Assembly: GCA_017853205.1 (NCBI GenBank)
Contig: JAFMKB010000006.1
Span: forward strand, 6,906 to 70,905
DNA: 64,000 nucleotides
Direction of reading: 5' to 3'
Source: Gammaproteobacteria bacterium
GTDB taxonomy: Bacteria > Pseudomonadota > Gammaproteobacteria > Pseudomonadales > Pseudohongiellaceae
Below the pieces are notes generated by a model. That model searched no databases. It was not told where the DNA came from and saw only the letters and a program-made list of their open reading frames with translations. Made by a program: the position numbers and the translations under genes. Shown here in pieces: positions 1 to 64,000 of the stretch (position 1 is its first letter; each line of letters starts with the position of its first letter).

Positions 1-518
1 CGGTATTTAAGACACGTGTGCGCGATGAATCTGTAGGAGGCGATAACCCGTTCGTTTGGAAGGACGTGACGACAGACGATATTTTCGGCGGTCGCCGTGT
101 GGCTGTGTTCTCCCTACCTGGTGCATTTACGCCCACATGCAGCAGCACGCATCTGCCGGGATTCGAAAGTAAATACGACGAACTCCGTGCGCGGGGCGTT
201 GAGGAGGTCTATTGCTTAAGCGTAAACGACGCGTTCTCAATGTTCCAATGGGCAAAACAGCTACAGGTACAGAAAGTAAAAATGTTGCCCGATGGCAACG
301 GCGAGTTTTCACGCAAAATGGGCATGTTAGTGAAAAAAGAAAATCTAGGTTTCGGAGAGCGTTCATGGCGTTATTCGATGTTGGTCGACGACGGTGTGAT
401 TACGCTGCTGAACGCTGAGGCAGGTAAAGTGGACAACTGTGAAACAGACCCGTTTGAATGCAGTGACGTTGATACCTTGCTAACCCAGATCGACAAACTC
501 GCTGCAAGTGCCGCTTAG
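1..518 (+). CDS. Peroxiredoxin, Prx5/atypical 2-Cys type (AhpC/TSA superfamily); 5' end cut by window edge
   Basis: The ORF track gives 18..518, but the frame stays open back to nt 3 (VFKTR precedes the GTG). The true N-terminus therefore lies outside the window. PGAFTPTCS peroxidatic-Cys motif and Prx5-like sequence throughout. Confidence 0.85.
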   Translation, partial: VFKTRVRDESVGGDNPFVWKDVTTDDIFGGRRVAVFSLPGAFTPTCSSTHLPGFESKYDELRARGVEEVYCLSVNDAFSMFQWAKQLQVQKVKMLPDGNGEFSRKMGMLVKKENLGFGERSWRYSMLVDDGVITLLNAEAGKVDNCETDPFECSDVDTLLTQIDKLAASAA

Positions 519-583
519 CAACTCATTAAAGCGAGAGCGGCAGAATTGTCTGCCGTTCTGGCTTTAAGCCTTTCAGTTCTCAT

Positions 584-2215
584 TCAGAGGGCATTTAAGT
601 CGGCGATAAGACCTTCGGCATAGTCCAATATGGCTTTCCTTTCTGCATCACCCTGTTTGTCCCAGCCTTTAAACAACATCGCGATGCGAGGATTCTTCGC
701 AAGCCTCTCACGATGTTTGATCATGAATCGCCAATAAAGGCTGTTTAGAGGGCACGCGCCACGTCCGGTTTTACGCTTTACGTCATAATGGCAACTACTA
801 CAGTAGTCGCTCATTTTGCTTATGTAGTTGCCGCTTGCTGCGTAGGGTTTGCTTGCTATAAGCCCACCATCACTAAACTGCGACATCCCTCGTGTATTTG
901 GCATCTCGACCCATTCGATCGCGTCGACATATATACCTAGATACCATGTATCGACCTCACTAGGTTCGATGCCGGCGAGCAAACAGAAGTTGCCTGTGAT
1001 CATAAGACGCTGGATATGATGTGCATAACTGGTGTTCAAAGATTGGCCAATTGCCTCGCTCATACAGCGCATTGATGTCTTTTCGTTCCAGAAAAAATCA
1101 GGCAACGGCGCGTGAGCATCGAGCGCGTTCTTTTGGCTATAGCCAGGCATATTGATCCAGTACATGCCGCGCATATATTCGCGCCAGCCGAGTATCTGTC
1201 TTACGAAGCCTTCCACCTGCGCGAGATCAATTTCACTTGGTCGAGCATCGAGAGCGGCGATCGCAGTGTCGATGACTTCGCGCGGGTGTAGTAACTTACA
1301 GTTCAACGCGAAACTAATGCGAGCATGATAGAGGCTCCATCTATGCGGTGAGTTGCAGGTCATCGCGTCTTGAAACGTGCCGAAGAGTGGCAGGCAGTTC
1401 GTACAGAAAAACTCGAGTTGAGCCTGCGCTTGGTCTCGATTAATTGGCCAAATAATGGATTCGGCTTTTACGCCAATTGTCTTTATCTTGTGTCTTTCGA
1501 GTCTTTCAATGATCGCTCTGACATCATTCGCGAAGACCAAGGGAGTAGGTAACGCCTCGATGTCCTGCTTTTTAAGCTTCTTACGATTCTCGGCATCGAA
1601 ATTCCAGCGTGCTCCGCGTGGTTGATCTCCCTCCATGAGTATGTCAAAGCGTTTGCGCATTTTTCGGTAGAAATTTTCCATTCTTACGGCCTTGTCAGCC
1701 GTAAACATTTTCTCAATTTCGGGGTAGGGAAGGAGGAAATGCTCAGATTCGTAGCGCGTCTTGCTGCAGTGCGCAGGCGGTCGGAATTGCTCAAGCTGGC
1801 ACATAAGCCGGTACTCGTCCGGACGCTGATAGTCGAAGTGCAAGATTGCGCTGTTCGCGCAGAGCGCAGTGATCAGTTCGGGCAGGGTCTTAAAGGGCGC
1901 TGTCGAATCGAGGTCTAAATGGAGTACAGTGTGCCCGAGATTCGCTAAGGTCTCTGCAAAGTCACGCATGGCTGCAAAGAACGCGCACACTTTCTGGCAG
2001 TGGTGCGGGGCGTAATCCGTCTCCTGTCGGAGTTCGGCGATCACATAAAGGATCGTCTCATCGCACTTCTCGAACCACGAATGTGACATCGCGAGTTGGT
2101 CGCCCAAAATCCATCGAATTCGTGACGTGTTCGATGGCACTGTGAGCGTGTTTTCGAGAAGCATAATGGCAAATGACCCTTTGTTAGTTAGCGCCTGCGC
2201 TGGCAGTAAAGACAT
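584..2215 (-). CDS. Cryptochrome/photolyase-family protein of the iron-sulfur class (FeS-BCP/CryPro, PhrB/CryB-like); probable (6-4) photolyase
   Basis: 543-aa ORF with photolyase-related sequence (GWREYMRGMYW region). The Cys set (MRCMSEAI, DYCSSCHYD, GACPLN) is spaced like the four 4Fe-4S ligands of PhrB/CryB. The real start may be the internal Met (MLLEN, near 2164). Confidence 0.8.
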   Translation of the reverse strand: MSLLPAQALTNKGSFAIMLLENTLTVPSNTSRIRWILGDQLAMSHSWFEKCDETILYVIAELRQETDYAPHHCQKVCAFFAAMRDFAETLANLGHTVLHLDLDSTAPFKTLPELITALCANSAILHFDYQRPDEYRLMCQLEQFRPPAHCSKTRYESEHFLLPYPEIEKMFTADKAVRMENFYRKMRKRFDILMEGDQPRGARWNFDAENRKKLKKQDIEALPTPLVFANDVRAIIERLERHKIKTIGVKAESIIWPINRDQAQAQLEFFCTNCLPLFGTFQDAMTCNSPHRWSLYHARISFALNCKLLHPREVIDTAIAALDARPSEIDLAQVEGFVRQILGWREYMRGMYWINMPGYSQKNALDAHAPLPDFFWNEKTSMRCMSEAIGQSLNTSYAHHIQRLMITGNFCLLAGIEPSEVDTWYLGIYVDAIEWVEMPNTRGMSQFSDGGLIASKPYAASGNYISKMSDYCSSCHYDVKRKTGRGACPLNSLYWRFMIKHRERLAKNPRIAMLFKGWDKQGDAERKAILDYAEGLIADLNAL

Positions 2216-2305
2216 ACTGATGGGTGACTAATGAATAACGCCAGATAGATTAAGCCAGACCAATCTCGACGCCTGTATTGACCGTACTATAAGCCATCGC
2301 CAACG

Positions 2306-2779
2306 GTGGGTGACATGGAGGGTGACATGACAAGAGCAGAAAAAATTATTTCGACGCTCGGCTACGCTGGTCTAATCCCATTCATAGCCGCCTGCGCGCT
2401 GCTTTATTCCGGCGCGGAGACGCTCGCTAACCAGATTTTTCTTAGCTACAGCGCGATCATTCTGTCCTTTTTGGGCGGAACTCACTGGGGCAGGCTAATT
2501 GCCTCGGATGTCTCCCTCAAAGTAAGCGTGGGACTGCTCGCACTTCTCGCGAGTAATGTGTTCGCTCTGCTGGGCTGGTCTGCGCTCCTCTTGAGCCAGT
2601 ATGGCAGCGTCTATCCGTTCGTCATACTCACCATCGGCTTTGTCATGCTGTTTATGGTGGAGGTTGCAGCAATGCCGACAATAGTTAGCACTGTTCATCG
2701 CCGCTACACGGCTTTTCGCGCTTTTTTAACCATTGCCGTCCTGATTTTGCACGGGGTGTTTATACTCTTGAGCGCTTAG
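2306..2779 (+). CDS. DUF3429-type small integral membrane protein
   Basis: 157 aa with about 4 hydrophobic helices and a GGTHWG motif typical of DUF3429. This family is commonly found beside photolyase genes. Confidence 0.6.
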   Translation: MGDMEGDMTRAEKIISTLGYAGLIPFIAACALLYSGAETLANQIFLSYSAIILSFLGGTHWGRLIASDVSLKVSVGLLALLASNVFALLGWSALLLSQYGSVYPFVILTIGFVMLFMVEVAAMPTIVSTVHRRYTAFRAFLTIAVLILHGVFILLSA

Positions 2780-2790
2780 CGCTTTCTGCG

Positions 2791-3270
2791 ATGGAATTTA
2801 TTTATCAGGCAAATTACAAGGTTTCTGTTATGAATCGCTACCCGTTAACCCTTTTCTTTGATAGCTACTGCCCGGTTTGCAGCGCAGAAATGAAGGAACT
2901 CGAAAAATTGGATACCGCAGGCAATCTGCGTTTCGAAGACATTCATGTCGACGATTTTTCCGCTCGTTTTCCGCATATTGACCCTGTCGCGGCAAATAAG
3001 ATTATGCACGGGGTTTATGCCGATGGAACCATGATATTGGGCCTTGATGTCGCACATCAGTCCTGGCGCGCGGTGGGTCAGAAGCGCTGGCTGGGAATTT
3101 TGCGGCTCCCTGTTGTACGCTGGTTTAGTGACCTTGGTTATTTATTCTTCGCACGGTATCGCTACGGTATTTCATATATTTTGACCGGCCAGAGGCGCTG
3201 CGAACCCTGTGCCAAACTAGAGACTGAGAGCTGCGCGATAGCGGAAAAGACCGAGACTCAAAAACTATGA
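2791..3270 (+). CDS. DCC-family thiol-disulfide oxidoreductase (DUF393)
   Basis: FFDSYCPVCSAEM matches the DxxCxxC signature of the DCC/DUF393 family. The likely start is the internal Met (MNRYPL, ~2830). Confidence 0.7.
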   Translation: MEFIYQANYKVSVMNRYPLTLFFDSYCPVCSAEMKELEKLDTAGNLRFEDIHVDDFSARFPHIDPVAANKIMHGVYADGTMILGLDVAHQSWRAVGQKRWLGILRLPVVRWFSDLGYLFFARYRYGISYILTGQRRCEPCAKLETESCAIAEKTETQKL

Positions 3271-4037
3271 GCGACGCAGTGCTAGTGATAGGCGCGCAAA
3301 GCGAGATAGGACAATCTCTTATCGCAAAGGTTATAGCCGAGGAGAAGACATCGCAGGTTATCGCGATAAGTCGCAGCGATTGCCCTAACTCGCTCGCGTC
3401 GCGAGTGTTAGACGAGGCGCGGTTGGCATGGATGCGCTGCGATTATAGTGACGAGCAGATGAAGGATGTGGTTGAGCGCTGTGGGGCATTGCTCGCGGAG
3501 AAAAATGCCACACTGAGTCGTTTGATCATATGCAATGGCCGTCTGCACGACTCGACTATAAGTCCGGAAAAGCGCATCGAAGATCTCGATCGTGACACGC
3601 TCCATGCAATATTCGAGAGTAACGCTGTGATTCCCGCACTCTGGCTAAAACATTTTAAAGGGTTTCTTAAGGCGCATCTCAAGGGAAGAATCCCCGCTGT
3701 GGTTGCTGTGCTAAGCGCCCGAATAGGCAGTATCGAAGACAATGGAAAAGGGGGCTGGTATGCGTACCGCGCCTCGAAGGCTGCGCTAAATATGCTGCTA
3801 AAAACGAGTGCTATCGAATATCAGCGCTCGCTGCCCGAGCTGCGGTTCATTGCCTTTCATCCCGGCACTACAGACACTCCTTTGAGTAAGCCTTTCCAGC
3901 GCTCCGTGCCAGAGGGTAGATTATTCACACCTGATTTCGTCGCAGCATCATTGCTTGCTCGCCTTAGTGAAGCACTTGCAGTGAGCAGGACATCGGCCAG
4001 TTTCGTTGCTTGGGATGGTAGTCAGATCCCTTGGTAA
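3267..4037 (+). CDS. Short-chain dehydrogenase/reductase (SDR, C-factor-like)
   Basis: N-terminal VIGAQSEIG Rossmann motif and YRASKAALN catalytic Tyr-x3-Lys. There is a 4-nt overlap with the upstream ORF. Confidence 0.8.
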   Translation: MSDAVLVIGAQSEIGQSLIAKVIAEEKTSQVIAISRSDCPNSLASRVLDEARLAWMRCDYSDEQMKDVVERCGALLAEKNATLSRLIICNGRLHDSTISPEKRIEDLDRDTLHAIFESNAVIPALWLKHFKGFLKAHLKGRIPAVVAVLSARIGSIEDNGKGGWYAYRASKAALNMLLKTSAIEYQRSLPELRFIAFHPGTTDTPLSKPFQRSVPEGRLFTPDFVAASLLARLSEALAVSRTSASFVAWDGSQIPW

Positions 4038-4126
4038 GTTGCCAATCTCGATTGCTCTCGGTTAGCCTAAACCTATAAAAGCGCCAAGATCGCGCTCCCC
4101 CGTTTCGCTCTACAAGGAGGTCCACC

Positions 4127-5989
4127 ATGATTATCCGAAAAACTACAGGCAGCGCTTTGCTCTTTAGCTTGGCTCTTGCACTCTCATCGCTGTCGACATC
4201 TTTGCAATCTGCTGAGGGCGTCGTTTGGGATCTCACTGGCGTCTATGCCGATACCGACGTATGGGAATCTGCATTAGAGGCCGCGCAGGCAGACATTGCC
4301 GATTTGCCTGAGTTGGCGGGCTCACTAGGCGACAGTGCAGCGTCTCTGAGTGCTGCACTCGACCGCATTTCCTCGCTTGAGAAGGAAATCGCGAGGATCT
4401 ATGTCTATACCAGCCTTATTTTTGATTCGGATCAGCGTGATCCCGAGGCTCAGGCACGAATGGGCCGCTCGCGAGCGCTTTATGCAAGTTTCGAAGAATC
4501 GATATCGTGGCTAGCGCCAGAAATACTCGCCGTGGGTGAAGCCCGCATCGAATCCTTTCTTGCAGCCAATGAAGCGCTTGCAGCACATGCTTTTTATTTG
4601 CGCGACACGCTGCGCCGGGCTCCCCACACCCTGGATGCGAAAACAGAGGAGATCTTAGCTCAAGCGGGTCTCGCACTTAATGCGTCGGAACAGATATACG
4701 AAAGTTATGCTAACGCCGATATTCCTTGGCCGACGGTAACGTTGAGTGAGGGGCAGGAAGTTACTCTTTCGCAGGCAGGCTACTCGCTTTGGCGTGCTGC
4801 GCCGAATCGTAATGATCGAAAATTGGTTTTCGATGCTTTTTGGCAAACGTGGAATCAATATAACGACGGCATGGGCGCGACGATGGCGGCCAACGTTCAG
4901 TCGAATGTGTTTAGTGCGAGAGTTCGCAACCATGAGTCAACCTTGGCAGCTAACCTCTTTAACGATGGCCTGCCTCCCGAGGTCTATACACAGCTAGTTA
5001 CGCAGGTTAACCAATCGCTTCCATTATTCCATCGTTATCTCTCATTGCGCGGGCGTATGCTCGGTATCGATGATCTTAGGTATTACGATATCTATCCACC
5101 GTTGGTGGAAGTCGACACTGGTGAGTTCGATCTGGCGCGCTCTGCGGAGATAACCTTTGAGGCGCTCAAACCCTTTGGCGAAGAGTACCTTGCCTTACTA
5201 AGGACAGGATTAGATGGCGAGTGGATGCACAGTCACCCTGCACCCGGTAAGCGTTCTGGGGCCTACATGAATGGCTCTATCTATGATGTTCACCCATTCG
5301 TGCTGCTAAATCATAATGATGACTATGAGTCGCTGTCGACGTTCGCTCACGAATGGGGGCATGCGGTTCACAGCTTACTAGCACAGGCGCAAAACCCCTA
5401 TGAGACCGCAAGCTATTCAACCTTCACCGCCGAAATGGCGTCAACGATTAATGAAATATTGCTGCAAGAATACATGATTGAAAACGCACGCAGCGATGAA
5501 GAGAAGCTGTTTTATTTGGGTGGAGCGCTCGAGAATATCCGCGGCACACTGTTTCGCCAGACGATGTTCGCCGAGTTCGAGCTAGCGATGCATGAAGCCG
5601 TGGAGGCTGGCGAGCCCCTTACTGGGCCCAAATTGTCTGAAATGTATGGCGAGCTTCTGAAACGTTATCATGGCCATGATCTCGGTGTCCTGACAATCGA
5701 CGATGAATACGCCGCCGAATGGGCGTTTATTCCGCATTTCTATTACGACTTCTACGTTTTCCAGTACGCAACATCGATTACAGGGGCAGCGTGGTTTGCG
5801 GAGCAATTTTTGGCAGGTGATGAGCAGGTACGCGACGCATTTATTCGGGTGTTAAGCGCTGGTGGTTCGGATTACGCGCACACTATTTTGCGGGACGAAG
5901 CGGGACTTGATATGACTTCGGCCGAGGCTTATGGGCCGGTGCTAAGAAGAATGGAATCGCTGATGGATAGGATTGAGGCGCTGCTGTAA
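4127..5989 (+). CDS. M3-family oligoendopeptidase (PepF-like), exported
   Basis: 620 aa with an N-terminal signal peptide (LALALSSLSTSLQSAEG), an HEWGH zinc motif and PepF-like sequence. AAGGAGG RBS at ~4113. Confidence 0.85.
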   Translation: MIIRKTTGSALLFSLALALSSLSTSLQSAEGVVWDLTGVYADTDVWESALEAAQADIADLPELAGSLGDSAASLSAALDRISSLEKEIARIYVYTSLIFDSDQRDPEAQARMGRSRALYASFEESISWLAPEILAVGEARIESFLAANEALAAHAFYLRDTLRRAPHTLDAKTEEILAQAGLALNASEQIYESYANADIPWPTVTLSEGQEVTLSQAGYSLWRAAPNRNDRKLVFDAFWQTWNQYNDGMGATMAANVQSNVFSARVRNHESTLAANLFNDGLPPEVYTQLVTQVNQSLPLFHRYLSLRGRMLGIDDLRYYDIYPPLVEVDTGEFDLARSAEITFEALKPFGEEYLALLRTGLDGEWMHSHPAPGKRSGAYMNGSIYDVHPFVLLNHNDDYESLSTFAHEWGHAVHSLLAQAQNPYETASYSTFTAEMASTINEILLQEYMIENARSDEEKLFYLGGALENIRGTLFRQTMFAEFELAMHEAVEAGEPLTGPKLSEMYGELLKRYHGHDLGVLTIDDEYAAEWAFIPHFYYDFYVFQYATSITGAAWFAEQFLAGDEQVRDAFIRVLSAGGSDYAHTILRDEAGLDMTSAEAYGPVLRRMESLMDRIEALL

Positions 5990-6002
5990 AACAGTCCGCG
6001 TT

Positions 6003-6036
6003 AAAAAAAACGGGAAGCGCTGCTTCCCGTTTTTTT
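6003..6036. terminator. Bidirectional rho-independent terminator between convergent genes
   Basis: A8 tract, then stem CGGGAAGC (6011-6018) / GCTTCCCG (6022-6029), then a T7 tract. Confidence 0.75.
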
Positions 6037-6047
6037 GCTAAAGGCTG

Positions 6048-6950
6048 TTAGTCAGCAAAGCTTGGAATAGTTTTGGGATGAGCGTAAAGCCACTCGACTA
6101 CCTGCGCCGTAAAGGTCGGCGAAAACGCGGGCACATGTGAACCATCCACGATTGTCCACAGTTCGGCAGAGCCTCCCGCTTTACACCCTTTTTTAAACAC
6201 GACGGTTGACGATTCATGGCCATCTAGGGTGCTCACCAGATCGCGCAATTCGCGCTCCTCACCTTCGGCTTTGCAGCCGTTATACTCGGCCCACCGCTTT
6301 ACAGTATCCAGTGCCGACGGGTAGTAATTCTGCAGTATATGCGAGCCTTCGTATGCAATTGTACCGTCTGCTGTGCCGTGGATCTGAAGCACGTGTACGG
6401 GGCTTTGGGGCGGCTCACGCTCCTCTAAATGACTTGCACCGGCAAGGCTTGCGATGGCAGCAATAGTATCGGAATGCTCGTAGGCCGCACGATAGGACAT
6501 GAATCCACCGTTGCTGTGCCCTACGAGGTAGATGCGATTGTTGTCGACAGTGAATTTAGACTTCACTTCTTTGATGATGTCAGCGATATAGGCCGAATCG
6601 TCGACTTCAGTGGAGAAGAAGTCGCAGCAGGCGTCCGAAGCATTCCAGAAGCGATTCTGATCGCCTCCCGGCTCGCGGTTGCCGTCTGGGGCTACCAGCA
6701 GAAACCCATATTGATCAGCTAGCTTACTAAAGCCCATATAGTTGTCTTGCATCGCACCACTCGATGTGTAGCCGTGCAGCAACACTATCAGAGGAGTGGG
6801 ATTTTCGCTTGAGTATCCTGCTGGCACAGTGATCGGCAGTTCGCCGCGTCCGAGGTCGATAGACTGTGCGTTCAAGGCGAACGAGGCTATGACGAAAGTG
6901 ACTGCCACGAAGGCAGTGGATAGTCGATGTAACATGATTTCGATCCTCAT
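6048..6950 (-). CDS. Secreted alpha/beta-hydrolase esterase (PHB-depolymerase/LpqC-like family)
   Basis: Signal peptide, LLHGYTSSG oxyanion region, GHSNGG nucleophile elbow and a later HG(T)AD motif. Confidence 0.7.
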   Translation of the reverse strand: MRIEIMLHRLSTAFVAVTFVIASFALNAQSIDLGRGELPITVPAGYSSENPTPLIVLLHGYTSSGAMQDNYMGFSKLADQYGFLLVAPDGNREPGGDQNRFWNASDACCDFFSTEVDDSAYIADIIKEVKSKFTVDNNRIYLVGHSNGGFMSYRAAYEHSDTIAAIASLAGASHLEEREPPQSPVHVLQIHGTADGTIAYEGSHILQNYYPSALDTVKRWAEYNGCKAEGEERELRDLVSTLDGHESSTVVFKKGCKAGGSAELWTIVDGSHVPAFSPTFTAQVVEWLYAHPKTIPSFAD

Positions 6951-6978
6951 TGATCTCAGTAATTTAACGAGCCAAAGT

Positions 6979-7851
6979 TTACCCTAAATCTCCTTTACCA
7001 AAATAGGGGATTAGGGAAGGGGTTCTGGCCTTGTATCGTCTGAACTCGGGGTCGTTGCCCCAGCGTGACTCGGCATTTTGCTCGAGCAACGGCACGCCGC
7101 TAACTTTTAATAGAAGAAAGATGACAAAGACTGGAGAGATCAGTGTCATCCACTGCCAGCCTGAGAGTACCGGCAGAGCGATGATGGCGATGCCGATCCA
7201 CAGAATAATTTCACCGAGATAATTGGGATGGCGAGAAATCGACCAGAGTCCGCTACTGATGAATTTCTCGGCATTAGCAGGGTCTTTGCGAAATGTTGTT
7301 TTCTGCCGGTCGGCAATGACCTCGATGACAAAGCCTAGTGCCCACATTGCGGCGCCGATTATCAAAAATGCGTCAACCGGCGATTGTGACTGCGAAGTCA
7401 TTGCTGCGAGACCCGAGGCCATGGTCATAAAGACCCACGTTCCACCTACAGTCCACGTAAACAAAAAGCGAAAAAACTTGGTTTTTATTTGTGTGAAGCG
7501 GCGGTCTTGGCCGGCTCTTTTGACCCTGATGAAAAGAAAGCTGCCAAGCCGCACAGCCCACACGCAGATGAGCGTGGCAACCACGAGTCCTCGCGCATCT
7601 AAGGAGGGCACGAGTATGAACGCGAGGGCAACTGTCGCGACATAGGAAATGGAGCCAATCAGGTCAAAATAATGCTCGGTCTGAAACAGGTAGGCGGGAA
7701 TAAAGCCTAGCCAGTGCAAGATGAAACCTACAGAGGCACAGAGCATGAAGATGGGCATACCATTGAACAAGTTGCTATTACTGCTGCCAGCGAGTGCTAT
7801 GAGCGTGCTGAGGGTGACGGCCACAACGATACCAATTATCGATTTGAGCAT
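6979..7851 (-). CDS. DUF1295 membrane protein (steroid 5-alpha-reductase/ICMT-like fold)
   Basis: 290 aa, polytopic, with the SRHPNYLGE motif characteristic of DUF1295. Confidence 0.7.
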   Translation of the reverse strand: MLKSIIGIVVAVTLSTLIALAGSSNSNLFNGMPIFMLCASVGFILHWLGFIPAYLFQTEHYFDLIGSISYVATVALAFILVPSLDARGLVVATLICVWAVRLGSFLFIRVKRAGQDRRFTQIKTKFFRFLFTWTVGGTWVFMTMASGLAAMTSQSQSPVDAFLIIGAAMWALGFVIEVIADRQKTTFRKDPANAEKFISSGLWSISRHPNYLGEIILWIGIAIIALPVLSGWQWMTLISPVFVIFLLLKVSGVPLLEQNAESRWGNDPEFRRYKARTPSLIPYFGKGDLG

Positions 7852-7971
7852 AGTCCTTTCCTTTTTCCGGGCACATCTTTCTTGGTGCGCCTCTCATTGT
7901 TATCAATAACGCTAAGCTGCGGCTTAGCGGTTCATTCGGTTTAATCCTATTAAATATTAAGAGTCGCTTTG

Positions 7972-8850
7972 CTAGGCTACGGTGTCTGACATCGTCTGTT
8001 TTTTGGGCGGTAGTGATGCGAAATCGCCTTCGCGCTTCTCACCCGCAGCTGCCATAGCTTCGCGAACCTCGGCCGAGCTAAGCATGCTGGCATTCCAGAT
8101 ACTAATATAATCTAGGCTATCCGCTGTGCTGTGATCTCGGGAATAGGTGATCAGGCGTTTACTGCCATAGATTGCGATCGGCGCCTTTTTGGTGATTTCG
8201 CGGGCGACGCTCATTACGCCTGCCAGCAGTTCTTCGTGGGTATCGAAGACGGCATTTACCAGTCCTATCTCTTTCGCTTCTTGGGCACCCATTCGTCTCC
8301 CCGTGTAGGCGAGTTCCCGTGCAATACCCTCGGGAATGAGTTTGGTGATGCGTGGGAATGTGCCGACATCGGCGGTCATGCCGATGTTGATTTCGAAAAT
8401 AGTGAGGAAACCGTCTTTGCTCATGTAGCGCATGTCACAGGCGGTGATCAGATCTACACCCCCGCCAATTGCGCCGCCCTGTATCGCTGCGAGTACAGGT
8501 ACGCGGCACTCCTCTAAGCAATTGAACGTGCGCTGCATGCGCAGTACATTGTCGTAGAAGCGGGCGCCATGCCGTCTTTTCTGATGCTCCAGCTCTCGCG
8601 GGTCATCCGTAGAGGCTTCGCTGCTCGCGAACACAGCTGTGTCGATACCCGCACTAAAGTGTGGGCCCGTCGAGGAAATCACAATGACGCGAACGCTGTC
8701 GTCCTGTTCGAGCTCGCTAATGACAGCGGGCAGTTCGTCCCAGAATGCGGAAATCATACTATTTCGCTTTTCAGGACGATTGAGCACGATGTGTGCAATA
8801 TAGTCGGCGATCGAGACATCAAAGCAGGTTGTTTTCACAGGGTTCCTCAT
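7972..8850 (-). CDS. Enoyl-CoA hydratase/isomerase (crotonase) family, dienoyl-CoA-isomerase-like
   Basis: LNRPEKRNSM, GPHFSAGID and AAIQGGAIGGGVDL crotonase signatures. Confidence 0.85.
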   Translation of the reverse strand: MRNPVKTTCFDVSIADYIAHIVLNRPEKRNSMISAFWDELPAVISELEQDDSVRVIVISSTGPHFSAGIDTAVFASSEASTDDPRELEHQKRRHGARFYDNVLRMQRTFNCLEECRVPVLAAIQGGAIGGGVDLITACDMRYMSKDGFLTIFEINIGMTADVGTFPRITKLIPEGIARELAYTGRRMGAQEAKEIGLVNAVFDTHEELLAGVMSVAREITKKAPIAIYGSKRLITYSRDHSTADSLDYISIWNASMLSSAEVREAMAAAGEKREGDFASLPPKKQTMSDTVA

Positions 8851-8918
8851 TCTGGGTCGGTGCGCGTTTTCCGCGATTTTACGCAGACTACCCCATTAGA
8901 TGACAGAGTCAATTGTAC

Positions 8919-9845
8919 TCATGCCTTATTCTCAATGAGGTAGGCAAGCGCTAGATCGATGTTCGAGTATTGCAGCGCGATGCCTAGGTTTGAAAGGCGC
9001 TTAGAGACGACCGACGAACGGCCCAGCAGCAGTGCGTCGCCCATTTCGCCAAACAAGAGTCGAATGAAGACTTTTGGTAAGGGGAACGGTGTGGGTCGGC
9101 GGATTGCGCGACCAAGTGACTTGGTAAAATCAGCGTTGGTAATGGGTTCGCCGGCGACGAGATTGAGCGCGCAGGCGCCTTGCTGGTCAGTGTGGGCGGC
9201 AAGTGACTCTGGCTCCTGAATCAGCGTTGTGAGTATAGCCACAGCATCGGTTAGGGCAATCCAGCTCATCGGCTGTTTGCCGTCTCCAAGCCGGCCTCCC
9301 ATACAGAGCGAAAATGGCAGCATTAATTTGCCGAGCACGCCGCCTTTAGTGCTTAGTACGACGCCGAAGCGAAGATGGGCTGTGGGTATACCTGCAAGCC
9401 TTGCGGGCGCCGTCGCTTGTTCCCAACGCGTGGCGACAGCTGCCAGAAAATCGTTCCCGGCGGGCGAGTCTTCGTCGAGAGGGTCGTCCGACTCGCCATA
9501 GAACCCCACTGCAGAGGCTGATAGGAAGATATTAGGAGATTTGGTCTTCGTCGCCAGGGCTGAGGCGAGCGCGGTGGTGATGTCGACGCGGCTGTTAACT
9601 ATCTCCCTCTTACGGCTGTCGGTCCAGCGGCCATCGGCGATGCTCGGACCGGCGAGGTTGACGACAGCATCAAGGTGAATAGAGTCGTCCAGCGTTACCC
9701 GCTTAGACTCTGATGAGTAATTGAATTGGGCCTCAGGATTATCTCTTGCGAGTTTATGGACGGCGAAGCCGGCTTTGCGAAGATGATCCGAAAGCGCTGT
9801 GCCGATTAGACCACTCGCGCCGCTAATCAATACTGTTTGCTGCAT
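8919..9845 (-). CDS. TIGR01777/YfcH-type NAD-dependent epimerase-like protein (SDR fold + DUF1731)
   Basis: VLISGASGLIGTAL Rossmann motif. I prefer the ATG at 9845 (MQQTVLISG, preceded by AAGGAAG) over the GTG at 9881 used in the ORF track. Confidence 0.75.
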   Translation of the reverse strand: MQQTVLISGASGLIGTALSDHLRKAGFAVHKLARDNPEAQFNYSSESKRVTLDDSIHLDAVVNLAGPSIADGRWTDSRKREIVNSRVDITTALASALATKTKSPNIFLSASAVGFYGESDDPLDEDSPAGNDFLAAVATRWEQATAPARLAGIPTAHLRFGVVLSTKGGVLGKLMLPFSLCMGGRLGDGKQPMSWIALTDAVAILTTLIQEPESLAAHTDQQGACALNLVAGEPITNADFTKSLGRAIRRPTPFPLPKVFIRLLFGEMGDALLLGRSSVVSKRLSNLGIALQYSNIDLALAYLIENKA

Positions 9846-9880
9846 TGCCTTGCTTCCTTGCTCATGCGAATTGGGCGCCA

Positions 9881-10603
9881 CTAGTTTTCAGGGAGCGCGC
9901 TTATCTCAAAGTGGATTTCGTTGCGGCGCATAAAGGGCGGCGTGAATGGCGCATTGTAAACGGCCGTCGAATACTCTCCGACAGTCTCAACGCCTCGCTC
10001 CGAGAGATGCTGTTCCAGTTTGGCCTTATATTTCTTCACGTTCTTCTCAGTCCAGCGGCCCGAATAGCGAATGCTGGCAATCAGTCTCACCGGCATTTCT
10101 CTGATTGTAATGGAGGAGTTTGACGGGCGTGGCGCGCTGTCGAGGTTGAATTTACTGGGTAGCATAAACGCTAAGCGGTTTTGGCCTCCGCTTGAGGACT
10201 CCACGACGGGCGCAGTCATCGCTATTTTCATGCTTTGCCTCTGAACCACGGGCGATGTCATTTCAATTTTGGTCTCGAGGGTGTTCTCGCCAGAGATGTA
10301 GTCGAAGAGCTGCATGAACCCGTCGCGCGTATCCTTGCCCCAGTCACCCACCTCGGCAATCGCGGTTTCGGCGACTACATAGGCGTCGTAGCGGCGGTAT
10401 TCTATATCGCCGTCGGCGAACAGAACCTCATATTTAGGCTGCTCGAGAGCGTAGCTGTCGACCGCCGCGATAAGGAATAGGCAAAGCAATGCCCCTTTCA
10501 AAAGGTGTAGGGAGCTATACGCTGGTTTCCCCAGGGCATGTCTGAATAACCGTGGTGACCTAATCATCGTTCCAAATTCCTCACTTTCTCTGGAGTGTGC
10601 CAA
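9881..10603 (-). CDS. SOUL/HBP-family heme-binding-like protein, exported
   Basis: After the signal peptide comes EQPKYEVL..DIEYRRY..VAET, the typical SOUL N-terminal pattern. The probable start is the internal Met (MIRSPRL, ~10567). Confidence 0.7.
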   Translation of the reverse strand: MAHSRESEEFGTMIRSPRLFRHALGKPAYSSLHLLKGALLCLFLIAAVDSYALEQPKYEVLFADGDIEYRRYDAYVVAETAIAEVGDWGKDTRDGFMQLFDYISGENTLETKIEMTSPVVQRQSMKIAMTAPVVESSSGGQNRLAFMLPSKFNLDSAPRPSNSSITIREMPVRLIASIRYSGRWTEKNVKKYKAKLEQHLSERGVETVGEYSTAVYNAPFTPPFMRRNEIHFEISALPEN

Positions 10604-10669
10604 TGTAAGAATTGATAACCAGATCTACGCTCTGCGGGTAGGAATGGTTTTAAGTGCGTCTGGTCTCGC

Positions 10670-10708
10670 GATCGAAAGACCCGATCGGAAGACCCGATCG
10701 GAAGACCA
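10670..10708. repeat. Three tandem 13-bp units GATCG(A/G)AAGACC(C/A)
   Basis: Read directly: GATCGAAAGACCC GATCGGAAGACCC GATCGGAAGACCA, in the 415-bp intergenic region. Confidence 0.9.
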
Positions 10709-10935
10709 TTGAGGTTGAATCTGACTAAAGCAGAGCAAATGTGTGGGGCTAGAGGGCGAACGGTAAAGGGCGAAAAGTCATGATAGATCGAGTGATCTGC
10801 GTTTAAAAATTCGGCGTTTACGCTATCAGGACAGGGGCTCTCTCCCGAGATCAATCGAAAGCAGGCGCCATCCCCCCGCTTTCATTCCCTGAAGTGTCCT
10901 CTCTAGCTGTAACTCAGTTAGTCCCTAGAAGCTTG

Positions 10936-10961
10936 AGGCCGACGCTGTCGGCCTTTTTTTT
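10936..10961 (+). terminator. Plus-strand-oriented intrinsic terminator with no plus-strand CDS upstream
   Basis: Stem AGGCCGAC (10936-10943) / GTCGGCCT (10947-10954) followed by a run of 8 T (10954-10961, the first T shared with the stem) on the + strand. Both flanking genes are on the - strand. Confidence 0.6.
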
Positions 10962-11018
10962 GCCTGTGCTTTAGAGAAAGGTTCAGGTCATTTTTTTCTT
11001 GCCGCGTATAGAACACCC

Positions 11019-11663
11019 CTAACCGTTTATTAGTCCACTTTGAGCGATACCGTCAAAAATAAACTGCACGGCGAGTGCAGCGAGGAGCACACCGAAGATG
11101 CGTGTCACTACATGCATACCGGTGACACCGAAAAGACGTTGAATTTTGCTGGCCAATAGCAACATGCCGAAGGTGACCACAAGAATTATCATCAGCGAGG
11201 CGATTACCGCCGCCTGCAGAATCAGTTCTCCTTCGGTATTGGCCATGAGCAGTATTACTGCGCCCATGGCGCCAGGGCCAGCTATTAACGGAGTGGCGAT
11301 CGGGAACACCGAAATATCACGCTTTCCCAGTGCTTCCTGTTCCTCTTCATCTGTAGTCGACGTGCTCCCGGAAGAGCGCGCGAACACCATGTCTATACCG
11401 ATAAGAAGGAGCAGAATGCCGCCCCCTGTGCGAAGTGCGGCTATTGAAATCCCTAAAGCGAATAACAGTGACTCGCCAATAAGCGCGAACGTGATCAAGA
11501 TGCCTGTAGCGATTAGTGCGCCGCGCACAGCCATGCGGCGTCTGTGCTTCGGAGCCTCTCCGGCGGTTAGCGCGGCGAAAACAGCAGCGACATCGAGTGG
11601 TCCAATGGTCGCAAAAAATGTCGCGAGGCCCACGGTAAACGTTTCGAGGATTAATCCGTCCAT
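11019..11663 (-). CDS. MarC-family (UPF0056) integral membrane protein
   Basis: 214 aa, six hydrophobic segments, MarC-like sequence (FATIGPLD.., PIATPLIAGPGA). Confidence 0.8.
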   Translation of the reverse strand: MDGLILETFTVGLATFFATIGPLDVAAVFAALTAGEAPKHRRRMAVRGALIATGILITFALIGESLLFALGISIAALRTGGGILLLLIGIDMVFARSSGSTSTTDEEEQEALGKRDISVFPIATPLIAGPGAMGAVILLMANTEGELILQAAVIASLMIILVVTFGMLLLASKIQRLFGVTGMHVVTRIFGVLLAALAVQFIFDGIAQSGLING

Positions 11664-11713
11664 AACAAATTTATAAAACCAAGGGGGGGTGACTGGGAGC
11701 GTTCTATTATAGT

Positions 11714-12412
11714 TTATCGATCGGTTAGCGCCATCTTAACGGCGGCTTCTGCGTGTATTGAAGTGGTGTCATACAGAGGAGTTTCCGTGTGGCGCTGCTG
11801 AACGAGTAGAGCTATTTCTGTGCAGCCAAGAATAACCGCCTGTGCGCCGCGTTCTGCCAGTTCTGCGATTTGCTCGACATAAAACGCGCGTGATTCGGCA
11901 TTTATCACGCCAAGGCACAGTTCTTCGTAGATTATTGTACTCACGCGAGCACAATTTGCTGGGCTGGGCACTAATACCTCGATACCAAATTTATCCGTTA
12001 AACGTGCCTTATAGAAGGTATCCTCCATTGTGAAACGAGTGCCGAGTAACCCTACGCGATGAATTTTATCATCGACAAGCTGTTGTGCCGTGGCGTCGGC
12101 AATGTGTAGGAGGGGGATGTCGATCGCAGATTGAATGGCGTCGGTGACTTTGTGCATAGTGTTTGTGCAGATCACGAGAAAATCGGCACCGCCGGCTTGC
12201 ACATTGACTGCAACCTTTGCGAGTAATTCGCCCGCGCGAGTCCAATTTCCTTCGCGCTGCAACTGTTCTATCTCATCGAAGTCGACGCTGATGAGACAGA
12301 TCTTGGCGGAGTGAAGTCCGCCGAGTTCGCGTTTTATTCCCTCGTTGACTGCGCGGTAGTAGCTTGCGGTAGATTCCCAGCTCATGCCGCCGATCATTCC
12401 GATTGTTTTCAT
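11714..12412 (-). CDS. Aspartate/glutamate racemase family protein (aspartate racemase-like)
   Basis: MKTIGMIGGMSWESTASYY N-terminus. Two conserved Cys regions (LVICTNTMH, ILGCTEI). Confidence 0.85.
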   Translation of the reverse strand: MKTIGMIGGMSWESTASYYRAVNEGIKRELGGLHSAKICLISVDFDEIEQLQREGNWTRAGELLAKVAVNVQAGGADFLVICTNTMHKVTDAIQSAIDIPLLHIADATAQQLVDDKIHRVGLLGTRFTMEDTFYKARLTDKFGIEVLVPSPANCARVSTIIYEELCLGVINAESRAFYVEQIAELAERGAQAVILGCTEIALLVQQRHTETPLYDTTSIHAEAAVKMALTDR

Positions 12413-12465
12413 CTTGAAGCGCTCCTCTGAGCTGCAATGCTAGCGCAGACGCGCCTAGAAAGCAC

Positions 12466-12487
12466 AAAGCCCGCAGAGGCGGGCTTT
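12466..12487 (-). terminator. Hairpin terminator downstream of the sugar dehydrogenase gene
   Basis: AAAGCCCGC (12466-12474) / GCGGGCTTT (12479-12487) with a 4-nt loop. The flank on the - strand is T-rich. Confidence 0.55.
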
Positions 12488-12506
12488 GGTGAACAGCTAG
12501 TGGGTA

Positions 12507-13673
12507 TTAATTGCTCGGCGTTAGACGCAGGATACCGCGGTTCTCGGTAGCGATATAAATCGCGCCTTCGGGGCCTTGGTGAATATCGCGAATTCGGCCA
12601 ATGCCGTTTAAGAGAGTCTCCTCCATCATCGTCATCTTGCCTTCGTCATTCAGATCGACTCGCGCGAGTTGCTGGCCGCGAAGTCCGCCGACGAAAATAT
12701 CACCTTTCCAATTCGGGAATAAATCACCGCTGTAAATCATGAGCCCCGCTGTTGCGATGGAAGGCACCCAGAAATGTTTTGGTTGTTCCATGCCCTCACT
12801 TTGCTGCGAGCTATGAATAGGGAGACCGGGACCATAGTTCACGCCGTAGCCGATGACTGGCCAGCCATAATTCTTGCCAGCTTCTTCTATATTTAATTCA
12901 TCGCCACCTTGAGGCCCATGCTCGTCTGTCCACACATCGCCAGTGACGGGATGTATATCGATTCCCTGAGGATTGCGATGTCCATAGCTGTAGATCTCTG
13001 GCAAGGCATCTCGGCGACCTACAAAAGGGTTATCACTAGGCACGCGACCGTCGTCATGTAGGCGGATGACAGTGCCGTTATGATTGGCAAGGTCCTGTGC
13101 CGGATGCGCTTCCAGATTACCAGAAGGTGGGGCTTGGCGGTCGCCAATGGTAATAAATAAGTAACCGTCGTTATCGAACGCGATGCGGCCGCCATAGTGG
13201 CCGTTGCGCCCCGCAGTATCGGCCTGGAAAATGGTCTCGACATTGCTTAGTCTGTCGTTTTCAAATGTGCCACGGATAACCGTAGTCGTGGACTCATCAG
13301 GCAATGGCTTTGAAAAGCTAAGATAGACGAGCTTATTCGATTCGAAATCGGGATGTGGCAGTACATCAAATAATCCACCCTGGCCTACTGCATGGACTTC
13401 GGGCACACCTTCAACCGGTGCAGCCAGTAGCGAGCCATTGCGCACTATGCGAAGGCGTCCAGGACGCTCCGTCACTAGCATGTCGCCATTAGGTAGCCAT
13501 GTCATTGACCACGGCACTTCCAATCCTTCTGCGACTGTCGTGATTTCGAAATCGTGTGCTGCTGACCTGTAGGTGTCGCCCTGTGCGAGCGCGCTAAGAG
13601 GGGCAAGACCTGCAATTGCGGTTGCGAGGGCAAGACTCGCAACGGTTCGGTTAGATCGGTTTCGCTTTGTCAT
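12507..13673 (-). CDS. PQQ-dependent soluble sugar (aldose/sorbosone) dehydrogenase, YliI-like, exported
   Basis: Signal peptide and beta-propeller-type sequence with the HYGGRIAFD and GHRNPQG motifs. Confidence 0.8.
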   Translation of the reverse strand: MTKRNRSNRTVASLALATAIAGLAPLSALAQGDTYRSAAHDFEITTVAEGLEVPWSMTWLPNGDMLVTERPGRLRIVRNGSLLAAPVEGVPEVHAVGQGGLFDVLPHPDFESNKLVYLSFSKPLPDESTTTVIRGTFENDRLSNVETIFQADTAGRNGHYGGRIAFDNDGYLFITIGDRQAPPSGNLEAHPAQDLANHNGTVIRLHDDGRVPSDNPFVGRRDALPEIYSYGHRNPQGIDIHPVTGDVWTDEHGPQGGDELNIEEAGKNYGWPVIGYGVNYGPGLPIHSSQQSEGMEQPKHFWVPSIATAGLMIYSGDLFPNWKGDIFVGGLRGQQLARVDLNDEGKMTMMEETLLNGIGRIRDIHQGPEGAIYIATENRGILRLTPSN

Positions 13674-13962
13674 GGGGTAGACTCCGGAGATTTAGTTAAA
13701 TAAGTTCGGCTCGCTGTTTGGGTTTAGCCCTTATCGATGTGCCCGAGCTTGGTAGTCGATTGATGCTGTTACTCTCGACGAGCATTCTAGACGCTATTCG
13801 CAGGAGAGGCTATGTCTAGGAGGCATCAACCTGGGTGCTTCTGAGAGTAGATAAACTGTTAGCATCAGAGTCGAGCAATGAGCATTTGCTGCATTTTTAA
13901 CTCTTGAAGCGTTATACGGATTAAGCTCCTATAGCGATCAATACTTCTCGTGGGGAGGAAGC

Positions 13963-14667
13963 ATGGTAACCGAAACAAGAAATAATCGCTCATGGCTGGG
14001 CAGTTGGCGACGAATCAGTCTCTTTTTATTTTTAGCAAGCTGGCTCAGCGCCAATGCTGAAGAGGCCTCCCTTATTGATATTTCCTCGGCGGTGCCAACC
14101 GTCGTTGTCGATGCGCGCTATGCCGGTTCGCATAATTTTGTCGGGGCCCCGGTCGATGGCTATTTAGAGGCCAAAGTGTTGCTCACAAAACCTGCAATCG
14201 AGGCGTTACGGTCAGTTCAGGCGGGTCTTGCTGAATTCGGACTCGGCTTGAAGGTATTCGATGGTTATCGCCCGCAGCGGGCAGTGGATCACTTCGTGCG
14301 CTGGGCGCGTGACCTTGACGACACAGAGACTAAAGACGAATTTTATCCACGCGTAGACAAAGCCAACCTCTTTAGCGACGGCTATATCGCTGAACGTTCA
14401 GGGCACTCTCGAGGCAGTACAGTAGACCTGACGCTTGTTGATTTAGATACGGGGAGGGAACTCGATATGGGAACTCCTTGGGATTTTTTCGACCTTACCT
14501 CGTGGCCTTCCAGCAAGAAGCCTAGCGCCAAGCAGCGCGCGAATCGGGCGCTGCTGCGGAGTGTAATGATTGCTCAGAATTTTAGATCTCTTGAGACAGA
14601 ATGGTGGCATTTCACGCTCAATGACGAGCCTTACCCAGAGTCTTATTTTGATCAAGTAATCGATTAG
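13963..14667 (+). CDS. M15 D-alanyl-D-alanine dipeptidase (VanX/DdpX-like), exported
   Basis: FDGYRPQRAV, SGHSRGSTVDLTL and EWWHF motifs align with the DdpX/VanX zinc and active-site regions. Confidence 0.8.
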   Translation: MVTETRNNRSWLGSWRRISLFLFLASWLSANAEEASLIDISSAVPTVVVDARYAGSHNFVGAPVDGYLEAKVLLTKPAIEALRSVQAGLAEFGLGLKVFDGYRPQRAVDHFVRWARDLDDTETKDEFYPRVDKANLFSDGYIAERSGHSRGSTVDLTLVDLDTGRELDMGTPWDFFDLTSWPSSKKPSAKQRANRALLRSVMIAQNFRSLETEWWHFTLNDEPYPESYFDQVID

Positions 14668-15839
14668 CCGGCGGTGTCTACGCCTCGAAAATCAGCATTC
14701 TGGTCTGCAACTTCATTTTCGTTATCACAGCTGCCGGGCAGGGTGTCGATCCACTCACGAAGCAACGCAACACCCTCTTCATGAACCAGAGAGCGACCTA
14801 ATTCAGGCATCATTTCATCAGGTTTAGTCGAGGCAACGCGGTAGTGAAGAATTGAGTTGTCGGGATCCCCAGGTACGATGCCGTACTGTAAATCTCCTGC
14901 GCCGCCGCCCGCTGCTACGGGTGGTTTGCAAACGCCCATACTCACTAGCGATTTATGCTTGCCAGTAAGAATAAGCCCCGAAGTATCTGCAGCGCCCTTT
15001 GGGTTGTGACAGTGCCCGCACTGCATGTTGAGATAAGCGAGCGCGCGCTTGTCGAGCGGGAGGTCTGTGTCTTCATATGAGTCTAACGTTCGAATTTGAG
15101 GTGCTTTATCGAGCCATCCGCGTGCAACGAGGGTGTCGATTTGCGGCTGAAATTCGCCGCTCGCCGAATGTGATGAAGCGGTTAGCTGACTTGCGATCGC
15201 TCCAAGCGGATGCATGCCGCCGTCCGGATGTTCGGTGGTATGACAGCCAGAGCACTGATTTTCGTTCGGCACGAAATAAGCAAATCGCGTTGCGGGCTGT
15301 TCGAGTTCGGCCGCAGTGATCATGTCAAGAGTCTGACTCGCACCCGCAACCCTGAGAAATGCCTCTGTCTCGTCTTCGTTCCAGACATAGGGTAGGGCAT
15401 CCCAACCAGACTCTTGCCGAACGAGGATGCGCGTTTCTATTAAGCGAGAGTCAGTAAGGTCTATCTCACGAGCCCCCTCATCGGCAACGCGAATGACGTT
15501 GCCGGTCGCATCAACTGGGTAGTAAAAGGTTTTGCTCAGCACTGTGCCGACTGGGTAGTCGATCTCGTCGTTGATAAGAGTCGCCTGCGTTCCATCCGGC
15601 ATCCATAGGGTGCGCAGCTTATGTGCGTAATCTGTGAAAAGCGGATTGGCGGGCCTAACGACCTCGACCGTCGGCAGCGGTCGCAATCGAGAGGCACTCA
15701 AGTCAAACAGATTCCATTCCGAAAGTCTTTGTGGGCGGGCATCCGCGGCAAAATTCGGCTGATCCTCACCGCATCCTGAAAGCGACAGCGCTGCGACAAT
15801 TATCAGCGCGAAACGGGCGTTAACTGCTGGGTGAGCCAC
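14664..15839 (-). CDS. Diheme c-type cytochrome lipoprotein (resembles the HNE_0200/SO2930 family)
   Basis: Lipobox LSLSGC and two CxxCH motifs (CSGCH, CGHCH). It is paired with a beta-helix protein as described for the TIGR03805/TIGR03806 gene pair. Confidence 0.7.
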   Translation of the reverse strand: MAHPAVNARFALIIVAALSLSGCGEDQPNFAADARPQRLSEWNLFDLSASRLRPLPTVEVVRPANPLFTDYAHKLRTLWMPDGTQATLINDEIDYPVGTVLSKTFYYPVDATGNVIRVADEGAREIDLTDSRLIETRILVRQESGWDALPYVWNEDETEAFLRVAGASQTLDMITAAELEQPATRFAYFVPNENQCSGCHTTEHPDGGMHPLGAIASQLTASSHSASGEFQPQIDTLVARGWLDKAPQIRTLDSYEDTDLPLDKRALAYLNMQCGHCHNPKGAADTSGLILTGKHKSLVSMGVCKPPVAAGGGAGDLQYGIVPGDPDNSILHYRVASTKPDEMMPELGRSLVHEEGVALLREWIDTLPGSCDNENEVADQNADFRGVDTAG

Positions 15840-15932
15840 GTCATTTTTCCTCTTTTTTACTAGTCTTTCTGTATTCTCTTTCAGTTTTTTACTGATCTTT
15901 CTTGCTATCTGTAACTCAAGTCTCTAATGCGA

Positions 15933-17252
15933 TTACTCGGCGCTACCCGCATCTCCGGGTAAGACGATTTTGCTTAAGCGTGGCTGTTCGCATCGATGTG
16001 GAGCAGCGTCGAAAGAAGGCGCGGTAAAACCGTTCATTGCATCCAAATTTACGAAGCTCATTCCACCCTCGCCGAGACATAGAATTTCCGCGGGGCTCTT
16101 CGTGGGCTGACCGTTAGCATCCGGCAAAATAGCGCCGCCCCAAACTACATCTGGAATGGGCTGCCCCGTTGCGGCCTTAAGGGCAACTAAGGGTTCAGAG
16201 TCGGGATTATCGCCGCCGCCCTCGAAGCTATTGCCATGGATATAAATTGCCTCGGGGAACGGGTCATAATTTGGATCATCTATCGGCAATCCGTTGATCA
16301 GGTAGCTTACGATCATGACGTTAGCCGTTTGATTGTCGACAAAACGATTACCAAATATTTCGATGCTGTCGTTCGCGAGGACCATCAACCCTGTACCCGC
16401 AGGGACTGTGCCAACGATATTGCCCTCTGGCGCGAAATTGTCGACGTTATTATTGACGATGTCGTTGTTAAACACGCGAGTGTTGCGGCCGCCTTGAACA
16501 GGGAGGTTCGGCAGGTCGAAGACTAAGATGCCGCCGGTGTTATTAGTTGCCACGTTGTCATATACGTCGGCATAGGTAGAGTTTTCAATCTCGATGCCAG
16601 CCACATTATATTCGGCACGAGAGTTACGCACGATGATCTGGCTAGACTGCCCGACGTAAATTCCGGCATCGGAGGCGCCGATGGCTACTGCACCCTCGAT
16701 GAGAATATTTTTAGACTGTACTGGGTAAATTCCGTAGGCGCCGTTCGTGGTTAGCGGGCCGCCAGTCCATTCTGTACGGACATTGCGAATAACGACGTTC
16801 TCGCTCTGATTGATCTTGAGTGCGTCCCCAACAGTGTCTTCTAATGCGAGATCCTCGAGCACGAAATCATTCGCATTGACGAGCAGTCCTTCGGCACCCT
16901 GTGCTTGATTCTTGAAGGAGAGAATAGAAACATCCATGCCCTCTCCGCGAATGGTAACGCCCGGCGCATTAAGCGACAGGCTGCGAGTCATTTCGTGAAC
17001 GCCCGCGGGAATTTCGATGACATCGCCCGGTTGCGCCATGATGAGCTTTTCTTGCAGCGCTTCTTCGAAGCTGAGTTCAGGTAGCGCGGGTTGGTCGGGA
17101 GCGCAGCTTGCAACTATCAGCGCGGACGCCGTGCCTAGGGTGATGTGGCGAATTGTTGAGCGAAGTGAGTTGCGACTTGGCATTGCAGTGACCCCTATTG
17201 ACGCGTTATTTCGGTACCCCTTTGTTTGTATCTCACTTTGAGCAGACAGCAA
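15933..17252 (-). CDS. Parallel beta-helix repeat lipoprotein (resembles TIGR03805)
   Basis: Lipobox LIVASC (likely start Met ~17183). Repeated NxxIxxN/G beta-helix turns (VIRNVR.., IVRNSRAEYNVAGIEIENS.., VFNNDIVNNN..). Confidence 0.7.
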   Translation of the reverse strand: MLSAQSEIQTKGYRNNASIGVTAMPSRNSLRSTIRHITLGTASALIVASCAPDQPALPELSFEEALQEKLIMAQPGDVIEIPAGVHEMTRSLSLNAPGVTIRGEGMDVSILSFKNQAQGAEGLLVNANDFVLEDLALEDTVGDALKINQSENVVIRNVRTEWTGGPLTTNGAYGIYPVQSKNILIEGAVAIGASDAGIYVGQSSQIIVRNSRAEYNVAGIEIENSTYADVYDNVATNNTGGILVFDLPNLPVQGGRNTRVFNNDIVNNNVDNFAPEGNIVGTVPAGTGLMVLANDSIEIFGNRFVDNQTANVMIVSYLINGLPIDDPNYDPFPEAIYIHGNSFEGGGDNPDSEPLVALKAATGQPIPDVVWGGAILPDANGQPTKSPAEILCLGEGGMSFVNLDAMNGFTAPSFDAAPHRCEQPRLSKIVLPGDAGSAE

Positions 17253-17500
17253 TTCTAAGTGTTGATCCAGACGCTAGGGTTTCGTTTTTTCTACAGTTTG
17301 TAGCAGTATAGAAGGATTCATGGAGAGTGCGCAACGCGCGATAGGGAGTAATTCTTGAGGCTTAGGATCGTCTGCGCGACGTCGTTTCTAGTTTGTTACC
17401 GCGAGGGAGCAAGGACGGCATCAGTCTTCATTACTCAGCACTGAGTAGGTAGCAATGTCGCAGGTGCTAGGTTATGCTCGAGAGCGTTCGATGAGCCTGC

Positions 17501-17533
17501 TTTTGGCACTTTTTTTGGCACTTTTTTTGGCAC
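17501..17533. repeat. Tandem 12-bp repeat T(4-7)GGCAC x3 in a divergent promoter region
   Basis: GGCAC occurs at 17505, 17517 and 17529 with a 12-bp period. It is followed by CTCAGG x3 (17537-17572). Confidence 0.9.
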
Positions 17534-17579
17534 TTTCTCAGGCTCAGGTTTTTCGAGCTCAGGGTTTTGATGTATCTCT

Positions 17580-18827
17580 ATGATCGATCTTTCTTTAAAG
17601 GAGACGAGTCGCCCAATGACCGCTCGAATTTTGTCCTTGCTCCCTAACTGTGCTTTCTTTTTCCGATTCGCAATCGTTTCACTCTTCTCGATCGGCAGCG
17701 CCTTCGCCGCGAGCGTAGGCTCTGTACCTGCGCAAGCTGGTATCGAATTACCTCGCACGATGGCATGGTCTGCCTACCCGACAGGCACTGGCGGATACAG
17801 TCAGGCAGTAGCGCTTGGAAATATTTTGCAGAGGACTTATGGCGTTAACCTGCGAGTGATTCCTGGTCGCAATGATGTGTCCCGACTCGCAACTCTGCGA
17901 GCGGGTCGCGTGCATTTCTCTGCCGGCGGCTCTGAGGCAGTCTATGCGCAAGAGGGGATTCTTAACTTTGCCTCAAAAATTTGGGGACCTCAGCCAGTAC
18001 GCGCGCTACTCTCTAACTTTTCCGATAGCTGCTCTTTCACTTTCGCTACTGCCGCGGATGCCAATATCTACGGTGTCGCTGATATCAAAGGCAAGCGAGT
18101 GACATTCGTGCAAGGCGCACCGTCACTCAATAACGCAACGGCTGCCTTACTCTCCTATGCAAACTTGACTTGGGATGACGTGATTCGGGTCGAGGTGGGC
18201 GGCTACAATGCATCTATCGATGCGATTCTTAATAATCGTGCGGACGCCGCTGGCGGCGCCTGCAACTCGCCGCCTTTTTTGCGCGTCGAAGCCTCGCCGC
18301 GAGGATTAAGATTCCCCGCCCTGCCTCATAACGATGCCGAAGCGATTGCACGCGTGCGCCAGCGCCTCCCTTGGTATGTGCCGCACGTTGCTTACGAAGG
18401 GCCGACTCTGCCTGACGAGGGGCTCGAGGTATTCACCTCCGCCTATCCGCTTCTCGTTGGTCTGGATACATCAGAGGAGGCGATGGTGTACAGCACCGTC
18501 AAGATCATGCATCGTCACTATGAAGAATATAAAGACAGTGCGCCTGGTGCGATGGGGTGGACATTCGCGCGGCAGAAGTTGGAACAGGCATTTTTGCCTT
18601 TCCATGAGGGCGCGATTCGGTACTTTAAGGAAAGCGGAGAATGGACTCCCGAAGCCGCCGCTCAGAACGAGAAGAACCTCTATCGACAGGCTGTGCTAAA
18701 ACGGGCCTGGGATGCATTTTTACCCACTGCGCCAGACGACTACGATGACTTCGAAAAGGCGTGGCTCGCCGCTCGCCTGAAAGCGCTCGAAGCAGAGGGA
18801 CTTGTGACGCTTGCCGACAGTCTCTAG
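17580..18827 (+). CDS. TAXI-family TRAP transporter solute-binding protein
   Basis: TAXI-like sequence (TGTGGYSQAVALGNIL). The likely start is the Met at 17616 (MTARILSLL), preceded by AAGGAG, and a signal peptide is present. Confidence 0.8.
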   Translation: MIDLSLKETSRPMTARILSLLPNCAFFFRFAIVSLFSIGSAFAASVGSVPAQAGIELPRTMAWSAYPTGTGGYSQAVALGNILQRTYGVNLRVIPGRNDVSRLATLRAGRVHFSAGGSEAVYAQEGILNFASKIWGPQPVRALLSNFSDSCSFTFATAADANIYGVADIKGKRVTFVQGAPSLNNATAALLSYANLTWDDVIRVEVGGYNASIDAILNNRADAAGGACNSPPFLRVEASPRGLRFPALPHNDAEAIARVRQRLPWYVPHVAYEGPTLPDEGLEVFTSAYPLLVGLDTSEEAMVYSTVKIMHRHYEEYKDSAPGAMGWTFARQKLEQAFLPFHEGAIRYFKESGEWTPEAAAQNEKNLYRQAVLKRAWDAFLPTAPDDYDDFEKAWLAARLKALEAEGLVTLADSL

Positions 18828-18955
18828 CGGCAATTCCTTACATTCTGCGTTGAGTTTCGTAGCTGATAGCGTTCAGTGTCTAATAACGGGTTAACTGTGA
18901 AGAGTTTGGGGTTAAGAGTGAGGAGTATAAGAGTGAACAAAAAAATAGGAGCGAT

Positions 18956-20968
18956 ATGAAACAAGCACCTCAACAGGGCAATTCCTCAGAACTAAGCAGC
19001 GCCATTGCCTTAAAAGCGGATGCGCCCGCACCGAGCATTCGCTATAGGGCCCTTTCTGTTCGTTGGCGTACGGTGATGGCGATACTTACCGGCGCATCTA
19101 TTTTGCTCGCGATTAACCAAGTATTCAATTTAGGCTTTTTCGTTGGTTATGTGCTGCTCGACAGCCGGTACATGTATCTCATCACGGGCGTCATGTTGAG
19201 TATGGTTTTTGTCACATTTCCAGCGACAAAACACAGCCCAACCCATGTGCCCTGGTATGACATAGTTATCATGCTCGTGATTGCTGGCGTGTTTTCATAC
19301 TTTGCCTTCTATGCAGAGCGTATCGTGCTCGAGGCTTGGGAATATGCGGCGCCGCCGATTGGTGTTTGGCTGGCGCTAGTAACATGGGTCATCGTTATGG
19401 AAGCAGGTAGGCGCGCTGGTGGCTGGCCTGTATTTGTGATCGTCGCTATTTTTTCGCTCTACCCGACATTCGCCGACTCACTGCCCGATGTGATGGCCGC
19501 GCTAAGCATTCCCGTGCAAGACGTTGCGATGTTTCATGTGATGGGAGAAGAAAGCCTGTTCGGCATTCCGATGCAGGTATTTGCTCAGCTTGTCTTTGGC
19601 TTTCTAGTGTTTGGAGTTTCGCTGCAATACACCGGAGGCGGCCCCTTTTTCATTAATCTCGCTTTCGCGCTACTTGGGCACAAGCGTGGAGGCCCCGCTA
19701 AGGTATCGATTTTTTCCAGCGGCCTAATGGGGTCAATGAGCGGTGGGCCAATAAGTAACGTGCTCACCACCGGTCCGCTATCGATACCGGCTATGCAGCG
19801 CATCGGCTTCACGCGCGAATATGCCGCTGGCGTGGAGGCGTGCGCCTCGACAGGCGGCGTCTTAATGCCCCCGATTATGGGTGCTACGGCGTTTGTCATG
19901 GCGAGCTTTCTAAACATAAGTTACGTCACAGTTGCGATCGCCGCGATCGTTCCTTCGCTTTTGTATTTTTTTGGACTCTTCATGCAAATCGATGCCCACG
20001 CGGCTCGCGATAACCTGCAAGGCTTGCCGAAAGAGGAGCTGCCTAAGGTAGGCGCTGTATTCCGTGACGGTTGGTATTTTATCGCTGTGTTTGCCGCGCT
20101 AATTTGGATGCTTGTTTTCATGCAACGAGAAGCTGTTGCTCCGTTCTATGCAACTGCGTTGCTACTCGTGATCAACCAGTTCACCAAGCATAGACTCGAT
20201 GTTAATAAGGTACTCGAGTTGGTCGCGACGATGGGAAAACTGTTGGCCGAGCTTGCGGGTATTCTCGCCGCCATTGGCCTCATCATTGGCGGTTTGGCCG
20301 TAACAGGTATTGCCGGCACGATTGCGAACGACCTTGTCTATTTAGCCGGTGACAATGTGCTTGTTCTTTTGCTGATGGGAGCGCTGACGAGTTTTATTTT
20401 GGGTATCGGCATGACGGTTACCGCTGCTTATATCTTCCTAGCCATTGTGTTGGTTCCGGCTTTGACAAACTCGGGACTTGATCCCCTCGCAAGCCATATG
20501 TTTGTTATGTACTGGGGTATGCTTAGTTTTATTACTCCACCCGTTGCGCTGGCAGCCTTTGCTGCGGCCTCTGTCGCACAAGTGTCGCCTATGCGTGCAG
20601 GATTCGAAGCCATGCGACTCGGCGCAATTATTTACTTTGTGCCGTTCTTCTTCGTCTTTAACCCTGCGCTATTATTGCAGGGATCGTGGCTAGAAAATAT
20701 TCAGGCACTGTCGACTGCGCTAGTGGGTGTGGCTTTGGTCTCTGCGGCATTACAGGGCTATTTGATCGGTTTGGGTGACTTGGGCCGCGGCGCGCTAAGT
20801 CTAGTGGTACGGGGTTTTATCGGCGTTGCGGGTATCACTCTGGCACTCCCCGCCGGCGGGTTGTTTGGGATCAGCCAGCTTATTCTGCTTGCGATAGCAG
20901 GGGGATCTCTGGCTCTGGGACTCGGTTTGAGGAAAATAAATTCTGTGACGTTCAATACACGGGCTTAG
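18956..20968 (+). CDS. TRAP transporter fused permease (DctQ/DctM-like, TAXI-type)
   Basis: 670 aa and highly polytopic. The fused small and large TRAP membrane components are typical partners of TAXI receptors. Confidence 0.85.
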   Translation: MKQAPQQGNSSELSSAIALKADAPAPSIRYRALSVRWRTVMAILTGASILLAINQVFNLGFFVGYVLLDSRYMYLITGVMLSMVFVTFPATKHSPTHVPWYDIVIMLVIAGVFSYFAFYAERIVLEAWEYAAPPIGVWLALVTWVIVMEAGRRAGGWPVFVIVAIFSLYPTFADSLPDVMAALSIPVQDVAMFHVMGEESLFGIPMQVFAQLVFGFLVFGVSLQYTGGGPFFINLAFALLGHKRGGPAKVSIFSSGLMGSMSGGPISNVLTTGPLSIPAMQRIGFTREYAAGVEACASTGGVLMPPIMGATAFVMASFLNISYVTVAIAAIVPSLLYFFGLFMQIDAHAARDNLQGLPKEELPKVGAVFRDGWYFIAVFAALIWMLVFMQREAVAPFYATALLLVINQFTKHRLDVNKVLELVATMGKLLAELAGILAAIGLIIGGLAVTGIAGTIANDLVYLAGDNVLVLLLMGALTSFILGIGMTVTAAYIFLAIVLVPALTNSGLDPLASHMFVMYWGMLSFITPPVALAAFAAASVAQVSPMRAGFEAMRLGAIIYFVPFFFVFNPALLLQGSWLENIQALSTALVGVALVSAALQGYLIGLGDLGRGALSLVVRGFIGVAGITLALPAGGLFGISQLILLAIAGGSLALGLGLRKINSVTFNTRA

Positions 20969-21025
20969 TAAGTGCCTGTTTCGTTGAACATCGAACGCTT
21001 GTGAGAATGAAAGGATAGCTGTGTC

Positions 21026-21430
21026 ATGAATAAACTGACGAAAGGCTTTCGAGACCTTGTTGCAGAGGCTGAGAAGGAAATCGAAGTCTTGAGTCCTGGG
21101 CAGGTTCGCTCAGCGCTCGACTCGGCCACTGGCAACTTACTGCTCGTCGATCTGCGAGATATACGGGAGGTGAAAAGAGAAGGGCGCATTGCCGGCTCGT
21201 TACACGTGCCTCGAGGCATGCTCGAATTTTGGGTTGACCCCGAGAGCCCTTACTATCGACGCGAGTTCGAAGAGGTCGATAGTCTAATACTTTACTGTAA
21301 CAAAGGCTGGCGTTCTGCGCTTGCCGCGCAAACGCTAAAAAAAATGGGTGCCGAAGGTGTCGTGCACATGCAGGGCGGCATGGAGGCTTGGAAGAACCAG
21401 GGCGGGGCAATCGAGCAGGTGCCTTCTTGA
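21026..21430 (+). CDS. Rhodanese-domain sulfurtransferase
   Basis: 134 aa with active-site loop YCNKGWRS (Cys-x5-R/S type). Confidence 0.8.
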   Translation: MNKLTKGFRDLVAEAEKEIEVLSPGQVRSALDSATGNLLLVDLRDIREVKREGRIAGSLHVPRGMLEFWVDPESPYYRREFEEVDSLILYCNKGWRSALAAQTLKKMGAEGVVHMQGGMEAWKNQGGAIEQVPS

Positions 21431-21475
21431 TCGCGCAACAGTGAATTGCGCAACAACAAAGAGTGAGCAAAGCCG

Positions 21476-22486
21476 ATGCGAAATCTGTTGAGACGGGTTT
21501 GGGTGCCACCGCGCCTATTCTGCCTGCTGGGTCTTGTTGTATTTGTTATGAATACGGCTCACGCCCAGTCGCACAAAAATTTTCCAGCACTCGAGCTCGT
21601 GGGCTATCAAGCGTTTGCTTTACGAGTGAGCGACATCGAGCAATCGGTTCGGTTCTACAGTGATATGTTTGGCACGGCGCCCGTACGTGATGCTAAGCGG
21701 GCTACCTATTCAGTCGGTCAGGGCAACAGGCATTTTGTCCTCTTGGAGGCTGATGAAGGTGAGTCGCTTGGGTTTGCTTGGATTGGTCTGGGAATTCGCG
21801 ATTTCGATAAAGACGCTGCCAGTGATGTGCTAACGCAGCGTGGTTTTACACTCACCGCGGGACTTAACCAAGCGCCCTTGGATCGCGCTATGCGATTCTG
21901 GATCGACGAAAGCTGGGGGCAAGACGCGCTTTTCTTCGCTGATGCTGAAGGTATCGTGTTTCGCGTGATGTCGATAGAGGATTGCGGTGCTTGTCCTTTT
22001 AAAGCTGCCTCTGAGGGATTGTTTACGGCTCTAGACATCAATCATTTCACCAATTTTGTCGCTAATTACGAGCGGGCAAATCGCTTATTTTTTGAAGGGT
22101 TCGGACTCGGTATACTCGCCTATCAAGGACCAAGTTCACCGACTGTGAGTCTTGGCGATGGGCTGCAGTTTCTGATGTATGTTGGCGGCACTGATAGCGC
22201 TGTCCCTAATGCTGTCGGCCGCACCGATCATGTTAGTCTCAGCGTGGCTGCATTCGATGTCGAAGCTATGCGAGCTCGATTGACGGACTACGGTCTGACA
22301 CCGGTTGAAGGGCAGCGGCCGCCGCGTCCGCTAACGCATTGGGTGAGCCTGCGACTGCCTAACAGGGGCGGCGCAGAGGGTGGGACGCCGGAAGTCTATT
22401 TCAGCGATCCCGATGGTCTTGCCATTCAGATACAAGATGCCGGCTATTGTGGAGGCGGTGGCTATCTCGGTGATCAATGCGACTAA
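21476..22486 (+). CDS. Exported two-domain VOC (glyoxalase/bleomycin-resistance/dioxygenase) family protein
   Basis: Signal peptide (..VMNTAHAQS). Two VOC-like halves (FALRVSDIEQSVRFYSDMFG; DHVSLSVAAFDVEAMRARL). Confidence 0.6.
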   Translation: MRNLLRRVWVPPRLFCLLGLVVFVMNTAHAQSHKNFPALELVGYQAFALRVSDIEQSVRFYSDMFGTAPVRDAKRATYSVGQGNRHFVLLEADEGESLGFAWIGLGIRDFDKDAASDVLTQRGFTLTAGLNQAPLDRAMRFWIDESWGQDALFFADAEGIVFRVMSIEDCGACPFKAASEGLFTALDINHFTNFVANYERANRLFFEGFGLGILAYQGPSSPTVSLGDGLQFLMYVGGTDSAVPNAVGRTDHVSLSVAAFDVEAMRARLTDYGLTPVEGQRPPRPLTHWVSLRLPNRGGAEGGTPEVYFSDPDGLAIQIQDAGYCGGGGYLGDQCD

Positions 22487-22534
22487 TGCGTCGGCGTCGC
22501 GACTAAATTTATACAAGAGAATAAGGACGACACT

Positions 22535-23554
22535 ATGGAATACCGTTATATCGGCAAGAGTGGCCTTCGCGTCACCCCTATCTGCATGGGGACAATGAGC
22601 TTTGGCAGTTGGAGTGACAAGAAAGAGTCATTTAAAATTCTCGACACGGCGTTCGATCGTGGAATCAATTTTTTCGACACCGCCGAGGTCTACCCCGTGC
22701 CGCCGAATGCGGAAACCGTTGGTGTTACCGAGAAGATATTTGGGGAATGGATCCAAACTAAACCGCGCGACTCGCTGATTATTGCGACCAAGGTTGCTGG
22801 TGCGGCAGCGGGATGGTTTGTGCCACCGGTTCGACATGGAATGACCGCCATCGATCGGTTTCATATCGAGACGGCAATCGAAGGCAGTTTGCGTCGGCTC
22901 GGCACCGATTATATCGATCTTTATCAAGTGCATTGGCCAGATCCGATCGTGCCGATTGAAGAGTCGATGGACGCACTTGATCGTCTAGTTCAGGCCGGGA
23001 AGGTTCGGTATCTCGGCACTTCGAACGAGACTACCTACGGACTCACTAAGGCGAACACGATTGCGTCTTATGAGGGGTATGCCAAATTCCAATCGATCCA
23101 GAATAATTTCTCATTGCTACACCGACGTTTCTTGGATGAATTAGCCGATGCGTGTCGCAAAGAAAACGTCTCGTTGTTGCCCTATTCGCCGATCGGCGGC
23201 GGGGTGCTTAGTGGTAAATATAATGTGCCTGAGGTACCAAAAGGCTGTCGCTTCGGTGATTATCATTATCACGACAATCCCCGTCAGCGTGCGATGGCAG
23301 ACAGGTTCGTCAATGAGGGTACGCTTGCGGCTACAGCCAAATATCTCGAGATAGCGAAAGAGGCAGGCATGTCACCAGTCACGCTTGCAACAGCTTGGAG
23401 CATGAATTTCGATTTTGTCGCCTCGACGATTATCGGTGCACGCACGGCGGCGCAACTCGAGGAGTCTCTCGCGGCGCTCGACGTGACATTATCGGACGAA
23501 GTGATGAGACAGTGCGATGAAGTGCACAAACTTATTCCTTATCCGATGGGGTGA
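22535..23554 (+). CDS. Aldo/keto reductase (Tas-like, NADP-dependent)
   Basis: MEYRYIGKSGLRVTPICMGTMSFG N-terminus. AKR motifs (FFDTAEVY, YLGTSNE). Confidence 0.9.
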   Translation: MEYRYIGKSGLRVTPICMGTMSFGSWSDKKESFKILDTAFDRGINFFDTAEVYPVPPNAETVGVTEKIFGEWIQTKPRDSLIIATKVAGAAAGWFVPPVRHGMTAIDRFHIETAIEGSLRRLGTDYIDLYQVHWPDPIVPIEESMDALDRLVQAGKVRYLGTSNETTYGLTKANTIASYEGYAKFQSIQNNFSLLHRRFLDELADACRKENVSLLPYSPIGGGVLSGKYNVPEVPKGCRFGDYHYHDNPRQRAMADRFVNEGTLAATAKYLEIAKEAGMSPVTLATAWSMNFDFVASTIIGARTAAQLEESLAALDVTLSDEVMRQCDEVHKLIPYPMG

Positions 23555-23560
23555 CGTTCA

Positions 23561-24370
23561 GTGAGGCAGCTCGCGCTTCTCTTTTTTGTTCTAAGCAGTG
23601 GCCTTGCTGCCGAAGATATAGAGCCCATAATCGTCCATTGCCTGGATGGCTCGTGTCCCGTTTGGCATGGCGATGACGCGGAAGACGAAATTGTCGTACG
23701 CCAGCTTTTCGCGTCTCAGGTTGACTCTATGGGCGACGGGCAGCTGCCACGCTGGGTCGCCTACCGCGTTTTAGGCGAGGGCATTGGAGTCGCGTCTCTT
23801 CTCCCTCGCGAGTGGGTGGCCGAATCGTTGCTAGCGAGTTCCAGTGAACAGCAACTCGCCGCCAATGCGCAGATGAGGCTGCAGCAGCCGGATCTAACTG
23901 ATTCTCAAGATCGCGACTACCGCCTCACCGAGGTCACGCTGCTTGCAGCCGAACAGGGAAGGCTCGCGCCGATGACGAGTTTTTCCGCAACGCCGTTTTG
24001 GGACGAGTTAAACCTTCTGTCGAATAGGGCTCGGTTGCCTAGCGATTTAAGACAGGGGCCATGGTCTCTGTTAGATCAGACACTAAACGAACTTGCAGCG
24101 CGGCAGTTAGTTAGTCCAGATGGACGCAGCGCGGCGATTTTTGTGGTGTCCGGACCACTGCCCGCGACGGAGTCTGAAGAGGAAGGTTTTTTCAAAATTG
24201 CTGTCCTAGACGGGCGCTACGCGGCCTTCGCCTTCCCATCGTCAACGCAAAGTCATAGACACTTTTGCGCGTCGCTCACATCGCTCGCGGAGATCGAAAG
24301 TCGCGCGCAGCTTACTGTGTTTGAGAATCAACAAGTAGCGCCGGGCCTAGCGCTCGGCTGTGTGGAATAA
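23561..24370 (+). CDS. Secreted homologue of Serratia-type DNA/RNA non-specific endonuclease with a degenerate active site
   Basis: Signal peptide. Aligns along its length with Serratia nuclease (RWVAYRV; LNLLSN..LRQGPWSLLDQ; FVVSGPL; YAAFAFP). The DRGH catalytic motif is replaced by EQGR (nt 23951-23962). Confidence 0.65.
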   Translation: MRQLALLFFVLSSGLAAEDIEPIIVHCLDGSCPVWHGDDAEDEIVVRQLFASQVDSMGDGQLPRWVAYRVLGEGIGVASLLPREWVAESLLASSSEQQLAANAQMRLQQPDLTDSQDRDYRLTEVTLLAAEQGRLAPMTSFSATPFWDELNLLSNRARLPSDLRQGPWSLLDQTLNELAARQLVSPDGRSAAIFVVSGPLPATESEEEGFFKIAVLDGRYAAFAFPSSTQSHRHFCASLTSLAEIESRAQLTVFENQQVAPGLALGCVE

Positions 24371-25061
24371 ATTAATGGAATATATCTTTTCGCCTCCACC
24401 CCAAGTCTCTATTCCCGTTGTGGGCTTAGCAGCACGTTTTCCTGTACACCGCGTTTATTGCGTAGGCCGCAACTATGCCGATCACGTTGCCGAAATGGGT
24501 GGTGACCCTAAGTCCGAGCCTCCTGTCTTTTTCTCAAAGCCCGCGTCGGCACTCGTGACAGACGGCGACCCAGTGCGGTATCCGCAGGCCACAACCGACC
24601 TGCATCATGAGGTCGAGTTAGTCGTAGCGCTCGCAGACGGTGGGCGTGACTTATCGATAGCAGAGGCTGCTGCCTGTATCTTTGGTTATGGAGTTGGTAT
24701 CGACTTTACCCGGCGAGATTTACAAGCAATTGCTAAAAAGCACGGTCGTCCATGGGATACGGCGAAAGGCTTTGATCAGTCAGCGCCTCTTTCGGCGCTT
24801 ACATCCAAGACGGATTTCGCGCCGTCGACCGATACCGTCATCAGTCTTTCCGTAAACGGTGAGTCGCGGCAATCGGCAACGCTTGGGCAAATGATTTGGC
24901 ATGTTGCTGAGATAATTCAGCAGCTGTCGATGCTGTTTGAGCTAAAGGCCGGTGACATAATCTATACTGGCACGCCGGCCGGTGTCGCGGCGGTGGTAAA
25001 AGGCGATAAGTTGTGTGCGGAAATTAGCGGACTGAGCATACTTGATTTTGAAATAATCTAA
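24360..25061 (+). CDS. Fumarylacetoacetate hydrolase (FAH) family protein
   Basis: YCVGRNYADH, HHEVELVV and IYTGTPAGV motifs. The start is probably the Met at 24375 (MEYIFSPP). Confidence 0.85.
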   Translation: MWNKLMEYIFSPPPQVSIPVVGLAARFPVHRVYCVGRNYADHVAEMGGDPKSEPPVFFSKPASALVTDGDPVRYPQATTDLHHEVELVVALADGGRDLSIAEAAACIFGYGVGIDFTRRDLQAIAKKHGRPWDTAKGFDQSAPLSALTSKTDFAPSTDTVISLSVNGESRQSATLGQMIWHVAEIIQQLSMLFELKAGDIIYTGTPAGVAAVVKGDKLCAEISGLSILDFEII

Positions 25062-25074
25062 CCGCGGAGATCGC

Positions 25075-26868
25075 ATGCTCGACGCCGAAACGCTCGATCA
25101 ATTACAACTCATGTTCGTGTTGGTCGGATTGCTAATTCTCCTGGTATGGGGGCGTTGGCGCTATGATGTGGTTGCTCTCGGTGCGCTTTTTACTGCCGCT
25201 CTGTTCGGTTTGGTACCACAATCGGAGTTGTTCGCAGGCTTCGGTAACCCAGCGACGATCACTGTTGTTCTCGTACTCATCGTGAGCTTCGGGCTGTCCC
25301 GCTCTGGTGCTGTCGAATTTGTGACTAGCGCGATTGAGCCCTTGTCATCGCGACCCTCTCTCCATATCGCGGTGCTGTCGTTTATCGCCGCGTTTCTCTC
25401 TATGTTCATGAACAACGTCGGTGCACTCGCGCTGCTAATGCCAATCGCTATTCAATCGACCAATAAGGCCGGGCGGTCCCCAGCGAGTGTGCTTATGCCG
25501 CTATCGTTCGGGTCTATATTGGGCGGGCTTGTAACTCTTATAGGAACGCCGCCGAACATACTTATTGCAAACTACCGTGAAGAGGTTTCGGGGCAAGCGT
25601 TTGCTATGTTCGATTTTGCGCCGGTCGGCGGCGGGGTGGCAGTTGCAGGTATTTTATTTATGCTCGTGTTTGGCTCAAAGCTCGTGAGAATAAGAAAACA
25701 AGCCGCCGGCAGTGAAGGTTTTGATATAGAGCGCTATTTATTCGAAGCGAAGGTTGCTGACGACAGTGATTTTATTGGCCAGCCTGTCGGCGAATTAAAA
25801 GACGCACTAGAGGCGCAGAAGATGGATCTCGTTACTCTGCAGAGCAGACGACAGGTTTCGCCCGTTGTGAATAGGCAGCAACTGCTGAGAGTGGGCGATA
25901 TTCTCGTGCTACAGGGGTCGCAGGAAGATATCGACAGCTTTACCACAGAACATAAATTTGCGTTAGTGAGTGCCGAAAATTCGACGCGTGAACTGCTGCA
26001 CTCGGCTGACTCCCAAATGTTAGAAATAGTGGTTACACCGCGATCACCTCTCGTGGGTCGAACGCCTGCCGAGGTTAGGTTTAATCGTCGCTATGGAATT
26101 AATTTGCTCGCAGCGTCTCGGTCGGGGACACCCCATCGCAGCCGACTGCGCGATTTTGCCATTCGTGTTGGCGATGTGCTGTTGCTGCACGGTGAGGAAG
26201 AGGCGCTGGAAGAGGCTATCGCAAAACTCGCATGCTATCCGCTTGCCACGCGCTCGCTAGATCTCAAACGCGGTGAGAACTCCTTGCCAGCATTAATTAT
26301 CTTCGTCACGGCGATCGTCGCGACCGCAGTGGGCCTTATGTCGATTCAGCTCGCGCTTGGACTTGCCTGTGTCGCTATGGCGCTACGTTCTATCGTCCCC
26401 GTGAGAGAACTCTATGACGGTGTGGAATGGCCTGTGGTGGTTCTTTTAGGTGCGCTAATCCCGTTAGGGAACGCGCTCGAAACTACGGGTGCGACTCAGG
26501 TCATGGTCGGCGGAATTTTGGGGGTGGCAGGGGAGTATTCGCCGGTCATACTGTTGACGCTCATCCTCGTTGTCACAATGACGGTGTCAGATGTCCTTAA
26601 TAACGCAGCGACCGCAATTTTAATGGCGCCGATTGCCTACAATATTGCAACGACACTGGGCCTCAATCCCGACACTTTTTTGATGGCTGTGGCGGTAGGT
26701 GCATCGTGTGCATTTTTGACGCCCATCGGGCATCAGAACAATGCGTTAATTATGGGACCTGGCGGATATGAGTTCGGTGACTATTGGCGCGTCGGATTAC
26801 CACTTGAAGTGGTAATCGTCGCGGCAGCTATACCTTTGTTGCTTCTGGCTTGGCCTCTGGCGGGCTAG
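25075..26868 (+). CDS. SLC13/DASS-type permease with two central TrkA-C domains
   Basis: 597 aa with membrane domains at both ends. Two TrkA_C-like segments lie in the middle (..IGQPVGELK..VGDILVLQG..; ..LVGRTPAEV..VGDVLLLHG..). Confidence 0.8.
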   Translation: MLDAETLDQLQLMFVLVGLLILLVWGRWRYDVVALGALFTAALFGLVPQSELFAGFGNPATITVVLVLIVSFGLSRSGAVEFVTSAIEPLSSRPSLHIAVLSFIAAFLSMFMNNVGALALLMPIAIQSTNKAGRSPASVLMPLSFGSILGGLVTLIGTPPNILIANYREEVSGQAFAMFDFAPVGGGVAVAGILFMLVFGSKLVRIRKQAAGSEGFDIERYLFEAKVADDSDFIGQPVGELKDALEAQKMDLVTLQSRRQVSPVVNRQQLLRVGDILVLQGSQEDIDSFTTEHKFALVSAENSTRELLHSADSQMLEIVVTPRSPLVGRTPAEVRFNRRYGINLLAASRSGTPHRSRLRDFAIRVGDVLLLHGEEEALEEAIAKLACYPLATRSLDLKRGENSLPALIIFVTAIVATAVGLMSIQLALGLACVAMALRSIVPVRELYDGVEWPVVVLLGALIPLGNALETTGATQVMVGGILGVAGEYSPVILLTLILVVTMTVSDVLNNAATAILMAPIAYNIATTLGLNPDTFLMAVAVGASCAFLTPIGHQNNALIMGPGGYEFGDYWRVGLPLEVVIVAAAIPLLLLAWPLAG

Positions 26869-27122
26869 CCTAATCGGCCTAATGGCTCGTCAAAATCATC
26901 GTCGAAGTCGAAGTCATCGTCAAAATCAAATGCCTCACGCAGGCGCTTGCTTTCGAGTCGGTCCTCTATCTTGCGCCTGAGATCAGTCACCCCGGGTTTA
27001 AGTTTTTTAGTCGAAAGCGTCGCGTCAGAATCCTCATCGACCTCTAATTCGGCGCTTTCATCGGTAGAGTCAAAAGACTCAACTTCGTCGTCGGCCTCGC
27101 TGTCCCACTCTTCTTCTTTCAT
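26865..27122 (-). CDS. Small highly acidic protein (possibly PA3496-like family)
   Basis: 85 aa rich in D/E, with a basic RRKIEDRLESKRLRE core and a DFDFDDDFDE tail. Its 3' end overlaps the convergent permease gene by 4 nt. The family call is from memory only. Confidence 0.45.
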   Translation of the reverse strand: MKEEEWDSEADDEVESFDSTDESAELEVDEDSDATLSTKKLKPGVTDLRRKIEDRLESKRLREAFDFDDDFDFDDDFDEPLGRLG

Positions 27123-27299
27123 GGCACCCTCACAATCAAAAGTTTGACTTAAAGTGAACGCTTCACTACTACTATTACTATCGTCTTGGTATACGCTTCT
27201 CTGAAGTCTCTGGGATCAAAGTGGTGTACCAATTTCGGCGGATTCTAATCAAGCTTTGAGTGGCAGTCGAGTATTATTTTGGATCTTTTTTAGAGTCGA

Positions 27300-29030
27300 T
27301 TAGGCTAACTCCAGCAGCGCAATCGTTTGCGCACGTAGCTCTTTTTTGGCGATTTTTCCTGTCGCGATACGCGGCAGTTGTTCGTACTGAAAGAAGAAGC
27401 GAGCGGGCACTTTAAATGCGGCGAGGCGATCGCGTAGGAATGCGCGAATCTCTGTTTCCTCTAGCACTTCGTTTTTCTTTAGCATGACCGTGGCGCAGGG
27501 CACTTCGCCGAGTCGTGTGTCAGGGATGCCGTAAACAGAGACTTCGCTCACCTTTGGATGCTCGGCAATCGCGTACTCAACTTCTGCGCAACCGATATTC
27601 TCACCGCCTCGAATCACGATGTCCTTCGCCCTGTCTAGAAGGATTAGGAATCCGAGTTCATCGAACATCCCAATATCGCCAGTGTGGAACCAGCCGTCCT
27701 TAATTACCTCGGCGGTTGCTTCGGGTTGATTCCAGTAGCCATGCATCACGGTGGGCCCCTTGATGCAGACCTCGCCGATACCACCTGGGGGAAGTTCGTT
27801 TCCAGCCTCGTCAACTATGCGCACATTTGTGACTGGCGGGGTGGGTCGACCCGTGCTATTCGGACGAGCGAGATAGAACGGTCCTGAAATGATCGCGCCG
27901 ATTGCGTTCGTCTCGGTCAGGCCATAGCCTAGACCCGGAATCGCTTTTTCAGGAAATTTCTTTGTGATTAAGTTGAGATGCTCGGGGGGTCTTGGAGCGC
28001 CGCCTGCCTGCACACTGCGAAGGCTCGAGAGGTCGGTGGTAGCGAATTTCTCTGACTGCATAACCTCCCAGGCCATGGTGGGAACGCCATGCAAAATTGA
28101 TATGCGCTCTTTTTCGATTAACTCTAATGCGACCTCTGGGTTCCACTTAAACATCATGACAAACTTGCGCGCATATAAGAAGCTCGACAGGAACTGAGCG
28201 TGGCTCCCTGTGCAGTGGAAAAGAGGCACGTTAGCCAGCAGTGCGGGCTGAAACTCAGGGTTCTCATCGACCAACTCAGGGCGCAGAGTTTCGGTGATGT
28301 CTTTTACGAATTTCCATGTGTAAAGCGCGCTTAAGGTATTACGATGACTTGATAACACGCCTTTCGGATTGCCGGTAGAACCAGAGGTATAGAGAATTGT
28401 GGCGCGGTCATCTGGCTCTACATCGAAGCCAGCAATATCAGCCTCTGTGTAAGGTTCAAAACCTCTGGCAACTGAGTAAAATTCTGGGTAATGAGACTCG
28501 TCTTCAGGTTTCGCAATGACCGCATCGATACCTAGGCGCGTCAGTGAGTCTTGCATCTGCGCAAGGCGCGGCGGGTCCGTGATAACAAGTTTGCTGCCAC
28601 TGTCGGTGAGGCCATATTCAATTTCACGCCCTTGCCACCAAGAGTTCATCGGCACGGCAATGGCGCCGATTTGCGTAATCCCCATGAAGGCGAGGCACCA
28701 CTCTGGGGAATTGCGCGCGCAGATGGCTACGCGGTCTCCTTTTTTGATGTTGTATTTTTCGACCAATGCGCGCGCGAAGCGTCTCGAGAGCGTTAAACAT
28801 TCGCCGAAGGTTAGTCGCTCATCTTGATAGACGAGAAAGCACTCGTCTTCGAAATCGTTAGCCAGAGCGTAGTACTTACCGAGATTGGAGGGGATATTGC
28901 TGAATACGTCGAGTTCAACACCCATCACGTTCTCAGTGTGAGTTTCGTATTCGCTTCCCTTTGCTTTCGTTGCAATGGCTATGTCTTTGAGTCTTTCTAG
29001 ATCTTCCTTGATTTGCTGGTCGCTTAGCAT
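27300..29030 (-). CDS. AMP-dependent acyl-CoA synthetase/ligase
   Basis: YTSGSTGNPKGV AMP-binding motif and GWFHTGD/DRAKD motifs. Confidence 0.85.
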   Translation of the reverse strand: MLSDQQIKEDLERLKDIAIATKAKGSEYETHTENVMGVELDVFSNIPSNLGKYYALANDFEDECFLVYQDERLTFGECLTLSRRFARALVEKYNIKKGDRVAICARNSPEWCLAFMGITQIGAIAVPMNSWWQGREIEYGLTDSGSKLVITDPPRLAQMQDSLTRLGIDAVIAKPEDESHYPEFYSVARGFEPYTEADIAGFDVEPDDRATILYTSGSTGNPKGVLSSHRNTLSALYTWKFVKDITETLRPELVDENPEFQPALLANVPLFHCTGSHAQFLSSFLYARKFVMMFKWNPEVALELIEKERISILHGVPTMAWEVMQSEKFATTDLSSLRSVQAGGAPRPPEHLNLITKKFPEKAIPGLGYGLTETNAIGAIISGPFYLARPNSTGRPTPPVTNVRIVDEAGNELPPGGIGEVCIKGPTVMHGYWNQPEATAEVIKDGWFHTGDIGMFDELGFLILLDRAKDIVIRGGENIGCAEVEYAIAEHPKVSEVSVYGIPDTRLGEVPCATVMLKKNEVLEETEIRAFLRDRLAAFKVPARFFFQYEQLPRIATGKIAKKELRAQTIALLELA

Positions 29031-29141
29031 GCTTTGGCCTTGGTTTTATATTTGGAATTATTATCACGGTACGTGAGTAGTCTGCGGTACCGTACTGTCG
29101 TATTGTTTAACGATCGCTGGCTGTTAGTCGTAGGTCTAGAG

Positions 29142-30128
29142 CTAGGCTTCTGTTTTGATTTCTAGCGTCACTTTGCCCATGACTTTGCGTTCGGTGAACA
29201 CGTTGAACGCGGCGACATAGTCTTCGAATGCAAACGATTCGGTAACGATTGGCTTAAGCTTGCCCTGTTCGTAGAGACTGAATAGTTCGGCAAAATTTTG
29301 CTCGTAGGCGGCGGGTTCTTCTTTTCTGAATCTGCCGAGGAAGACACCCACCATCGATGAGCCTTTGAGCAGCGCAAGATTAGCCTTGTATTCAGGGATG
29401 CGTCCGCTGGCGAAGCCAACTACAAGTAAGCGCCCGTTCCAAGCGATGCAGCGACAACTTTGATCGAATAAATCGCCTCCGACGGGGTCGTAGATCACAT
29501 CAGCCCCTTTCCCACCAGTAAGCGCATTGACCTTCTCTTTCAGTTCTCCGTCGCCATAGTTAAGTAGTTCATCAGGCTGAGCTGCTTTCACAAATTCGAG
29601 TTTTTCATCAGAGCTTGCGGCAGCAATGACACGTGCACCCATGAGTTTGCCAAGCTCAACGGCGGCGAGGCCGACACCGCCGCTAGCGCCCAACACTAAG
29701 AGGGTTTCGCCGGGTTGTAAATTGGCCCGCTGCTTGAGCGCGTGGTAAGAGGTGGTGTAGACCATAGCGAAGCTCGCAGCACTCTTAAAATCCATGCTGT
29801 CGGGAATTTTGCGTAAGCCTTCGGCTTTCACCCTCACTTGCTCGGCGAGGCCGCCAATACCAGGTGTCGCCATGACTCTGTCGCCTACTGCAAAACCTGA
29901 AAGTGATGAGCCCGCCTTGATGATCACGCCCCCAACTTCTGATCCCGGAGTAAAAGGCATGTCGGGTTGAAATTGGTATTTACCTTGAATCTGGAGCCCG
30001 TCGGGAAAATTGAGCGCCGCCGAGTAGACTTCGACTACTGCTTCGTCTGCCGCAGGGGTAAGATCGTCGACCACTTCGAGGCAAAGATTTTCGGCCGGTC
30101 CATGTGATTTACAAAGTATTGCTCGCAT
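29142..30128 (-). CDS. NADPH:quinone oxidoreductase (MDR/zeta-crystallin family)
   Basis: 328 aa with GASGGVGLAAVELGK nucleotide motif and MDR-like sequence. Confidence 0.85.
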   Translation of the reverse strand: MRAILCKSHGPAENLCLEVVDDLTPAADEAVVEVYSAALNFPDGLQIQGKYQFQPDMPFTPGSEVGGVIIKAGSSLSGFAVGDRVMATPGIGGLAEQVRVKAEGLRKIPDSMDFKSAASFAMVYTTSYHALKQRANLQPGETLLVLGASGGVGLAAVELGKLMGARVIAAASSDEKLEFVKAAQPDELLNYGDGELKEKVNALTGGKGADVIYDPVGGDLFDQSCRCIAWNGRLLVVGFASGRIPEYKANLALLKGSSMVGVFLGRFRKEEPAAYEQNFAELFSLYEQGKLKPIVTESFAFEDYVAAFNVFTERKVMGKVTLEIKTEA

Positions 30129-30414
30129 TACTACTGCCTCATAGGGTTGGTGAATTCAGGGTAAGCACTGGCTCGGCGATTAGGGCGCGGAGACGCAGAA
30201 AACATGCCGGATTCAATCATGAAAAGGCGGTTACTTCAAATCTCTGAATGAGGCATGGAGCGGCTGTATCGCGTTGTTGATAGCGTGGCGAACTGTTATT
30301 GTTACGCCCTACGAAAATGACACGTAACACGTCCAGATTCTCAACAGAGTTGGTGCTCAATCTGCGATAGATCATTTTTCTTCGGTTATCACTTATTAGA
30401 GCAGATTAAACGAA

Positions 30415-31287
30415 ATGGAAGAGGCGAGACGACAAGCCTATTTGCGCGCGATGGGCGTGCAAGTCTATTTTCCTCGCACTACTTTGGCAGGCGCTAAAGC
30501 GTCTCCGAAGTACGACTTTTCTAGCGTAGCTGAACTCTCTACCGCTTTATCTGAGCCATTAGCCCCTATGTCTGGGGCTCCCTCGGCCGCAGCGCAGGCG
30601 ACGGCGCCGAGTGTGCCTTCTACTCACCAAGAGATACCGCGTTTCCGTAGCAAAAATCCCGACAGACCTGTTATCGACATTGGACACCAGGCCAAAGGGC
30701 GCGTCAGAAGCGCCTCCGCGGGCGGCGCATCTGCGTCTGCAGATGCCCCCCCTTCGCCGGGTGGCGTGGTAGAGGTCGAACTGGAGAGAGGGAGGAATAT
30801 CGAAGCGGGACCGGCGACTACCAGTTTGCGCTTTGACCTTGGTTATTTTGTGACCTCAGAGGGCGTTGCGATACTTTACGAAATTCCGCCGGTTGCGAGA
30901 GAAGAGGATAAGGCGCGGGCGAAAAAGCTGTTGTCGTCGATTCTTCTTGCCTGCGAGTTAAATCCTTTAGCGGGAGGTGCAAGCCCGGCTCACGAGGCAT
31001 TTAGTTGGCCGCTCGAAAACGATCTTGGGCTGTCGAGCAGTGATCAGGCGGCTGCGGCTGCGTTGGCAGGATTCATCCGCCGACGTCACGATGGCGATCG
31101 CTTCAAAGAGCTTATCGTTTTCGGCGGCGTAGTTGAGCCGCTAATCTCAGAGATAGGCCAGAGCATGCCGTACCAGCAGACGCTGCTGGCAAGTCTGTCT
31201 GCTATGTTATCCCTAGCGTCCCTAAAGCGCGAAGTGTGGGCCGATCTGCAGCCAGTAATAGCGCGTACAAAAGGTGCGTATAGTTAG
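30415..31287 (+). CDS. Putative long-form DNA polymerase III psi subunit (HolD-like)
   Basis: It lies immediately upstream of rimI, as holD does in E. coli. The N-terminus RRQAYLRAMGVQVYFPR resembles E. coli psi RRDWQLQQLGITQWSLRRP. An Ala/Ser/Pro-rich spacer is followed by a C-terminal globular part. Confidence 0.4.
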   Translation: MEEARRQAYLRAMGVQVYFPRTTLAGAKASPKYDFSSVAELSTALSEPLAPMSGAPSAAAQATAPSVPSTHQEIPRFRSKNPDRPVIDIGHQAKGRVRSASAGGASASADAPPSPGGVVEVELERGRNIEAGPATTSLRFDLGYFVTSEGVAILYEIPPVAREEDKARAKKLLSSILLACELNPLAGGASPAHEAFSWPLENDLGLSSSDQAAAAALAGFIRRRHDGDRFKELIVFGGVVEPLISEIGQSMPYQQTLLASLSAMLSLASLKREVWADLQPVIARTKGAYS

Positions 31288-31306
31288 AAAGCTGTAACTG
31301 ACACGC

Positions 31307-31846
31307 GTGCCGTTTAGAAAGACTAGGAAGTACATTCTCCCAATGCTACCCAACACTCCAGAGAACGAATTTTTCGCCCGAGCGATGAGGTCTAGCGACC
31401 TTGATCTCGTCGTTAAAAACGAAGCGGCGGCCTATGTTTCGCCTTGGAGTAAGCGGATATTTGTCGATTGTCTGAGGTCCGGATACCAATGCTGGGTTCT
31501 CGCCAGCAAAAATCAGATAGTTGCGCATGGCGTGATGTCCGTCGCTATCGGCGAATGTCACCTCCTCACTCTCTGTGTCGCACCTGAATTTCAAAGGCGT
31601 GGGTTGGGTAAGCGGTTATTCAAGCTGCTGCTAGAGAAAGCTGAAAAGCTCGACGCTGAGACCTGCTTTTTGGAAGTCAGGCGCTCGAATAGCGCCGCGA
31701 TCGCCCTTTACGAATCTCTTGGATTTATGAAGATAGGAGAACGTAGAGGTTACTATCCTGATGGTTTTGGCGAGGACGGAGCTGAGAGGGAAGATGCGGT
31801 GGTGATGTCGGCCGCAGTGAGTCGACACAGGAAGAGGCTTGGCTAG
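31307..31846 (+). CDS. rimI: Ribosomal-protein-S18-alanine N-acetyltransferase
   Basis: GNAT fold with RRGLGKRL acetyl-CoA motif and RimI-like sequence. The start is probably an internal Met (~31343). Confidence 0.8.
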   Translation: MPFRKTRKYILPMLPNTPENEFFARAMRSSDLDLVVKNEAAAYVSPWSKRIFVDCLRSGYQCWVLASKNQIVAHGVMSVAIGECHLLTLCVAPEFQRRGLGKRLFKLLLEKAEKLDAETCFLEVRRSNSAAIALYESLGFMKIGERRGYYPDGFGEDGAEREDAVVMSAAVSRHRKRLG

Positions 31847-31894
31847 ACGGGGATTAGACAGTAACTAGCCAGGCACAAATGAAGTAACAGACCA

Positions 31895-32107
31895 TTAGCG
31901 GCGAAATTTACTCAGCAAGAAACCGAGTAGCGCGGCAACGCCGAGTATAGCTACCAAGAGTATGACGAGAGCACCGAGTTCTCTTGCCAGCGCGATTAAC
32001 GGGATGTCTTGCCACATGGAGAGGCCCCATAAACTGCCAGCACCTATCAGGATCCCGCTCAATGCAGCCGCGGTTTTCTTTCGCAATTTTAAAAATGAGA
32101 AAATCAT
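31895..32107 (-). CDS. Small two-helix membrane protein
   Basis: 70 aa with two hydrophobic helices. There is an ATGA stop/start overlap with the upstream zinc-ribbon gene (32104-32107). Confidence 0.45.
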   Translation of the reverse strand: MIFSFLKLRKKTAAALSGILIGAGSLWGLSMWQDIPLIALARELGALVILLVAILGVAALLGFLLSKFRR

Positions 32108-32604
32108 AATGCAGGCCTACCCTCAGTATCACTGTAGCTTGCTGTGCACACAGGATAACTGCTGCAGCCCCAAAAAGCCCCGTTCTTCCCTTCTCGTTTA
32201 ACGAGTAATTGCCCACATTTTTTGCAGCGATGGGCTTGTTTGGGTCTGCCTTCGTGATCGTCGAGGGTGACTTTGCAGCCTTTGTTGTAGCCACTGCAAA
32301 ACCAATATTCACCCTTTGCTTTATCGGCGCGTACTAGTTTTCGCGTGCACAGGGGGCAGCGGTAATCGGGATTGATATCAGCACTGGGACGGCCATCGAC
32401 CTCGTTAAGCGTCGTCCTGCATGTTGGGAAATCGCTGCATCCCCAAAAAGGTCCCATGCGACCGTCAATTCTGCGCATCGGCTTTTTGCACGTAGGACAG
32501 GGATGAGCCCTCCTAGTAGTCTCTTTGTCTCCTTTTTCTGTCACTGTCTTATCTTCTGGCATCGAATTATCTGCCATTGTTATACTTTCGGATCGTTCAC
32601 TCAA
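32104..32604 (-). CDS. Protein with three topoisomerase-IA-type C4 zinc-ribbon repeats (YrdD-like)
   Basis: Three copies of the CPxC..(F/Y)WGCS.(F/Y)P.C pattern (CPTCKK..FWGCSDFPTC; CPLCTR..YWFCSGYNKGC; CKKCGQ..FWGCSSYPVC). Confidence 0.75.
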   Translation of the reverse strand: MSERSESITMADNSMPEDKTVTEKGDKETTRRAHPCPTCKKPMRRIDGRMGPFWGCSDFPTCRTTLNEVDGRPSADINPDYRCPLCTRKLVRADKAKGEYWFCSGYNKGCKVTLDDHEGRPKQAHRCKKCGQLLVKREGKNGAFWGCSSYPVCTASYSDTEGRPAL

Positions 32605-32624
32605 TAAGACTTGCCATGGCGAGC

Positions 32625-33716
32625 CTACCGCGCGCTCGAGTTACCTTTACAAATCGTCGTTAGCGCCTTAATTAGACGATCGTTTTCCTCTTTGGTGCCA
32701 ATAGAAATTCGCAGTTTGTCACGCAGCCGTTCCTGGTCGAAGTAACGTACCAATATCCCTTCTTGTTTTAGCGCCGTATAAGCACGAGGCGCGCCTATAG
32801 AATCGGGTATTGTGCACAACAAAAAATTGCTTTGGCTGGCCAAACAGGCGAGGCCTAGTACATTGAGTGCGGCGAATACTTCCTCTCTGCTCTGCCTGAC
32901 TCTGTCCCAAGTGCTTTTCGCGTAGTCTTGGGAGGCGAGGGCGGTGGCGGCGAGTCGCTGGGAAATCGCATCGGTATTGTAGCTATCTCGGGTTTTAAAG
33001 AGCATCGGTGCGGCAAGATTTTTAGCCGCGAGGCCGTAGCCAAAACGCAGTCCCGCTAGTGAATACCCTTTGCTCATCGTGCGCAGAATTAGCAAGTTAT
33101 CGAAGCGGTGCAATAGAGGTACACAATCGTGTTCGAGGGCTGGATCGACAAAGTCGATATAGGCTTCGTCGACGACGAGCAGGCCGTCAAAATTTTCGGC
33201 GATCTCGGCGATTACTGCACTCGTTACCAAGCTGCCCGTTGGGGCATGAGGGTTGACGAGAATAAAGACCTTTGCCTTTATCTCACGCAGCTGTTGGATC
33301 AGATCGCCGGGGAGTTTCCATTGCGCGTCGAGGTCGATTTCACGAAGCGTCGCATCCTGTATTGCGGCAAGCACAGGATAGAGCGAATATGTCGGTTTAG
33401 TCGTCGCCACGACCTCCCCTTCGGCGACGAAGGTAGTAAGCATTAAACGCAGTAATTCGTCTCCACCGTTTGTCGGAATGATATTGTCGAGAGACAGTCC
33501 GTGAAGGTCGGCTGCGACTTGCCGAAATTCGTTCGCAACAGGATTTGGGTAACGCCTCAGGCTCGCTACGTCAAAGCTGCTTAGAGCCGCTGCTACCTCT
33601 GGGCTAGGTGGGTACGGATTCTCATTGGTGTTGAGCTTAATCGTATTAGGGTCTTGCGGCTGCTCGCCGGGCGCATAGCCCTGCATGGCGGCAATATTAG
33701 ATCTTTCGAGGGTCAT
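32625..33716 (-). CDS. hisC: Histidinol-phosphate aminotransferase
   Basis: LNTNENPYPPSP and the PLP-lysine region MSKGYSLAGLRFGY. Confidence 0.85.
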   Translation of the reverse strand: MTLERSNIAAMQGYAPGEQPQDPNTIKLNTNENPYPPSPEVAAALSSFDVASLRRYPNPVANEFRQVAADLHGLSLDNIIPTNGGDELLRLMLTTFVAEGEVVATTKPTYSLYPVLAAIQDATLREIDLDAQWKLPGDLIQQLREIKAKVFILVNPHAPTGSLVTSAVIAEIAENFDGLLVVDEAYIDFVDPALEHDCVPLLHRFDNLLILRTMSKGYSLAGLRFGYGLAAKNLAAPMLFKTRDSYNTDAISQRLAATALASQDYAKSTWDRVRQSREEVFAALNVLGLACLASQSNFLLCTIPDSIGAPRAYTALKQEGILVRYFDQERLRDKLRISIGTKEENDRLIKALTTICKGNSSAR

Positions 33717-33807
33717 TTTACGCGCTCTGCTACTAATCTGAATCGGAAACTCACGGCTGCAAAGAGTAAGCGATTACAGCTAAAGGTCAATGATTGTTCC
33801 TGCGTCG

Positions 33808-34848
33808 CTACTCGCATGTACTTTCGGCCATTGGCAGGGCTGCCGTAGCCAAGTAGGTATCAATACGGTTGTGCCAGCCTTTGAGCCAGCGCTGTTCCCG
33901 TCGTTCGCTAGGCGCGTTGGCTACTCTGCGCGTGAGAGTCTGCTTCGCAGCTGCAGCAAAGCTTTCTAAGGGAGCGTGGCTGTCGTCCATGGCGTTGAGT
34001 ACCTGCTGAAGCCCCCACCCTTGGCCGGCGTAGCGCTCACCCTCGGAGAGTCCTGTCCCTTTAAAGTGCACGTAGTCGATCAGAGCATAGAGCCCTGCGG
34101 GCGAATGACAGTGCGCGAGTCTTTCAACTCGGTATTTTATGCTTTCTCTCTCTGCTTCTGGCGACTGCATGATTATCGCGCTAATGCTGCTCTCTAGTCT
34201 CGCGATAATAAACCGGGCCTGCTCACGCTGGGTTGTCGCTAGGAGCGTCCTCAGCTCTTCCATACGATCGCTATTGATATTCGCGTAAAAGTCAGCGCGG
34301 GATTGCCATGGAGAGTCAATTTCTGAATAGGCGGGTTGTCGCTTTCCATTTTGTGAGAAATTTCCTGCACGAATATCTTGGTTGTGCCGGTCGCTAACTG
34401 TGCCGAGGCCGTTTGTAGCAGGCCCCATTGGTTGCTCCGTAGAAATCCCGGGCAGATGACTAGGTTGTAGCCAGCTCGGAAGCGTGACGCCGGTCTCATG
34501 GAGATGAGCTAGCAGGTCGGGGAAAGTTTCAGTAAAAATTTCGTCTTGATTCTGTTTATACCAAATGAAATGGCCTATACCGAGGGAGGGGAAGTCTTCG
34601 CCTTCGTTCCAGCTAGTCAGGCATGCGCGCTTGGAGGCGCATTCGTTGGCGAAAATCCTCTCGCCCAGCCAATGCGCCTGCGAGGCGGTAAGTTTGGGTA
34701 GGAAGATTTGTGCACTGGCTTGCCCGAAAGCAATTTGGCTAAGCAGCATTAGACAAGCTGCAAGCACAAAATTATTGGAGCTTTTTATGCGGCTTCTTTT
34801 AATTTGAGGCAAACGGGTAATTTGAGGCATTCGGGAAATCCTCGCCAA
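33808..34848 (-). CDS. Secreted hypothetical protein (possible lysozyme/transglycosylase-like fold)
   Basis: Signal peptide (..ISQIAFGQASAQ). Conserved-looking blocks ANECAS..WNEGEDFPSLGIGHFIW and YVHFKGTGLSEGERYAGQGWGLQQVL. I recognise no family with confidence. Confidence 0.45.
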   Translation of the reverse strand: MARISRMPQITRLPQIKRSRIKSSNNFVLAACLMLLSQIAFGQASAQIFLPKLTASQAHWLGERIFANECASKRACLTSWNEGEDFPSLGIGHFIWYKQNQDEIFTETFPDLLAHLHETGVTLPSWLQPSHLPGISTEQPMGPATNGLGTVSDRHNQDIRAGNFSQNGKRQPAYSEIDSPWQSRADFYANINSDRMEELRTLLATTQREQARFIIARLESSISAIIMQSPEAERESIKYRVERLAHCHSPAGLYALIDYVHFKGTGLSEGERYAGQGWGLQQVLNAMDDSHAPLESFAAAAKQTLTRRVANAPSERREQRWLKGWHNRIDTYLATAALPMAESTCE

Positions 34849-34884
34849 TGCAATCGACAGCGACGCTTGGCAGTATAGCGCGCC

Positions 34885-37218
34885 TTGCCGGCAGAGGGCA
34901 GGGTGGTTTTGTTCGACTTAAGGAGTGCTAGCTTGTTGCAGCGCGAAAGAGCAGACAAACGGCTTTCGGATCATGCGTTTTTAGCGGAGCTGAAAACGAT
35001 CTACAAAGTGATTCGACAATTTGAAAGAATCGATCCCGCTTTAGATTCGGTTGGTGACGCGCTGAGAAAATTGTTAGGCGCGCGCGTACTTATTGTTTAT
35101 CTCTGTGTCGAGAATGATCGCAAGCTCAATGCGACTTATTGCGGAGTAGACCTTGAAGACAGCATCGGTGATGAGAGTCATGTTTTAAGAACTGCGACAT
35201 CGCTCGCCGACCATGTAGCTTTAACCCAACGTGCGGTATTGCTTCCCGACACCAATGATACTGAAGAGCTTTGCAGTATTCACCCGGAGCTTCGTTTCGA
35301 TGGGCAGTTGTGTGCTACACAAGGTTGGCCTGTTAGCTCGGCTATCGCCTTGCCGATTAAAGGCGTAATGCTGCTGGGTGTTTTGCAGTTGTTTCGTTTC
35401 GACGAGGATGCGCCATTCGACGGAATCGATCTCAAAAGAGCGGCGCTGATTAGCCAAATGCTTGCCCGCGAGTTTAACGATGAGCAGCAAAAAGAAACGG
35501 GTCCATTCGGCCAGTTAGTCGAAGAGGGAAGTCTTAGCAAGCAAGACCTTATGGAAGCCACGGCGTATGCGCGGCAGCATGGTGCATCTACAGCAAAGGT
35601 GTTAATGGATAATTATGGCCTTTCGGTTGCGAGGATTGGTCAATTGCTGGAGAGGTATTATCGCGTTCCTTTTGTGGTCTATGACCCCAAGCTAACGCTG
35701 CCCTCTTCTTTGCTAAGCAACATAAGCAGAAGCTATTTACGCAAGAACCTCTGGCTGCCCATCGGTAGACATAAAAGCACTGTGGTGATTCTTATCGACG
35801 ATCCTTTAGATCACCAGCGGGTAAGAGAGATCCACAGCGTTCTTAATGTTCAGCACTGCACGTTAAAAGTTGGCTTGCCTGAACATATTCTGCTCTTCCT
35901 AAGCGATGACTCGACTACCGATGCCGACACGGGCTTCGAGGACCTGTTCTCAGTTCTCGCGTCTCAGCGAAGGGCTGTGCAGCCAGAGAGTGAAGCCGAA
36001 GACGACTATGGGGCCGAAGCCTCGGGCATGATTCAGCTTATTAATAGGATAATCGCCGAAGCCGACAGACTTGGCGCGTCCGATATTCATATCGAGCCCA
36101 GCAGGGAAGGAGAATCCGGGACTGTACGGATTCGTGTCGATGGTCTTTGCCGCCGCCTGTTAGAGATCCCAGAGGAGCACTGTTCGGCCGCGATTGCCCG
36201 CGTCAAAGTGATATCGCGCTTAAATATTGCTGAAAGACGGCTTCCTCAAGATGGCAAATGCAAATTAAAACTTGCCGGTCGCACTGTAGAGATGCGTGTT
36301 GCGACGCTGCCTACGGTCTATGGCGAGAGCGTGGTTATGCGGTTATTGACACCGGGGACGCCCATGCAGCTTGAGAACTTGAGTTTGAGTCTTGCGAATC
36401 AGCGCGCAATCATGAAAATTGCGACGCAGCCTCACGGGCTTTTCTTAGTGGTTGGTCCAACAGGCTCTGGTAAAACGACAACATTGCATGCAGTGCTGAG
36501 CAAGCTCAATGTTCCTGAAAGGAAAATTTGGACTGCTGAGGACCCTGTAGAGATAACGCAAGACGGTCTGCAGCAAGTGCAGGTGCAATCTAACATTAAT
36601 TTTACGTTCGCCATGGCTATGCGGGCATTTCTCAGAGCAGATCCTGACGTCATCTTGATCGGTGAAATGAGAGATAGGGAAACGGCCAATATTGGTATTG
36701 AAGCCTCGCTTACTGGGCATCTCGTTCTGTCGACTCTGCACACTAATTCGGCGGCGGAAACCATTACACGGCTATTGGATCTCGGTCTCGACCCGATCAA
36801 TTTCTCCGATGCGCTGCTCGGTGTTTTGGCTCAGCGGCTTATACGAACTCTGTGCTCAAAGTGTAAGCAGCCTTATGAACCAGACGAGGAGGAAAAGCAG
36901 CGATTGCGCCACTTTTATGGCGAGAAAGCGTTTGTTGAGCAGGGTCTTGACGTCAAGGAGTGGAAACTTTGCAGAGCTGTTGGTTGCACTGAATGCGGCA
37001 GTACAGGGTACAAGGGGAGGCTGGCGATTCATGAAATGCTGATTTGTGGAAGTCGGCTGCGGAACCTAATCAACAGGCGCGCAGGTCTCGATGAGCTACG
37101 CGATCAAGCGGTTAAAGAGGGCATGCGAACCATGCGCCAAGATGGAATAGAAAAAATAGTGTCTGGGTACAGTGACTACAGCCAGCTTATCCAGGTAGTT
37201 GGCGTTGGGTTGGGTTAA
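34885..37218 (+). CDS. GspE/PulE/PilB-family secretion ATPase with N-terminal GAF-like and T2SSE_N (MshEN-like) domains
   Basis: Walker A GPTGSGKTTT, Asp/His boxes (ILIGEMRD, LVLSTLHTN) and a C-terminal tetra-Cys (CSKC..CTEC). The likely start is the TTG at 34933, 7 nt after AGGAG, and no in-frame ATG occurs in the first ~160 codons. Confidence 0.85.
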   Translation: MPAEGRVVLFDLRSASLLQRERADKRLSDHAFLAELKTIYKVIRQFERIDPALDSVGDALRKLLGARVLIVYLCVENDRKLNATYCGVDLEDSIGDESHVLRTATSLADHVALTQRAVLLPDTNDTEELCSIHPELRFDGQLCATQGWPVSSAIALPIKGVMLLGVLQLFRFDEDAPFDGIDLKRAALISQMLAREFNDEQQKETGPFGQLVEEGSLSKQDLMEATAYARQHGASTAKVLMDNYGLSVARIGQLLERYYRVPFVVYDPKLTLPSSLLSNISRSYLRKNLWLPIGRHKSTVVILIDDPLDHQRVREIHSVLNVQHCTLKVGLPEHILLFLSDDSTTDADTGFEDLFSVLASQRRAVQPESEAEDDYGAEASGMIQLINRIIAEADRLGASDIHIEPSREGESGTVRIRVDGLCRRLLEIPEEHCSAAIARVKVISRLNIAERRLPQDGKCKLKLAGRTVEMRVATLPTVYGESVVMRLLTPGTPMQLENLSLSLANQRAIMKIATQPHGLFLVVGPTGSGKTTTLHAVLSKLNVPERKIWTAEDPVEITQDGLQQVQVQSNINFTFAMAMRAFLRADPDVILIGEMRDRETANIGIEASLTGHLVLSTLHTNSAAETITRLLDLGLDPINFSDALLGVLAQRLIRTLCSKCKQPYEPDEEEKQRLRHFYGEKAFVEQGLDVKEWKLCRAVGCTECGSTGYKGRLAIHEMLICGSRLRNLINRRAGLDELRDQAVKEGMRTMRQDGIEKIVSGYSDYSQLIQVVGVGLG

Positions 37219-37234
37219 ATGAGCGGCGGCAACG

Positions 37235-37786
37235 CTAGCGTGACAGGGCGCCCGAGAGTACCGAAAACTCTGTCACAAGCAATTCATTGTCGCTGAGCAC
37301 GTAGTCTACACTGATTTGCGCAGGGCCTGTTTCGAACGTAACGCGCGCCTCATAACTTGCGCGAGTATTTCCGCCTCCGAGGTTTAATAAAGGACGGGTT
37401 ATCGTGCTGCTTAGGGCATCGATGCTTGCCAATTTGCCTAATCTAAGGCGTAGCGAGTAAATCGTTCTCGGCCACTCGAGTTCGCTCGTGGTGATAAATA
37501 GATCAGGATGCGCAAAGAGCAGAAGGCTCGACGTCTTGTCGGCCGCGAATACGTCCTGAATGAGGTTTAGCGTTCGCGCATCAGCCTCCTTACTCACCGA
37601 CCAACGGGAAAAAATAGCGTTTAGGAAAACTGCGAGAATGGCTGCTAGCGCGACTAGCGCAACGAGACGCAGCGCGAGAGAATTTTTGTAAGAGTAAAAT
37701 AGGGGTGTCATAGCCGTGGTGCCAATGGCGAGGTTGGCAGGCATTGTCGCACAGACGGTTTTAGGATTGCAGCGTGAATACGACAA
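37235..37786 (-). CDS. Hypothetical membrane-anchored protein
   Basis: 183 aa with a single TM (LRLVALVALAAILAVFLNAIF) and a ~120-aa extracytoplasmic domain. No recognised family. Confidence 0.45.
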   Translation of the reverse strand: MSYSRCNPKTVCATMPANLAIGTTAMTPLFYSYKNSLALRLVALVALAAILAVFLNAIFSRWSVSKEADARTLNLIQDVFAADKTSSLLLFAHPDLFITTSELEWPRTIYSLRLRLGKLASIDALSSTITRPLLNLGGGNTRASYEARVTFETGPAQISVDYVLSDNELLVTEFSVLSGALSR

Positions 37787-37828
37787 GCATGCCGGAACGA
37801 ACGGTTTCTATTTTCGGAAAAAACCATA

Positions 37829-37977
37829 AAAATCAATGAGTAGCGACTTAATTGCTTGTCGAAGGCGCGTTAACCTCGTAATTTTATGCACATGCGCTAC
37901 ATTTGCGTCACAAAACACTGTTTTTTTCGGTGTTTAGTTGAATAGTCGGTAAATTTTTGACTTAACTCATTGATTTT
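37829..37977. repeat. Perfect 13-bp inverted repeat AAAATCAATGAGT / ACTCATTGATTTT separated by 123 bp
   Basis: Read directly at 37829-37841 and 37965-37977. GACTTAA is adjacent to both copies and a third AATCAAT lies at ~38006. Confidence 0.9.
37884..37892 (+). promoter_or_regulatory. DnaA-box-like 9-mer TTATGCACA
   Basis: Fits the relaxed DnaA box TTATNCACA and lies in the AT-rich spacer. Confidence 0.3.
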
Positions 37978-38072
37978 AATGAAATTTATAAGATGGTTAA
38001 AAATTAATCAATTTAAGCAAAAAAGCGCGTATTTAGCGCCTTTTGAGCGCTTTTTTCATTTTACCCCCAGAG

Positions 38073-38095
38073 TTATCCACAGTTTCTGTGGAAAA
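38073..38095. promoter_or_regulatory. Converging pair of DnaA-box-like sites: TTATCCACA (perfect consensus) and TGTGGAAAA (complement TTTTCCACA)
   Basis: Read directly: TTATCCACA at 38073-38081 and TGTGGAAAA at 38087-38095, separated by 5 bp. Confidence 0.4.
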
Positions 38096-38264
38096 AGCGG
38101 TTGCTTTTGCATATTCTGAAAATATACTTAAAAACATGAAGTTAAGGCAAGAATGTCTAGAATCAGTTAGGTCTTGACGCTAACTTTCTCTTTTAGGCTT
38201 TCTCTATTGCATGCTATCGATCGATATATACCCCTAGGCATTTGTGATATCTTAGCGTCAGTTT

Positions 38265-39014
38265 TTGGCGATCGCTGCACACGTGCACATTGACTCACTG
38301 GTCACTTTTTCTCGCCATCCGTTTCTAGGCAGACTCGCAAGGCACCTTCGTTTTATGATCGAACTCAACGCCGAAATTCCGTTTCTTTGGAGGCTAAGTC
38401 CCGAGAGTAGTGAAGGCTACTGCTCTGTCTCTCTCGTGGTGCCTCGACCGCCAGAGAACGAAGTGCCAGACCTCACTATCGAAACCACGATACTGAGTTT
38501 GGCATCGGACAGTTTGCGCTCTGAGCAAGAAGAGACGCTCGAATGGAACGAAGAAGACATTAGCCTCTTCCTGCGCCTGCTCAGCCAGAAAAAGCCAAAA
38601 GCAGAACTCGAATCGGTCCCGCCAGAGGGGCGAACTTTGCGGGTTGATCTCTCGGACCCCGACGTCATCGAAATTATTAATATTGTTGCAGCGGCGGGTT
38701 TTGGCGTGGCATTCACCTCTACTGGCCTGCTCAGATCGCCATCCGCGCTCTTGCCGGCTTATCGATTTGATATCGGATCAAAAGCCTCGCTCAATACGAT
38801 AGTCGGCTTTAAGCAAGCGATTGTTGTCGATGTTGATGATGACGACGTGGTGTGTGTCTTGACAGAGGAAATTGATGTACAGGCCATAGATTCAGCCGCA
38901 GAGGAGTATGACAAACTCCTGCCGAACGATTTGCTCCTCGTTCAGCGGGCCGACATTCTTCACGCTGATTATTCGGAATCTCGAGAGATTCCTAGCGCAG
39001 CGGTGCTGCACTAG
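38265..39014 (+). CDS. Hypothetical acidic protein
   Basis: 249-aa ORF (TTG start in the track; an ATG alternative lies at ~38355, MIELNAE). It is Asp/Glu-rich (VVDVDDDDVV) and matches no family I recognise. Confidence 0.45.
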   Translation: MAIAAHVHIDSLVTFSRHPFLGRLARHLRFMIELNAEIPFLWRLSPESSEGYCSVSLVVPRPPENEVPDLTIETTILSLASDSLRSEQEETLEWNEEDISLFLRLLSQKKPKAELESVPPEGRTLRVDLSDPDVIEIINIVAAAGFGVAFTSTGLLRSPSALLPAYRFDIGSKASLNTIVGFKQAIVVDVDDDDVVCVLTEEIDVQAIDSAAEEYDKLLPNDLLLVQRADILHADYSESREIPSAAVLH

Positions 39015-39027
39015 ATTTTACCCGAGG

Positions 39028-40188
39028 TTACGCCCGTTGATTAAAGCGTCGGCCAACGAGCGCGGCGGTGATATTCACTTTCTGAATATCAATGGCACCG
39101 CCTGCGATCCCCCATCCCCAAGAATCTCGGAGCTTTTGCTCCAACGGGAACTCCTTTGAATAGCCATAGCCTCCCATGAGCTGCATCGCTTTGCCGGTAA
39201 CCTCGCGAGCGGTTTCGTTGGCGAAGCATTTCGCGACGGAACTCTCTGCAATTGATGGCAGTCCGCTTTCGGCATTGATAACGGCGCGATAGAGCAGCAG
39301 TCTCGCCGCTTCGAGTTTCATCTTCATTTCGGCGATCTGAATTTGTACGCCCTGAAAATCAACGAGTGGCTTGCCGAACTGCCGGCGCTCTTGAACATAC
39401 GCCAACACATAATCGAACGCTGACTGTGCGGTTGCAAGTGACATCGTTGTATTACCGCAGCGTTCTAGGTCGAAGGCATCCATTAGCTTGCCGAAGCCGC
39501 CTGCAGGCACGAGGATATCTGCTTCGCTGACTTCGACATCGTCGAAATACATGTCCGCGCTGTACACGCCGCGAAAGCCCATGTGGTGATCGCGTTTGCC
39601 AAAGGTAAAGCCCGCACTGCCTTTTTCGACGAGCACTGCGCCGATAGCTTTGGCGCCGGGGCTATCGTCCATGCGGCAGTAAACAACATAGGCTTCTGAG
39701 TGGCCAGCTCCTGAGCTCCAGCGTTTGTTTCCGCTCAGCAGTAGCTTGTCGCCTTCTCGGCGTACCTGCGTCTTTAGGTCGGTTAGCGCCGAACCCGCAT
39801 CGGGCTCTGACATTGAGACCGCGACAACCATTTCGCCAGCGCAGACTTTCGGCAATACTCGCTGCTTCATCGCGTCGCTACCGAAGTGCGCGATGGCGAG
39901 TGTCGGGCCAAAACAGGATTCGAAAATAGGGAATGCCACGGCGATGGAAATCTTGGCGATTTCCTCAAGGACTAACACCGCATCGAAATGCGACAGGCCA
40001 CCGCCACCGTATTCGCTCGGTAAGTTGACGCCAAGGTAGCCGAGTTCACCAAAGCGTTTTCGAAGCTCGAGGCTCGGCGGTTCATCATTGAGCTCTATTT
40101 CGCGAGCAAGCTCGGGGAGCTCGCGCTGCGCAAACTGCCGAACTGATTCTTGGAGCGCACGTTGTTCCTCGTTTAGGGTGAAATCCAT
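39028..40188 (-). CDS. Acyl-CoA dehydrogenase
   Basis: MDFTLNEEQ..; ACAD N, middle and C-terminal domain pattern. The catalytic-base region is YEGGAIDIQ-like (IAGGAIDIQ). Confidence 0.9.
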   Translation of the reverse strand: MDFTLNEEQRALQESVRQFAQRELPELAREIELNDEPPSLELRKRFGELGYLGVNLPSEYGGGGLSHFDAVLVLEEIAKISIAVAFPIFESCFGPTLAIAHFGSDAMKQRVLPKVCAGEMVVAVSMSEPDAGSALTDLKTQVRREGDKLLLSGNKRWSSGAGHSEAYVVYCRMDDSPGAKAIGAVLVEKGSAGFTFGKRDHHMGFRGVYSADMYFDDVEVSEADILVPAGGFGKLMDAFDLERCGNTTMSLATAQSAFDYVLAYVQERRQFGKPLVDFQGVQIQIAEMKMKLEAARLLLYRAVINAESGLPSIAESSVAKCFANETAREVTGKAMQLMGGYGYSKEFPLEQKLRDSWGWGIAGGAIDIQKVNITAALVGRRFNQRA

Positions 40189-40369
40189 GTTGTTACCTGT
40201 GTAACCGGTTTTGGGTTGAAATCGTTAAACCCGAGTGTAGGTGAACTCACGCGAGGATTGTAGTCAGTAATTTGATACCATGCGTCCCTCACGCGGGTCA
40301 GTGCCTTTTCAAGCCTAGTTCCCGCAGCTTCTCTGATTAAGAAATAGTCGCACTTAGGATTCATCAGGT

Positions 40370-41956
40370 ATGGGTGTTAGCAATTTAGCCAACGAAATTA
40401 ATAAACGGCGGACTTTTGCCATCATCTCGCACCCCGATGCAGGTAAAACCACAATCACCGAGAAACTTATCCTTCTCGGTAATCTCATCCAGGTTGCAGG
40501 GTCGGTTAAGGGAAAGAAGACCGAGAAGCATGCGACCTCCGATTGGATGGCGATGGAGCAGCAGCGCGGCATTTCGGTAACCTCCTCTGTTATGCAGTTT
40601 CCCTACAAAGACCGTATCGTTAATCTCCTCGACACGCCCGGCCACGAGGACTTCTCGGAGGACACCTACCGAGTCTTAACCGCGGTTGATTCGGCGTTAA
40701 TGATCGTCGATGGCGCAAAGGGTGTTGAAGAGAGAACAATCAAGCTCATGGAAGTTTGTAGGCTTCGCGACACTCCTATATTCACCTTCGTGAACAAACT
40801 CGACCGCGATATTCGCGAGGCGATCGACGTGCTCGATGAGATTGAGACAGTGTTACAAATTAAGTGTGCGCCGATTAACTGGCCCCTCGGTATGGGTAAA
40901 CAATTTAAGGGCGTTTACAACCTGTATAAAGACACTATCCACGTATACAGACACGGGCAGGGCAGTCAGCTGCACGAAGTTGAAGTGATCGAAGGCATAG
41001 ACAGCGACGCAGCGAAAACGCTTCTAGGTAGTTACCGAGACGATTTCCGCGACGAAATTGAGCTGGTGCGCGGCGCGAGCAACGACTTCGATCTGGACGC
41101 CTATTTGCGTGGCGAGTTGACGCCAGTTTATTTCGGCACTGCTCTGGGTAATTTCGGTGTTAAAGAAATGCTCGATGACTTCGTTGAGTATGCTCCTGCG
41201 CCGCGGAGCCGCGAAACCCAGACTCGTGAGGTTGCAGCTATCGAGTCTGAGTTCACTGGGTTTGTGTTCAAGATTCAGGCAAACATGGATCCGAAGCATC
41301 GAGACCGAATCGCTTTCATGCGTCTTTGTTCTGGCGAGTACTCACGCAACATGAAGATGCGCCACTCGCGTCTTGGTAAAGATGTAAAAATTGCCGACGC
41401 GGTTACTTTTCTCGCGGGCGATCGTGAACAAGCAGAGTCCGCTGTGTCTGGCGATATCATCGGCTTACATAACCACGGCACTATTCAGATAGGCGATACT
41501 TTTACCGGTGGTGAAGACCTCAAATTTCTGGGAATACCACATTTCGCCCCCGAACTGTTCCGACGGATTCGCCTAAAAGACCCGCTCAAGATGAAGGCGC
41601 TGCAGAAAGGCCTACAGCAACTCTCGGAAGAGGGTTCTACGCAGTTGTTCACGCCGCTACGTAACAATGACCTGATCGTAGGCGCGGTGGGTGTTCTGCA
41701 GTTCGAGGTCGTCGCGTTTCGCTTAAAAGATGAATATAAGGTTGATGCAATCTATGAGCCGATTACCGTACAGTCGGCGCGCTGGGTCGATTGCCAGGAT
41801 GCAAGCAAACTCGCGGAATTCCGAAAAAAAGCCCACGATAATTTAGCTATCGACGGCGGCGGCTACCTCACCTACCTCGCACCCACGCGAGTGAATTTAA
41901 GCCTTATGGAAGAGCGTTGGCCCGACATTGAGTTCCGCGCGACTCGCGAGCACTAG
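40370..41956 (+). CDS. prfC: Peptide chain release factor 3
   Basis: [22 protein letters not shown]1 motif, DTPGHEDF and NKLDR, with full-length RF3-like sequence. Confidence 0.95.
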
Positions 41957-41986
41957 CCGCAGCAAACTGATCGAATGCATTGATAA

Positions 41987-43168
<1,182 letters not shown>

Positions 43169-43308
43169 GCCCGGAACAGTGGCCAAATGATTCAAGCAAA
43201 GAAGGGTTTTCTACCCAGCCCCAGCCTTGATATCGTTTCCGGCGCCTCCATTTGTGAGACAATGCGCCGCATACCGAACCGAATCAATTATTAAAGAGAG
43301 CACAGTAC

Positions 43309-43632
43309 ATGGATTTTTTGTTCCCAGTAGCCTACGCCCAAGAACCCGGCCAGCCTTCGCTTACCTTCAATCTCATCTTGTTTGGCGGGATGTTCCTCCT
43401 GTTCTGGCTGTTGATTCTGCGTCCCCAGTCTAAGCGCGCAAAGGAGCATCGCGATTTGGTATCCAGCATAGGCAAGGGCGATGAGGTGTTAACCTCAGGA
43501 GGTCTTTTGGGCAAAGTGGTGCGCGTGAGCGAAGATTACCTCGCTGTCGATGTCGGCACTGGTCTTGAGGTCAAAATACAAAAGGCGGCGATCGCTGCTG
43601 TATTGCCTAAGGGTACGCTGGCGAAGATCTAG
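43309..43632 (+). CDS. yajC: Preprotein translocase subunit YajC
   Basis: 107 aa with a single TM, then RPQSKRAKEH and GDEV.T.GG..G motifs. Canonical position between tgt and secD. Confidence 0.9.
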   Translation: MDFLFPVAYAQEPGQPSLTFNLILFGGMFLLFWLLILRPQSKRAKEHRDLVSSIGKGDEVLTSGGLLGKVVRVSEDYLAVDVGTGLEVKIQKAAIAAVLPKGTLAKI

Positions 43633-43739
43633 TCTACTCGCAGGAGCGCGCCGTGAGGATCTCGGTGCGTTCCTCTAAGTTACGCGTGTTAGCTCACGCG
43701 TGTTGAAATCGTTAACCTTTCAATCTGCAGAGCCCACTT

Positions 43740-45623
43740 ATGCTCAATCGATATCCTGCGTGGAAGAACGCGCTAATATTCCTCGTCGTTCTATTGGGCT
43801 TGCTCTATTCGGTGCCTAACCTCTATCCCGACGATGAGGCGATCCAGATTAGTAGCGAGATGTCGCCGCTAACAGAATTTGATATCGAGAGGGCGACAAC
43901 GGCCTTGGAAGCTGCGCAGCTGAATTTTTTTGGTGCGGCGATCAACGATGAAAGCCTGCTAGTGAGACTCGACTCTGTGGAGGATCAGCTGCGGGCGAAG
44001 ACAGCGCTAGAGAATGCATTTGGACCCGACTACATCGTCGCTCTGAATCTAGCGCCGACGACGCCCAGTTGGATGCAGTCTATCGGTGCAGGAAAAATGA
44101 ATCTGGGCCTCGATCTCCAAGGGGGGGTTCATTTCCTTATGGAAGTCGACATGGACGCGGCCATTCAGCGGCGCATGGAAGATAACCTGAGCAACGTAAG
44201 GTCGATACTGCGCGAAGAGCGGATCCGTTCGCGAGGGCTGACCCTGGTTGATAGCACTCACCTCGAAATCCGTTTCGCGACTTCAGACGATCGATCGGCT
44301 GCGCGCTCGGCGCTGATCACGAATTTCCCCGAGCTCCAGCTACAGAATAGTGAGTCGGGCGATTTCTTCGTGCTCGATATGCGCATGACAGAGGATGTTA
44401 TCCTTCAAATCCAGCGCGATACGCTACAAGCGAACCGCACGACGCTAATCAATCGAGTCGATGCGCTCGGCGTGTCCGAACCTACCGTCCAGCAGCAAGG
44501 TGCAAACCGCATAGTGGTTGAACTCCCCGGCGTGCAGGATCCCGCGCAGGCCATCCGAATACTGCAACGCATTGCGACGCTCGAATTCCACTTGGAGGCC
44601 GAGTTGGGCGCTTCAAGCCTGTCCTATGAAACCTTCGACTATCAGGGTCAATCGATTAACGTCAACAATGATGTGATTCTGCAGGGCGATCGCATAAGCA
44701 ACGTGCGTTCCTCACTTGATCAAAATGGATTGCCGCAGGTGCAAATCAGTCTTGATGCACAGGGCGGCAATCAGATTAACCGCGTTACTCGGGACAATGT
44801 CGGTCGGTTAATGGACATTCTTCTTATCGAGACGAAGTCGCGCACTAATACGACTATTGATGCGGAAGGCAATGAAGTCGACGAAGTTGAATTTTATGAA
44901 GAGAAACGGCTCATAAGCCATGCGCGGATTAATTCGGCGCTCGGTCGTCAGTTCGTGATTACCGGGTTGACCTCTCGCGAAGCTAATGATTTGTCTCTTC
45001 TGATTAGTTCCGGCTCACTTGCCGCGCCTATGACCATTGTCGAACAGTCAGTCATAGGCCCTTCGATGGGGCAGGAGAATCTCGACCAGGGTATACGCGG
45101 GGTTCAGGTGGCCGCAGCACTGGTGATTCTATTCATGCTGTTCTACTACCGCGTGTTTGGCTTGGCTGCGAACATCGCACTCGTCATGAATATACTCCTT
45201 ATTTTCGCGGTGATGTCTTCGATAATTCCTGCCACGCTGACGCTGCCTGGCATCGTAGGGATTGTGCTCACAGTGGGTATGGCGGTCGATGCCAATGTGC
45301 TGATCTTTACCCGCATACGCGAAGAAATCGCTGAAGGGTCATCGCCGCAGCGCGCGATCGATGCGGGTTATGATCGGGCTTTCACGACCATTCTCGATGC
45401 CAATTTAACCACTTTTCTTGTTGCGATGGTGTTGTTCACGATCGGTTCAGGCCCAGTAAAGGGCTTCGCGATCACGCTGATGATCGGGATCATTACCTCC
45501 ATGTTCACGGCGATTGTCGGTACTCGTGCTCTGATTAATCTGATTTACGGTGGACGCAAAGTTGAGTCCCTATCGATCGGAACGATTCCTCCACACACCG
45601 AAGCGCTAGTGACAGAAGACTAA
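43740..45623 (+). CDS. secD: Protein translocase subunit SecD
   Basis: MLNRYPAWKN.., LGLDLQGGVHF and a C-terminal 6-TM domain. Confidence 0.95.
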   Translation: MLNRYPAWKNALIFLVVLLGLLYSVPNLYPDDEAIQISSEMSPLTEFDIERATTALEAAQLNFFGAAINDESLLVRLDSVEDQLRAKTALENAFGPDYIVALNLAPTTPSWMQSIGAGKMNLGLDLQGGVHFLMEVDMDAAIQRRMEDNLSNVRSILREERIRSRGLTLVDSTHLEIRFATSDDRSAARSALITNFPELQLQNSESGDFFVLDMRMTEDVILQIQRDTLQANRTTLINRVDALGVSEPTVQQQGANRIVVELPGVQDPAQAIRILQRIATLEFHLEAELGASSLSYETFDYQGQSINVNNDVILQGDRISNVRSSLDQNGLPQVQISLDAQGGNQINRVTRDNVGRLMDILLIETKSRTNTTIDAEGNEVDEVEFYEEKRLISHARINSALGRQFVITGLTSREANDLSLLISSGSLAAPMTIVEQSVIGPSMGQENLDQGIRGVQVAAALVILFMLFYYRVFGLAANIALVMNILLIFAVMSSIIPATLTLPGIVGIVLTVGMAVDANVLIFTRIREEIAEGSSPQRAIDAGYDRAFTTILDANLTTFLVAMVLFTIGSGPVKGFAITLMIGIITSMFTAIVGTRALINLIYGGRKVESLSIGTIPPHTEALVTED

Positions 45624-45656
45624 GGCGCTCCTTGCGTCAATTACGGATAAGAAATT

Positions 45657-46604
45657 ATGTTGAGCAAGCAATACGATTTTATGGGTGTAAGGCGCGCGGC
45701 GGCGATGGGGTCGCTTCTTTTAGTGCTGATTTCACTCGGATCACTCGCCACGCGTGGTTTAGACTTTGGTCTTGATTTTACCAGCGGGACGTCGGTGCGT
45801 CTGAACTTCTCTGAAGCGGTTGCGATCGCCGATGTTAATTCGGCCCTGACGGATGGCGGCTATGGTGATGCGGTGGTCGTAAGCTTCGGCTCTGATCGAG
45901 ATATTCGTATTATCTTGCCTGTCGACGAATCGGTCGCCGAGGCAGATCAGGCAAGCCAAGCCGTGCGTGTTGGAGAAACAATTACCGCGCTGCTCTCGGC
46001 GACCACGCCAGCGGATATTACGCTCGAGGGGTCCGACTATGTAAGTGCGAAAGTGGGTACTGAGCTAGCGGAGCAGGGTGGCTTAGGTATGCTCGTCGCG
46101 CTGTGTATCATCATGGTCTATATCGCCGTGCGCTTCCAGTTTAAGTTCTCTGTCGGCGCAGTCGTTGCCCTCGCGCACGACTTGATCATCACGTTGGGGC
46201 TTTTCTCTGTCTTTGGCATGGAATTTAACCTCAATACCCTAGCGGCAATGCTTGCGATTATCGGCTATTCCCTCAACGATACCATCGTGGTATCAGATAG
46301 GATTCGAGAGAACTTCCGGCGTATGCGCAGCGGTTCACCATCGGACATGGTTAATGCGTCTTTGAATCAAACGCTAGGGCGAACTATCATCACGTCATTC
46401 ACGACACTTCTCGTGTTGGTATCAATACTGTTAGTCGGTGGTGAATCCACTCAAGGTTTCGCGATCGCGCTAATTATTGGGGTCGTTGTAGGTACCTATT
46501 CATCCATTTATATTGCCTCGAATGTGATTCTTATGATGAATGTGACGCGCGAGGACCTGATGATTCCTATCAAGGAAGGATCGGAGTTGGACGATATCCC
46601 CTAG
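45657..46604 (+). CDS. secF: Protein translocase subunit SecF
   Basis: FGLDFTSGT, GYSLNDTIVVSDRIRE. Confidence 0.95.
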   Translation: MLSKQYDFMGVRRAAAMGSLLLVLISLGSLATRGLDFGLDFTSGTSVRLNFSEAVAIADVNSALTDGGYGDAVVVSFGSDRDIRIILPVDESVAEADQASQAVRVGETITALLSATTPADITLEGSDYVSAKVGTELAEQGGLGMLVALCIIMVYIAVRFQFKFSVGAVVALAHDLIITLGLFSVFGMEFNLNTLAAMLAIIGYSLNDTIVVSDRIRENFRRMRSGSPSDMVNASLNQTLGRTIITSFTTLLVLVSILLVGGESTQGFAIALIIGVVVGTYSSIYIASNVILMMNVTREDLMIPIKEGSELDDIP

Positions 46605-46659
46605 TCGATGAGCCAATTGTGGAAACCCGTCCAGACGTGCCCTCGGTTGGTCTTTAGGT

Positions 46660-48978
46660 GTGTATCCACTAAACAGAAGAGTAGACGTATTGCCTTATTC
46701 AATTGGTCACACGGCTAACGCGGTAAGAGCGACAGGTTGGCGCGCGGCTTTACTGCTCTTTTATATAGCACTTATGGCTCCTGCGATTGCGCAGAATGCG
46801 AGTGACTTTCCTCGCCCAGAGAGTTTAGAGCCCGCTGTCCAGTTCTGGATTCGAGTCTACACCGAAGTGGATACTCAGAGCGGATTTCTTCACGATGCCG
46901 AGCACCTGGATGTTATTTACACAGCTCTACCGCTAGACAGAAAGCAGATAGAAGCCAAGCGTGAAGCGATCAAGGCGGCCTTAACCGTTTTGTCTACAGG
47001 TAAGCGAACAGGCCTCACGGCTGAGGAACAGCAAGTGCTTGCCCTCTGGCCCTCAAACGTTAGCAACCAAACGCTAAAAATCGCTTCTGATAATGTCCGC
47101 TGGCAACTTGGTCAGTCGAATAGATTTCTCGCTGGCTTGCGCCGATCAGGTGCTTATCGCGAGCACATTCAAAAGGTCATCGCTGCGAAAAATCTGCCTT
47201 CACAGCTTGTCGTTCTCCCGCATGTCGAATCATCTTTTAATCCGGGCGCTTATTCTTCGGCGGATGCCGCTGGGATGTGGCAATTTACGCGTGCCACCGG
47301 ACAGCGATTTCTGCGTATAGATCATATCGTCGACGAGCGCATGGACCCTTATATCGCAGCCGAGGCGGCTATGAGCCTGCTCGAATATAACTACCGAGTG
47401 TTGGGCACATGGCCACTTGCACTGACGGCCTACAATCATGGCGCTGGGGGTATCGCGCGGGCCGTGCGCGAAATAGGATCGAGTAATATCGAAGACATCG
47501 TTGCTAACTACAAAGGCAGGAGATTTGGTTTTGCTTCGCGCAACTTTTACGCCCAGTTTCTTGCGGTAAATGAAGTAGAAAAGCGAGCTGAGAGTTTTTT
47601 CGGCAAAGTCGACTACAACTCTGCGCCAAATTTCACCGAGTTTGAGACCGACGCCTATATCGATGCCGAAGTATTCGCCCGCAGTGCGAACATTAGCCTT
47701 GCGCAATTGAAGGCAGACAATCCGGCACTCAGGCCTGTGGTTTGGGAAGGACAGAAGCGAATCCCGCGCGGCTTTAAAATGAAACTGCGCGATGCAAAAG
47801 TGACGCCCCAAGAGCTGCTTGCGAGCATCGATGGCGATTATAAATTTGTTGTTCAGACCCCCGATGTAGCCTACACCGTTGTGAGAGGAGACAGCTTGTC
47901 TGCAATCGCGAAGCGTTTTAACACGTCAGTATCACGTCTTGTTGCGCTGAACCAGTTAACGAGCAGTCACCGCATTCAAATCGGTCAGCGCATACTTTTG
48001 CCGCAGGATGAGACATCTCTTGCTGCGCAGTCGCAACAGGCACCCGCTGATGGCATCTATACCGTGGCACGAGGCGATACGGTGTCTACGATCGCTCGCC
48101 GCTTCTCCGTGGGCGAAACCGCATTGCTACGTCTGAATGGTATCGAAGACGCGCATCGAATTTATCCCGGTCAAGAACTGCGCTTGCCGGGCCTCTATGC
48201 CGCTCAGCCTCAGCTTGTGGCAACTGAACGCGCACCAGCATCGCTGGTAGACCCTGTTGAGATTGCTACCGTTGAGGGTGAAGCCGAGCGTGGTGTGGAC
48301 AGCCCTGAGAGTAGAGTCGCAGAGTCTTCGCAGACGCTTTCCGAGATCGAGAGAATCGTGCCAGAGGCTATCGCGGAACAAGGCTCTGATGCAGACGCGC
48401 CGCAGGCATCGGAGGCTATTGCCGTAGAATTAGCCTTGGTGGACACGGTCGCCGTTGATATTGACGCGGTAGCCGAAGAGGTGGCAACGGCCACGAACGA
48501 TAATACGCCGGTCGAGAGCGATGCCGAACTAGCCGAGGCGCTGAGTGCCGATCCCGCCGACTATTCGGTAGCCAGCGACGACTCGATCGAGGTGCAGGCG
48601 ACAGAGACGCTGGGTCATTATGCCGATTGGCTTGCTGTGCGCGCTTGGGATGTGAGGCGATTAAACGGGATGGCCTACAGCGATCCGGTGATCGTAGGAA
48701 AGCGACTCACGCTGAGTTTTACGAAGGTGTCGCGACCCGAGTTCGAACGCAGACGAAAAGATTATCATTCCACGCTACAGCGAGAGTTTTTCGCGCAATA
48801 TAGGATTCGTGACGTCGAGGAATACACGATAAGACGCAACGAGAACATCGGCACTATTGCTCGGAATCGCTATTCCGCTCCCCTATGGCTTGTGCGTCAG
48901 TACAATCCCGAGCTCGACTTCAATCGCATTCAGATTGGTCAGAAAGTTGTCTTCCCACTGCTGCAGAGCGTCGAGTAG
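46660..48978 (+). CDS. MltD-like lytic murein transglycosylase with three LysM domains
   Basis: SLT catalytic block ESSFNPGAYSSADAAGMWQF. LysM motifs YTVVRGDSLSAIAKRF, YTVARGDTVSTIARRF and YTIRRNENIGTIARNRY. An acidic spacer lies between LysM2 and LysM3. Confidence 0.8.
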   Translation: MYPLNRRVDVLPYSIGHTANAVRATGWRAALLLFYIALMAPAIAQNASDFPRPESLEPAVQFWIRVYTEVDTQSGFLHDAEHLDVIYTALPLDRKQIEAKREAIKAALTVLSTGKRTGLTAEEQQVLALWPSNVSNQTLKIASDNVRWQLGQSNRFLAGLRRSGAYREHIQKVIAAKNLPSQLVVLPHVESSFNPGAYSSADAAGMWQFTRATGQRFLRIDHIVDERMDPYIAAEAAMSLLEYNYRVLGTWPLALTAYNHGAGGIARAVREIGSSNIEDIVANYKGRRFGFASRNFYAQFLAVNEVEKRAESFFGKVDYNSAPNFTEFETDAYIDAEVFARSANISLAQLKADNPALRPVVWEGQKRIPRGFKMKLRDAKVTPQELLASIDGDYKFVVQTPDVAYTVVRGDSLSAIAKRFNTSVSRLVALNQLTSSHRIQIGQRILLPQDETSLAAQSQQAPADGIYTVARGDTVSTIARRFSVGETALLRLNGIEDAHRIYPGQELRLPGLYAAQPQLVATERAPASLVDPVEIATVEGEAERGVDSPESRVAESSQTLSEIERIVPEAIAEQGSDADAPQASEAIAVELALVDTVAVDIDAVAEEVATATNDNTPVESDAELAEALSADPADYSVASDDSIEVQATETLGHYADWLAVRAWDVRRLNGMAYSDPVIVGKRLTLSFTKVSRPEFERRRKDYHSTLQREFFAQYRIRDVEEYTIRRNENIGTIARNRYSAPLWLVRQYNPELDFNRIQIGQKVVFPLLQSVE

Positions 48979-48993
48979 TTGGTCTAGTTTCAT

Positions 48994-50427
48994 TTAGTTT
49001 TTTCGGTCGTCAGCTTCGTCAAGAGTATCGTTGCTTTTCGCAAGAATGGTCTCGGTAAAGAGTTGCTGGTATCGGTTCGTTAGGTCTTCTGTGAATAACT
49101 TCACTAGTGACACTTTTGGAAGCGCTTTTCGGTTGGCCTTATCTGTTTGCCAGCGTTTTAATTTCTCGACTGCAGACTTCGCAGCGCTACTGTCTCCGTG
49201 CGCCACGGAGTAAAGATTCTCCGGAGGGAGATATTCTGGATAGACGAGGTCGTCTGGTGCAAGTGGGCAGCACCCCGCGATTGTGGCCTCTTGGACCGCG
49301 AGTCCTTGAAAGTCATGCAGCGCAGTGGATAAAACGACGTCGCAGCTGCTGATCAAGGCATGGTATTGCGCAGCATTTTCGAGGAAACCGAAGTGACCCT
49401 CGTCTAAGTTCATTGCGTCGTAGTGTGCTTTGAGTAATTGCCGGCACTTCGCGAATTCCTCGGGCGCCTGTTTGAACTGTTGGCCTACGATATGCAGTCG
49501 GCAGTTGAGTTTCTCCCCGCAGATGCGTTTGATTATTGCCAACAGCCTCTCAGGTCCCTTGTCATACTCCCAGCGATGATTCCATACAACCTCGAGCGTT
49601 GAGTGCGTGCTTTGCCGCACTGAGTTTGCCTCTCGCACTGGCACCGGCGAGGATGCGGTCGAAAGTGCGGTCGGCAGTGCAGCTGGGAGTACAGGCACTG
49701 GCAGGACGTGGGAGTTTTCGAGCTGCACCGCTAAACCTTTTGGTACGTGGTCTGGTAAGCGGCGAAGCAACGCTTTGGCACCAGCTAGAAAAGTACTGCG
49801 ATTATAGTCACTGTTAAACACAAGTGAGTCTGCACAGAGCGCGGCATAGAGAGGAACGAGTTGTGTTTCTGCATTATTGCGCTGTGCATCACGTGTGGGA
49901 TAGGCAAACTGGTTTTCGTGGAAATACAGCAGAGTTGGCAATTTCGCCAAAGCAGGTATGAATCCACGCAGCGTACTCAGATCAACCATCGATGTAGCTA
50001 CTAAAAGATCATAAGGCCTGCTGAGAGACTCTCGTTGATTATAAGCAAAGCTCAAGGCGTTGCCGCGTAGGCGCCAACTAAAATGGCGTGGCGGAAGGGC
50101 CAATGACGTCCACTCATGCATCGGTAATAGGTGCATGAGATTCTCTCGCCAAAGGCGATGACTGGCTGCATCGTAGCCGGACAATATCAAGATCCGGAGG
50201 CTTTTTGTGTCGGGCATGGCGGGTTCGGCTGAATTTCGGTGAATAGGTTTTGCATTCTTTGCTCGCGCAGAGTAATTTCTGTCGCTACTCAAATTCAAAG
50301 TATGAAGGGGACGAGTGTGACGATCAAACTCTATGGCATGCCGCTCAGTAATTATTACAACATGGTGAAAACCGTTCTTCTCGAGAAAGGCATGGATTTC
50401 GAGGAAGTACTGGTACTCCCCAACCAA
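48994..50427 (-). CDS. GT4-type glycosyltransferase with DUF3524 N-domain, homologue of eukaryotic GTDC1/QTMAN (tRNA-queuosine alpha-mannosyltransferase)
   Basis: LRILILSGYDAASHRLW.., LYFHENQFAYP, LVFNSDYNRSTFL and LPDHVPK match blocks I recall from human GTDC1. The likely real start is the Met at 50217 (MPDTKSLRILIL), and the 70-aa N-terminal extension in the track is probably not translated. Confidence 0.7.
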   Translation of the reverse strand: MVGEYQYFLEIHAFLEKNGFHHVVIITERHAIEFDRHTRPLHTLNLSSDRNYSARAKNAKPIHRNSAEPAMPDTKSLRILILSGYDAASHRLWRENLMHLLPMHEWTSLALPPRHFSWRLRGNALSFAYNQRESLSRPYDLLVATSMVDLSTLRGFIPALAKLPTLLYFHENQFAYPTRDAQRNNAETQLVPLYAALCADSLVFNSDYNRSTFLAGAKALLRRLPDHVPKGLAVQLENSHVLPVPVLPAALPTALSTASSPVPVREANSVRQSTHSTLEVVWNHRWEYDKGPERLLAIIKRICGEKLNCRLHIVGQQFKQAPEEFAKCRQLLKAHYDAMNLDEGHFGFLENAAQYHALISSCDVVLSTALHDFQGLAVQEATIAGCCPLAPDDLVYPEYLPPENLYSVAHGDSSAAKSAVEKLKRWQTDKANRKALPKVSLVKLFTEDLTNRYQQLFTETILAKSNDTLDEADDRKN

Positions 50428-50946
50428 GAATCCGACTACTTAGTTAAGAGCCCGATGGGTAAAGTGCCGGCTATGGAGACCGAGCAAGGCTTCCTTACGG
50501 AAACTGGCGTAATGATCGACTATCTAGACTCTCTTGGGCAGGGCGAGAGCTTTTACCCCGCAGACCCGTTCGAGAAAGCCAAAGTGCAGGAGATTATCCG
50601 CTACCTTGAGCTCTATATTGAACTGCCTGCGCGCCGCTTGTATGGAGAAGTATTCTTTGGACGTCCGGCAACGGACGAGTTGAAGAAAGAAGTGAAGCCT
50701 CAACTTGAAAAGGGATTCACTTCGTTCAATCGGCTAGCTAAGTTTTCGCCTTATTTGTGTGGCGATCAGCTAACGTATGCGGATTTTTACTTTAGATTCA
50801 GCATGAATCTGGCGATGACGGTGTGCAAGCGCGGGCTAGGCTGGGACGTTGCCGCCGAAATGCCACGCAATAACGAGCTGATCGCGCGCCTCGATGAGCG
50901 CGCCTCTATCATGCGCGTATTGGCTGATCAAAAAAAGAAAGGGTAG
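50239..50946 (+). CDS. Glutathione S-transferase
   Basis: IKLYGMPLSNYYN.. thioredoxin-like N-domain plus a helical C-domain. The likely start is the ATG at 50302 or the GTG at 50317. Confidence 0.85.
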   Translation: MNRFCILCSRRVISVATQIQSMKGTSVTIKLYGMPLSNYYNMVKTVLLEKGMDFEEVLVLPNQESDYLVKSPMGKVPAMETEQGFLTETGVMIDYLDSLGQGESFYPADPFEKAKVQEIIRYLELYIELPARRLYGEVFFGRPATDELKKEVKPQLEKGFTSFNRLAKFSPYLCGDQLTYADFYFRFSMNLAMTVCKRGLGWDVAAEMPRNNELIARLDERASIMRVLADQKKKG

Positions 50947-50970
50947 CCCATTCCGTACTTTGGATAAAAA

Positions 50971-51013
50971 AACGCCTCCCTCAGACGCATCTATCGCGCT
51001 TGAGGGAGGCGTT
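50971..51013. terminator. Long hairpin between convergent genes (probable bidirectional terminator)
   Basis: AACGCCTCCCTCA (50971-50983) pairs with TGAGGGAGGCGTT (51001-51013). There is an A-run before and a T-rich flank after, and the loop is 17 nt. Confidence 0.6.
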
Positions 51014-51065
51014 CTTCGTTTGGTCAGTACCCTTACGAGCGTCTTTCGAGTGATTGACGAATCGT

Positions 51066-51938
51066 TTACCGGTGATGCGTTCGCTCGAGAATGCCCTTGC
51101 TTGAAGTCATATCTAAGATTGTATCGATGTGCGCATCGATATCTTCGACCGTTGCGCCACGTCCGAGATTAACGCCTTCATTCTCGCGGATGTCGGCAGA
51201 GTAATAACGGCCGCCAGCGGCCTGGATGATGCGGCCATTCGGTGCTTTGTCTGAGCAGAGATAGACAACCGCCGGAGTGACTAACTCTGGCGCGAGTTTT
51301 TCGGCGCTGTCTTCGAATCCCGGAAGTTCTTCGGTCATTCGCGTCGCTGCTATTGGTGCGATGGAATTAGTGAAAACACCGTATTTCGCCCCTTCAAGGC
51401 GCAAGGTATTCATGAAACCGACTAGCCCCAACTTCGCCGCGCCGTAGTTGCTCTGGCCAAAATTGCCGAAAAGCCCGCTCGTCGAGGTAGTCATGACGAT
51501 CCGGCCGTAGCCTTGCTCAACCATGATAGGCCAAACGCATTTTGTCGCATTGAGGCTGCCAGTGAGATGTACATCGATCACCGCGTGCCAGTTTTCGAGC
51601 TCGAGCTTTGAGAAAGTCTTATCGCGCAGGATACCGGCGTTATTCACCAGAATGTCGATACGACCCCATTTTGCCATTACCTCGTCGACCATCGATTGCA
51701 CCGAGGCGAGGTCTGTTACTGATGCGCCATTAGCAATCGCATCGCCACCTGCGGCGATGATTTCTTGAGCAACGAGCTCTGCAGCGGTCGCCGAACCGCC
51801 GCTGCCATCTACGCTGCCGCCCAAGTCGTTGACGACCACTTTAGCTCCACGGCGACCCAATTCTAGGGCATGCTGTCGACCCAGGCCGCCGCCTGCACCG
51901 GTTACTATTGCGACGCGACCTTCAAATCCAATTGTCAT
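51066..51938 (-). CDS. SDR oxidoreductase, MFE-2-type (3R)-hydroxyacyl-CoA dehydrogenase-like
   Basis: VAIVTGAGGGLGR..VVVNDLGG..; catalytic YGAAK. Confidence 0.85.
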   Translation of the reverse strand: MTIGFEGRVAIVTGAGGGLGRQHALELGRRGAKVVVNDLGGSVDGSGGSATAAELVAQEIIAAGGDAIANGASVTDLASVQSMVDEVMAKWGRIDILVNNAGILRDKTFSKLELENWHAVIDVHLTGSLNATKCVWPIMVEQGYGRIVMTTSTSGLFGNFGQSNYGAAKLGLVGFMNTLRLEGAKYGVFTNSIAPIAATRMTEELPGFEDSAEKLAPELVTPAVVYLCSDKAPNGRIIQAAGGRYYSADIRENEGVNLGRGATVEDIDAHIDTILDMTSSKGILERTHHR

Positions 51939-52042
51939 AGCTTCTTTTCCGTTTTTCTATTGATGGGAAATTGTACCGAGAGTCCTAGGGAGCCTCCTGG
52001 GGGGTTGAATGTCTTATTCCAAGCCACCGGTAGCCCGATTCT

Positions 52043-52777
52043 ATGCGTATGAACGAGGGGGCGCAAACCATCAACCAAAAGTCTCGCTCAGGGAGTGGGA
52101 TCTTTCGTCAAATTGGGTATGATGAAGGTTTAGGTAAGCGACAAAGTGCGTGGACCCAGAGCCTTGAGGAAGACCCAGGAATGAGCGAAATGACCCCAGT
52201 TCCGGCCGCAACGGTGGTGGTAGCCCGTGATAGTGTGGCCGCAGATTCCATTGAGATTTTGCTGCTTAAAAGGAACTCCAAACTAGTTTTTCACGGGGGA
52301 CACTGGGTCTTTCCCGGAGGTCGGGTTGACCAGGCGGACTTTGCGGGCGCTGATGGATTGGAGTATCGGGCTGCATTGAGAGCGGCGGTGAGAGAGACGA
52401 AGGAGGAAGCTGGTCTGGAGATTGGCGAGGGGCAGCTTATACACACTGCCCATTGGACGACGCCGCCCCACCTACCACGACGTTTTTGCACTTGGTTCTT
52501 CATGTGCCCGGTGCCGCGCTCATCCGTTGTCTCGGTCGATAATGATGAAATTCTCGAGCATCGCTGGATTACGCCAAAAGCTGCGTTAGCCGCCTCTAAA
52601 GCCGAAGAGATTGTCTTGCCTCAGCCGACCAAGGAAACGTTAAAGAGTATCGCGCAGATTCGCAGCGTCGAGGCGCTGTTGACGTGGGCCGAAGCAACCC
52701 CTGTGCATATATTTCCGGAGGATTCGCCCTTCTACCGTCCGCGAGAAATGGGCTATGCATCCCCCAATCCTTGCTAA
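52043..52777 (+). CDS. NUDIX hydrolase
   Basis: Nudix box GGRVDQADF..AAVRETKEEAGLE. The probable start is the internal Met (~52181, MSEMTPVPA). Confidence 0.8.
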   Translation: MRMNEGAQTINQKSRSGSGIFRQIGYDEGLGKRQSAWTQSLEEDPGMSEMTPVPAATVVVARDSVAADSIEILLLKRNSKLVFHGGHWVFPGGRVDQADFAGADGLEYRAALRAAVRETKEEAGLEIGEGQLIHTAHWTTPPHLPRRFCTWFFMCPVPRSSVVSVDNDEILEHRWITPKAALAASKAEEIVLPQPTKETLKSIAQIRSVEALLTWAEATPVHIFPEDSPFYRPREMGYASPNPC

Positions 52778-52837
52778 GCAGCTGGCGAAAGTGGGATAGT
52801 GCTAAGAAAGAATTTTGAGGTAGTGGAATTAGAGCAA

Positions 52838-52865
52838 TTGGCGGGAATCTCTTGTGCATTATGAT
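52838..52865 (+). promoter_or_regulatory. Candidate sigma-70 promoter for the MoxR-linked operon
   Basis: TTGGCG (52838-52843), a 16-nt spacer, then TATGAT (52860-52865). This is ~78 nt upstream of the ATG at 52943. Confidence 0.3.
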
Positions 52866-52870
52866 AGACA

Positions 52871-55800
52871 GTGGCGAGAGCAGGTCTAACGGTTGCTAGA
52901 TGGCGTTTTAGTTACATAGCATTTAACTCTTCCAGGATACGCATGACGGCTCCGACTCTCGATAGTCTGCGCGACACCCTTGATGGTCTTCAGAGGAGGC
53001 AGGCTAGACTACTACTCGCGAGACAGCTTGGCTTCGCATTAGTGGCCGCCTGCGCAGTAATCGCTGCCAGTCTCGTACTAGTCGCGAACTTTGCCTCGTC
53101 GGCGGCAGCGGTTCTGCTGGTCGCTATCGTGGGTACTACCCTTATATTTTCTATCTGCTCTGTCGCATGGCGTCAAAGTCATCGGGCTCAGGTCGATCAA
53201 AAAGCACTCGCCCTCTATGTAGAGGAAAAGTTCCCGGATCTCGAACAGCGCCTGCTTACCTCTATCGAATTTTCGCAAGCCGGGAAAAAGTCCTCACAGG
53301 CAGGAGTCTCGCCTGCCTTTGTAGAACAGCTGATTAACGATGCACGCTCACATGTTGACCTGCAGAGACAACAGGTGGAGCGGGTAGGCTCCTCGCGAGA
53401 ATCCGTTATTGCATTGGTGGCCGGATTTTCTGCGTGTTTGGCATTGGTGCTGCTACTACAAGAGTTTGCTCAACTCCGACAGGCTGCGCAGCGCCTTGTA
53501 TGGCCCTTTGCACTCGAGGAAACCGTCGATGTGACGTCGACCGCAATGCCCATCTCGCTTCTCGTTGAACCCGGCGATATTGAAATGCAGAGAGGCTCGC
53601 CGCTGACCGTGACAGTGAGGGTTGAAAACGAGCAGCCGGGCGCCCTGACGCTAAGACTGCAAGACGATCGATTGAATTGGCGCGACTATCCTATGCTCCT
53701 CGATTCGAGTGATTCGAATGGAGCAACCTTCAGCTATTATTTGCCGGCGGTGGTCAAAGATTCGAACTATCTCATAAGTCTTGCAGGAGAGGAGCAAAGC
53801 TCGCGGCAGTATCAGATTAACCTGTACGATCTTCCGGAGATTGAACAGATCGATGTCGCCATGGACTTTCCCGACTACACAGGCGAAGAGGACAGAATCG
53901 AGTTTGATGGCGGTGATATCGTTGCGGCTGAGGGCACGGAAATCACTCTTACTGTTACTTTTAACAAGCCTGTAGCTCGCGCTGAGATCCAGTTCTCGGG
54001 CGCGGAAAGCGAAACAGATAGAGAATATATTAACGGCAGTCTCGATGTTGATGGGCTGCAGGCGACCACACGTTTTACCGTAGCGAGCGATGGTGTTTAT
54101 CGAATTACCGCAGCGGATCTGCAAGGACTTCAGAGCGAGTCGCCGCTAGATTACTACATTCGCGCTATTGAAGATCAGCCTCCACAGTTCACGTTGCGTA
54201 GACCGGGAGCAGACAGAGATGTTATGCCACTCGAAGAGGTAGTGATTGAGGTTGATGCTAGCGACGACTATGGATTGGGCGAATTCATTCTCAATTACGC
54301 AGTGGTAGGCGAGGAAGATAAAGAGGTCGACTTTTTACCTGCCGAGTCAGTTCGTTCAGCGCAGGGGTCGACACTGCTCTATCTTGAGGATCTCGCGGTT
54401 GAGCCAGGCGATTTTATTAGCTACTACTTAACGCTTGCCGATAATAACGCGCTAAAGGGTCCGAGTGAGGTGGTGTCTGACATTTACTTCCTTGAGGTTA
54501 TACCAACCGATCAAGAATTCCGTCGTTCGCAGCAGCAAGGCGGTGGTGGCGGTGGAGGCGGCCAAGGAGGCGGCGAAAGCAGCGCGCTTGTTTCGGTGCA
54601 AAAAGACATCATTGCGGCGACGTGGAAGCTGCGAAATCGCCTGCGAGACGCCTCTAGCACTGACATCGAGGCTGATGCAGAGATCATCGCCGAGAGTCAG
54701 CGAGAGGCAACGGGCCGCGCTAAGATGTCAATCGATCGACTATCTGAGCGCTTGAGTTTCTCCGACGACAGTTATGATCTCGCTGTCGAAAATCTATCTC
54801 TCGCTATTGAGCAGATGAATTTAGCTGCGAACGATCTGGACAGCCTGCAAATAACAACTGCGCTCAAGCCTGAACAACTCGCTCTGCAATATGTTCTAAA
54901 GGCAGAGGCGAATATCAATCGCACCGACATAAGCATGAATCAGAATAGTGGCGGTGGCGGTGGAGGCGGCGCTCAGCAAGAGCGGGAAGACCTTCGCGAG
55001 CTCTTCGAGATGGAGATGGGGCAGCTTGAAAACCGCTACGAAACACCAAATAGCGCTAACCAAGCGGGCGGAACGAACGCCGAAGAAGTAAACAAACTTG
55101 AAGAATTGGCCAGACGTCAGGAGGCGTTAACTCGTGCTCAGCGAGCTCTTGCGCGTCGCGAGCAAGAGCTTGCTGAGGAGCAGCGTCGTCGAGAGCTTGA
55201 GCGGCTGCGAAGGCAGCAGGAACAGCTGTCTGCCGATGTCGAAAAACTAGCCCGCGAATTAGCTCAGAATGGTCAGGGTCAGCAGTCGCAGCCACGCAAT
55301 TCAGATTCACCTCAGCAAGGCCAACAAAATCAGCAAAGACAATTAGCAGGGCAGGGTCAGCAGTCGACTCAACAGACCGGAGCGGAGCAGTCAGGTGACC
55401 CTAGCGCTCAGGCGGCCATTGAACGTGCGCTGGAGCAAATGCAACAGGCGGCAGCCAGTGATAGCGCGGCTATTGCTGCTGCGCAAGGCCAAAAAGCGCT
55501 CGAGAGTTTGCGTGATCAGCAGCGCGAACTAAGCGAGGCGGGTGAAAGTTCGGTGTCGCAGATCGCCAGACGCTTGGGCGAGCGCGGGCAGGCGCTTGTT
55601 CGTAATCAGCAGGCGCTACAGGAAGGTCTTGCGGAGGCTAGCAGAAATCAGGGGCTGGGTCAGACTCGCCGCGAGGCGCGACGCGACGAAGCACTGCAGG
55701 CCCTTCTTGAGGCGCAGCGCCAACAGCAGCGCGATATCGAGGAAATCGAGGATATGCTCCGCGCGGTTGTGACGCGCGGTGAGAGCGAAGACAGGAGCTT

Positions 55801-56488
55801 GCTCACTCAGGCTCAGGCGGCAACCCGTGACTTGAAGCCGATTCGCGACGAAATGGCGACGAGCAATCGCGTTCTACGCAATGGCATGCTCAACCTTGCC
55901 ATCGATATGGAGCAGGAACTTGGCGAACAGATTCAGCAGCTGGCGCAGAGCCTGGCACAATTAAATCCCTCGCAAACGCAGGATTCCGCGAGCTCGACTC
56001 GGCAAGTAGCAGGGGACGCCCAGCAGCTGCGGCAGCAGATCGAAAGCCTCAGCCAACAGGCTGCCGAATTTAATCAGCGTGGCGAGACGGCGGGCGATGG
56101 AAATGCGCCCTCCCTTGCGCAGATGCGAGAGCAGTTAGAGAGTAGTCAAGCACTTGCCGACAGTCTGTCGCAGCAGCTTGCGCAGCAGCGCGGTGGATCC
56201 GCACAGGCGCTGCGCGGCGACTCCAATACGGTAGGAACAGCGAGATCTATCAGACAGCAGTTGTCTAGGCAGGACATAGAAGCGTTTCTCGCACAGCCTG
56301 AGCTTCTTAAAGCCCTTCTGCAACCCATCGTTGAGCTCGAGGGCGCGTTGCGTGCGCAAGCCGAGTTAGAGAGCGCGGCGACGCAGCTCTATAGCGCGGA
56401 TGACGAAACAATTCCAGACGCCTATCGAGAGCTAGTGGAGCAGTACTATCGAACCCTGTCAGAGGGTGATAGTGGAGGAGTTCGGTAG
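52871..56488 (+). CDS. Giant membrane-anchored Gly/Gln-rich coiled-coil protein (DUF4175/TIGR02302-like)
   Basis: The likely start is the ATG at 52943 (AGGA 5 nt upstream). There are 2-3 N-terminal TM helices and a beta-rich middle. Two poly-Gly tracts lie at nt 54539-54577 and 54950-54970. About 500 aa are Q/E/R/A-rich with heptad-like character, and the C-terminus reads PDAYRELVEQYYRTLSEG. Confidence 0.6.
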   Translation: MARAGLTVARWRFSYIAFNSSRIRMTAPTLDSLRDTLDGLQRRQARLLLARQLGFALVAACAVIAASLVLVANFASSAAAVLLVAIVGTTLIFSICSVAWRQSHRAQVDQKALALYVEEKFPDLEQRLLTSIEFSQAGKKSSQAGVSPAFVEQLINDARSHVDLQRQQVERVGSSRESVIALVAGFSACLALVLLLQEFAQLRQAAQRLVWPFALEETVDVTSTAMPISLLVEPGDIEMQRGSPLTVTVRVENEQPGALTLRLQDDRLNWRDYPMLLDSSDSNGATFSYYLPAVVKDSNYLISLAGEEQSSRQYQINLYDLPEIEQIDVAMDFPDYTGEEDRIEFDGGDIVAAEGTEITLTVTFNKPVARAEIQFSGAESETDREYINGSLDVDGLQATTRFTVASDGVYRITAADLQGLQSESPLDYYIRAIEDQPPQFTLRRPGADRDVMPLEEVVIEVDASDDYGLGEFILNYAVVGEEDKEVDFLPAESVRSAQGSTLLYLEDLAVEPGDFISYYLTLADNNALKGPSEVVSDIYFLEVIPTDQEFRRSQQQGGGGGGGGQGGGESSALVSVQKDIIAATWKLRNRLRDASSTDIEADAEIIAESQREATGRAKMSIDRLSERLSFSDDSYDLAVENLSLAIEQMNLAANDLDSLQITTALKPEQLALQYVLKAEANINRTDISMNQNSGGGGGGGAQQEREDLRELFEMEMGQLENRYETPNSANQAGGTNAEEVNKLEELARRQEALTRAQRALARREQELAEEQRRRELERLRRQQEQLSADVEKLARELAQNGQGQQSQPRNSDSPQQGQQNQQRQLAGQGQQSTQQTGAEQSGDPSAQAAIERALEQMQQAAASDSAAIAAAQGQKALESLRDQQRELSEAGESSVSQIARRLGERGQALVRNQQALQEGLAEASRNQGLGQTRREARRDEALQALLEAQRQQQRDIEEIEDMLRAVVTRGESEDRSLLTQAQAATRDLKPIRDEMATSNRVLRNGMLNLAIDMEQELGEQIQQLAQSLAQLNPSQTQDSASSTRQVAGDAQQLRQQIESLSQQAAEFNQRGETAGDGNAPSLAQMREQLESSQALADSLSQQLAQQRGGSAQALRGDSNTVGTARSIRQQLSRQDIEAFLAQPELLKALLQPIVELEGALRAQAELESAATQLYSADDETIPDAYRELVEQYYRTLSEGDSGGVR

Positions 56489-56490
56489 TT

Positions 56491-58836
56491 ATGCAGTCTT
56501 CCGATCTCTCTTTTTTAGAGGCATTGCGTGCTGGCACACTCAGTTTCGCCTATGGCATTCCGCCTTGGGCCTTCTTCGCCGCGTCGCTCCTCGTGATTGC
56601 ACTCGTCTGGTTTGGCTACACAAAGACGACGAGACCATTAAGCCTGCGCTGGCGCGTTGGGCTCGTCGCTCTCCGGTCTGCGGTGCTCGTGGTTATCATG
56701 GTTTGTTTGCTAAGGCCGGTCGTGATCGATCAGGAGGTCATTCCACAGGAGACTTTTTTCGCGGTCCTCGTCGATAATTCTGCCAGCATGAAAATTGCGG
56801 ATATGCCCGGCGGCCAGACGCGCACGGAGGCTGCAGAAGACTCTCTGTCTCGGACTGGTTTTTTGGATACGCTCGCCGAAGACTACCAATTGCGATTTTT
56901 TGGCTTTGGTGGTGAGACTCGACGGGCGAGTGAACTCGCGACAATTGGCGCTGATTTCGATAATGACGAAGCCGCGATAGCCTTTAGTAAGACTGCTATA
57001 GGCGATGCCCTGAATTATGTCGATGACCAGTTAGGTAGCTTGCCATTGGGCGGTGTTTTGCTGATTAGCGACGGCGCAGACAACAGCGGTACGGATGCTT
57101 CCATCGCTGCTCGCAGATACGCCGCCAGTGGTGTCCCAGTATTTACCCTTGGCGTGGGAATGCCAACACTTCCAAATGACGTTGGCATAGAAGGTGTTTT
57201 AACAACCGAAACCATTTTGGAAGGATCCGTTTTTACAGCTCAAATCCGGCTCGTTCAAGCCGGTTTCGATAACGAGCGAGTTCGTCTTCGTGTTTTCGAT
57301 AATGAGCGTGAGGTAGCTAGCCGTGAAGTAATTCTGGCTCCGGGTGATATTACCCAACGTTTCGAAATTGAACTCACCCCTGAGCGCGACGAGGCAATTG
57401 TTTACCGTTTAGAAGTTGAATTGCTCGATCGCGGTAAGGCAAATCAGGAGCGAGTGCTCGAGAATAATGAGTACGAGTTTCTTGTTGATAACACCCCCAA
57501 GCCCGCTCTCGATATACTTTTCATAGAGGGGCATCCGCGCAACGAGTATAAGTTTATTCAGCGAGCCGTACGGGGAGATAAGTCCTTGCGCCTCGCGACC
57601 TACCTGCGCACAGGGCCAGAAAAATTCTACCGACAGGGAATCGAGTCTCCGACTGAATTAAGCGATGGGTTTCCGCGCGAGCGCGACGCGCTGTTTGAGT
57701 ATGAAGCGATTATTCTCGGCGACATAGAGCAGGAGTTTTTTGATGCCGAGCAACTTGCGCTGCTCGAAGAGTTTGTAGCCGAGCGGGGGGGAGGGCTTCT
57801 GCTATCGGGAAGAGTTGATGAAGGCTTTATCGGTACGCCACTTGCCTCAATTGCGCCCGTGAATTTGGTTGAAGAGTCGCTACTGCCCCAACCTTTGCAG
57901 GGGGGCATTCGTCGCGGTGATCATCCAACCGGTGCGCTTTTTTCGCCGCGGTTGACCGCGGCTGGACGCATTTCACCGCTGCTGCGGCTCGTCGCCGAAG
58001 AGACTGCGAATAGGGATTTTTGGTCGCAGTTGCCGCCTCTTCAGGGGGTCTATGTAAGTGGCCGAATCAAGCCCGGCGCCTCAGTATTGCTCGAACATCC
58101 GGGCCTCGAGTATCAGAATCAGCCGCTGCCAATTATTGTTTCGCAGCGATACGGTTCTGGCAGAAGTATGAGTGTTGCTACCGCAAGCACATGGCGCTGG
58201 CAGATGATGCTACCTGTTGCCGATCAAACTCAGGAAAAGCTCTGGCGGCAACTGCTCAGGTGGCTTGCAGTTGGTGCTAAAGAGCGCATTACACTCAGTT
58301 TCGATCGGGAATCCTATAATGTTGGTGACACGGTAAGAGTCGAAGCAACTGTCCGTGACGCGAGCTACAACGCCGACAATGATGCGACATTATGGTTACA
58401 ACGCGAAGACCCACTTGGTGCTCTCAGCGAAATCCCCATGCAGTGGCTGATTAAGGAGGAGGGCGTCTATAGTGCGGAGTTCCTCGCAGAAGATGTAGGT
58501 GTGAATAATCTGCGAATCGACGTCACAAGTGCTGCCGGAGAAGGGCGTGCGGAAAACACCGAGGCGAGTGCATCACTCGTCGTGACTCCCTCACTGCGTG
58601 AATATTCGAATCCAGGACTCGACGCAGGCATTCTCCAACGACTAGCTGACACGACAGGCGGAGATTACGCCACCATTGACAATGCCGCGTCGCTCATCTC
58701 TTCCATTCGCAACACGCCGAACGCCTATTCCAAGGAGGTGATGACAGACCTTTGGGATAGTCCTTGGCTACTTGGGTTGCTCATTTTGTTGCTGTGTCTG
58801 GATTGGACGCTGCGTCGCAGCAAGGGGCTGTCTTAG
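56491..58836 (+). CDS. BatA-type double-TM-anchored protein with VWA-like and GATase1-like domains and a C-terminal TM
   Basis: ATG 2 nt after the upstream stop, with GGAGGAG 10 nt upstream. Two N-terminal TMs and MIDAS-like DNSAS (nt 56773-56787) with ..LLISDGADNSG. A GATase1-like block reads ILFIEGHPRNEYKF..AIILGD..ERGGGLLLSGR. The tail TM is WLLGLLILLLCLDW. Confidence 0.65.
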   Translation: MQSSDLSFLEALRAGTLSFAYGIPPWAFFAASLLVIALVWFGYTKTTRPLSLRWRVGLVALRSAVLVVIMVCLLRPVVIDQEVIPQETFFAVLVDNSASMKIADMPGGQTRTEAAEDSLSRTGFLDTLAEDYQLRFFGFGGETRRASELATIGADFDNDEAAIAFSKTAIGDALNYVDDQLGSLPLGGVLLISDGADNSGTDASIAARRYAASGVPVFTLGVGMPTLPNDVGIEGVLTTETILEGSVFTAQIRLVQAGFDNERVRLRVFDNEREVASREVILAPGDITQRFEIELTPERDEAIVYRLEVELLDRGKANQERVLENNEYEFLVDNTPKPALDILFIEGHPRNEYKFIQRAVRGDKSLRLATYLRTGPEKFYRQGIESPTELSDGFPRERDALFEYEAIILGDIEQEFFDAEQLALLEEFVAERGGGLLLSGRVDEGFIGTPLASIAPVNLVEESLLPQPLQGGIRRGDHPTGALFSPRLTAAGRISPLLRLVAEETANRDFWSQLPPLQGVYVSGRIKPGASVLLEHPGLEYQNQPLPIIVSQRYGSGRSMSVATASTWRWQMMLPVADQTQEKLWRQLLRWLAVGAKERITLSFDRESYNVGDTVRVEATVRDASYNADNDATLWLQREDPLGALSEIPMQWLIKEEGVYSAEFLAEDVGVNNLRIDVTSAAGEGRAENTEASASLVVTPSLREYSNPGLDAGILQRLADTTGGDYATIDNAASLISSIRNTPNAYSKEVMTDLWDSPWLLGLLILLLCLDWTLRRSKGLS

Positions 58837-59876
58837 TGAAACGCCTGCTTAGCAAAGCGCTGGCGCCAGCGTTGTTAATTCTTGGTCCACTGACCGCGAT
58901 AGGTCAGAGTGGAGAACACCGTGAATTATTCGCGCAATCAGCGACTACGTCAAAGTATGCAATGATCCTAACCGGTGCCACGGTCGGTCAAGAAAACGAA
59001 GCAAAGTTCCGCCAACTTTCTCTTTCTCTTCACGATATTCTCGCGAGTGATTATGGCTATAGCACCGCTGGGATAGAGCTTCTACTGAGCGAAACCAATG
59101 CTGATTCGCGTGCAGATGGAATGTCGGACAGAGACGGGATAATTGCGAGCTTAAGCAGGCTGAAGGAAAAACTAAAAACTGGCGACCAGCTCGCTGTTTT
59201 TATGCTCGGTCATGGCACGGGTGCCGATGATGAAGCGAAATTTAATCTCCGTGGGCCAGACCTTACCGGCGTGGAATTTGCCCGTTTGTTCGATGGCTTT
59301 GCCGAGCAAGACCTAATTTTCGTAAATACAACGAGTGCGAGCTACGGATTCTCCACGGCTCTTGCTCGTGAAGTGGCAGGAGAAGGACGCATTGTCATTT
59401 CTGCCACTCGCTCTTCATCGGAGAAATTTGACCCTTATTTCCCGCGTTATTTTATCGAGGGTTTGGCTGATAAGCGCGCCGATCGCGATAAAAACACTCG
59501 AGTTTCGTTACTCGAAGCGTTCACCTACGCAAAGAATAACGTCGAAGAATTTTACGAAGAATCAGGCAGGCTGGCTGCCGAGCATGCCGGGCTAGACGAC
59601 AATGGCGACGCTCTCTTCGCTCTTGCACCAGCGCCTGGCGAAAGCGACGGGAGCCTCGCAGAGATTGCGTTTATCGATGCCGCGGATGCGGACGATGACA
59701 CCTTGTCTGCAGAACGTTTAGCGCTTAAACGACGGATGCAAACACTTGAGCGCAATATATTACTTCTGCGTGGCCGCAAGGCGGAATATCTAGAAGGCGA
59801 CTATTGGCTGCAACTTGAGACTTTACTTGTTGATCTTGCAAAAACGACGGAGCAATTCAATGTTCAAGCGCCCTGA
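58836..59876 (+). CDS. Secreted legumain/caspase-like (peptidase C13-like) protein lacking the expected catalytic Cys
   Basis: The GTG at 58836 overlaps the upstream TAG (TAGTG). Signal peptide KRLLSKALAPALLILGPLTAIGQS. FMLGHGTG (His at nt 59211) is followed by IFVNTTSASYGF (nt 59322-59342) where C13 enzymes carry ..ACxSG. The track start at 58764 lies inside the upstream gene. Confidence 0.5.
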   Translation: MKRLLSKALAPALLILGPLTAIGQSGEHRELFAQSATTSKYAMILTGATVGQENEAKFRQLSLSLHDILASDYGYSTAGIELLLSETNADSRADGMSDRDGIIASLSRLKEKLKTGDQLAVFMLGHGTGADDEAKFNLRGPDLTGVEFARLFDGFAEQDLIFVNTTSASYGFSTALAREVAGEGRIVISATRSSSEKFDPYFPRYFIEGLADKRADRDKNTRVSLLEAFTYAKNNVEEFYEESGRLAAEHAGLDDNGDALFALAPAPGESDGSLAEIAFIDAADADDDTLSAERLALKRRMQTLERNILLLRGRKAEYLEGDYWLQLETLLVDLAKTTEQFNVQAP

Positions 59877-62610
59877 TACTTTTTTAATAGACGCGGCGAA
59901 ACGCAGACCCTCGCGCGTAAAATGCTGCCTCTATGCCGTTATCTATTCTGTAGTATTTATTACGTCGCATGCGACGGCACAGAGCTTGAATGATGTCTTA
60001 GCGGATGCCGATTCTCCTTTAGCGCAAGGAGAGCAATTGTTTCTTCGTGGATCCTATGCCGCGGCGAGTGACGCATTTATGCGTGCGCAAGGTTTGGACC
60101 TAGAAGAGGGTATTGTTGGCGCGAGTCGGTCGTTAGCAATGATGGGTGATAGGGCGCAGGCGATCGCGGTTTGTGAAAAAGCCTTGGCGAACGCCACACC
60201 GCCAGATTTGCCTCTAATCGCAACTCAACTCGCTGAATTGAGACTCGCGCAGGGAGAGTCTGCGCGCGCACTCACGTTATTTTCACAAATTGATGCGGGT
60301 CTCGATCAGCCGCCGCTCCGCACTCTCGTTAAAAACGGTGAAGCGTTGCAATTGGTCGGTCGACGCGATGACGCTAAATCGCAGCTTCAGCGTGCACTCG
60401 ATCGCTACACTGATGGCCTAGTTTTTTCCTCTCAAGATATTGGGATGGTCGCGCGCGCAAGTTGGCTTCTTGGCGAATACCATGATGCGAATAGTCTTTT
60501 CAGCGAGGCGACGAGACTCGACCCAAATAATCTCGAAGCGCAGACCCTTTGGGGGGACTTATTCCTCGAAAAATACAATGCGGCTGATGCGCAGCGATCC
60601 TACCAAGATGTACTTACGATAAACGCGCGCTATTTGCCGGCACTTGCCGGCATTGCACGCGTCAGCGGCGACATGGGAGCATTGGAGCGTGCTCTTTCAA
60701 TTAATCCGAACTACGTTCCTGCGCTCGAGGTACAGGCGCAGCTATTTTTTGTTAACGACAGGGAAGACGACGCGCTTGCCACGATAAATAGTGTACTCGA
60801 GCTAAATCCAGAATCGCTAAAAAGCCTAAGTCTTCTGGGAGCAAAAGCCGCCCTTGAGGAGCGCCTTCAGGACTTCGCCGAAATCCGTGCGCGCGTTGAC
60901 GCCTTCAGTCCTTCGAATCCCCAGTTTCTTGGCGACGTTGCCGACACGCTCGGTCGTCAGTATCGATTTGTCGAGGCTGTGGCTTTGGCGCGCGAGGCAA
61001 TCGCATCGGACCCAAGCTATTGGCAAGGCTACACGCTTCTAGGAAGTAATCTTATCCGCCTAGGTGAGGAGGTCGAGGGGCGTGAAAATTTAGAGATTGG
61101 TTTCGATAACGATCCATTCAACGTCATGACCTCGAATATGCTCAAGGTGTATGACACGCTCGACAGCTATGTGACAGTTGAAAGTGAGCATTTCAAAGTA
61201 AATTTATCTGAGAAAGATGAACAGATTTTATGGCCCTATCTGGAGCCATTGCTCGAAGAGAGTTGGGACACGCTAACCGCAAAATACGGATTCGAACCAG
61301 AAGGACCAATACTCATTCAGGTATTCGAGAACTCGCAGGATTTCGCCGTCCGCTCCGTCGGGCTTCCCGATATTGGTCCGCTTGTGGGTATCTGTTTTGG
61401 GAAGGTTATTACGCTAATCTCGCCTGATACTCTGTCGGCAAACTGGCAGGAGATTGTATGGCACGAGTTCGCGCATGTGATAACGCTACAGATGACTGGC
61501 AACAAATTACCGCGCTGGTTATCAGAAGGGATATCGGTGTGGGAAGAGCGCGAGGGAAGGCCCTATTGGGGACGGAGCCAAGGGCTCGACTTAGTGAGAG
61601 CGTGGGAGCAGGGTAAACTCCTCCCGTTCGCAGATTTAAATAAAGGCTTTAGCGGTGCACAAAATAGTGCGGATCTGGGCTTCGCCTATTTTCAATCGTA
61701 TTTGGTTATTGACTATATAACGCGAGAATATGGCTTCGAGGGTCTGCGTTCCCTGGTGATGCAATACGACGAAATAAAATCAGACGCTGAGAGATTTAGC
61801 GACGCGTTCTCAATTTCACTAGAAGATTTCGACGCGGGGTTTCTCTCTTGGGTCGAGCAGCGAGTTGCTGAGATAGACGTCTACGTACACAAAGAAGACG
61901 CCCCTGATGAAGGCGAGGGCCATGGTCATGGCGTGCGCGAAAATTCGAGCGCGATTCTTGCCGAACTTTATAACAATGCGTCGCTAAAGCAGCACATGAG
62001 CGCGCGCATCGAAGCAAATCCGAAGGACTTTCAGGCGTACCTCCAGATGGGTATCGTGCTGTTTAAGGAAGAGGCATTTGACGAAGCAAAAGTTTACTTA
62101 GACGCAGCCTACGCCATGCTCCCAGAATATACTGGTTACCCGAGTCCGCCGCTCGTGCTTGCGCAGATCTACGAGAAAGAAGGCAATGAGGCTGCTCGCC
62201 TCGAGCAACTCAGTCTGCTGCTCGAGAATCAGCAGCATGACTACAGTTCAGCGATCACTTTAGCCGAGGCAGCTTTCGCTAGCGACGACCTAGAGCGCGC
62301 AGCTTACTTTATTGACCGAGCCATTCAGGTAGATCCTTATCGCCGCGAAGTCCACGACTTACGGGCGCGTCTAGCCTCTCTGCAGAACGACACTGCGTTA
62401 GCGGTGCTCGAAAACGAAGTCATTGTGACTCTCGAGGTCGATGACCCCGTCGAGGCGCGAACTAATCTGGCAGAGGCGTATTTAAACAATGGCGAATTGG
62501 AGTTGGCCAAGCGCAACGTGCTGAGCGCATTAGAGATCGCACCGAGCTATGTTCGCGCGCAAAAAGTTCTCCTGCGCGCAGTCGATGGAGCGAGCGGAAA
62601 CAATGACTAG
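59860..62610 (+). CDS. TPR-repeat protein with an embedded gluzincin (peptidase MA-like) domain
   Basis: The likely ATG at 59860 (GGAG 7 nt upstream) overlaps the upstream gene by 17 nt. Signal/anchor segment. TPR-like repeats lie both N- and C-terminal to WHEFAHV (HEFAH at nt 61462-61476), with LSEGISVWEE providing the third-ligand Glu. Confidence 0.65.
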   Translation: MFKRPDTFLIDAAKRRPSRVKCCLYAVIYSVVFITSHATAQSLNDVLADADSPLAQGEQLFLRGSYAAASDAFMRAQGLDLEEGIVGASRSLAMMGDRAQAIAVCEKALANATPPDLPLIATQLAELRLAQGESARALTLFSQIDAGLDQPPLRTLVKNGEALQLVGRRDDAKSQLQRALDRYTDGLVFSSQDIGMVARASWLLGEYHDANSLFSEATRLDPNNLEAQTLWGDLFLEKYNAADAQRSYQDVLTINARYLPALAGIARVSGDMGALERALSINPNYVPALEVQAQLFFVNDREDDALATINSVLELNPESLKSLSLLGAKAALEERLQDFAEIRARVDAFSPSNPQFLGDVADTLGRQYRFVEAVALAREAIASDPSYWQGYTLLGSNLIRLGEEVEGRENLEIGFDNDPFNVMTSNMLKVYDTLDSYVTVESEHFKVNLSEKDEQILWPYLEPLLEESWDTLTAKYGFEPEGPILIQVFENSQDFAVRSVGLPDIGPLVGICFGKVITLISPDTLSANWQEIVWHEFAHVITLQMTGNKLPRWLSEGISVWEEREGRPYWGRSQGLDLVRAWEQGKLLPFADLNKGFSGAQNSADLGFAYFQSYLVIDYITREYGFEGLRSLVMQYDEIKSDAERFSDAFSISLEDFDAGFLSWVEQRVAEIDVYVHKEDAPDEGEGHGHGVRENSSAILAELYNNASLKQHMSARIEANPKDFQAYLQMGIVLFKEEAFDEAKVYLDAAYAMLPEYTGYPSPPLVLAQIYEKEGNEAARLEQLSLLLENQQHDYSSAITLAEAAFASDDLERAAYFIDRAIQVDPYRREVHDLRARLASLQNDTALAVLENEVIVTLEVDDPVEARTNLAEAYLNNGELELAKRNVLSALEIAPSYVRAQKVLLRAVDGASGNND

Positions 62611-62612
62611 AT

Positions 62613-63533
62613 GTGAGAGGCTCGCGTCGTCTCGGGGGCAGCAACCCGGTGAGTAAAGGCACACGCGAGCATAAGTCAACGAGCAGAACTGGCGCCGCTA
62701 TAGGTCTGTTTTTCTGTGTTGTCGCACCATTGTTCGCTTTTTCTTCCGACGCGCTCTCACAAAATTTACGATTCGATGAACTTGTCCCCGATGCTGAGGA
62801 TCTGTCGGTATACGGCGACGAAATCACCGAGTTCCAATGGGTGCGTGGGCGCTATACGAATCATGGTGCCGGTCGAGGCGGGTTTGGTCGGCGCGGCGGT
62901 GGTTGGTGGGATACTGACTTTCCAGATTCTGATGAGAATTTTCTTCGAGGTGTGCAGCGCTATACAAACGTCGATACCAATCCTCGCAATTACACGTTTG
63001 TTGAATTAACTGATCCGCGTCTCTTCGAAAATATTTTTCTTTACATGAACTGGAAGCGTGTCCCCATCGGCTATCCGATGAGTGGTCCTAATTTTACTGC
63101 ACCCGAGGTCGAGGCGCTGCGCGAGTTTATGCTCCGAGGCGGTTTCGTGCTAGTCGACGACTTTTGGGGGCAGCCACATCTTGATGATATGTTTGTCGAG
63201 ATCCGAAAAATTTTCCCTGAGCGCGAGATTGTTCGGCTTGAGTCGGATCACGAGGTCTTTCATATTTTCTTTGATATCGATGAAGTCGCTCAGGTGCCTG
63301 GAAGGATGGTGACGTGGGATTATGGTGGTTTCCTCAATAAAGATGACCCTCAGTATCCGCCAGCAGTCTATGCTGTTTTAGACGACGACGGCAGGGTGAT
63401 GCTTGCGGCTAATTACAACACCGATCTCGGCGATGGTTGGGAGCATACGTTTTATGCGGGCTACCCCACACAGTCGACTAACGATGCCTATAAGATAGGA
63501 ATAAATTATTTGATCTATGCGTTTAGCCATTAA
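62613..63533 (+). CDS. DUF4159-domain protein, exported
   Basis: The GTG is 2 nt after the upstream stop (an alternative GTG lies at 62649). Signal peptide AAIGLFFCVVAPLFAFSSDA. The LYMNWKRVP..FTAPEVEALREFMLRGGFVLVDDFWG block is typical of DUF4159. Confidence 0.6.
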   Translation: MRGSRRLGGSNPVSKGTREHKSTSRTGAAIGLFFCVVAPLFAFSSDALSQNLRFDELVPDAEDLSVYGDEITEFQWVRGRYTNHGAGRGGFGRRGGGWWDTDFPDSDENFLRGVQRYTNVDTNPRNYTFVELTDPRLFENIFLYMNWKRVPIGYPMSGPNFTAPEVEALREFMLRGGFVLVDDFWGQPHLDDMFVEIRKIFPEREIVRLESDHEVFHIFFDIDEVAQVPGRMVTWDYGGFLNKDDPQYPPAVYAVLDDDGRVMLAANYNTDLGDGWEHTFYAGYPTQSTNDAYKIGINYLIYAFSH

Positions 63534-63589
63534 TCTTCGTTTGGCATATCGTTAACTAACAGGCACAGAATTTAATACAGGACTCGACA

Positions 63590-64000
63590 ATGACAGATTT
63601 TAATCAGCAGGAAGGGGCAGAAATGGAGAGCAATGAGTCTGTTGAGGCTAACGCCTCAACGGTTGAAACAACAGCGAGTGCAGAAAATAGTGCACTTGAA
63701 ACTCCTGACGATCTCGCGCTAGTAAAACGAATGCAGCAGGGCCACCAGCAGATCGTCGACGAGATCCGAAAGGTTATTATCGGTCAGGAAGCGGTTGTTG
63801 ATGAGCTTCTCATTGCCCTTTTTTCGGGCGGACATTGTCTCGTAACCGGTGTTCCGGGTCTCGCAAAGACACTCCTGATTAAAACTGTCGCAGACATTTT
63901 GCAGGTAAACTTCAGTCGTATTCAGTTTACCCCAGACTTGATGCCGGCTGACGTTGTCGGGGCCGAGATAGTTGAAGAGAAAGACGGCAAGCGTGGGCTC
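63590..64000 (+). CDS. MoxR-family AAA+ ATPase, 3' end beyond window
   Basis: It is absent from the ORF track because no stop is reached. My translation from the ATG at 63590 is MTDFNQQEGAE...IRKVIIGQEAVVDELLIALFSGGHCLVTGVPGLAKTLLIKTVADIL..FSRIQFTPDLMPADVVG, with the MoxR Walker A and signature region. Confidence 0.85.
   Translation, partial: MTDFNQQEGAEMESNESVEANASTVETTASAENSALETPDDLALVKRMQQGHQQIVDEIRKVIIGQEAVVDELLIALFSGGHCLVTGVPGLAKTLLIKTVADILQVNFSRIQFTPDLMPADVVGAEIVEEKDGKRGL

Follow-up and report, generated by a model that had tools for sequence, protein, structure and literature searches.

A candidate expanded MoxR–DUF58–BatA-type envelope system with a predicted peptidase pair

Genes in and beyond the window

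An eight-gene operon, P1–P8, begins in the window, a 64,000-nt stretch of a Pseudohongiellaceae contig, and runs off its end: P1 to P5 are complete and moxR (P6) is cut. Six tightly packed plus-strand ORFs, P1–P6, lie at the coordinates given by the first-pass annotation, and all five junction details reported there are exact on re-reading of the sequence: TAG/ATG at 56486–56493, with GGAGGAG upstream (P1/P2); TAGTG at 58834–58838 (P2/P3); a 17-nt ORF overlap at 59860–59876 (P3/P4); TAG-AT-GTG at 62608–62615 (P4/P5); and 56 nt between P5 and moxR, whose ATG is at 63590. Each of P1–P6 has hundreds of homologues, and the same genes are called on six near-identical public metagenome contigs (L001–L006; four allowed a comparison, which gave 13–39 mismatches per 11.4 kb), so they are real genes rather than chance ORFs. 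On these contigs moxR is followed by P7 (DUF58) and P8 (BatA-VWA), then by a convergent RND pump gene. The operon therefore comprises eight genes, as the annotation had forecast in expecting DUF58/VWA and BatA-like genes past moxR; all are co-directional, with stop and start codons that overlap or abut. Around the cluster lie housekeeping genes (secDF, an MltD-like transglycosylase and a NUDIX gene), and the G+C content of the cluster is that of its surroundings.

A promoter-like element, TTGGCG-16-TATGAT (52838–52865, plus strand), lies in the 165 nt that separate P1 from the NUDIX gene. The element is present as annotated, but it matches only 9 of 12 consensus positions, and such matches number 10 in the region and 7.2±2.7 in shuffled sequence, so it carries no statistical weight; its position is what makes it a plausible promoter.

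P1 is a DUF4175-like giant inner-membrane protein of 1181 aa (52943–56488, plus strand; ATG start, with an alternative GTG at 52871). The family label suits its orthologues better than P1 itself, which scores 23.9 bits against a Pfam DUF4175 cut-off of 27.3; of five orthologues from other phyla, four exceed the cut-off (30–49 bits), and some relatives go under the NCBI name 'DUF4175 family protein'. Hydropathy places three transmembrane helices at about residues 29–172. Tandem Ig-like beta-sandwiches follow (205–410), modelled confidently by AF2 and matching Ig domains, then a core conserved across phyla (411–566). The glycine hinges described earlier correspond to runs at residues 533–544 and 670–676, and the glutamine-rich stretch to 19 Gln in the 50 residues 774–823, within a long Gln/Glu/Ala/Arg-rich helical region that extends to a conserved C-terminal P..YR.LV..YY motif. 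The proposed single coiled coil was not demonstrated: in a low-confidence AF2 model the region forms several helices of 30–64 residues, separated by low-complexity linkers.

P2 (781 aa; 56491–58836, plus strand) and P8 (652 aa; outside the window, after P7) are related membrane proteins that combine VWA and ThuA-type domains. P2 consists of two N-terminal transmembrane helices, VWA, an Ig-like segment, a GATase1_like (ThuA-type) domain, an MG2-like sandwich and a C-terminal transmembrane helix. Its MIDAS motif, DNSAS, begins at residue 95 (nt 56773–56787), and D95, S97, S99 and D194 are invariant in the family alignment. Its own Pfam matches are weak (GATase1_like 21 bits, VWA E=0.01); among the matches listed, PF07090 occurs in most relatives, accompanied by PF00092 in about a quarter. 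P8 combines BatA_N/TIGR02226, MIDAS-VWA and ThuA-like parts with a C-terminal transmembrane helix (BatA 67 bits, VWA_2 47 bits, ThuA 29 bits, TIGR02226 74 bits), and its MIDAS residues are likewise invariant in the family alignment. Profile comparison of the two families (hhalign: 99.8% probability, E 5e-29, 523 columns) marks P2 as an evident paralogue of P8. The earlier description of P2 as a BatA-anchored VWA protein thus stands for the VWA/GATase1-like architecture shared with P8, but not for a direct match, since P2 hits neither the BatA nor the TIGR02226 model. The VWA domains of P2 and P8 are predicted to be periplasmic from hydropathy, the positive-inside rule and the precedent of Borrelia BB0173, a BatA-type protein whose VWA domain is experimentally exposed to the periplasm (PMC5700661). 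P7 (312 aa; outside the window, directly after moxR on the near-identical contigs) matches DUF58 at 165 bits and carries the third MIDAS-type motif, after those of P2 and P8.

P3 is a predicted pseudo-peptidase of the legumain/C13 fold (346 aa; 58836–59876, plus strand). Its AF2 model (pLDDT 91.8) best matches, by Foldseek, the legumain zymogen 6ysa (E 1e-8), the GPI transamidase PIGK, caspase-11 and metacaspases, and its family profile matches metacaspase as far as the catalytic His. That residue is kept (His126, nt 59211–59213), in a His-Gly motif that is invariant in the family and follows a hydrophobic strand. Ala168 aligns with the catalytic Cys of Cys-bearing relatives and is followed by an invariant Ser169 (nt 59337–59342); the protein contains no cysteine at all. 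In 133 of 150 family representatives the catalytic position lacks Cys, and in most of the family, as in P3, it holds Ala, Ser or Gly. The retained His and the Cys-to-Ala replacement within this modelled fold indicate a catalytically dead C13-fold protein, in agreement with the annotation's view of P3 as C13-like and without its nucleophile. Legumain and PIGK (C13, clan CD) are the structures on which the P3 model superposes best, and a few family members keep Cys and reach the Pfam Peptidase_C13 threshold (P0310 and P0335 exceed it). Unlike these enzymes, P3 and most of its family lack the catalytic Cys; P3 also adds an EF-hand-like loop (DRDKNTRVSLLE, residues 216–227, nt 59481–59516) and, after it, a C-terminal helical hairpin, and it is bacterial, predicted periplasmic and encoded within a MoxR operon.

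The three remaining products in the window kept the identities first assigned to them: a TPR protein with an intact HExxH…E site, a DUF4159 protein and a MoxR ATPase. P4 (916 aa; 59860–62610, plus strand) is predicted to be exported or anchored and has the order TPR–Peptidase_MA_2 (gluzincin)–TPR, with Peptidase_MA_2 at 58.4 bits against a cut-off of 32.4 and matches to many TPR models. Its HEFAH motif spans residues 535–539 (nt 61462–61476), with Glu556 (nt 61525–61527) as third ligand, and HExxH followed by PRW[LF]sEG is present in all 50 of 50 full-length orthologues. P5 (306 aa; 62613–63533, plus strand) is a predicted exported protein matching DUF4159 at 124.9 bits, with a class-I-glutamine-amidotransferase-like/ThuA-like fold and no conserved Cys. 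Its family profile matches the structure 4i66 (Hoch_4089; solved, uncharacterised) at E 1.5e-14 and the ThuA-like part of P8 at 78% probability (hhalign), and Pfam places DUF4159 in the clan of ThuA and GATase1_like on structural grounds (PMC4702930). Signal peptides of exported proteins were called by hydropathy only. P6 is a MoxR AAA+ ATPase (63590–64000, plus strand, running past the window end) of which 136 N-terminal residues out of 368 lie in the window; it has a Walker A motif, GVPGLAKT (nt 63848–63871), and matches AAA_3 at 67.6 bits as the window fragment and 209.9 bits as the full protein from L001.

Conservation across phyla

The cluster recurs across phyla as cyclic permutations of a single gene order. 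We surveyed 80 loci around P3 homologues, 34 of them with full flanks, from Gammaproteobacteria (Pseudohongiellaceae), Gemmatimonadota, Acidobacteriota, Desulfobacterales and others. The genes lie on one strand, and three permutations account for the orders found; other phyla have P6-P7-P8-P1-P2-P3 or P2-…-P8-P1. Among full-flank loci, P2, P7 and P8 are present in 31, P1 and P6 in 30, P4 in 23 and P5 in 20. A search beside the cluster for a further gene family common to the arrangements found none. Co-conservation, which the annotation had put forward as a check, is thus borne out, but two supposed peculiarities are not. Because the gene set recurs as cyclic permutations, the placing of structural genes before moxR is a mere rotation, and the two protease-fold proteins and the giant, once considered atypical, are standard parts of a multi-phylum cluster.

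Relation to known MoxR operons

Among the closest known relatives is the alphaproteobacterial cmd-type operon, which we read from Sinorhizobium meliloti Ak57 (L089). Its four genes correspond to P6, P7, a P8+P5 fusion and P2: MoxR then DUF58, a third gene with a BatA_N hairpin, P8-like body and DUF4159 (BatA_N 72 bits, DUF4159 176 bits, hhalign to P8 98.3%), and a fourth gene that aligns with the P2 family at 98.9% (hhalign). It differs in having DUF4159 fused to the BatA-type C-terminus rather than as a separate, predicted exported P5, in a BatA-type MIDAS that looks degenerate (DNSWA) where that of P8 is intact, and in lacking the DUF4175-like giant, the C13-fold protein and the TPR-gluzincin. 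By these comparisons the eight-gene system is the known cmd-type core with P1, P3 and P4 added. The Sinorhizobium operon is probably orthologous to Rhizobium leguminosarum RL3499–RL3502 (cmdA-D), which the annotation had named as a near relative; closeness at the sequence level was seen through Sinorhizobium. Vanderlinde in 2011 reportedly found envelope and morphology defects in RL3499–RL3502 mutants. Mutants of the cmd operon in R. leguminosarum have envelope and morphology defects, with a genetic interaction with the periplasmic TPR protein TtpA (bioRxiv 10.1101/551135).

Bat operons and their relatives (spirochaetes, Francisella, Riemerella and P. aeruginosa Arc2, PA4317-23) share an AAA_3-type MoxR first and DUF58 next, inner-membrane BatA_N-anchored MIDAS-VWA proteins with the VWA toward the periplasm (BB0173), and TPR proteins encoded within the operon. 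The mutant phenotypes known for relatives are stress or envelope related: Riemerella Bat/MoxR mutants have altered stress resistance (PMC11834572), and Arc2, a MoxR/VWF cluster, protects from the T6SS-delivered toxin ColA (PMC8926400). In the present operon, by contrast, the TPRs of P4 flank a metallopeptidase, the VWA proteins bear ThuA/GATase1-like modules, and DUF4159, DUF4175-like and C13-fold proteins, not described for Bat, are included. The BatD and SH3 (BatE) models match none of the eight proteins, and no protein here combines VWA with TPR as BatB does.

A proposed envelope-remodelling system

Our preferred reading, in which we place about even confidence, is that P1–P8 form an expanded MoxR(AAA+)–DUF58–BatA-type VWA cell-envelope system, in which a cytoplasmic motor would remodel a periplasmic VWA/peptidase assembly. 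MoxR (P6) would act in the cytoplasm together with DUF58 (P7), its VWA-like partner, and the other six proteins would extend toward the periplasm. A conserved two-helix hairpin and a C-terminal helix would anchor P8 and P2 in the inner membrane, three helices would anchor P1, and P3, P4 and P5 would be exported. Driven by ATP, MoxR-DUF58 may act on the conserved cytoplasmic loops of the membrane proteins and in this way assemble or remodel these proteins. Two intact MIDAS-VWA domains, three ThuA/GATase1-like modules (P2, P5 and P8) and the long P1 could form a periplasmic scaffold; for P1 this role is a guess from composition, because its AF2 model is poor (pLDDT 58.8 overall, pTM 0.29). The scaffold would position a peptidase pair, P4 as an active zinc enzyme and P3 as a dead partner that binds substrate or regulates P4, and the pair would act on an envelope substrate, promoting envelope integrity or stress tolerance. 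The occurrence of P4-P3 fusion proteins (P0326 and P0374) counts in favour of this reading.

Alternative explanations

The peptidase pair may instead be a separate system. A MoxR-DUF58-BatA/VWA-DUF4159 module (P5–P8, P2 and perhaps P1) and independent periplasmic P3 and P4 would then be merely adjacent, sharing a transcript in some lineages with their mechanisms uncoupled. We judge this unlikely, though it is the strongest competitor. The alphaproteobacterial core operon does without P3 and P4, and Vicinamibacterales-type loci have a MoxR cluster without P4 and place P4 elsewhere, either next to a P3 copy of its own or as a fusion with it, so the pair can work unlinked to moxR. Such P4-P3 pairs stand alone in four Vicinamibacterales loci (L043, L044, L055 and L062), and of the fusion proteins P0326 and P0374, the former (L088) lies far from any MoxR gene. 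Against uncoupling, P3 is the next gene family after P2 wherever P2 is found (31 of 34 full-flank loci, all three arrangements); this holds for the Vicinamibacterales type too, where a P3 copy closes the MoxR cluster. In arrangements A and B, P3-P4 is enclosed by P2 and P5, and stop and start codons overlap.

A maturation chaperone is less probable still. Like NorQD, CoxDEF, CbbQO or MxaRS, MoxR and VWA proteins would load one periplasmic or membrane enzyme with a metal or cofactor, or activate it; the enzyme could be P4 with its zinc or one encoded elsewhere. This is the mode of characterised MoxR-VWA pairs (PMC9976466 and PMC12276312, cited in PMC8926400), and it would suit both the three MIDAS-type motifs and P4 as a putative metalloenzyme. 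However, apart from P4 the cluster's neighbourhood offers no conserved enzyme that could be the client, the core operon occurs without P4 in Alphaproteobacteria and Vicinamibacterales-type loci, and systems of this kind are not known to have giant membrane proteins or ThuA-like modules.

We give very little credence to a biological-conflict system, anti-phage or anti-competitor, of the MoxR-vWA ternary type, in which caspase-like and further peptidases serve as effectors: MoxR, vWA, TPR-type repeats and peptidase domains, those of the caspase superfamily among them, belong to that vocabulary (Kaur, Burroughs, Iyer and Aravind 2020, PMC7159879), and Arc2 does defend against a T6SS toxin, but the bpMoxR match of P6 (42.6 bits) is secondary (43 against 210 bits for AAA_3), a Pfam search of all eight proteins found no VMAP, iSTAND, FtsH or beta-propeller third component, PADLOC returned only two marginal matches, both to the ATPase, the VWA domains are of DUF58/BatA rather than CoxE type, the caspase-fold P3 is predicted to be dead, all components except P6 and P7 are predicted to be exported or membrane-bound, and, in a housekeeping neighbourhood of like G+C, the composition is fixed rather than built around variable effectors, with the gene set in one order across phyla.

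An eight-gene MoxR operon

The window truncates, within moxR, an operon that public contigs extend to eight genes. Five complete open reading frames and the beginning of a sixth lie on its + strand, where the first-pass annotation had placed them. They encode P1, a DUF4175-like protein of 1181 aa (52943-56488); P2, a VWA/GATase1-like protein of 781 aa (56491-58836); P3, a C13-fold protein of 346 aa (58836-59876); P4, a TPR-gluzincin of 916 aa (59860-62610); P5, a DUF4159 protein of 306 aa (62613-63533); and P6, a MoxR fragment running from 63590 to the window end. Gene callers on the public contigs chose the ATG at 52943 as the P1 start, with an upstream GTG at 52871 possible. The junctions are exactly as first described: GGAGGAG lies upstream of the TAG..ATG junction of P1 and P2, stop and start overlap as TAGTG between P2 and P3 (58834-58838), P3 and P4 share 17 nt (59860-59876), P4 and P5 meet at TAG-AT-GTG (62608-62615), and 56 nt separate P5 from moxR.

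Signals around the operon are less distinct. The TTGGCG-16-TATGAT element noted earlier is present at 52838-52865, but it matches just 9 of 12 consensus positions, and such matches are no commoner than in shuffled sequence. Promoter and terminator scans likewise gave counts not above those of shuffled sequence, with no clear terminator 3' of P8. An Rfam scan of the whole window returned zero matches, so we see no riboswitch or leader RNA ahead of P1.

An exact look-up of the P5 protein retrieved six public contigs, from ENA metagenomes and the MAG GCA_017851825.1. Four of the six could be compared over the window's last 11.4 kb and differ from it there at 13-39 positions. On the public contigs the full-length moxR product has 368 aa. 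It is followed, after a 70-nt gap, by P7, a 312-aa DUF58 protein (165.3 bits), and by P8, a 652-aa BatA-VWA protein whose gene abuts that of P7 (BatA_N 67 bits, TIGR02226 74 bits, VWA_2 47 bits, ThuA-like region 29 bits). The forecast of DUF58/VWA and BatA-like genes beyond moxR thus came true, making the unit one of eight genes. P8 is followed by a convergent RND pump gene (contig L001).

A MoxR-DUF58-VWA core

Profile matches identify P6 as a classical AAA_3 MoxR, the family first assigned to it. The full protein scores 209.9 bits against AAA_3 (model positions 1-131) and only 43 bits against the bpMoxR model, and its Walker A motif, GVPGLAKT, lies at 63848-63871 in the window. The operon has the make-up of a MoxR proper-DUF58-VWA system: an AAA_3 MoxR, DUF58 directly downstream, and MIDAS-VWA protein(s) predicted to be membrane-anchored.

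Both VWA proteins retain their MIDAS residues, conserved in P8 (D98, S100, S102, T166, D194) and invariant in P2 (D95, S97, S99, D194). By hhalign the two are paralogues (99.8%, E 5e-29, 523 columns), and they share a plan of two N-terminal TM helices with a basic loop between them, a VWA domain, an Ig-like segment, a ThuA/GATase1-like domain and a C-terminal TM helix. The positive-inside rule predicts that the bulk of each is periplasmic; a periplasmic location has been demonstrated experimentally for the BatA-type Borrelia protein BB0173 (PMC5700661). Pfam matches of P2 itself are weak; most of the relatives listed for it have PF07090, with PF00092 as well in about a quarter. TIGR02226, first suggested for P2, matches P8 instead.

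A legumain-like protein beside a zinc peptidase

P3 adopts a caspase/legumain fold in its AF2 model (pLDDT 91.8). Its top Foldseek matches are legumain zymogens and the GPI transamidase PIGK (E 1e-8 to 1e-7), with caspase-11 and metacaspases also found, and it has no Pfam match even at E<5. His126, in a His-Gly motif, is invariant. The Cys of those relatives that keep one (…TTSCSG…) aligns to Ala168, P3 is devoid of cysteine, and Cys is absent from this position in 133 of 150 family representatives. P3 is thus a dead C13-fold protein, as its first reading as C13-like without a nucleophile had proposed. A motif-based placement of the nucleophile position at Thr166 was ruled out by the alignment with Cys-bearing relatives, which puts it at Ala168. 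Compared with C13 (legumain) enzymes, P3 shares the fold but lacks the His-Cys dyad and stays below the Peptidase_C13 cut-off (PF01650, 22.8 bits). Two relatives pass it, P0310 (27.9) and P0335 (31.0), so active C13 enzymes probably exist in the family. A minority of the family, including P0310, P0321, P0268 and P0305, keeps the Cys; the P0321 gene sits on a 1.8-kb contig. Four further invariant residues of P3 (D216, D218, S224, E227) form a putative EF-hand-like loop.

P4 has a TPR-Peptidase_MA_2-TPR architecture, its peptidase domain scoring 58.4 bits against a cut-off of 32.4. The motif HEFAH occupies residues 535-539 and the Glu ligand residue 556, and all 50 full-length P4 orthologues (50/50) keep both HExxH and the PRW[LF]sEG glutamate. 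The TPR and intact HExxH…E annotation is borne out, and this conservation suggests that P4 is probably an active zinc peptidase.

In two family representatives, P0326 (1156 aa) and P0374 (788 aa), a TPR-Peptidase_MA_2-TPR region is fused to a C-terminal P3-like domain. These P4-P3 fusions argue that the zinc peptidase and the dead legumain-like protein act jointly. P0326 had been considered a P2-P3 fusion, an assignment that BLAST refuted and Pfam replaced with P4-P3. Its gene (locus L088, 10001-13471) has no MoxR gene nearby and is adjoined by a rhomboid gene.

DUF4159 and a giant membrane protein

P5 belongs to DUF4159 (PF13709), as first called, scoring 124.9 bits against a cut-off of 25.9. 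The family is related to one solved, uncharacterised structure, 4i66, and for structural reasons Pfam classes it together with ThuA and GATase1_like (PMC4702930). Family alignments of the three ThuA-like modules (P2, P5, P8) contain no conserved Cys, which makes amidotransferase chemistry unlikely.

P1 is best called a distant member or sister group of DUF4175. It reaches 23.9 bits against a Pfam cut-off of 27.3 (PF13779, model positions 185-325 of 825) and does not match TIGR02302; NCBIfam gave zero matches to P1, P2, P3 and P5. The earlier DUF4175-like label therefore fails at the family thresholds for P1 itself, but four of five orthologues from other phyla pass that of Pfam (30-49 bits). 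P1 has three TM helices, a pair of Gly runs and a helical region rich in Gln, Glu, Ala and Arg. AF2 models confident Ig-like sandwiches at residues 205-410, the full-length model is of low confidence overall, and a fold search gave just generic Ig-domain matches. The core at residues 411-566 (window 54173-54640) has the best cross-phyla conservation in P1, with motifs DDYG, PGDF, SDIxFLEVxP…EF and QKxxxATWKL, and is also AlphaFold's worst-modelled part of the protein (pLDDT 23-46).

One gene order, cyclically permuted across phyla

The operon recurs across phyla as a conserved set. A 50%-identity library yielded 1939 P3-family representatives at E≤1e-3, and a scan with a 16-sequence alignment found at least 545 stretches encoding a P3 relative in species-representative genomes. 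We searched the best 80 of these loci with all eight proteins. Within each locus the cluster genes are co-directional, and three arrangements occur, all cyclic permutations of one gene order. Pseudohongiellaceae and other Gammaproteobacteria have P1-P2-P3-P4-P5-P6-P7-P8 (arrangement A); Gemmatimonadota, Blastocatellia and Pyrinomonadaceae have (second DUF4159)-P2-P3-P4-P5-P6-P7-P8-P1 (arrangement B); and Vicinamibacterales and others have (P5)-P6-P7-P8-P1-P2-P3 (arrangement C), with P4 elsewhere, beside another copy of P3. In the 34 loci whose flanks are complete, P2, P7 and P8 are each present in 31 and P1 and P6 each in 30. P4 is present in 23, and P5 in 20, which is an underestimate because the arrangement C flank ends at P5/P6. 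The first-pass annotation had proposed a neighbourhood survey across Gammaproteobacteria; the gene set is co-conserved there and in other phyla. No other gene family is common to all arrangements in the 80 loci. We are highly confident in this identification of the system.

The same loci bear on whether the operon joins two independent modules. Stand-alone P4-P3 pairs, together with the fusions, lend this idea some weight, and the constant adjacency of P2 and P3 runs counter to it; we consider it an unlikely but serious alternative to a single system.

The full set is also present in a cultured organism, Gemmatirosa kalamazoonensis KBS708, in arrangement B on a 1.1-Mb replicon. Searching plasmids by tblastn with P5 and P8 gave almost no matches, and a MoxR query reached Sinorhizobium and Gemmatirosa loci. 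In L051 (6711-7511) and L068 (6813-7640), and also in L036, L066, L081 and L083, P2 is directly preceded by another DUF4159 paralogue (147-150 bits), so that these Gemmatimonadota-type clusters have two DUF4159 genes.

Relation to the cmd-type and Bat operons

A simpler form of the operon occurs in Sinorhizobium meliloti Ak57 (L089). The annotated operon encodes a MoxR family ATPase, a DUF58 protein, a 937-aa 'DUF4159 domain-containing protein' and a fourth product. In the third protein, BatA_N (72 bits) is joined to a body aligning over 499 columns with the P8 profile (98.3%), and DUF4159 (176 bits) forms the C-terminus; the fourth aligns to the P2 profile (98.9%) and is frameshifted in the record. 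The R. leguminosarum operon RL3499-RL3502, described by Vanderlinde et al. in 2011, reportedly encodes MoxR, DUF58 and two transmembrane proteins. The S. meliloti operon matches this make-up, and we read the link to the cmd-type operon from the S. meliloti genes. PMC5700661 and bioRxiv 10.1101/551135 give the name cmdA-D and an envelope phenotype.

On the gene content of L089, the four-gene core is P6-P7-(P8+P5)-P2, and the window's system is this core plus P1, P3 and P4. The cmd-type order of MoxR, DUF58, P8(+P5)-like and P2-like proteins is found in L089; the window's system uses the same families, with P5 as a protein of its own and a rotated order. The comparison also places DUF4159 in the Sinorhizobium cmd-type operon, where it is joined to the BatA-type protein. 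The fourth S. meliloti gene (13663-16403) spreads across three or more reading frames and is absent from the gene table; it is a pseudogene or reflects a sequencing error. Although labelled 'plasmid pSymB', the 3.7-Mb record carries chromosome-type housekeeping genes.

The operon differs from the Bacteroides aerotolerance (Bat) operon, BatA-E, sensu stricto in lacking the BatB (VWA+TPR), BatC (TPR), BatD and BatE (SH3) proteins. Pfam searches of all eight proteins found no BatD/SH3 match and no VWA+TPR protein, and the TPRs here are confined to P4, around the peptidase domain. The searched literature yielded no account of the eight-gene cluster; in it DUF4159 appeared in one Pfam database paper alone, and DUF4175 for Acinetobacter AdvA alone, a different, unrelated protein. 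The MoxR core is of a known kind, and the extra parts extend it without creating a new category.

A tentative mechanism and its alternatives

The mechanism starts from what the comparison shows: which parts the system has, that they are inherited together and in two cases fused, that its MIDAS and zinc sites are intact and that its C13 site is dead. In the mechanism we favour, MoxR and DUF58 would engage the BatA-type hairpins from the cytoplasmic side, through conserved loops; in the P8 family P18, H22, F34 and R62 are invariant. In the periplasm, P1 would join the VWA and ThuA-like domains contributed by P2, P5 and P8 in an assembly, and P3 would recruit or regulate P4, which would cleave an envelope substrate. 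Studies of related systems supply the setting: cmd mutants have envelope defects and a genetic interaction with a periplasmic TPR protein (bioRxiv 10.1101/551135), the P. aeruginosa MoxR/VWF cluster Arc2 guards against the T6SS-delivered toxin ColA (PMC8926400), and Bat/MoxR mutants show altered stress resistance (PMC11834572). We hold this mechanism tentatively and would not be surprised to see it revised; identification and mechanism taken together stand at about even chances.

A dedicated chaperone for metallo-enzyme maturation is an improbable alternative. Apart from P4, the loci offer no conserved client enzyme, and the core occurs without P4. A MoxR-vWA ternary system serving conflict or defence is very improbable, and we reject it, since no third component (VMAP, iSTAND, FtsH-type, beta-propeller) has a Pfam match in the eight proteins, the parts are predicted to be periplasmic, composition is fixed across phyla with no variable effectors, the caspase fold is dead, and PADLOC found nothing significant.

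The favoured mechanism also has a bolder form, in which all eight proteins would make one trans-membrane machine. MoxR-DUF58 force, passed through the BatA-type hairpins, would switch on the periplasmic assembly, and the dead legumain-like protein would feed substrates to the TPR-zinc peptidase along a periplasm-spanning P1 scaffold. We regard this as a long shot. If true, it would put proteolysis or remodelling under ATP control in a compartment without ATP, and provide a first mechanistic handle on the Bat, cmd and Arc2 MoxR envelope systems.

To our knowledge, few bacterial gene clusters that lack a known mechanism are as widespread as MoxR-DUF58-BatA operons. In Bacteroides, Rhizobium, Brucella relatives, Francisella, spirochaetes and Pseudomonas, mutants in them show phenotypes that concern the envelope, stress tolerance and virulence. 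The expanded operon overturns nothing known; its main value is to make the long-standing question of MoxR/Bat/cmd function more testable. It brings readable chemistry, in an intact zinc peptidase, a dead legumain-like partner fused to it in some organisms and a giant membrane protein. It also yields concrete, testable hypotheses on binding partners and cleavage target, and names G. kalamazoonensis as a cultured host with the full gene set. The pairing of dead legumain and zinc peptidase and the DUF4159 fusion will be useful to the specialist rather than startling.

Neighbouring genes

Some neighbours recur within single lineages. A rhomboid protease gene lies on the opposite strand in seven Vicinamibacterales-type loci (L038, L042, L044, L055, L062, L076, L080), which comprise MoxR clusters and stand-alone P4-P3 pairs; its position or motif was checked in L038 and L062. 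In L038 it occupies 10904-11569 (-), scores 122 bits and begins 25 nt after P3. Ten related Pseudohongiellaceae loci (L008, 12326-13084, and nine others) encode a small, predicted exported protein (226-275 aa) on the same strand after P8. It falls below the TPR_12 threshold (29.7 versus 30.1 bits), and the window's own lineage lacks it.

The window's locus, from an uncultured member of the Pseudomonadales, shows no break in G+C content. Its nearest GTDB genome, 'Pseudomonadales bacterium YM.18', encodes a 92% identical P3, and its relatives are labelled Pseudohongiellaceae or OM182. Housekeeping genes lie 5' of the operon, among them SDR and NUDIX genes; such close neighbours recur solely among Pseudohongiellaceae-type loci and so look like lineage synteny, not part of the system. 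Just upstream, window positions 43740-48978 (+) hold secD, secF and a LysM+SLT (MltD-like) lytic transglycosylase gene, and 48994-50427 (-) encodes a glycosyltransferase with QTMAN_N (tRNA-queuosine mannosyltransferase N-terminal, 181 bits) and Glycos_transf_1 domains.
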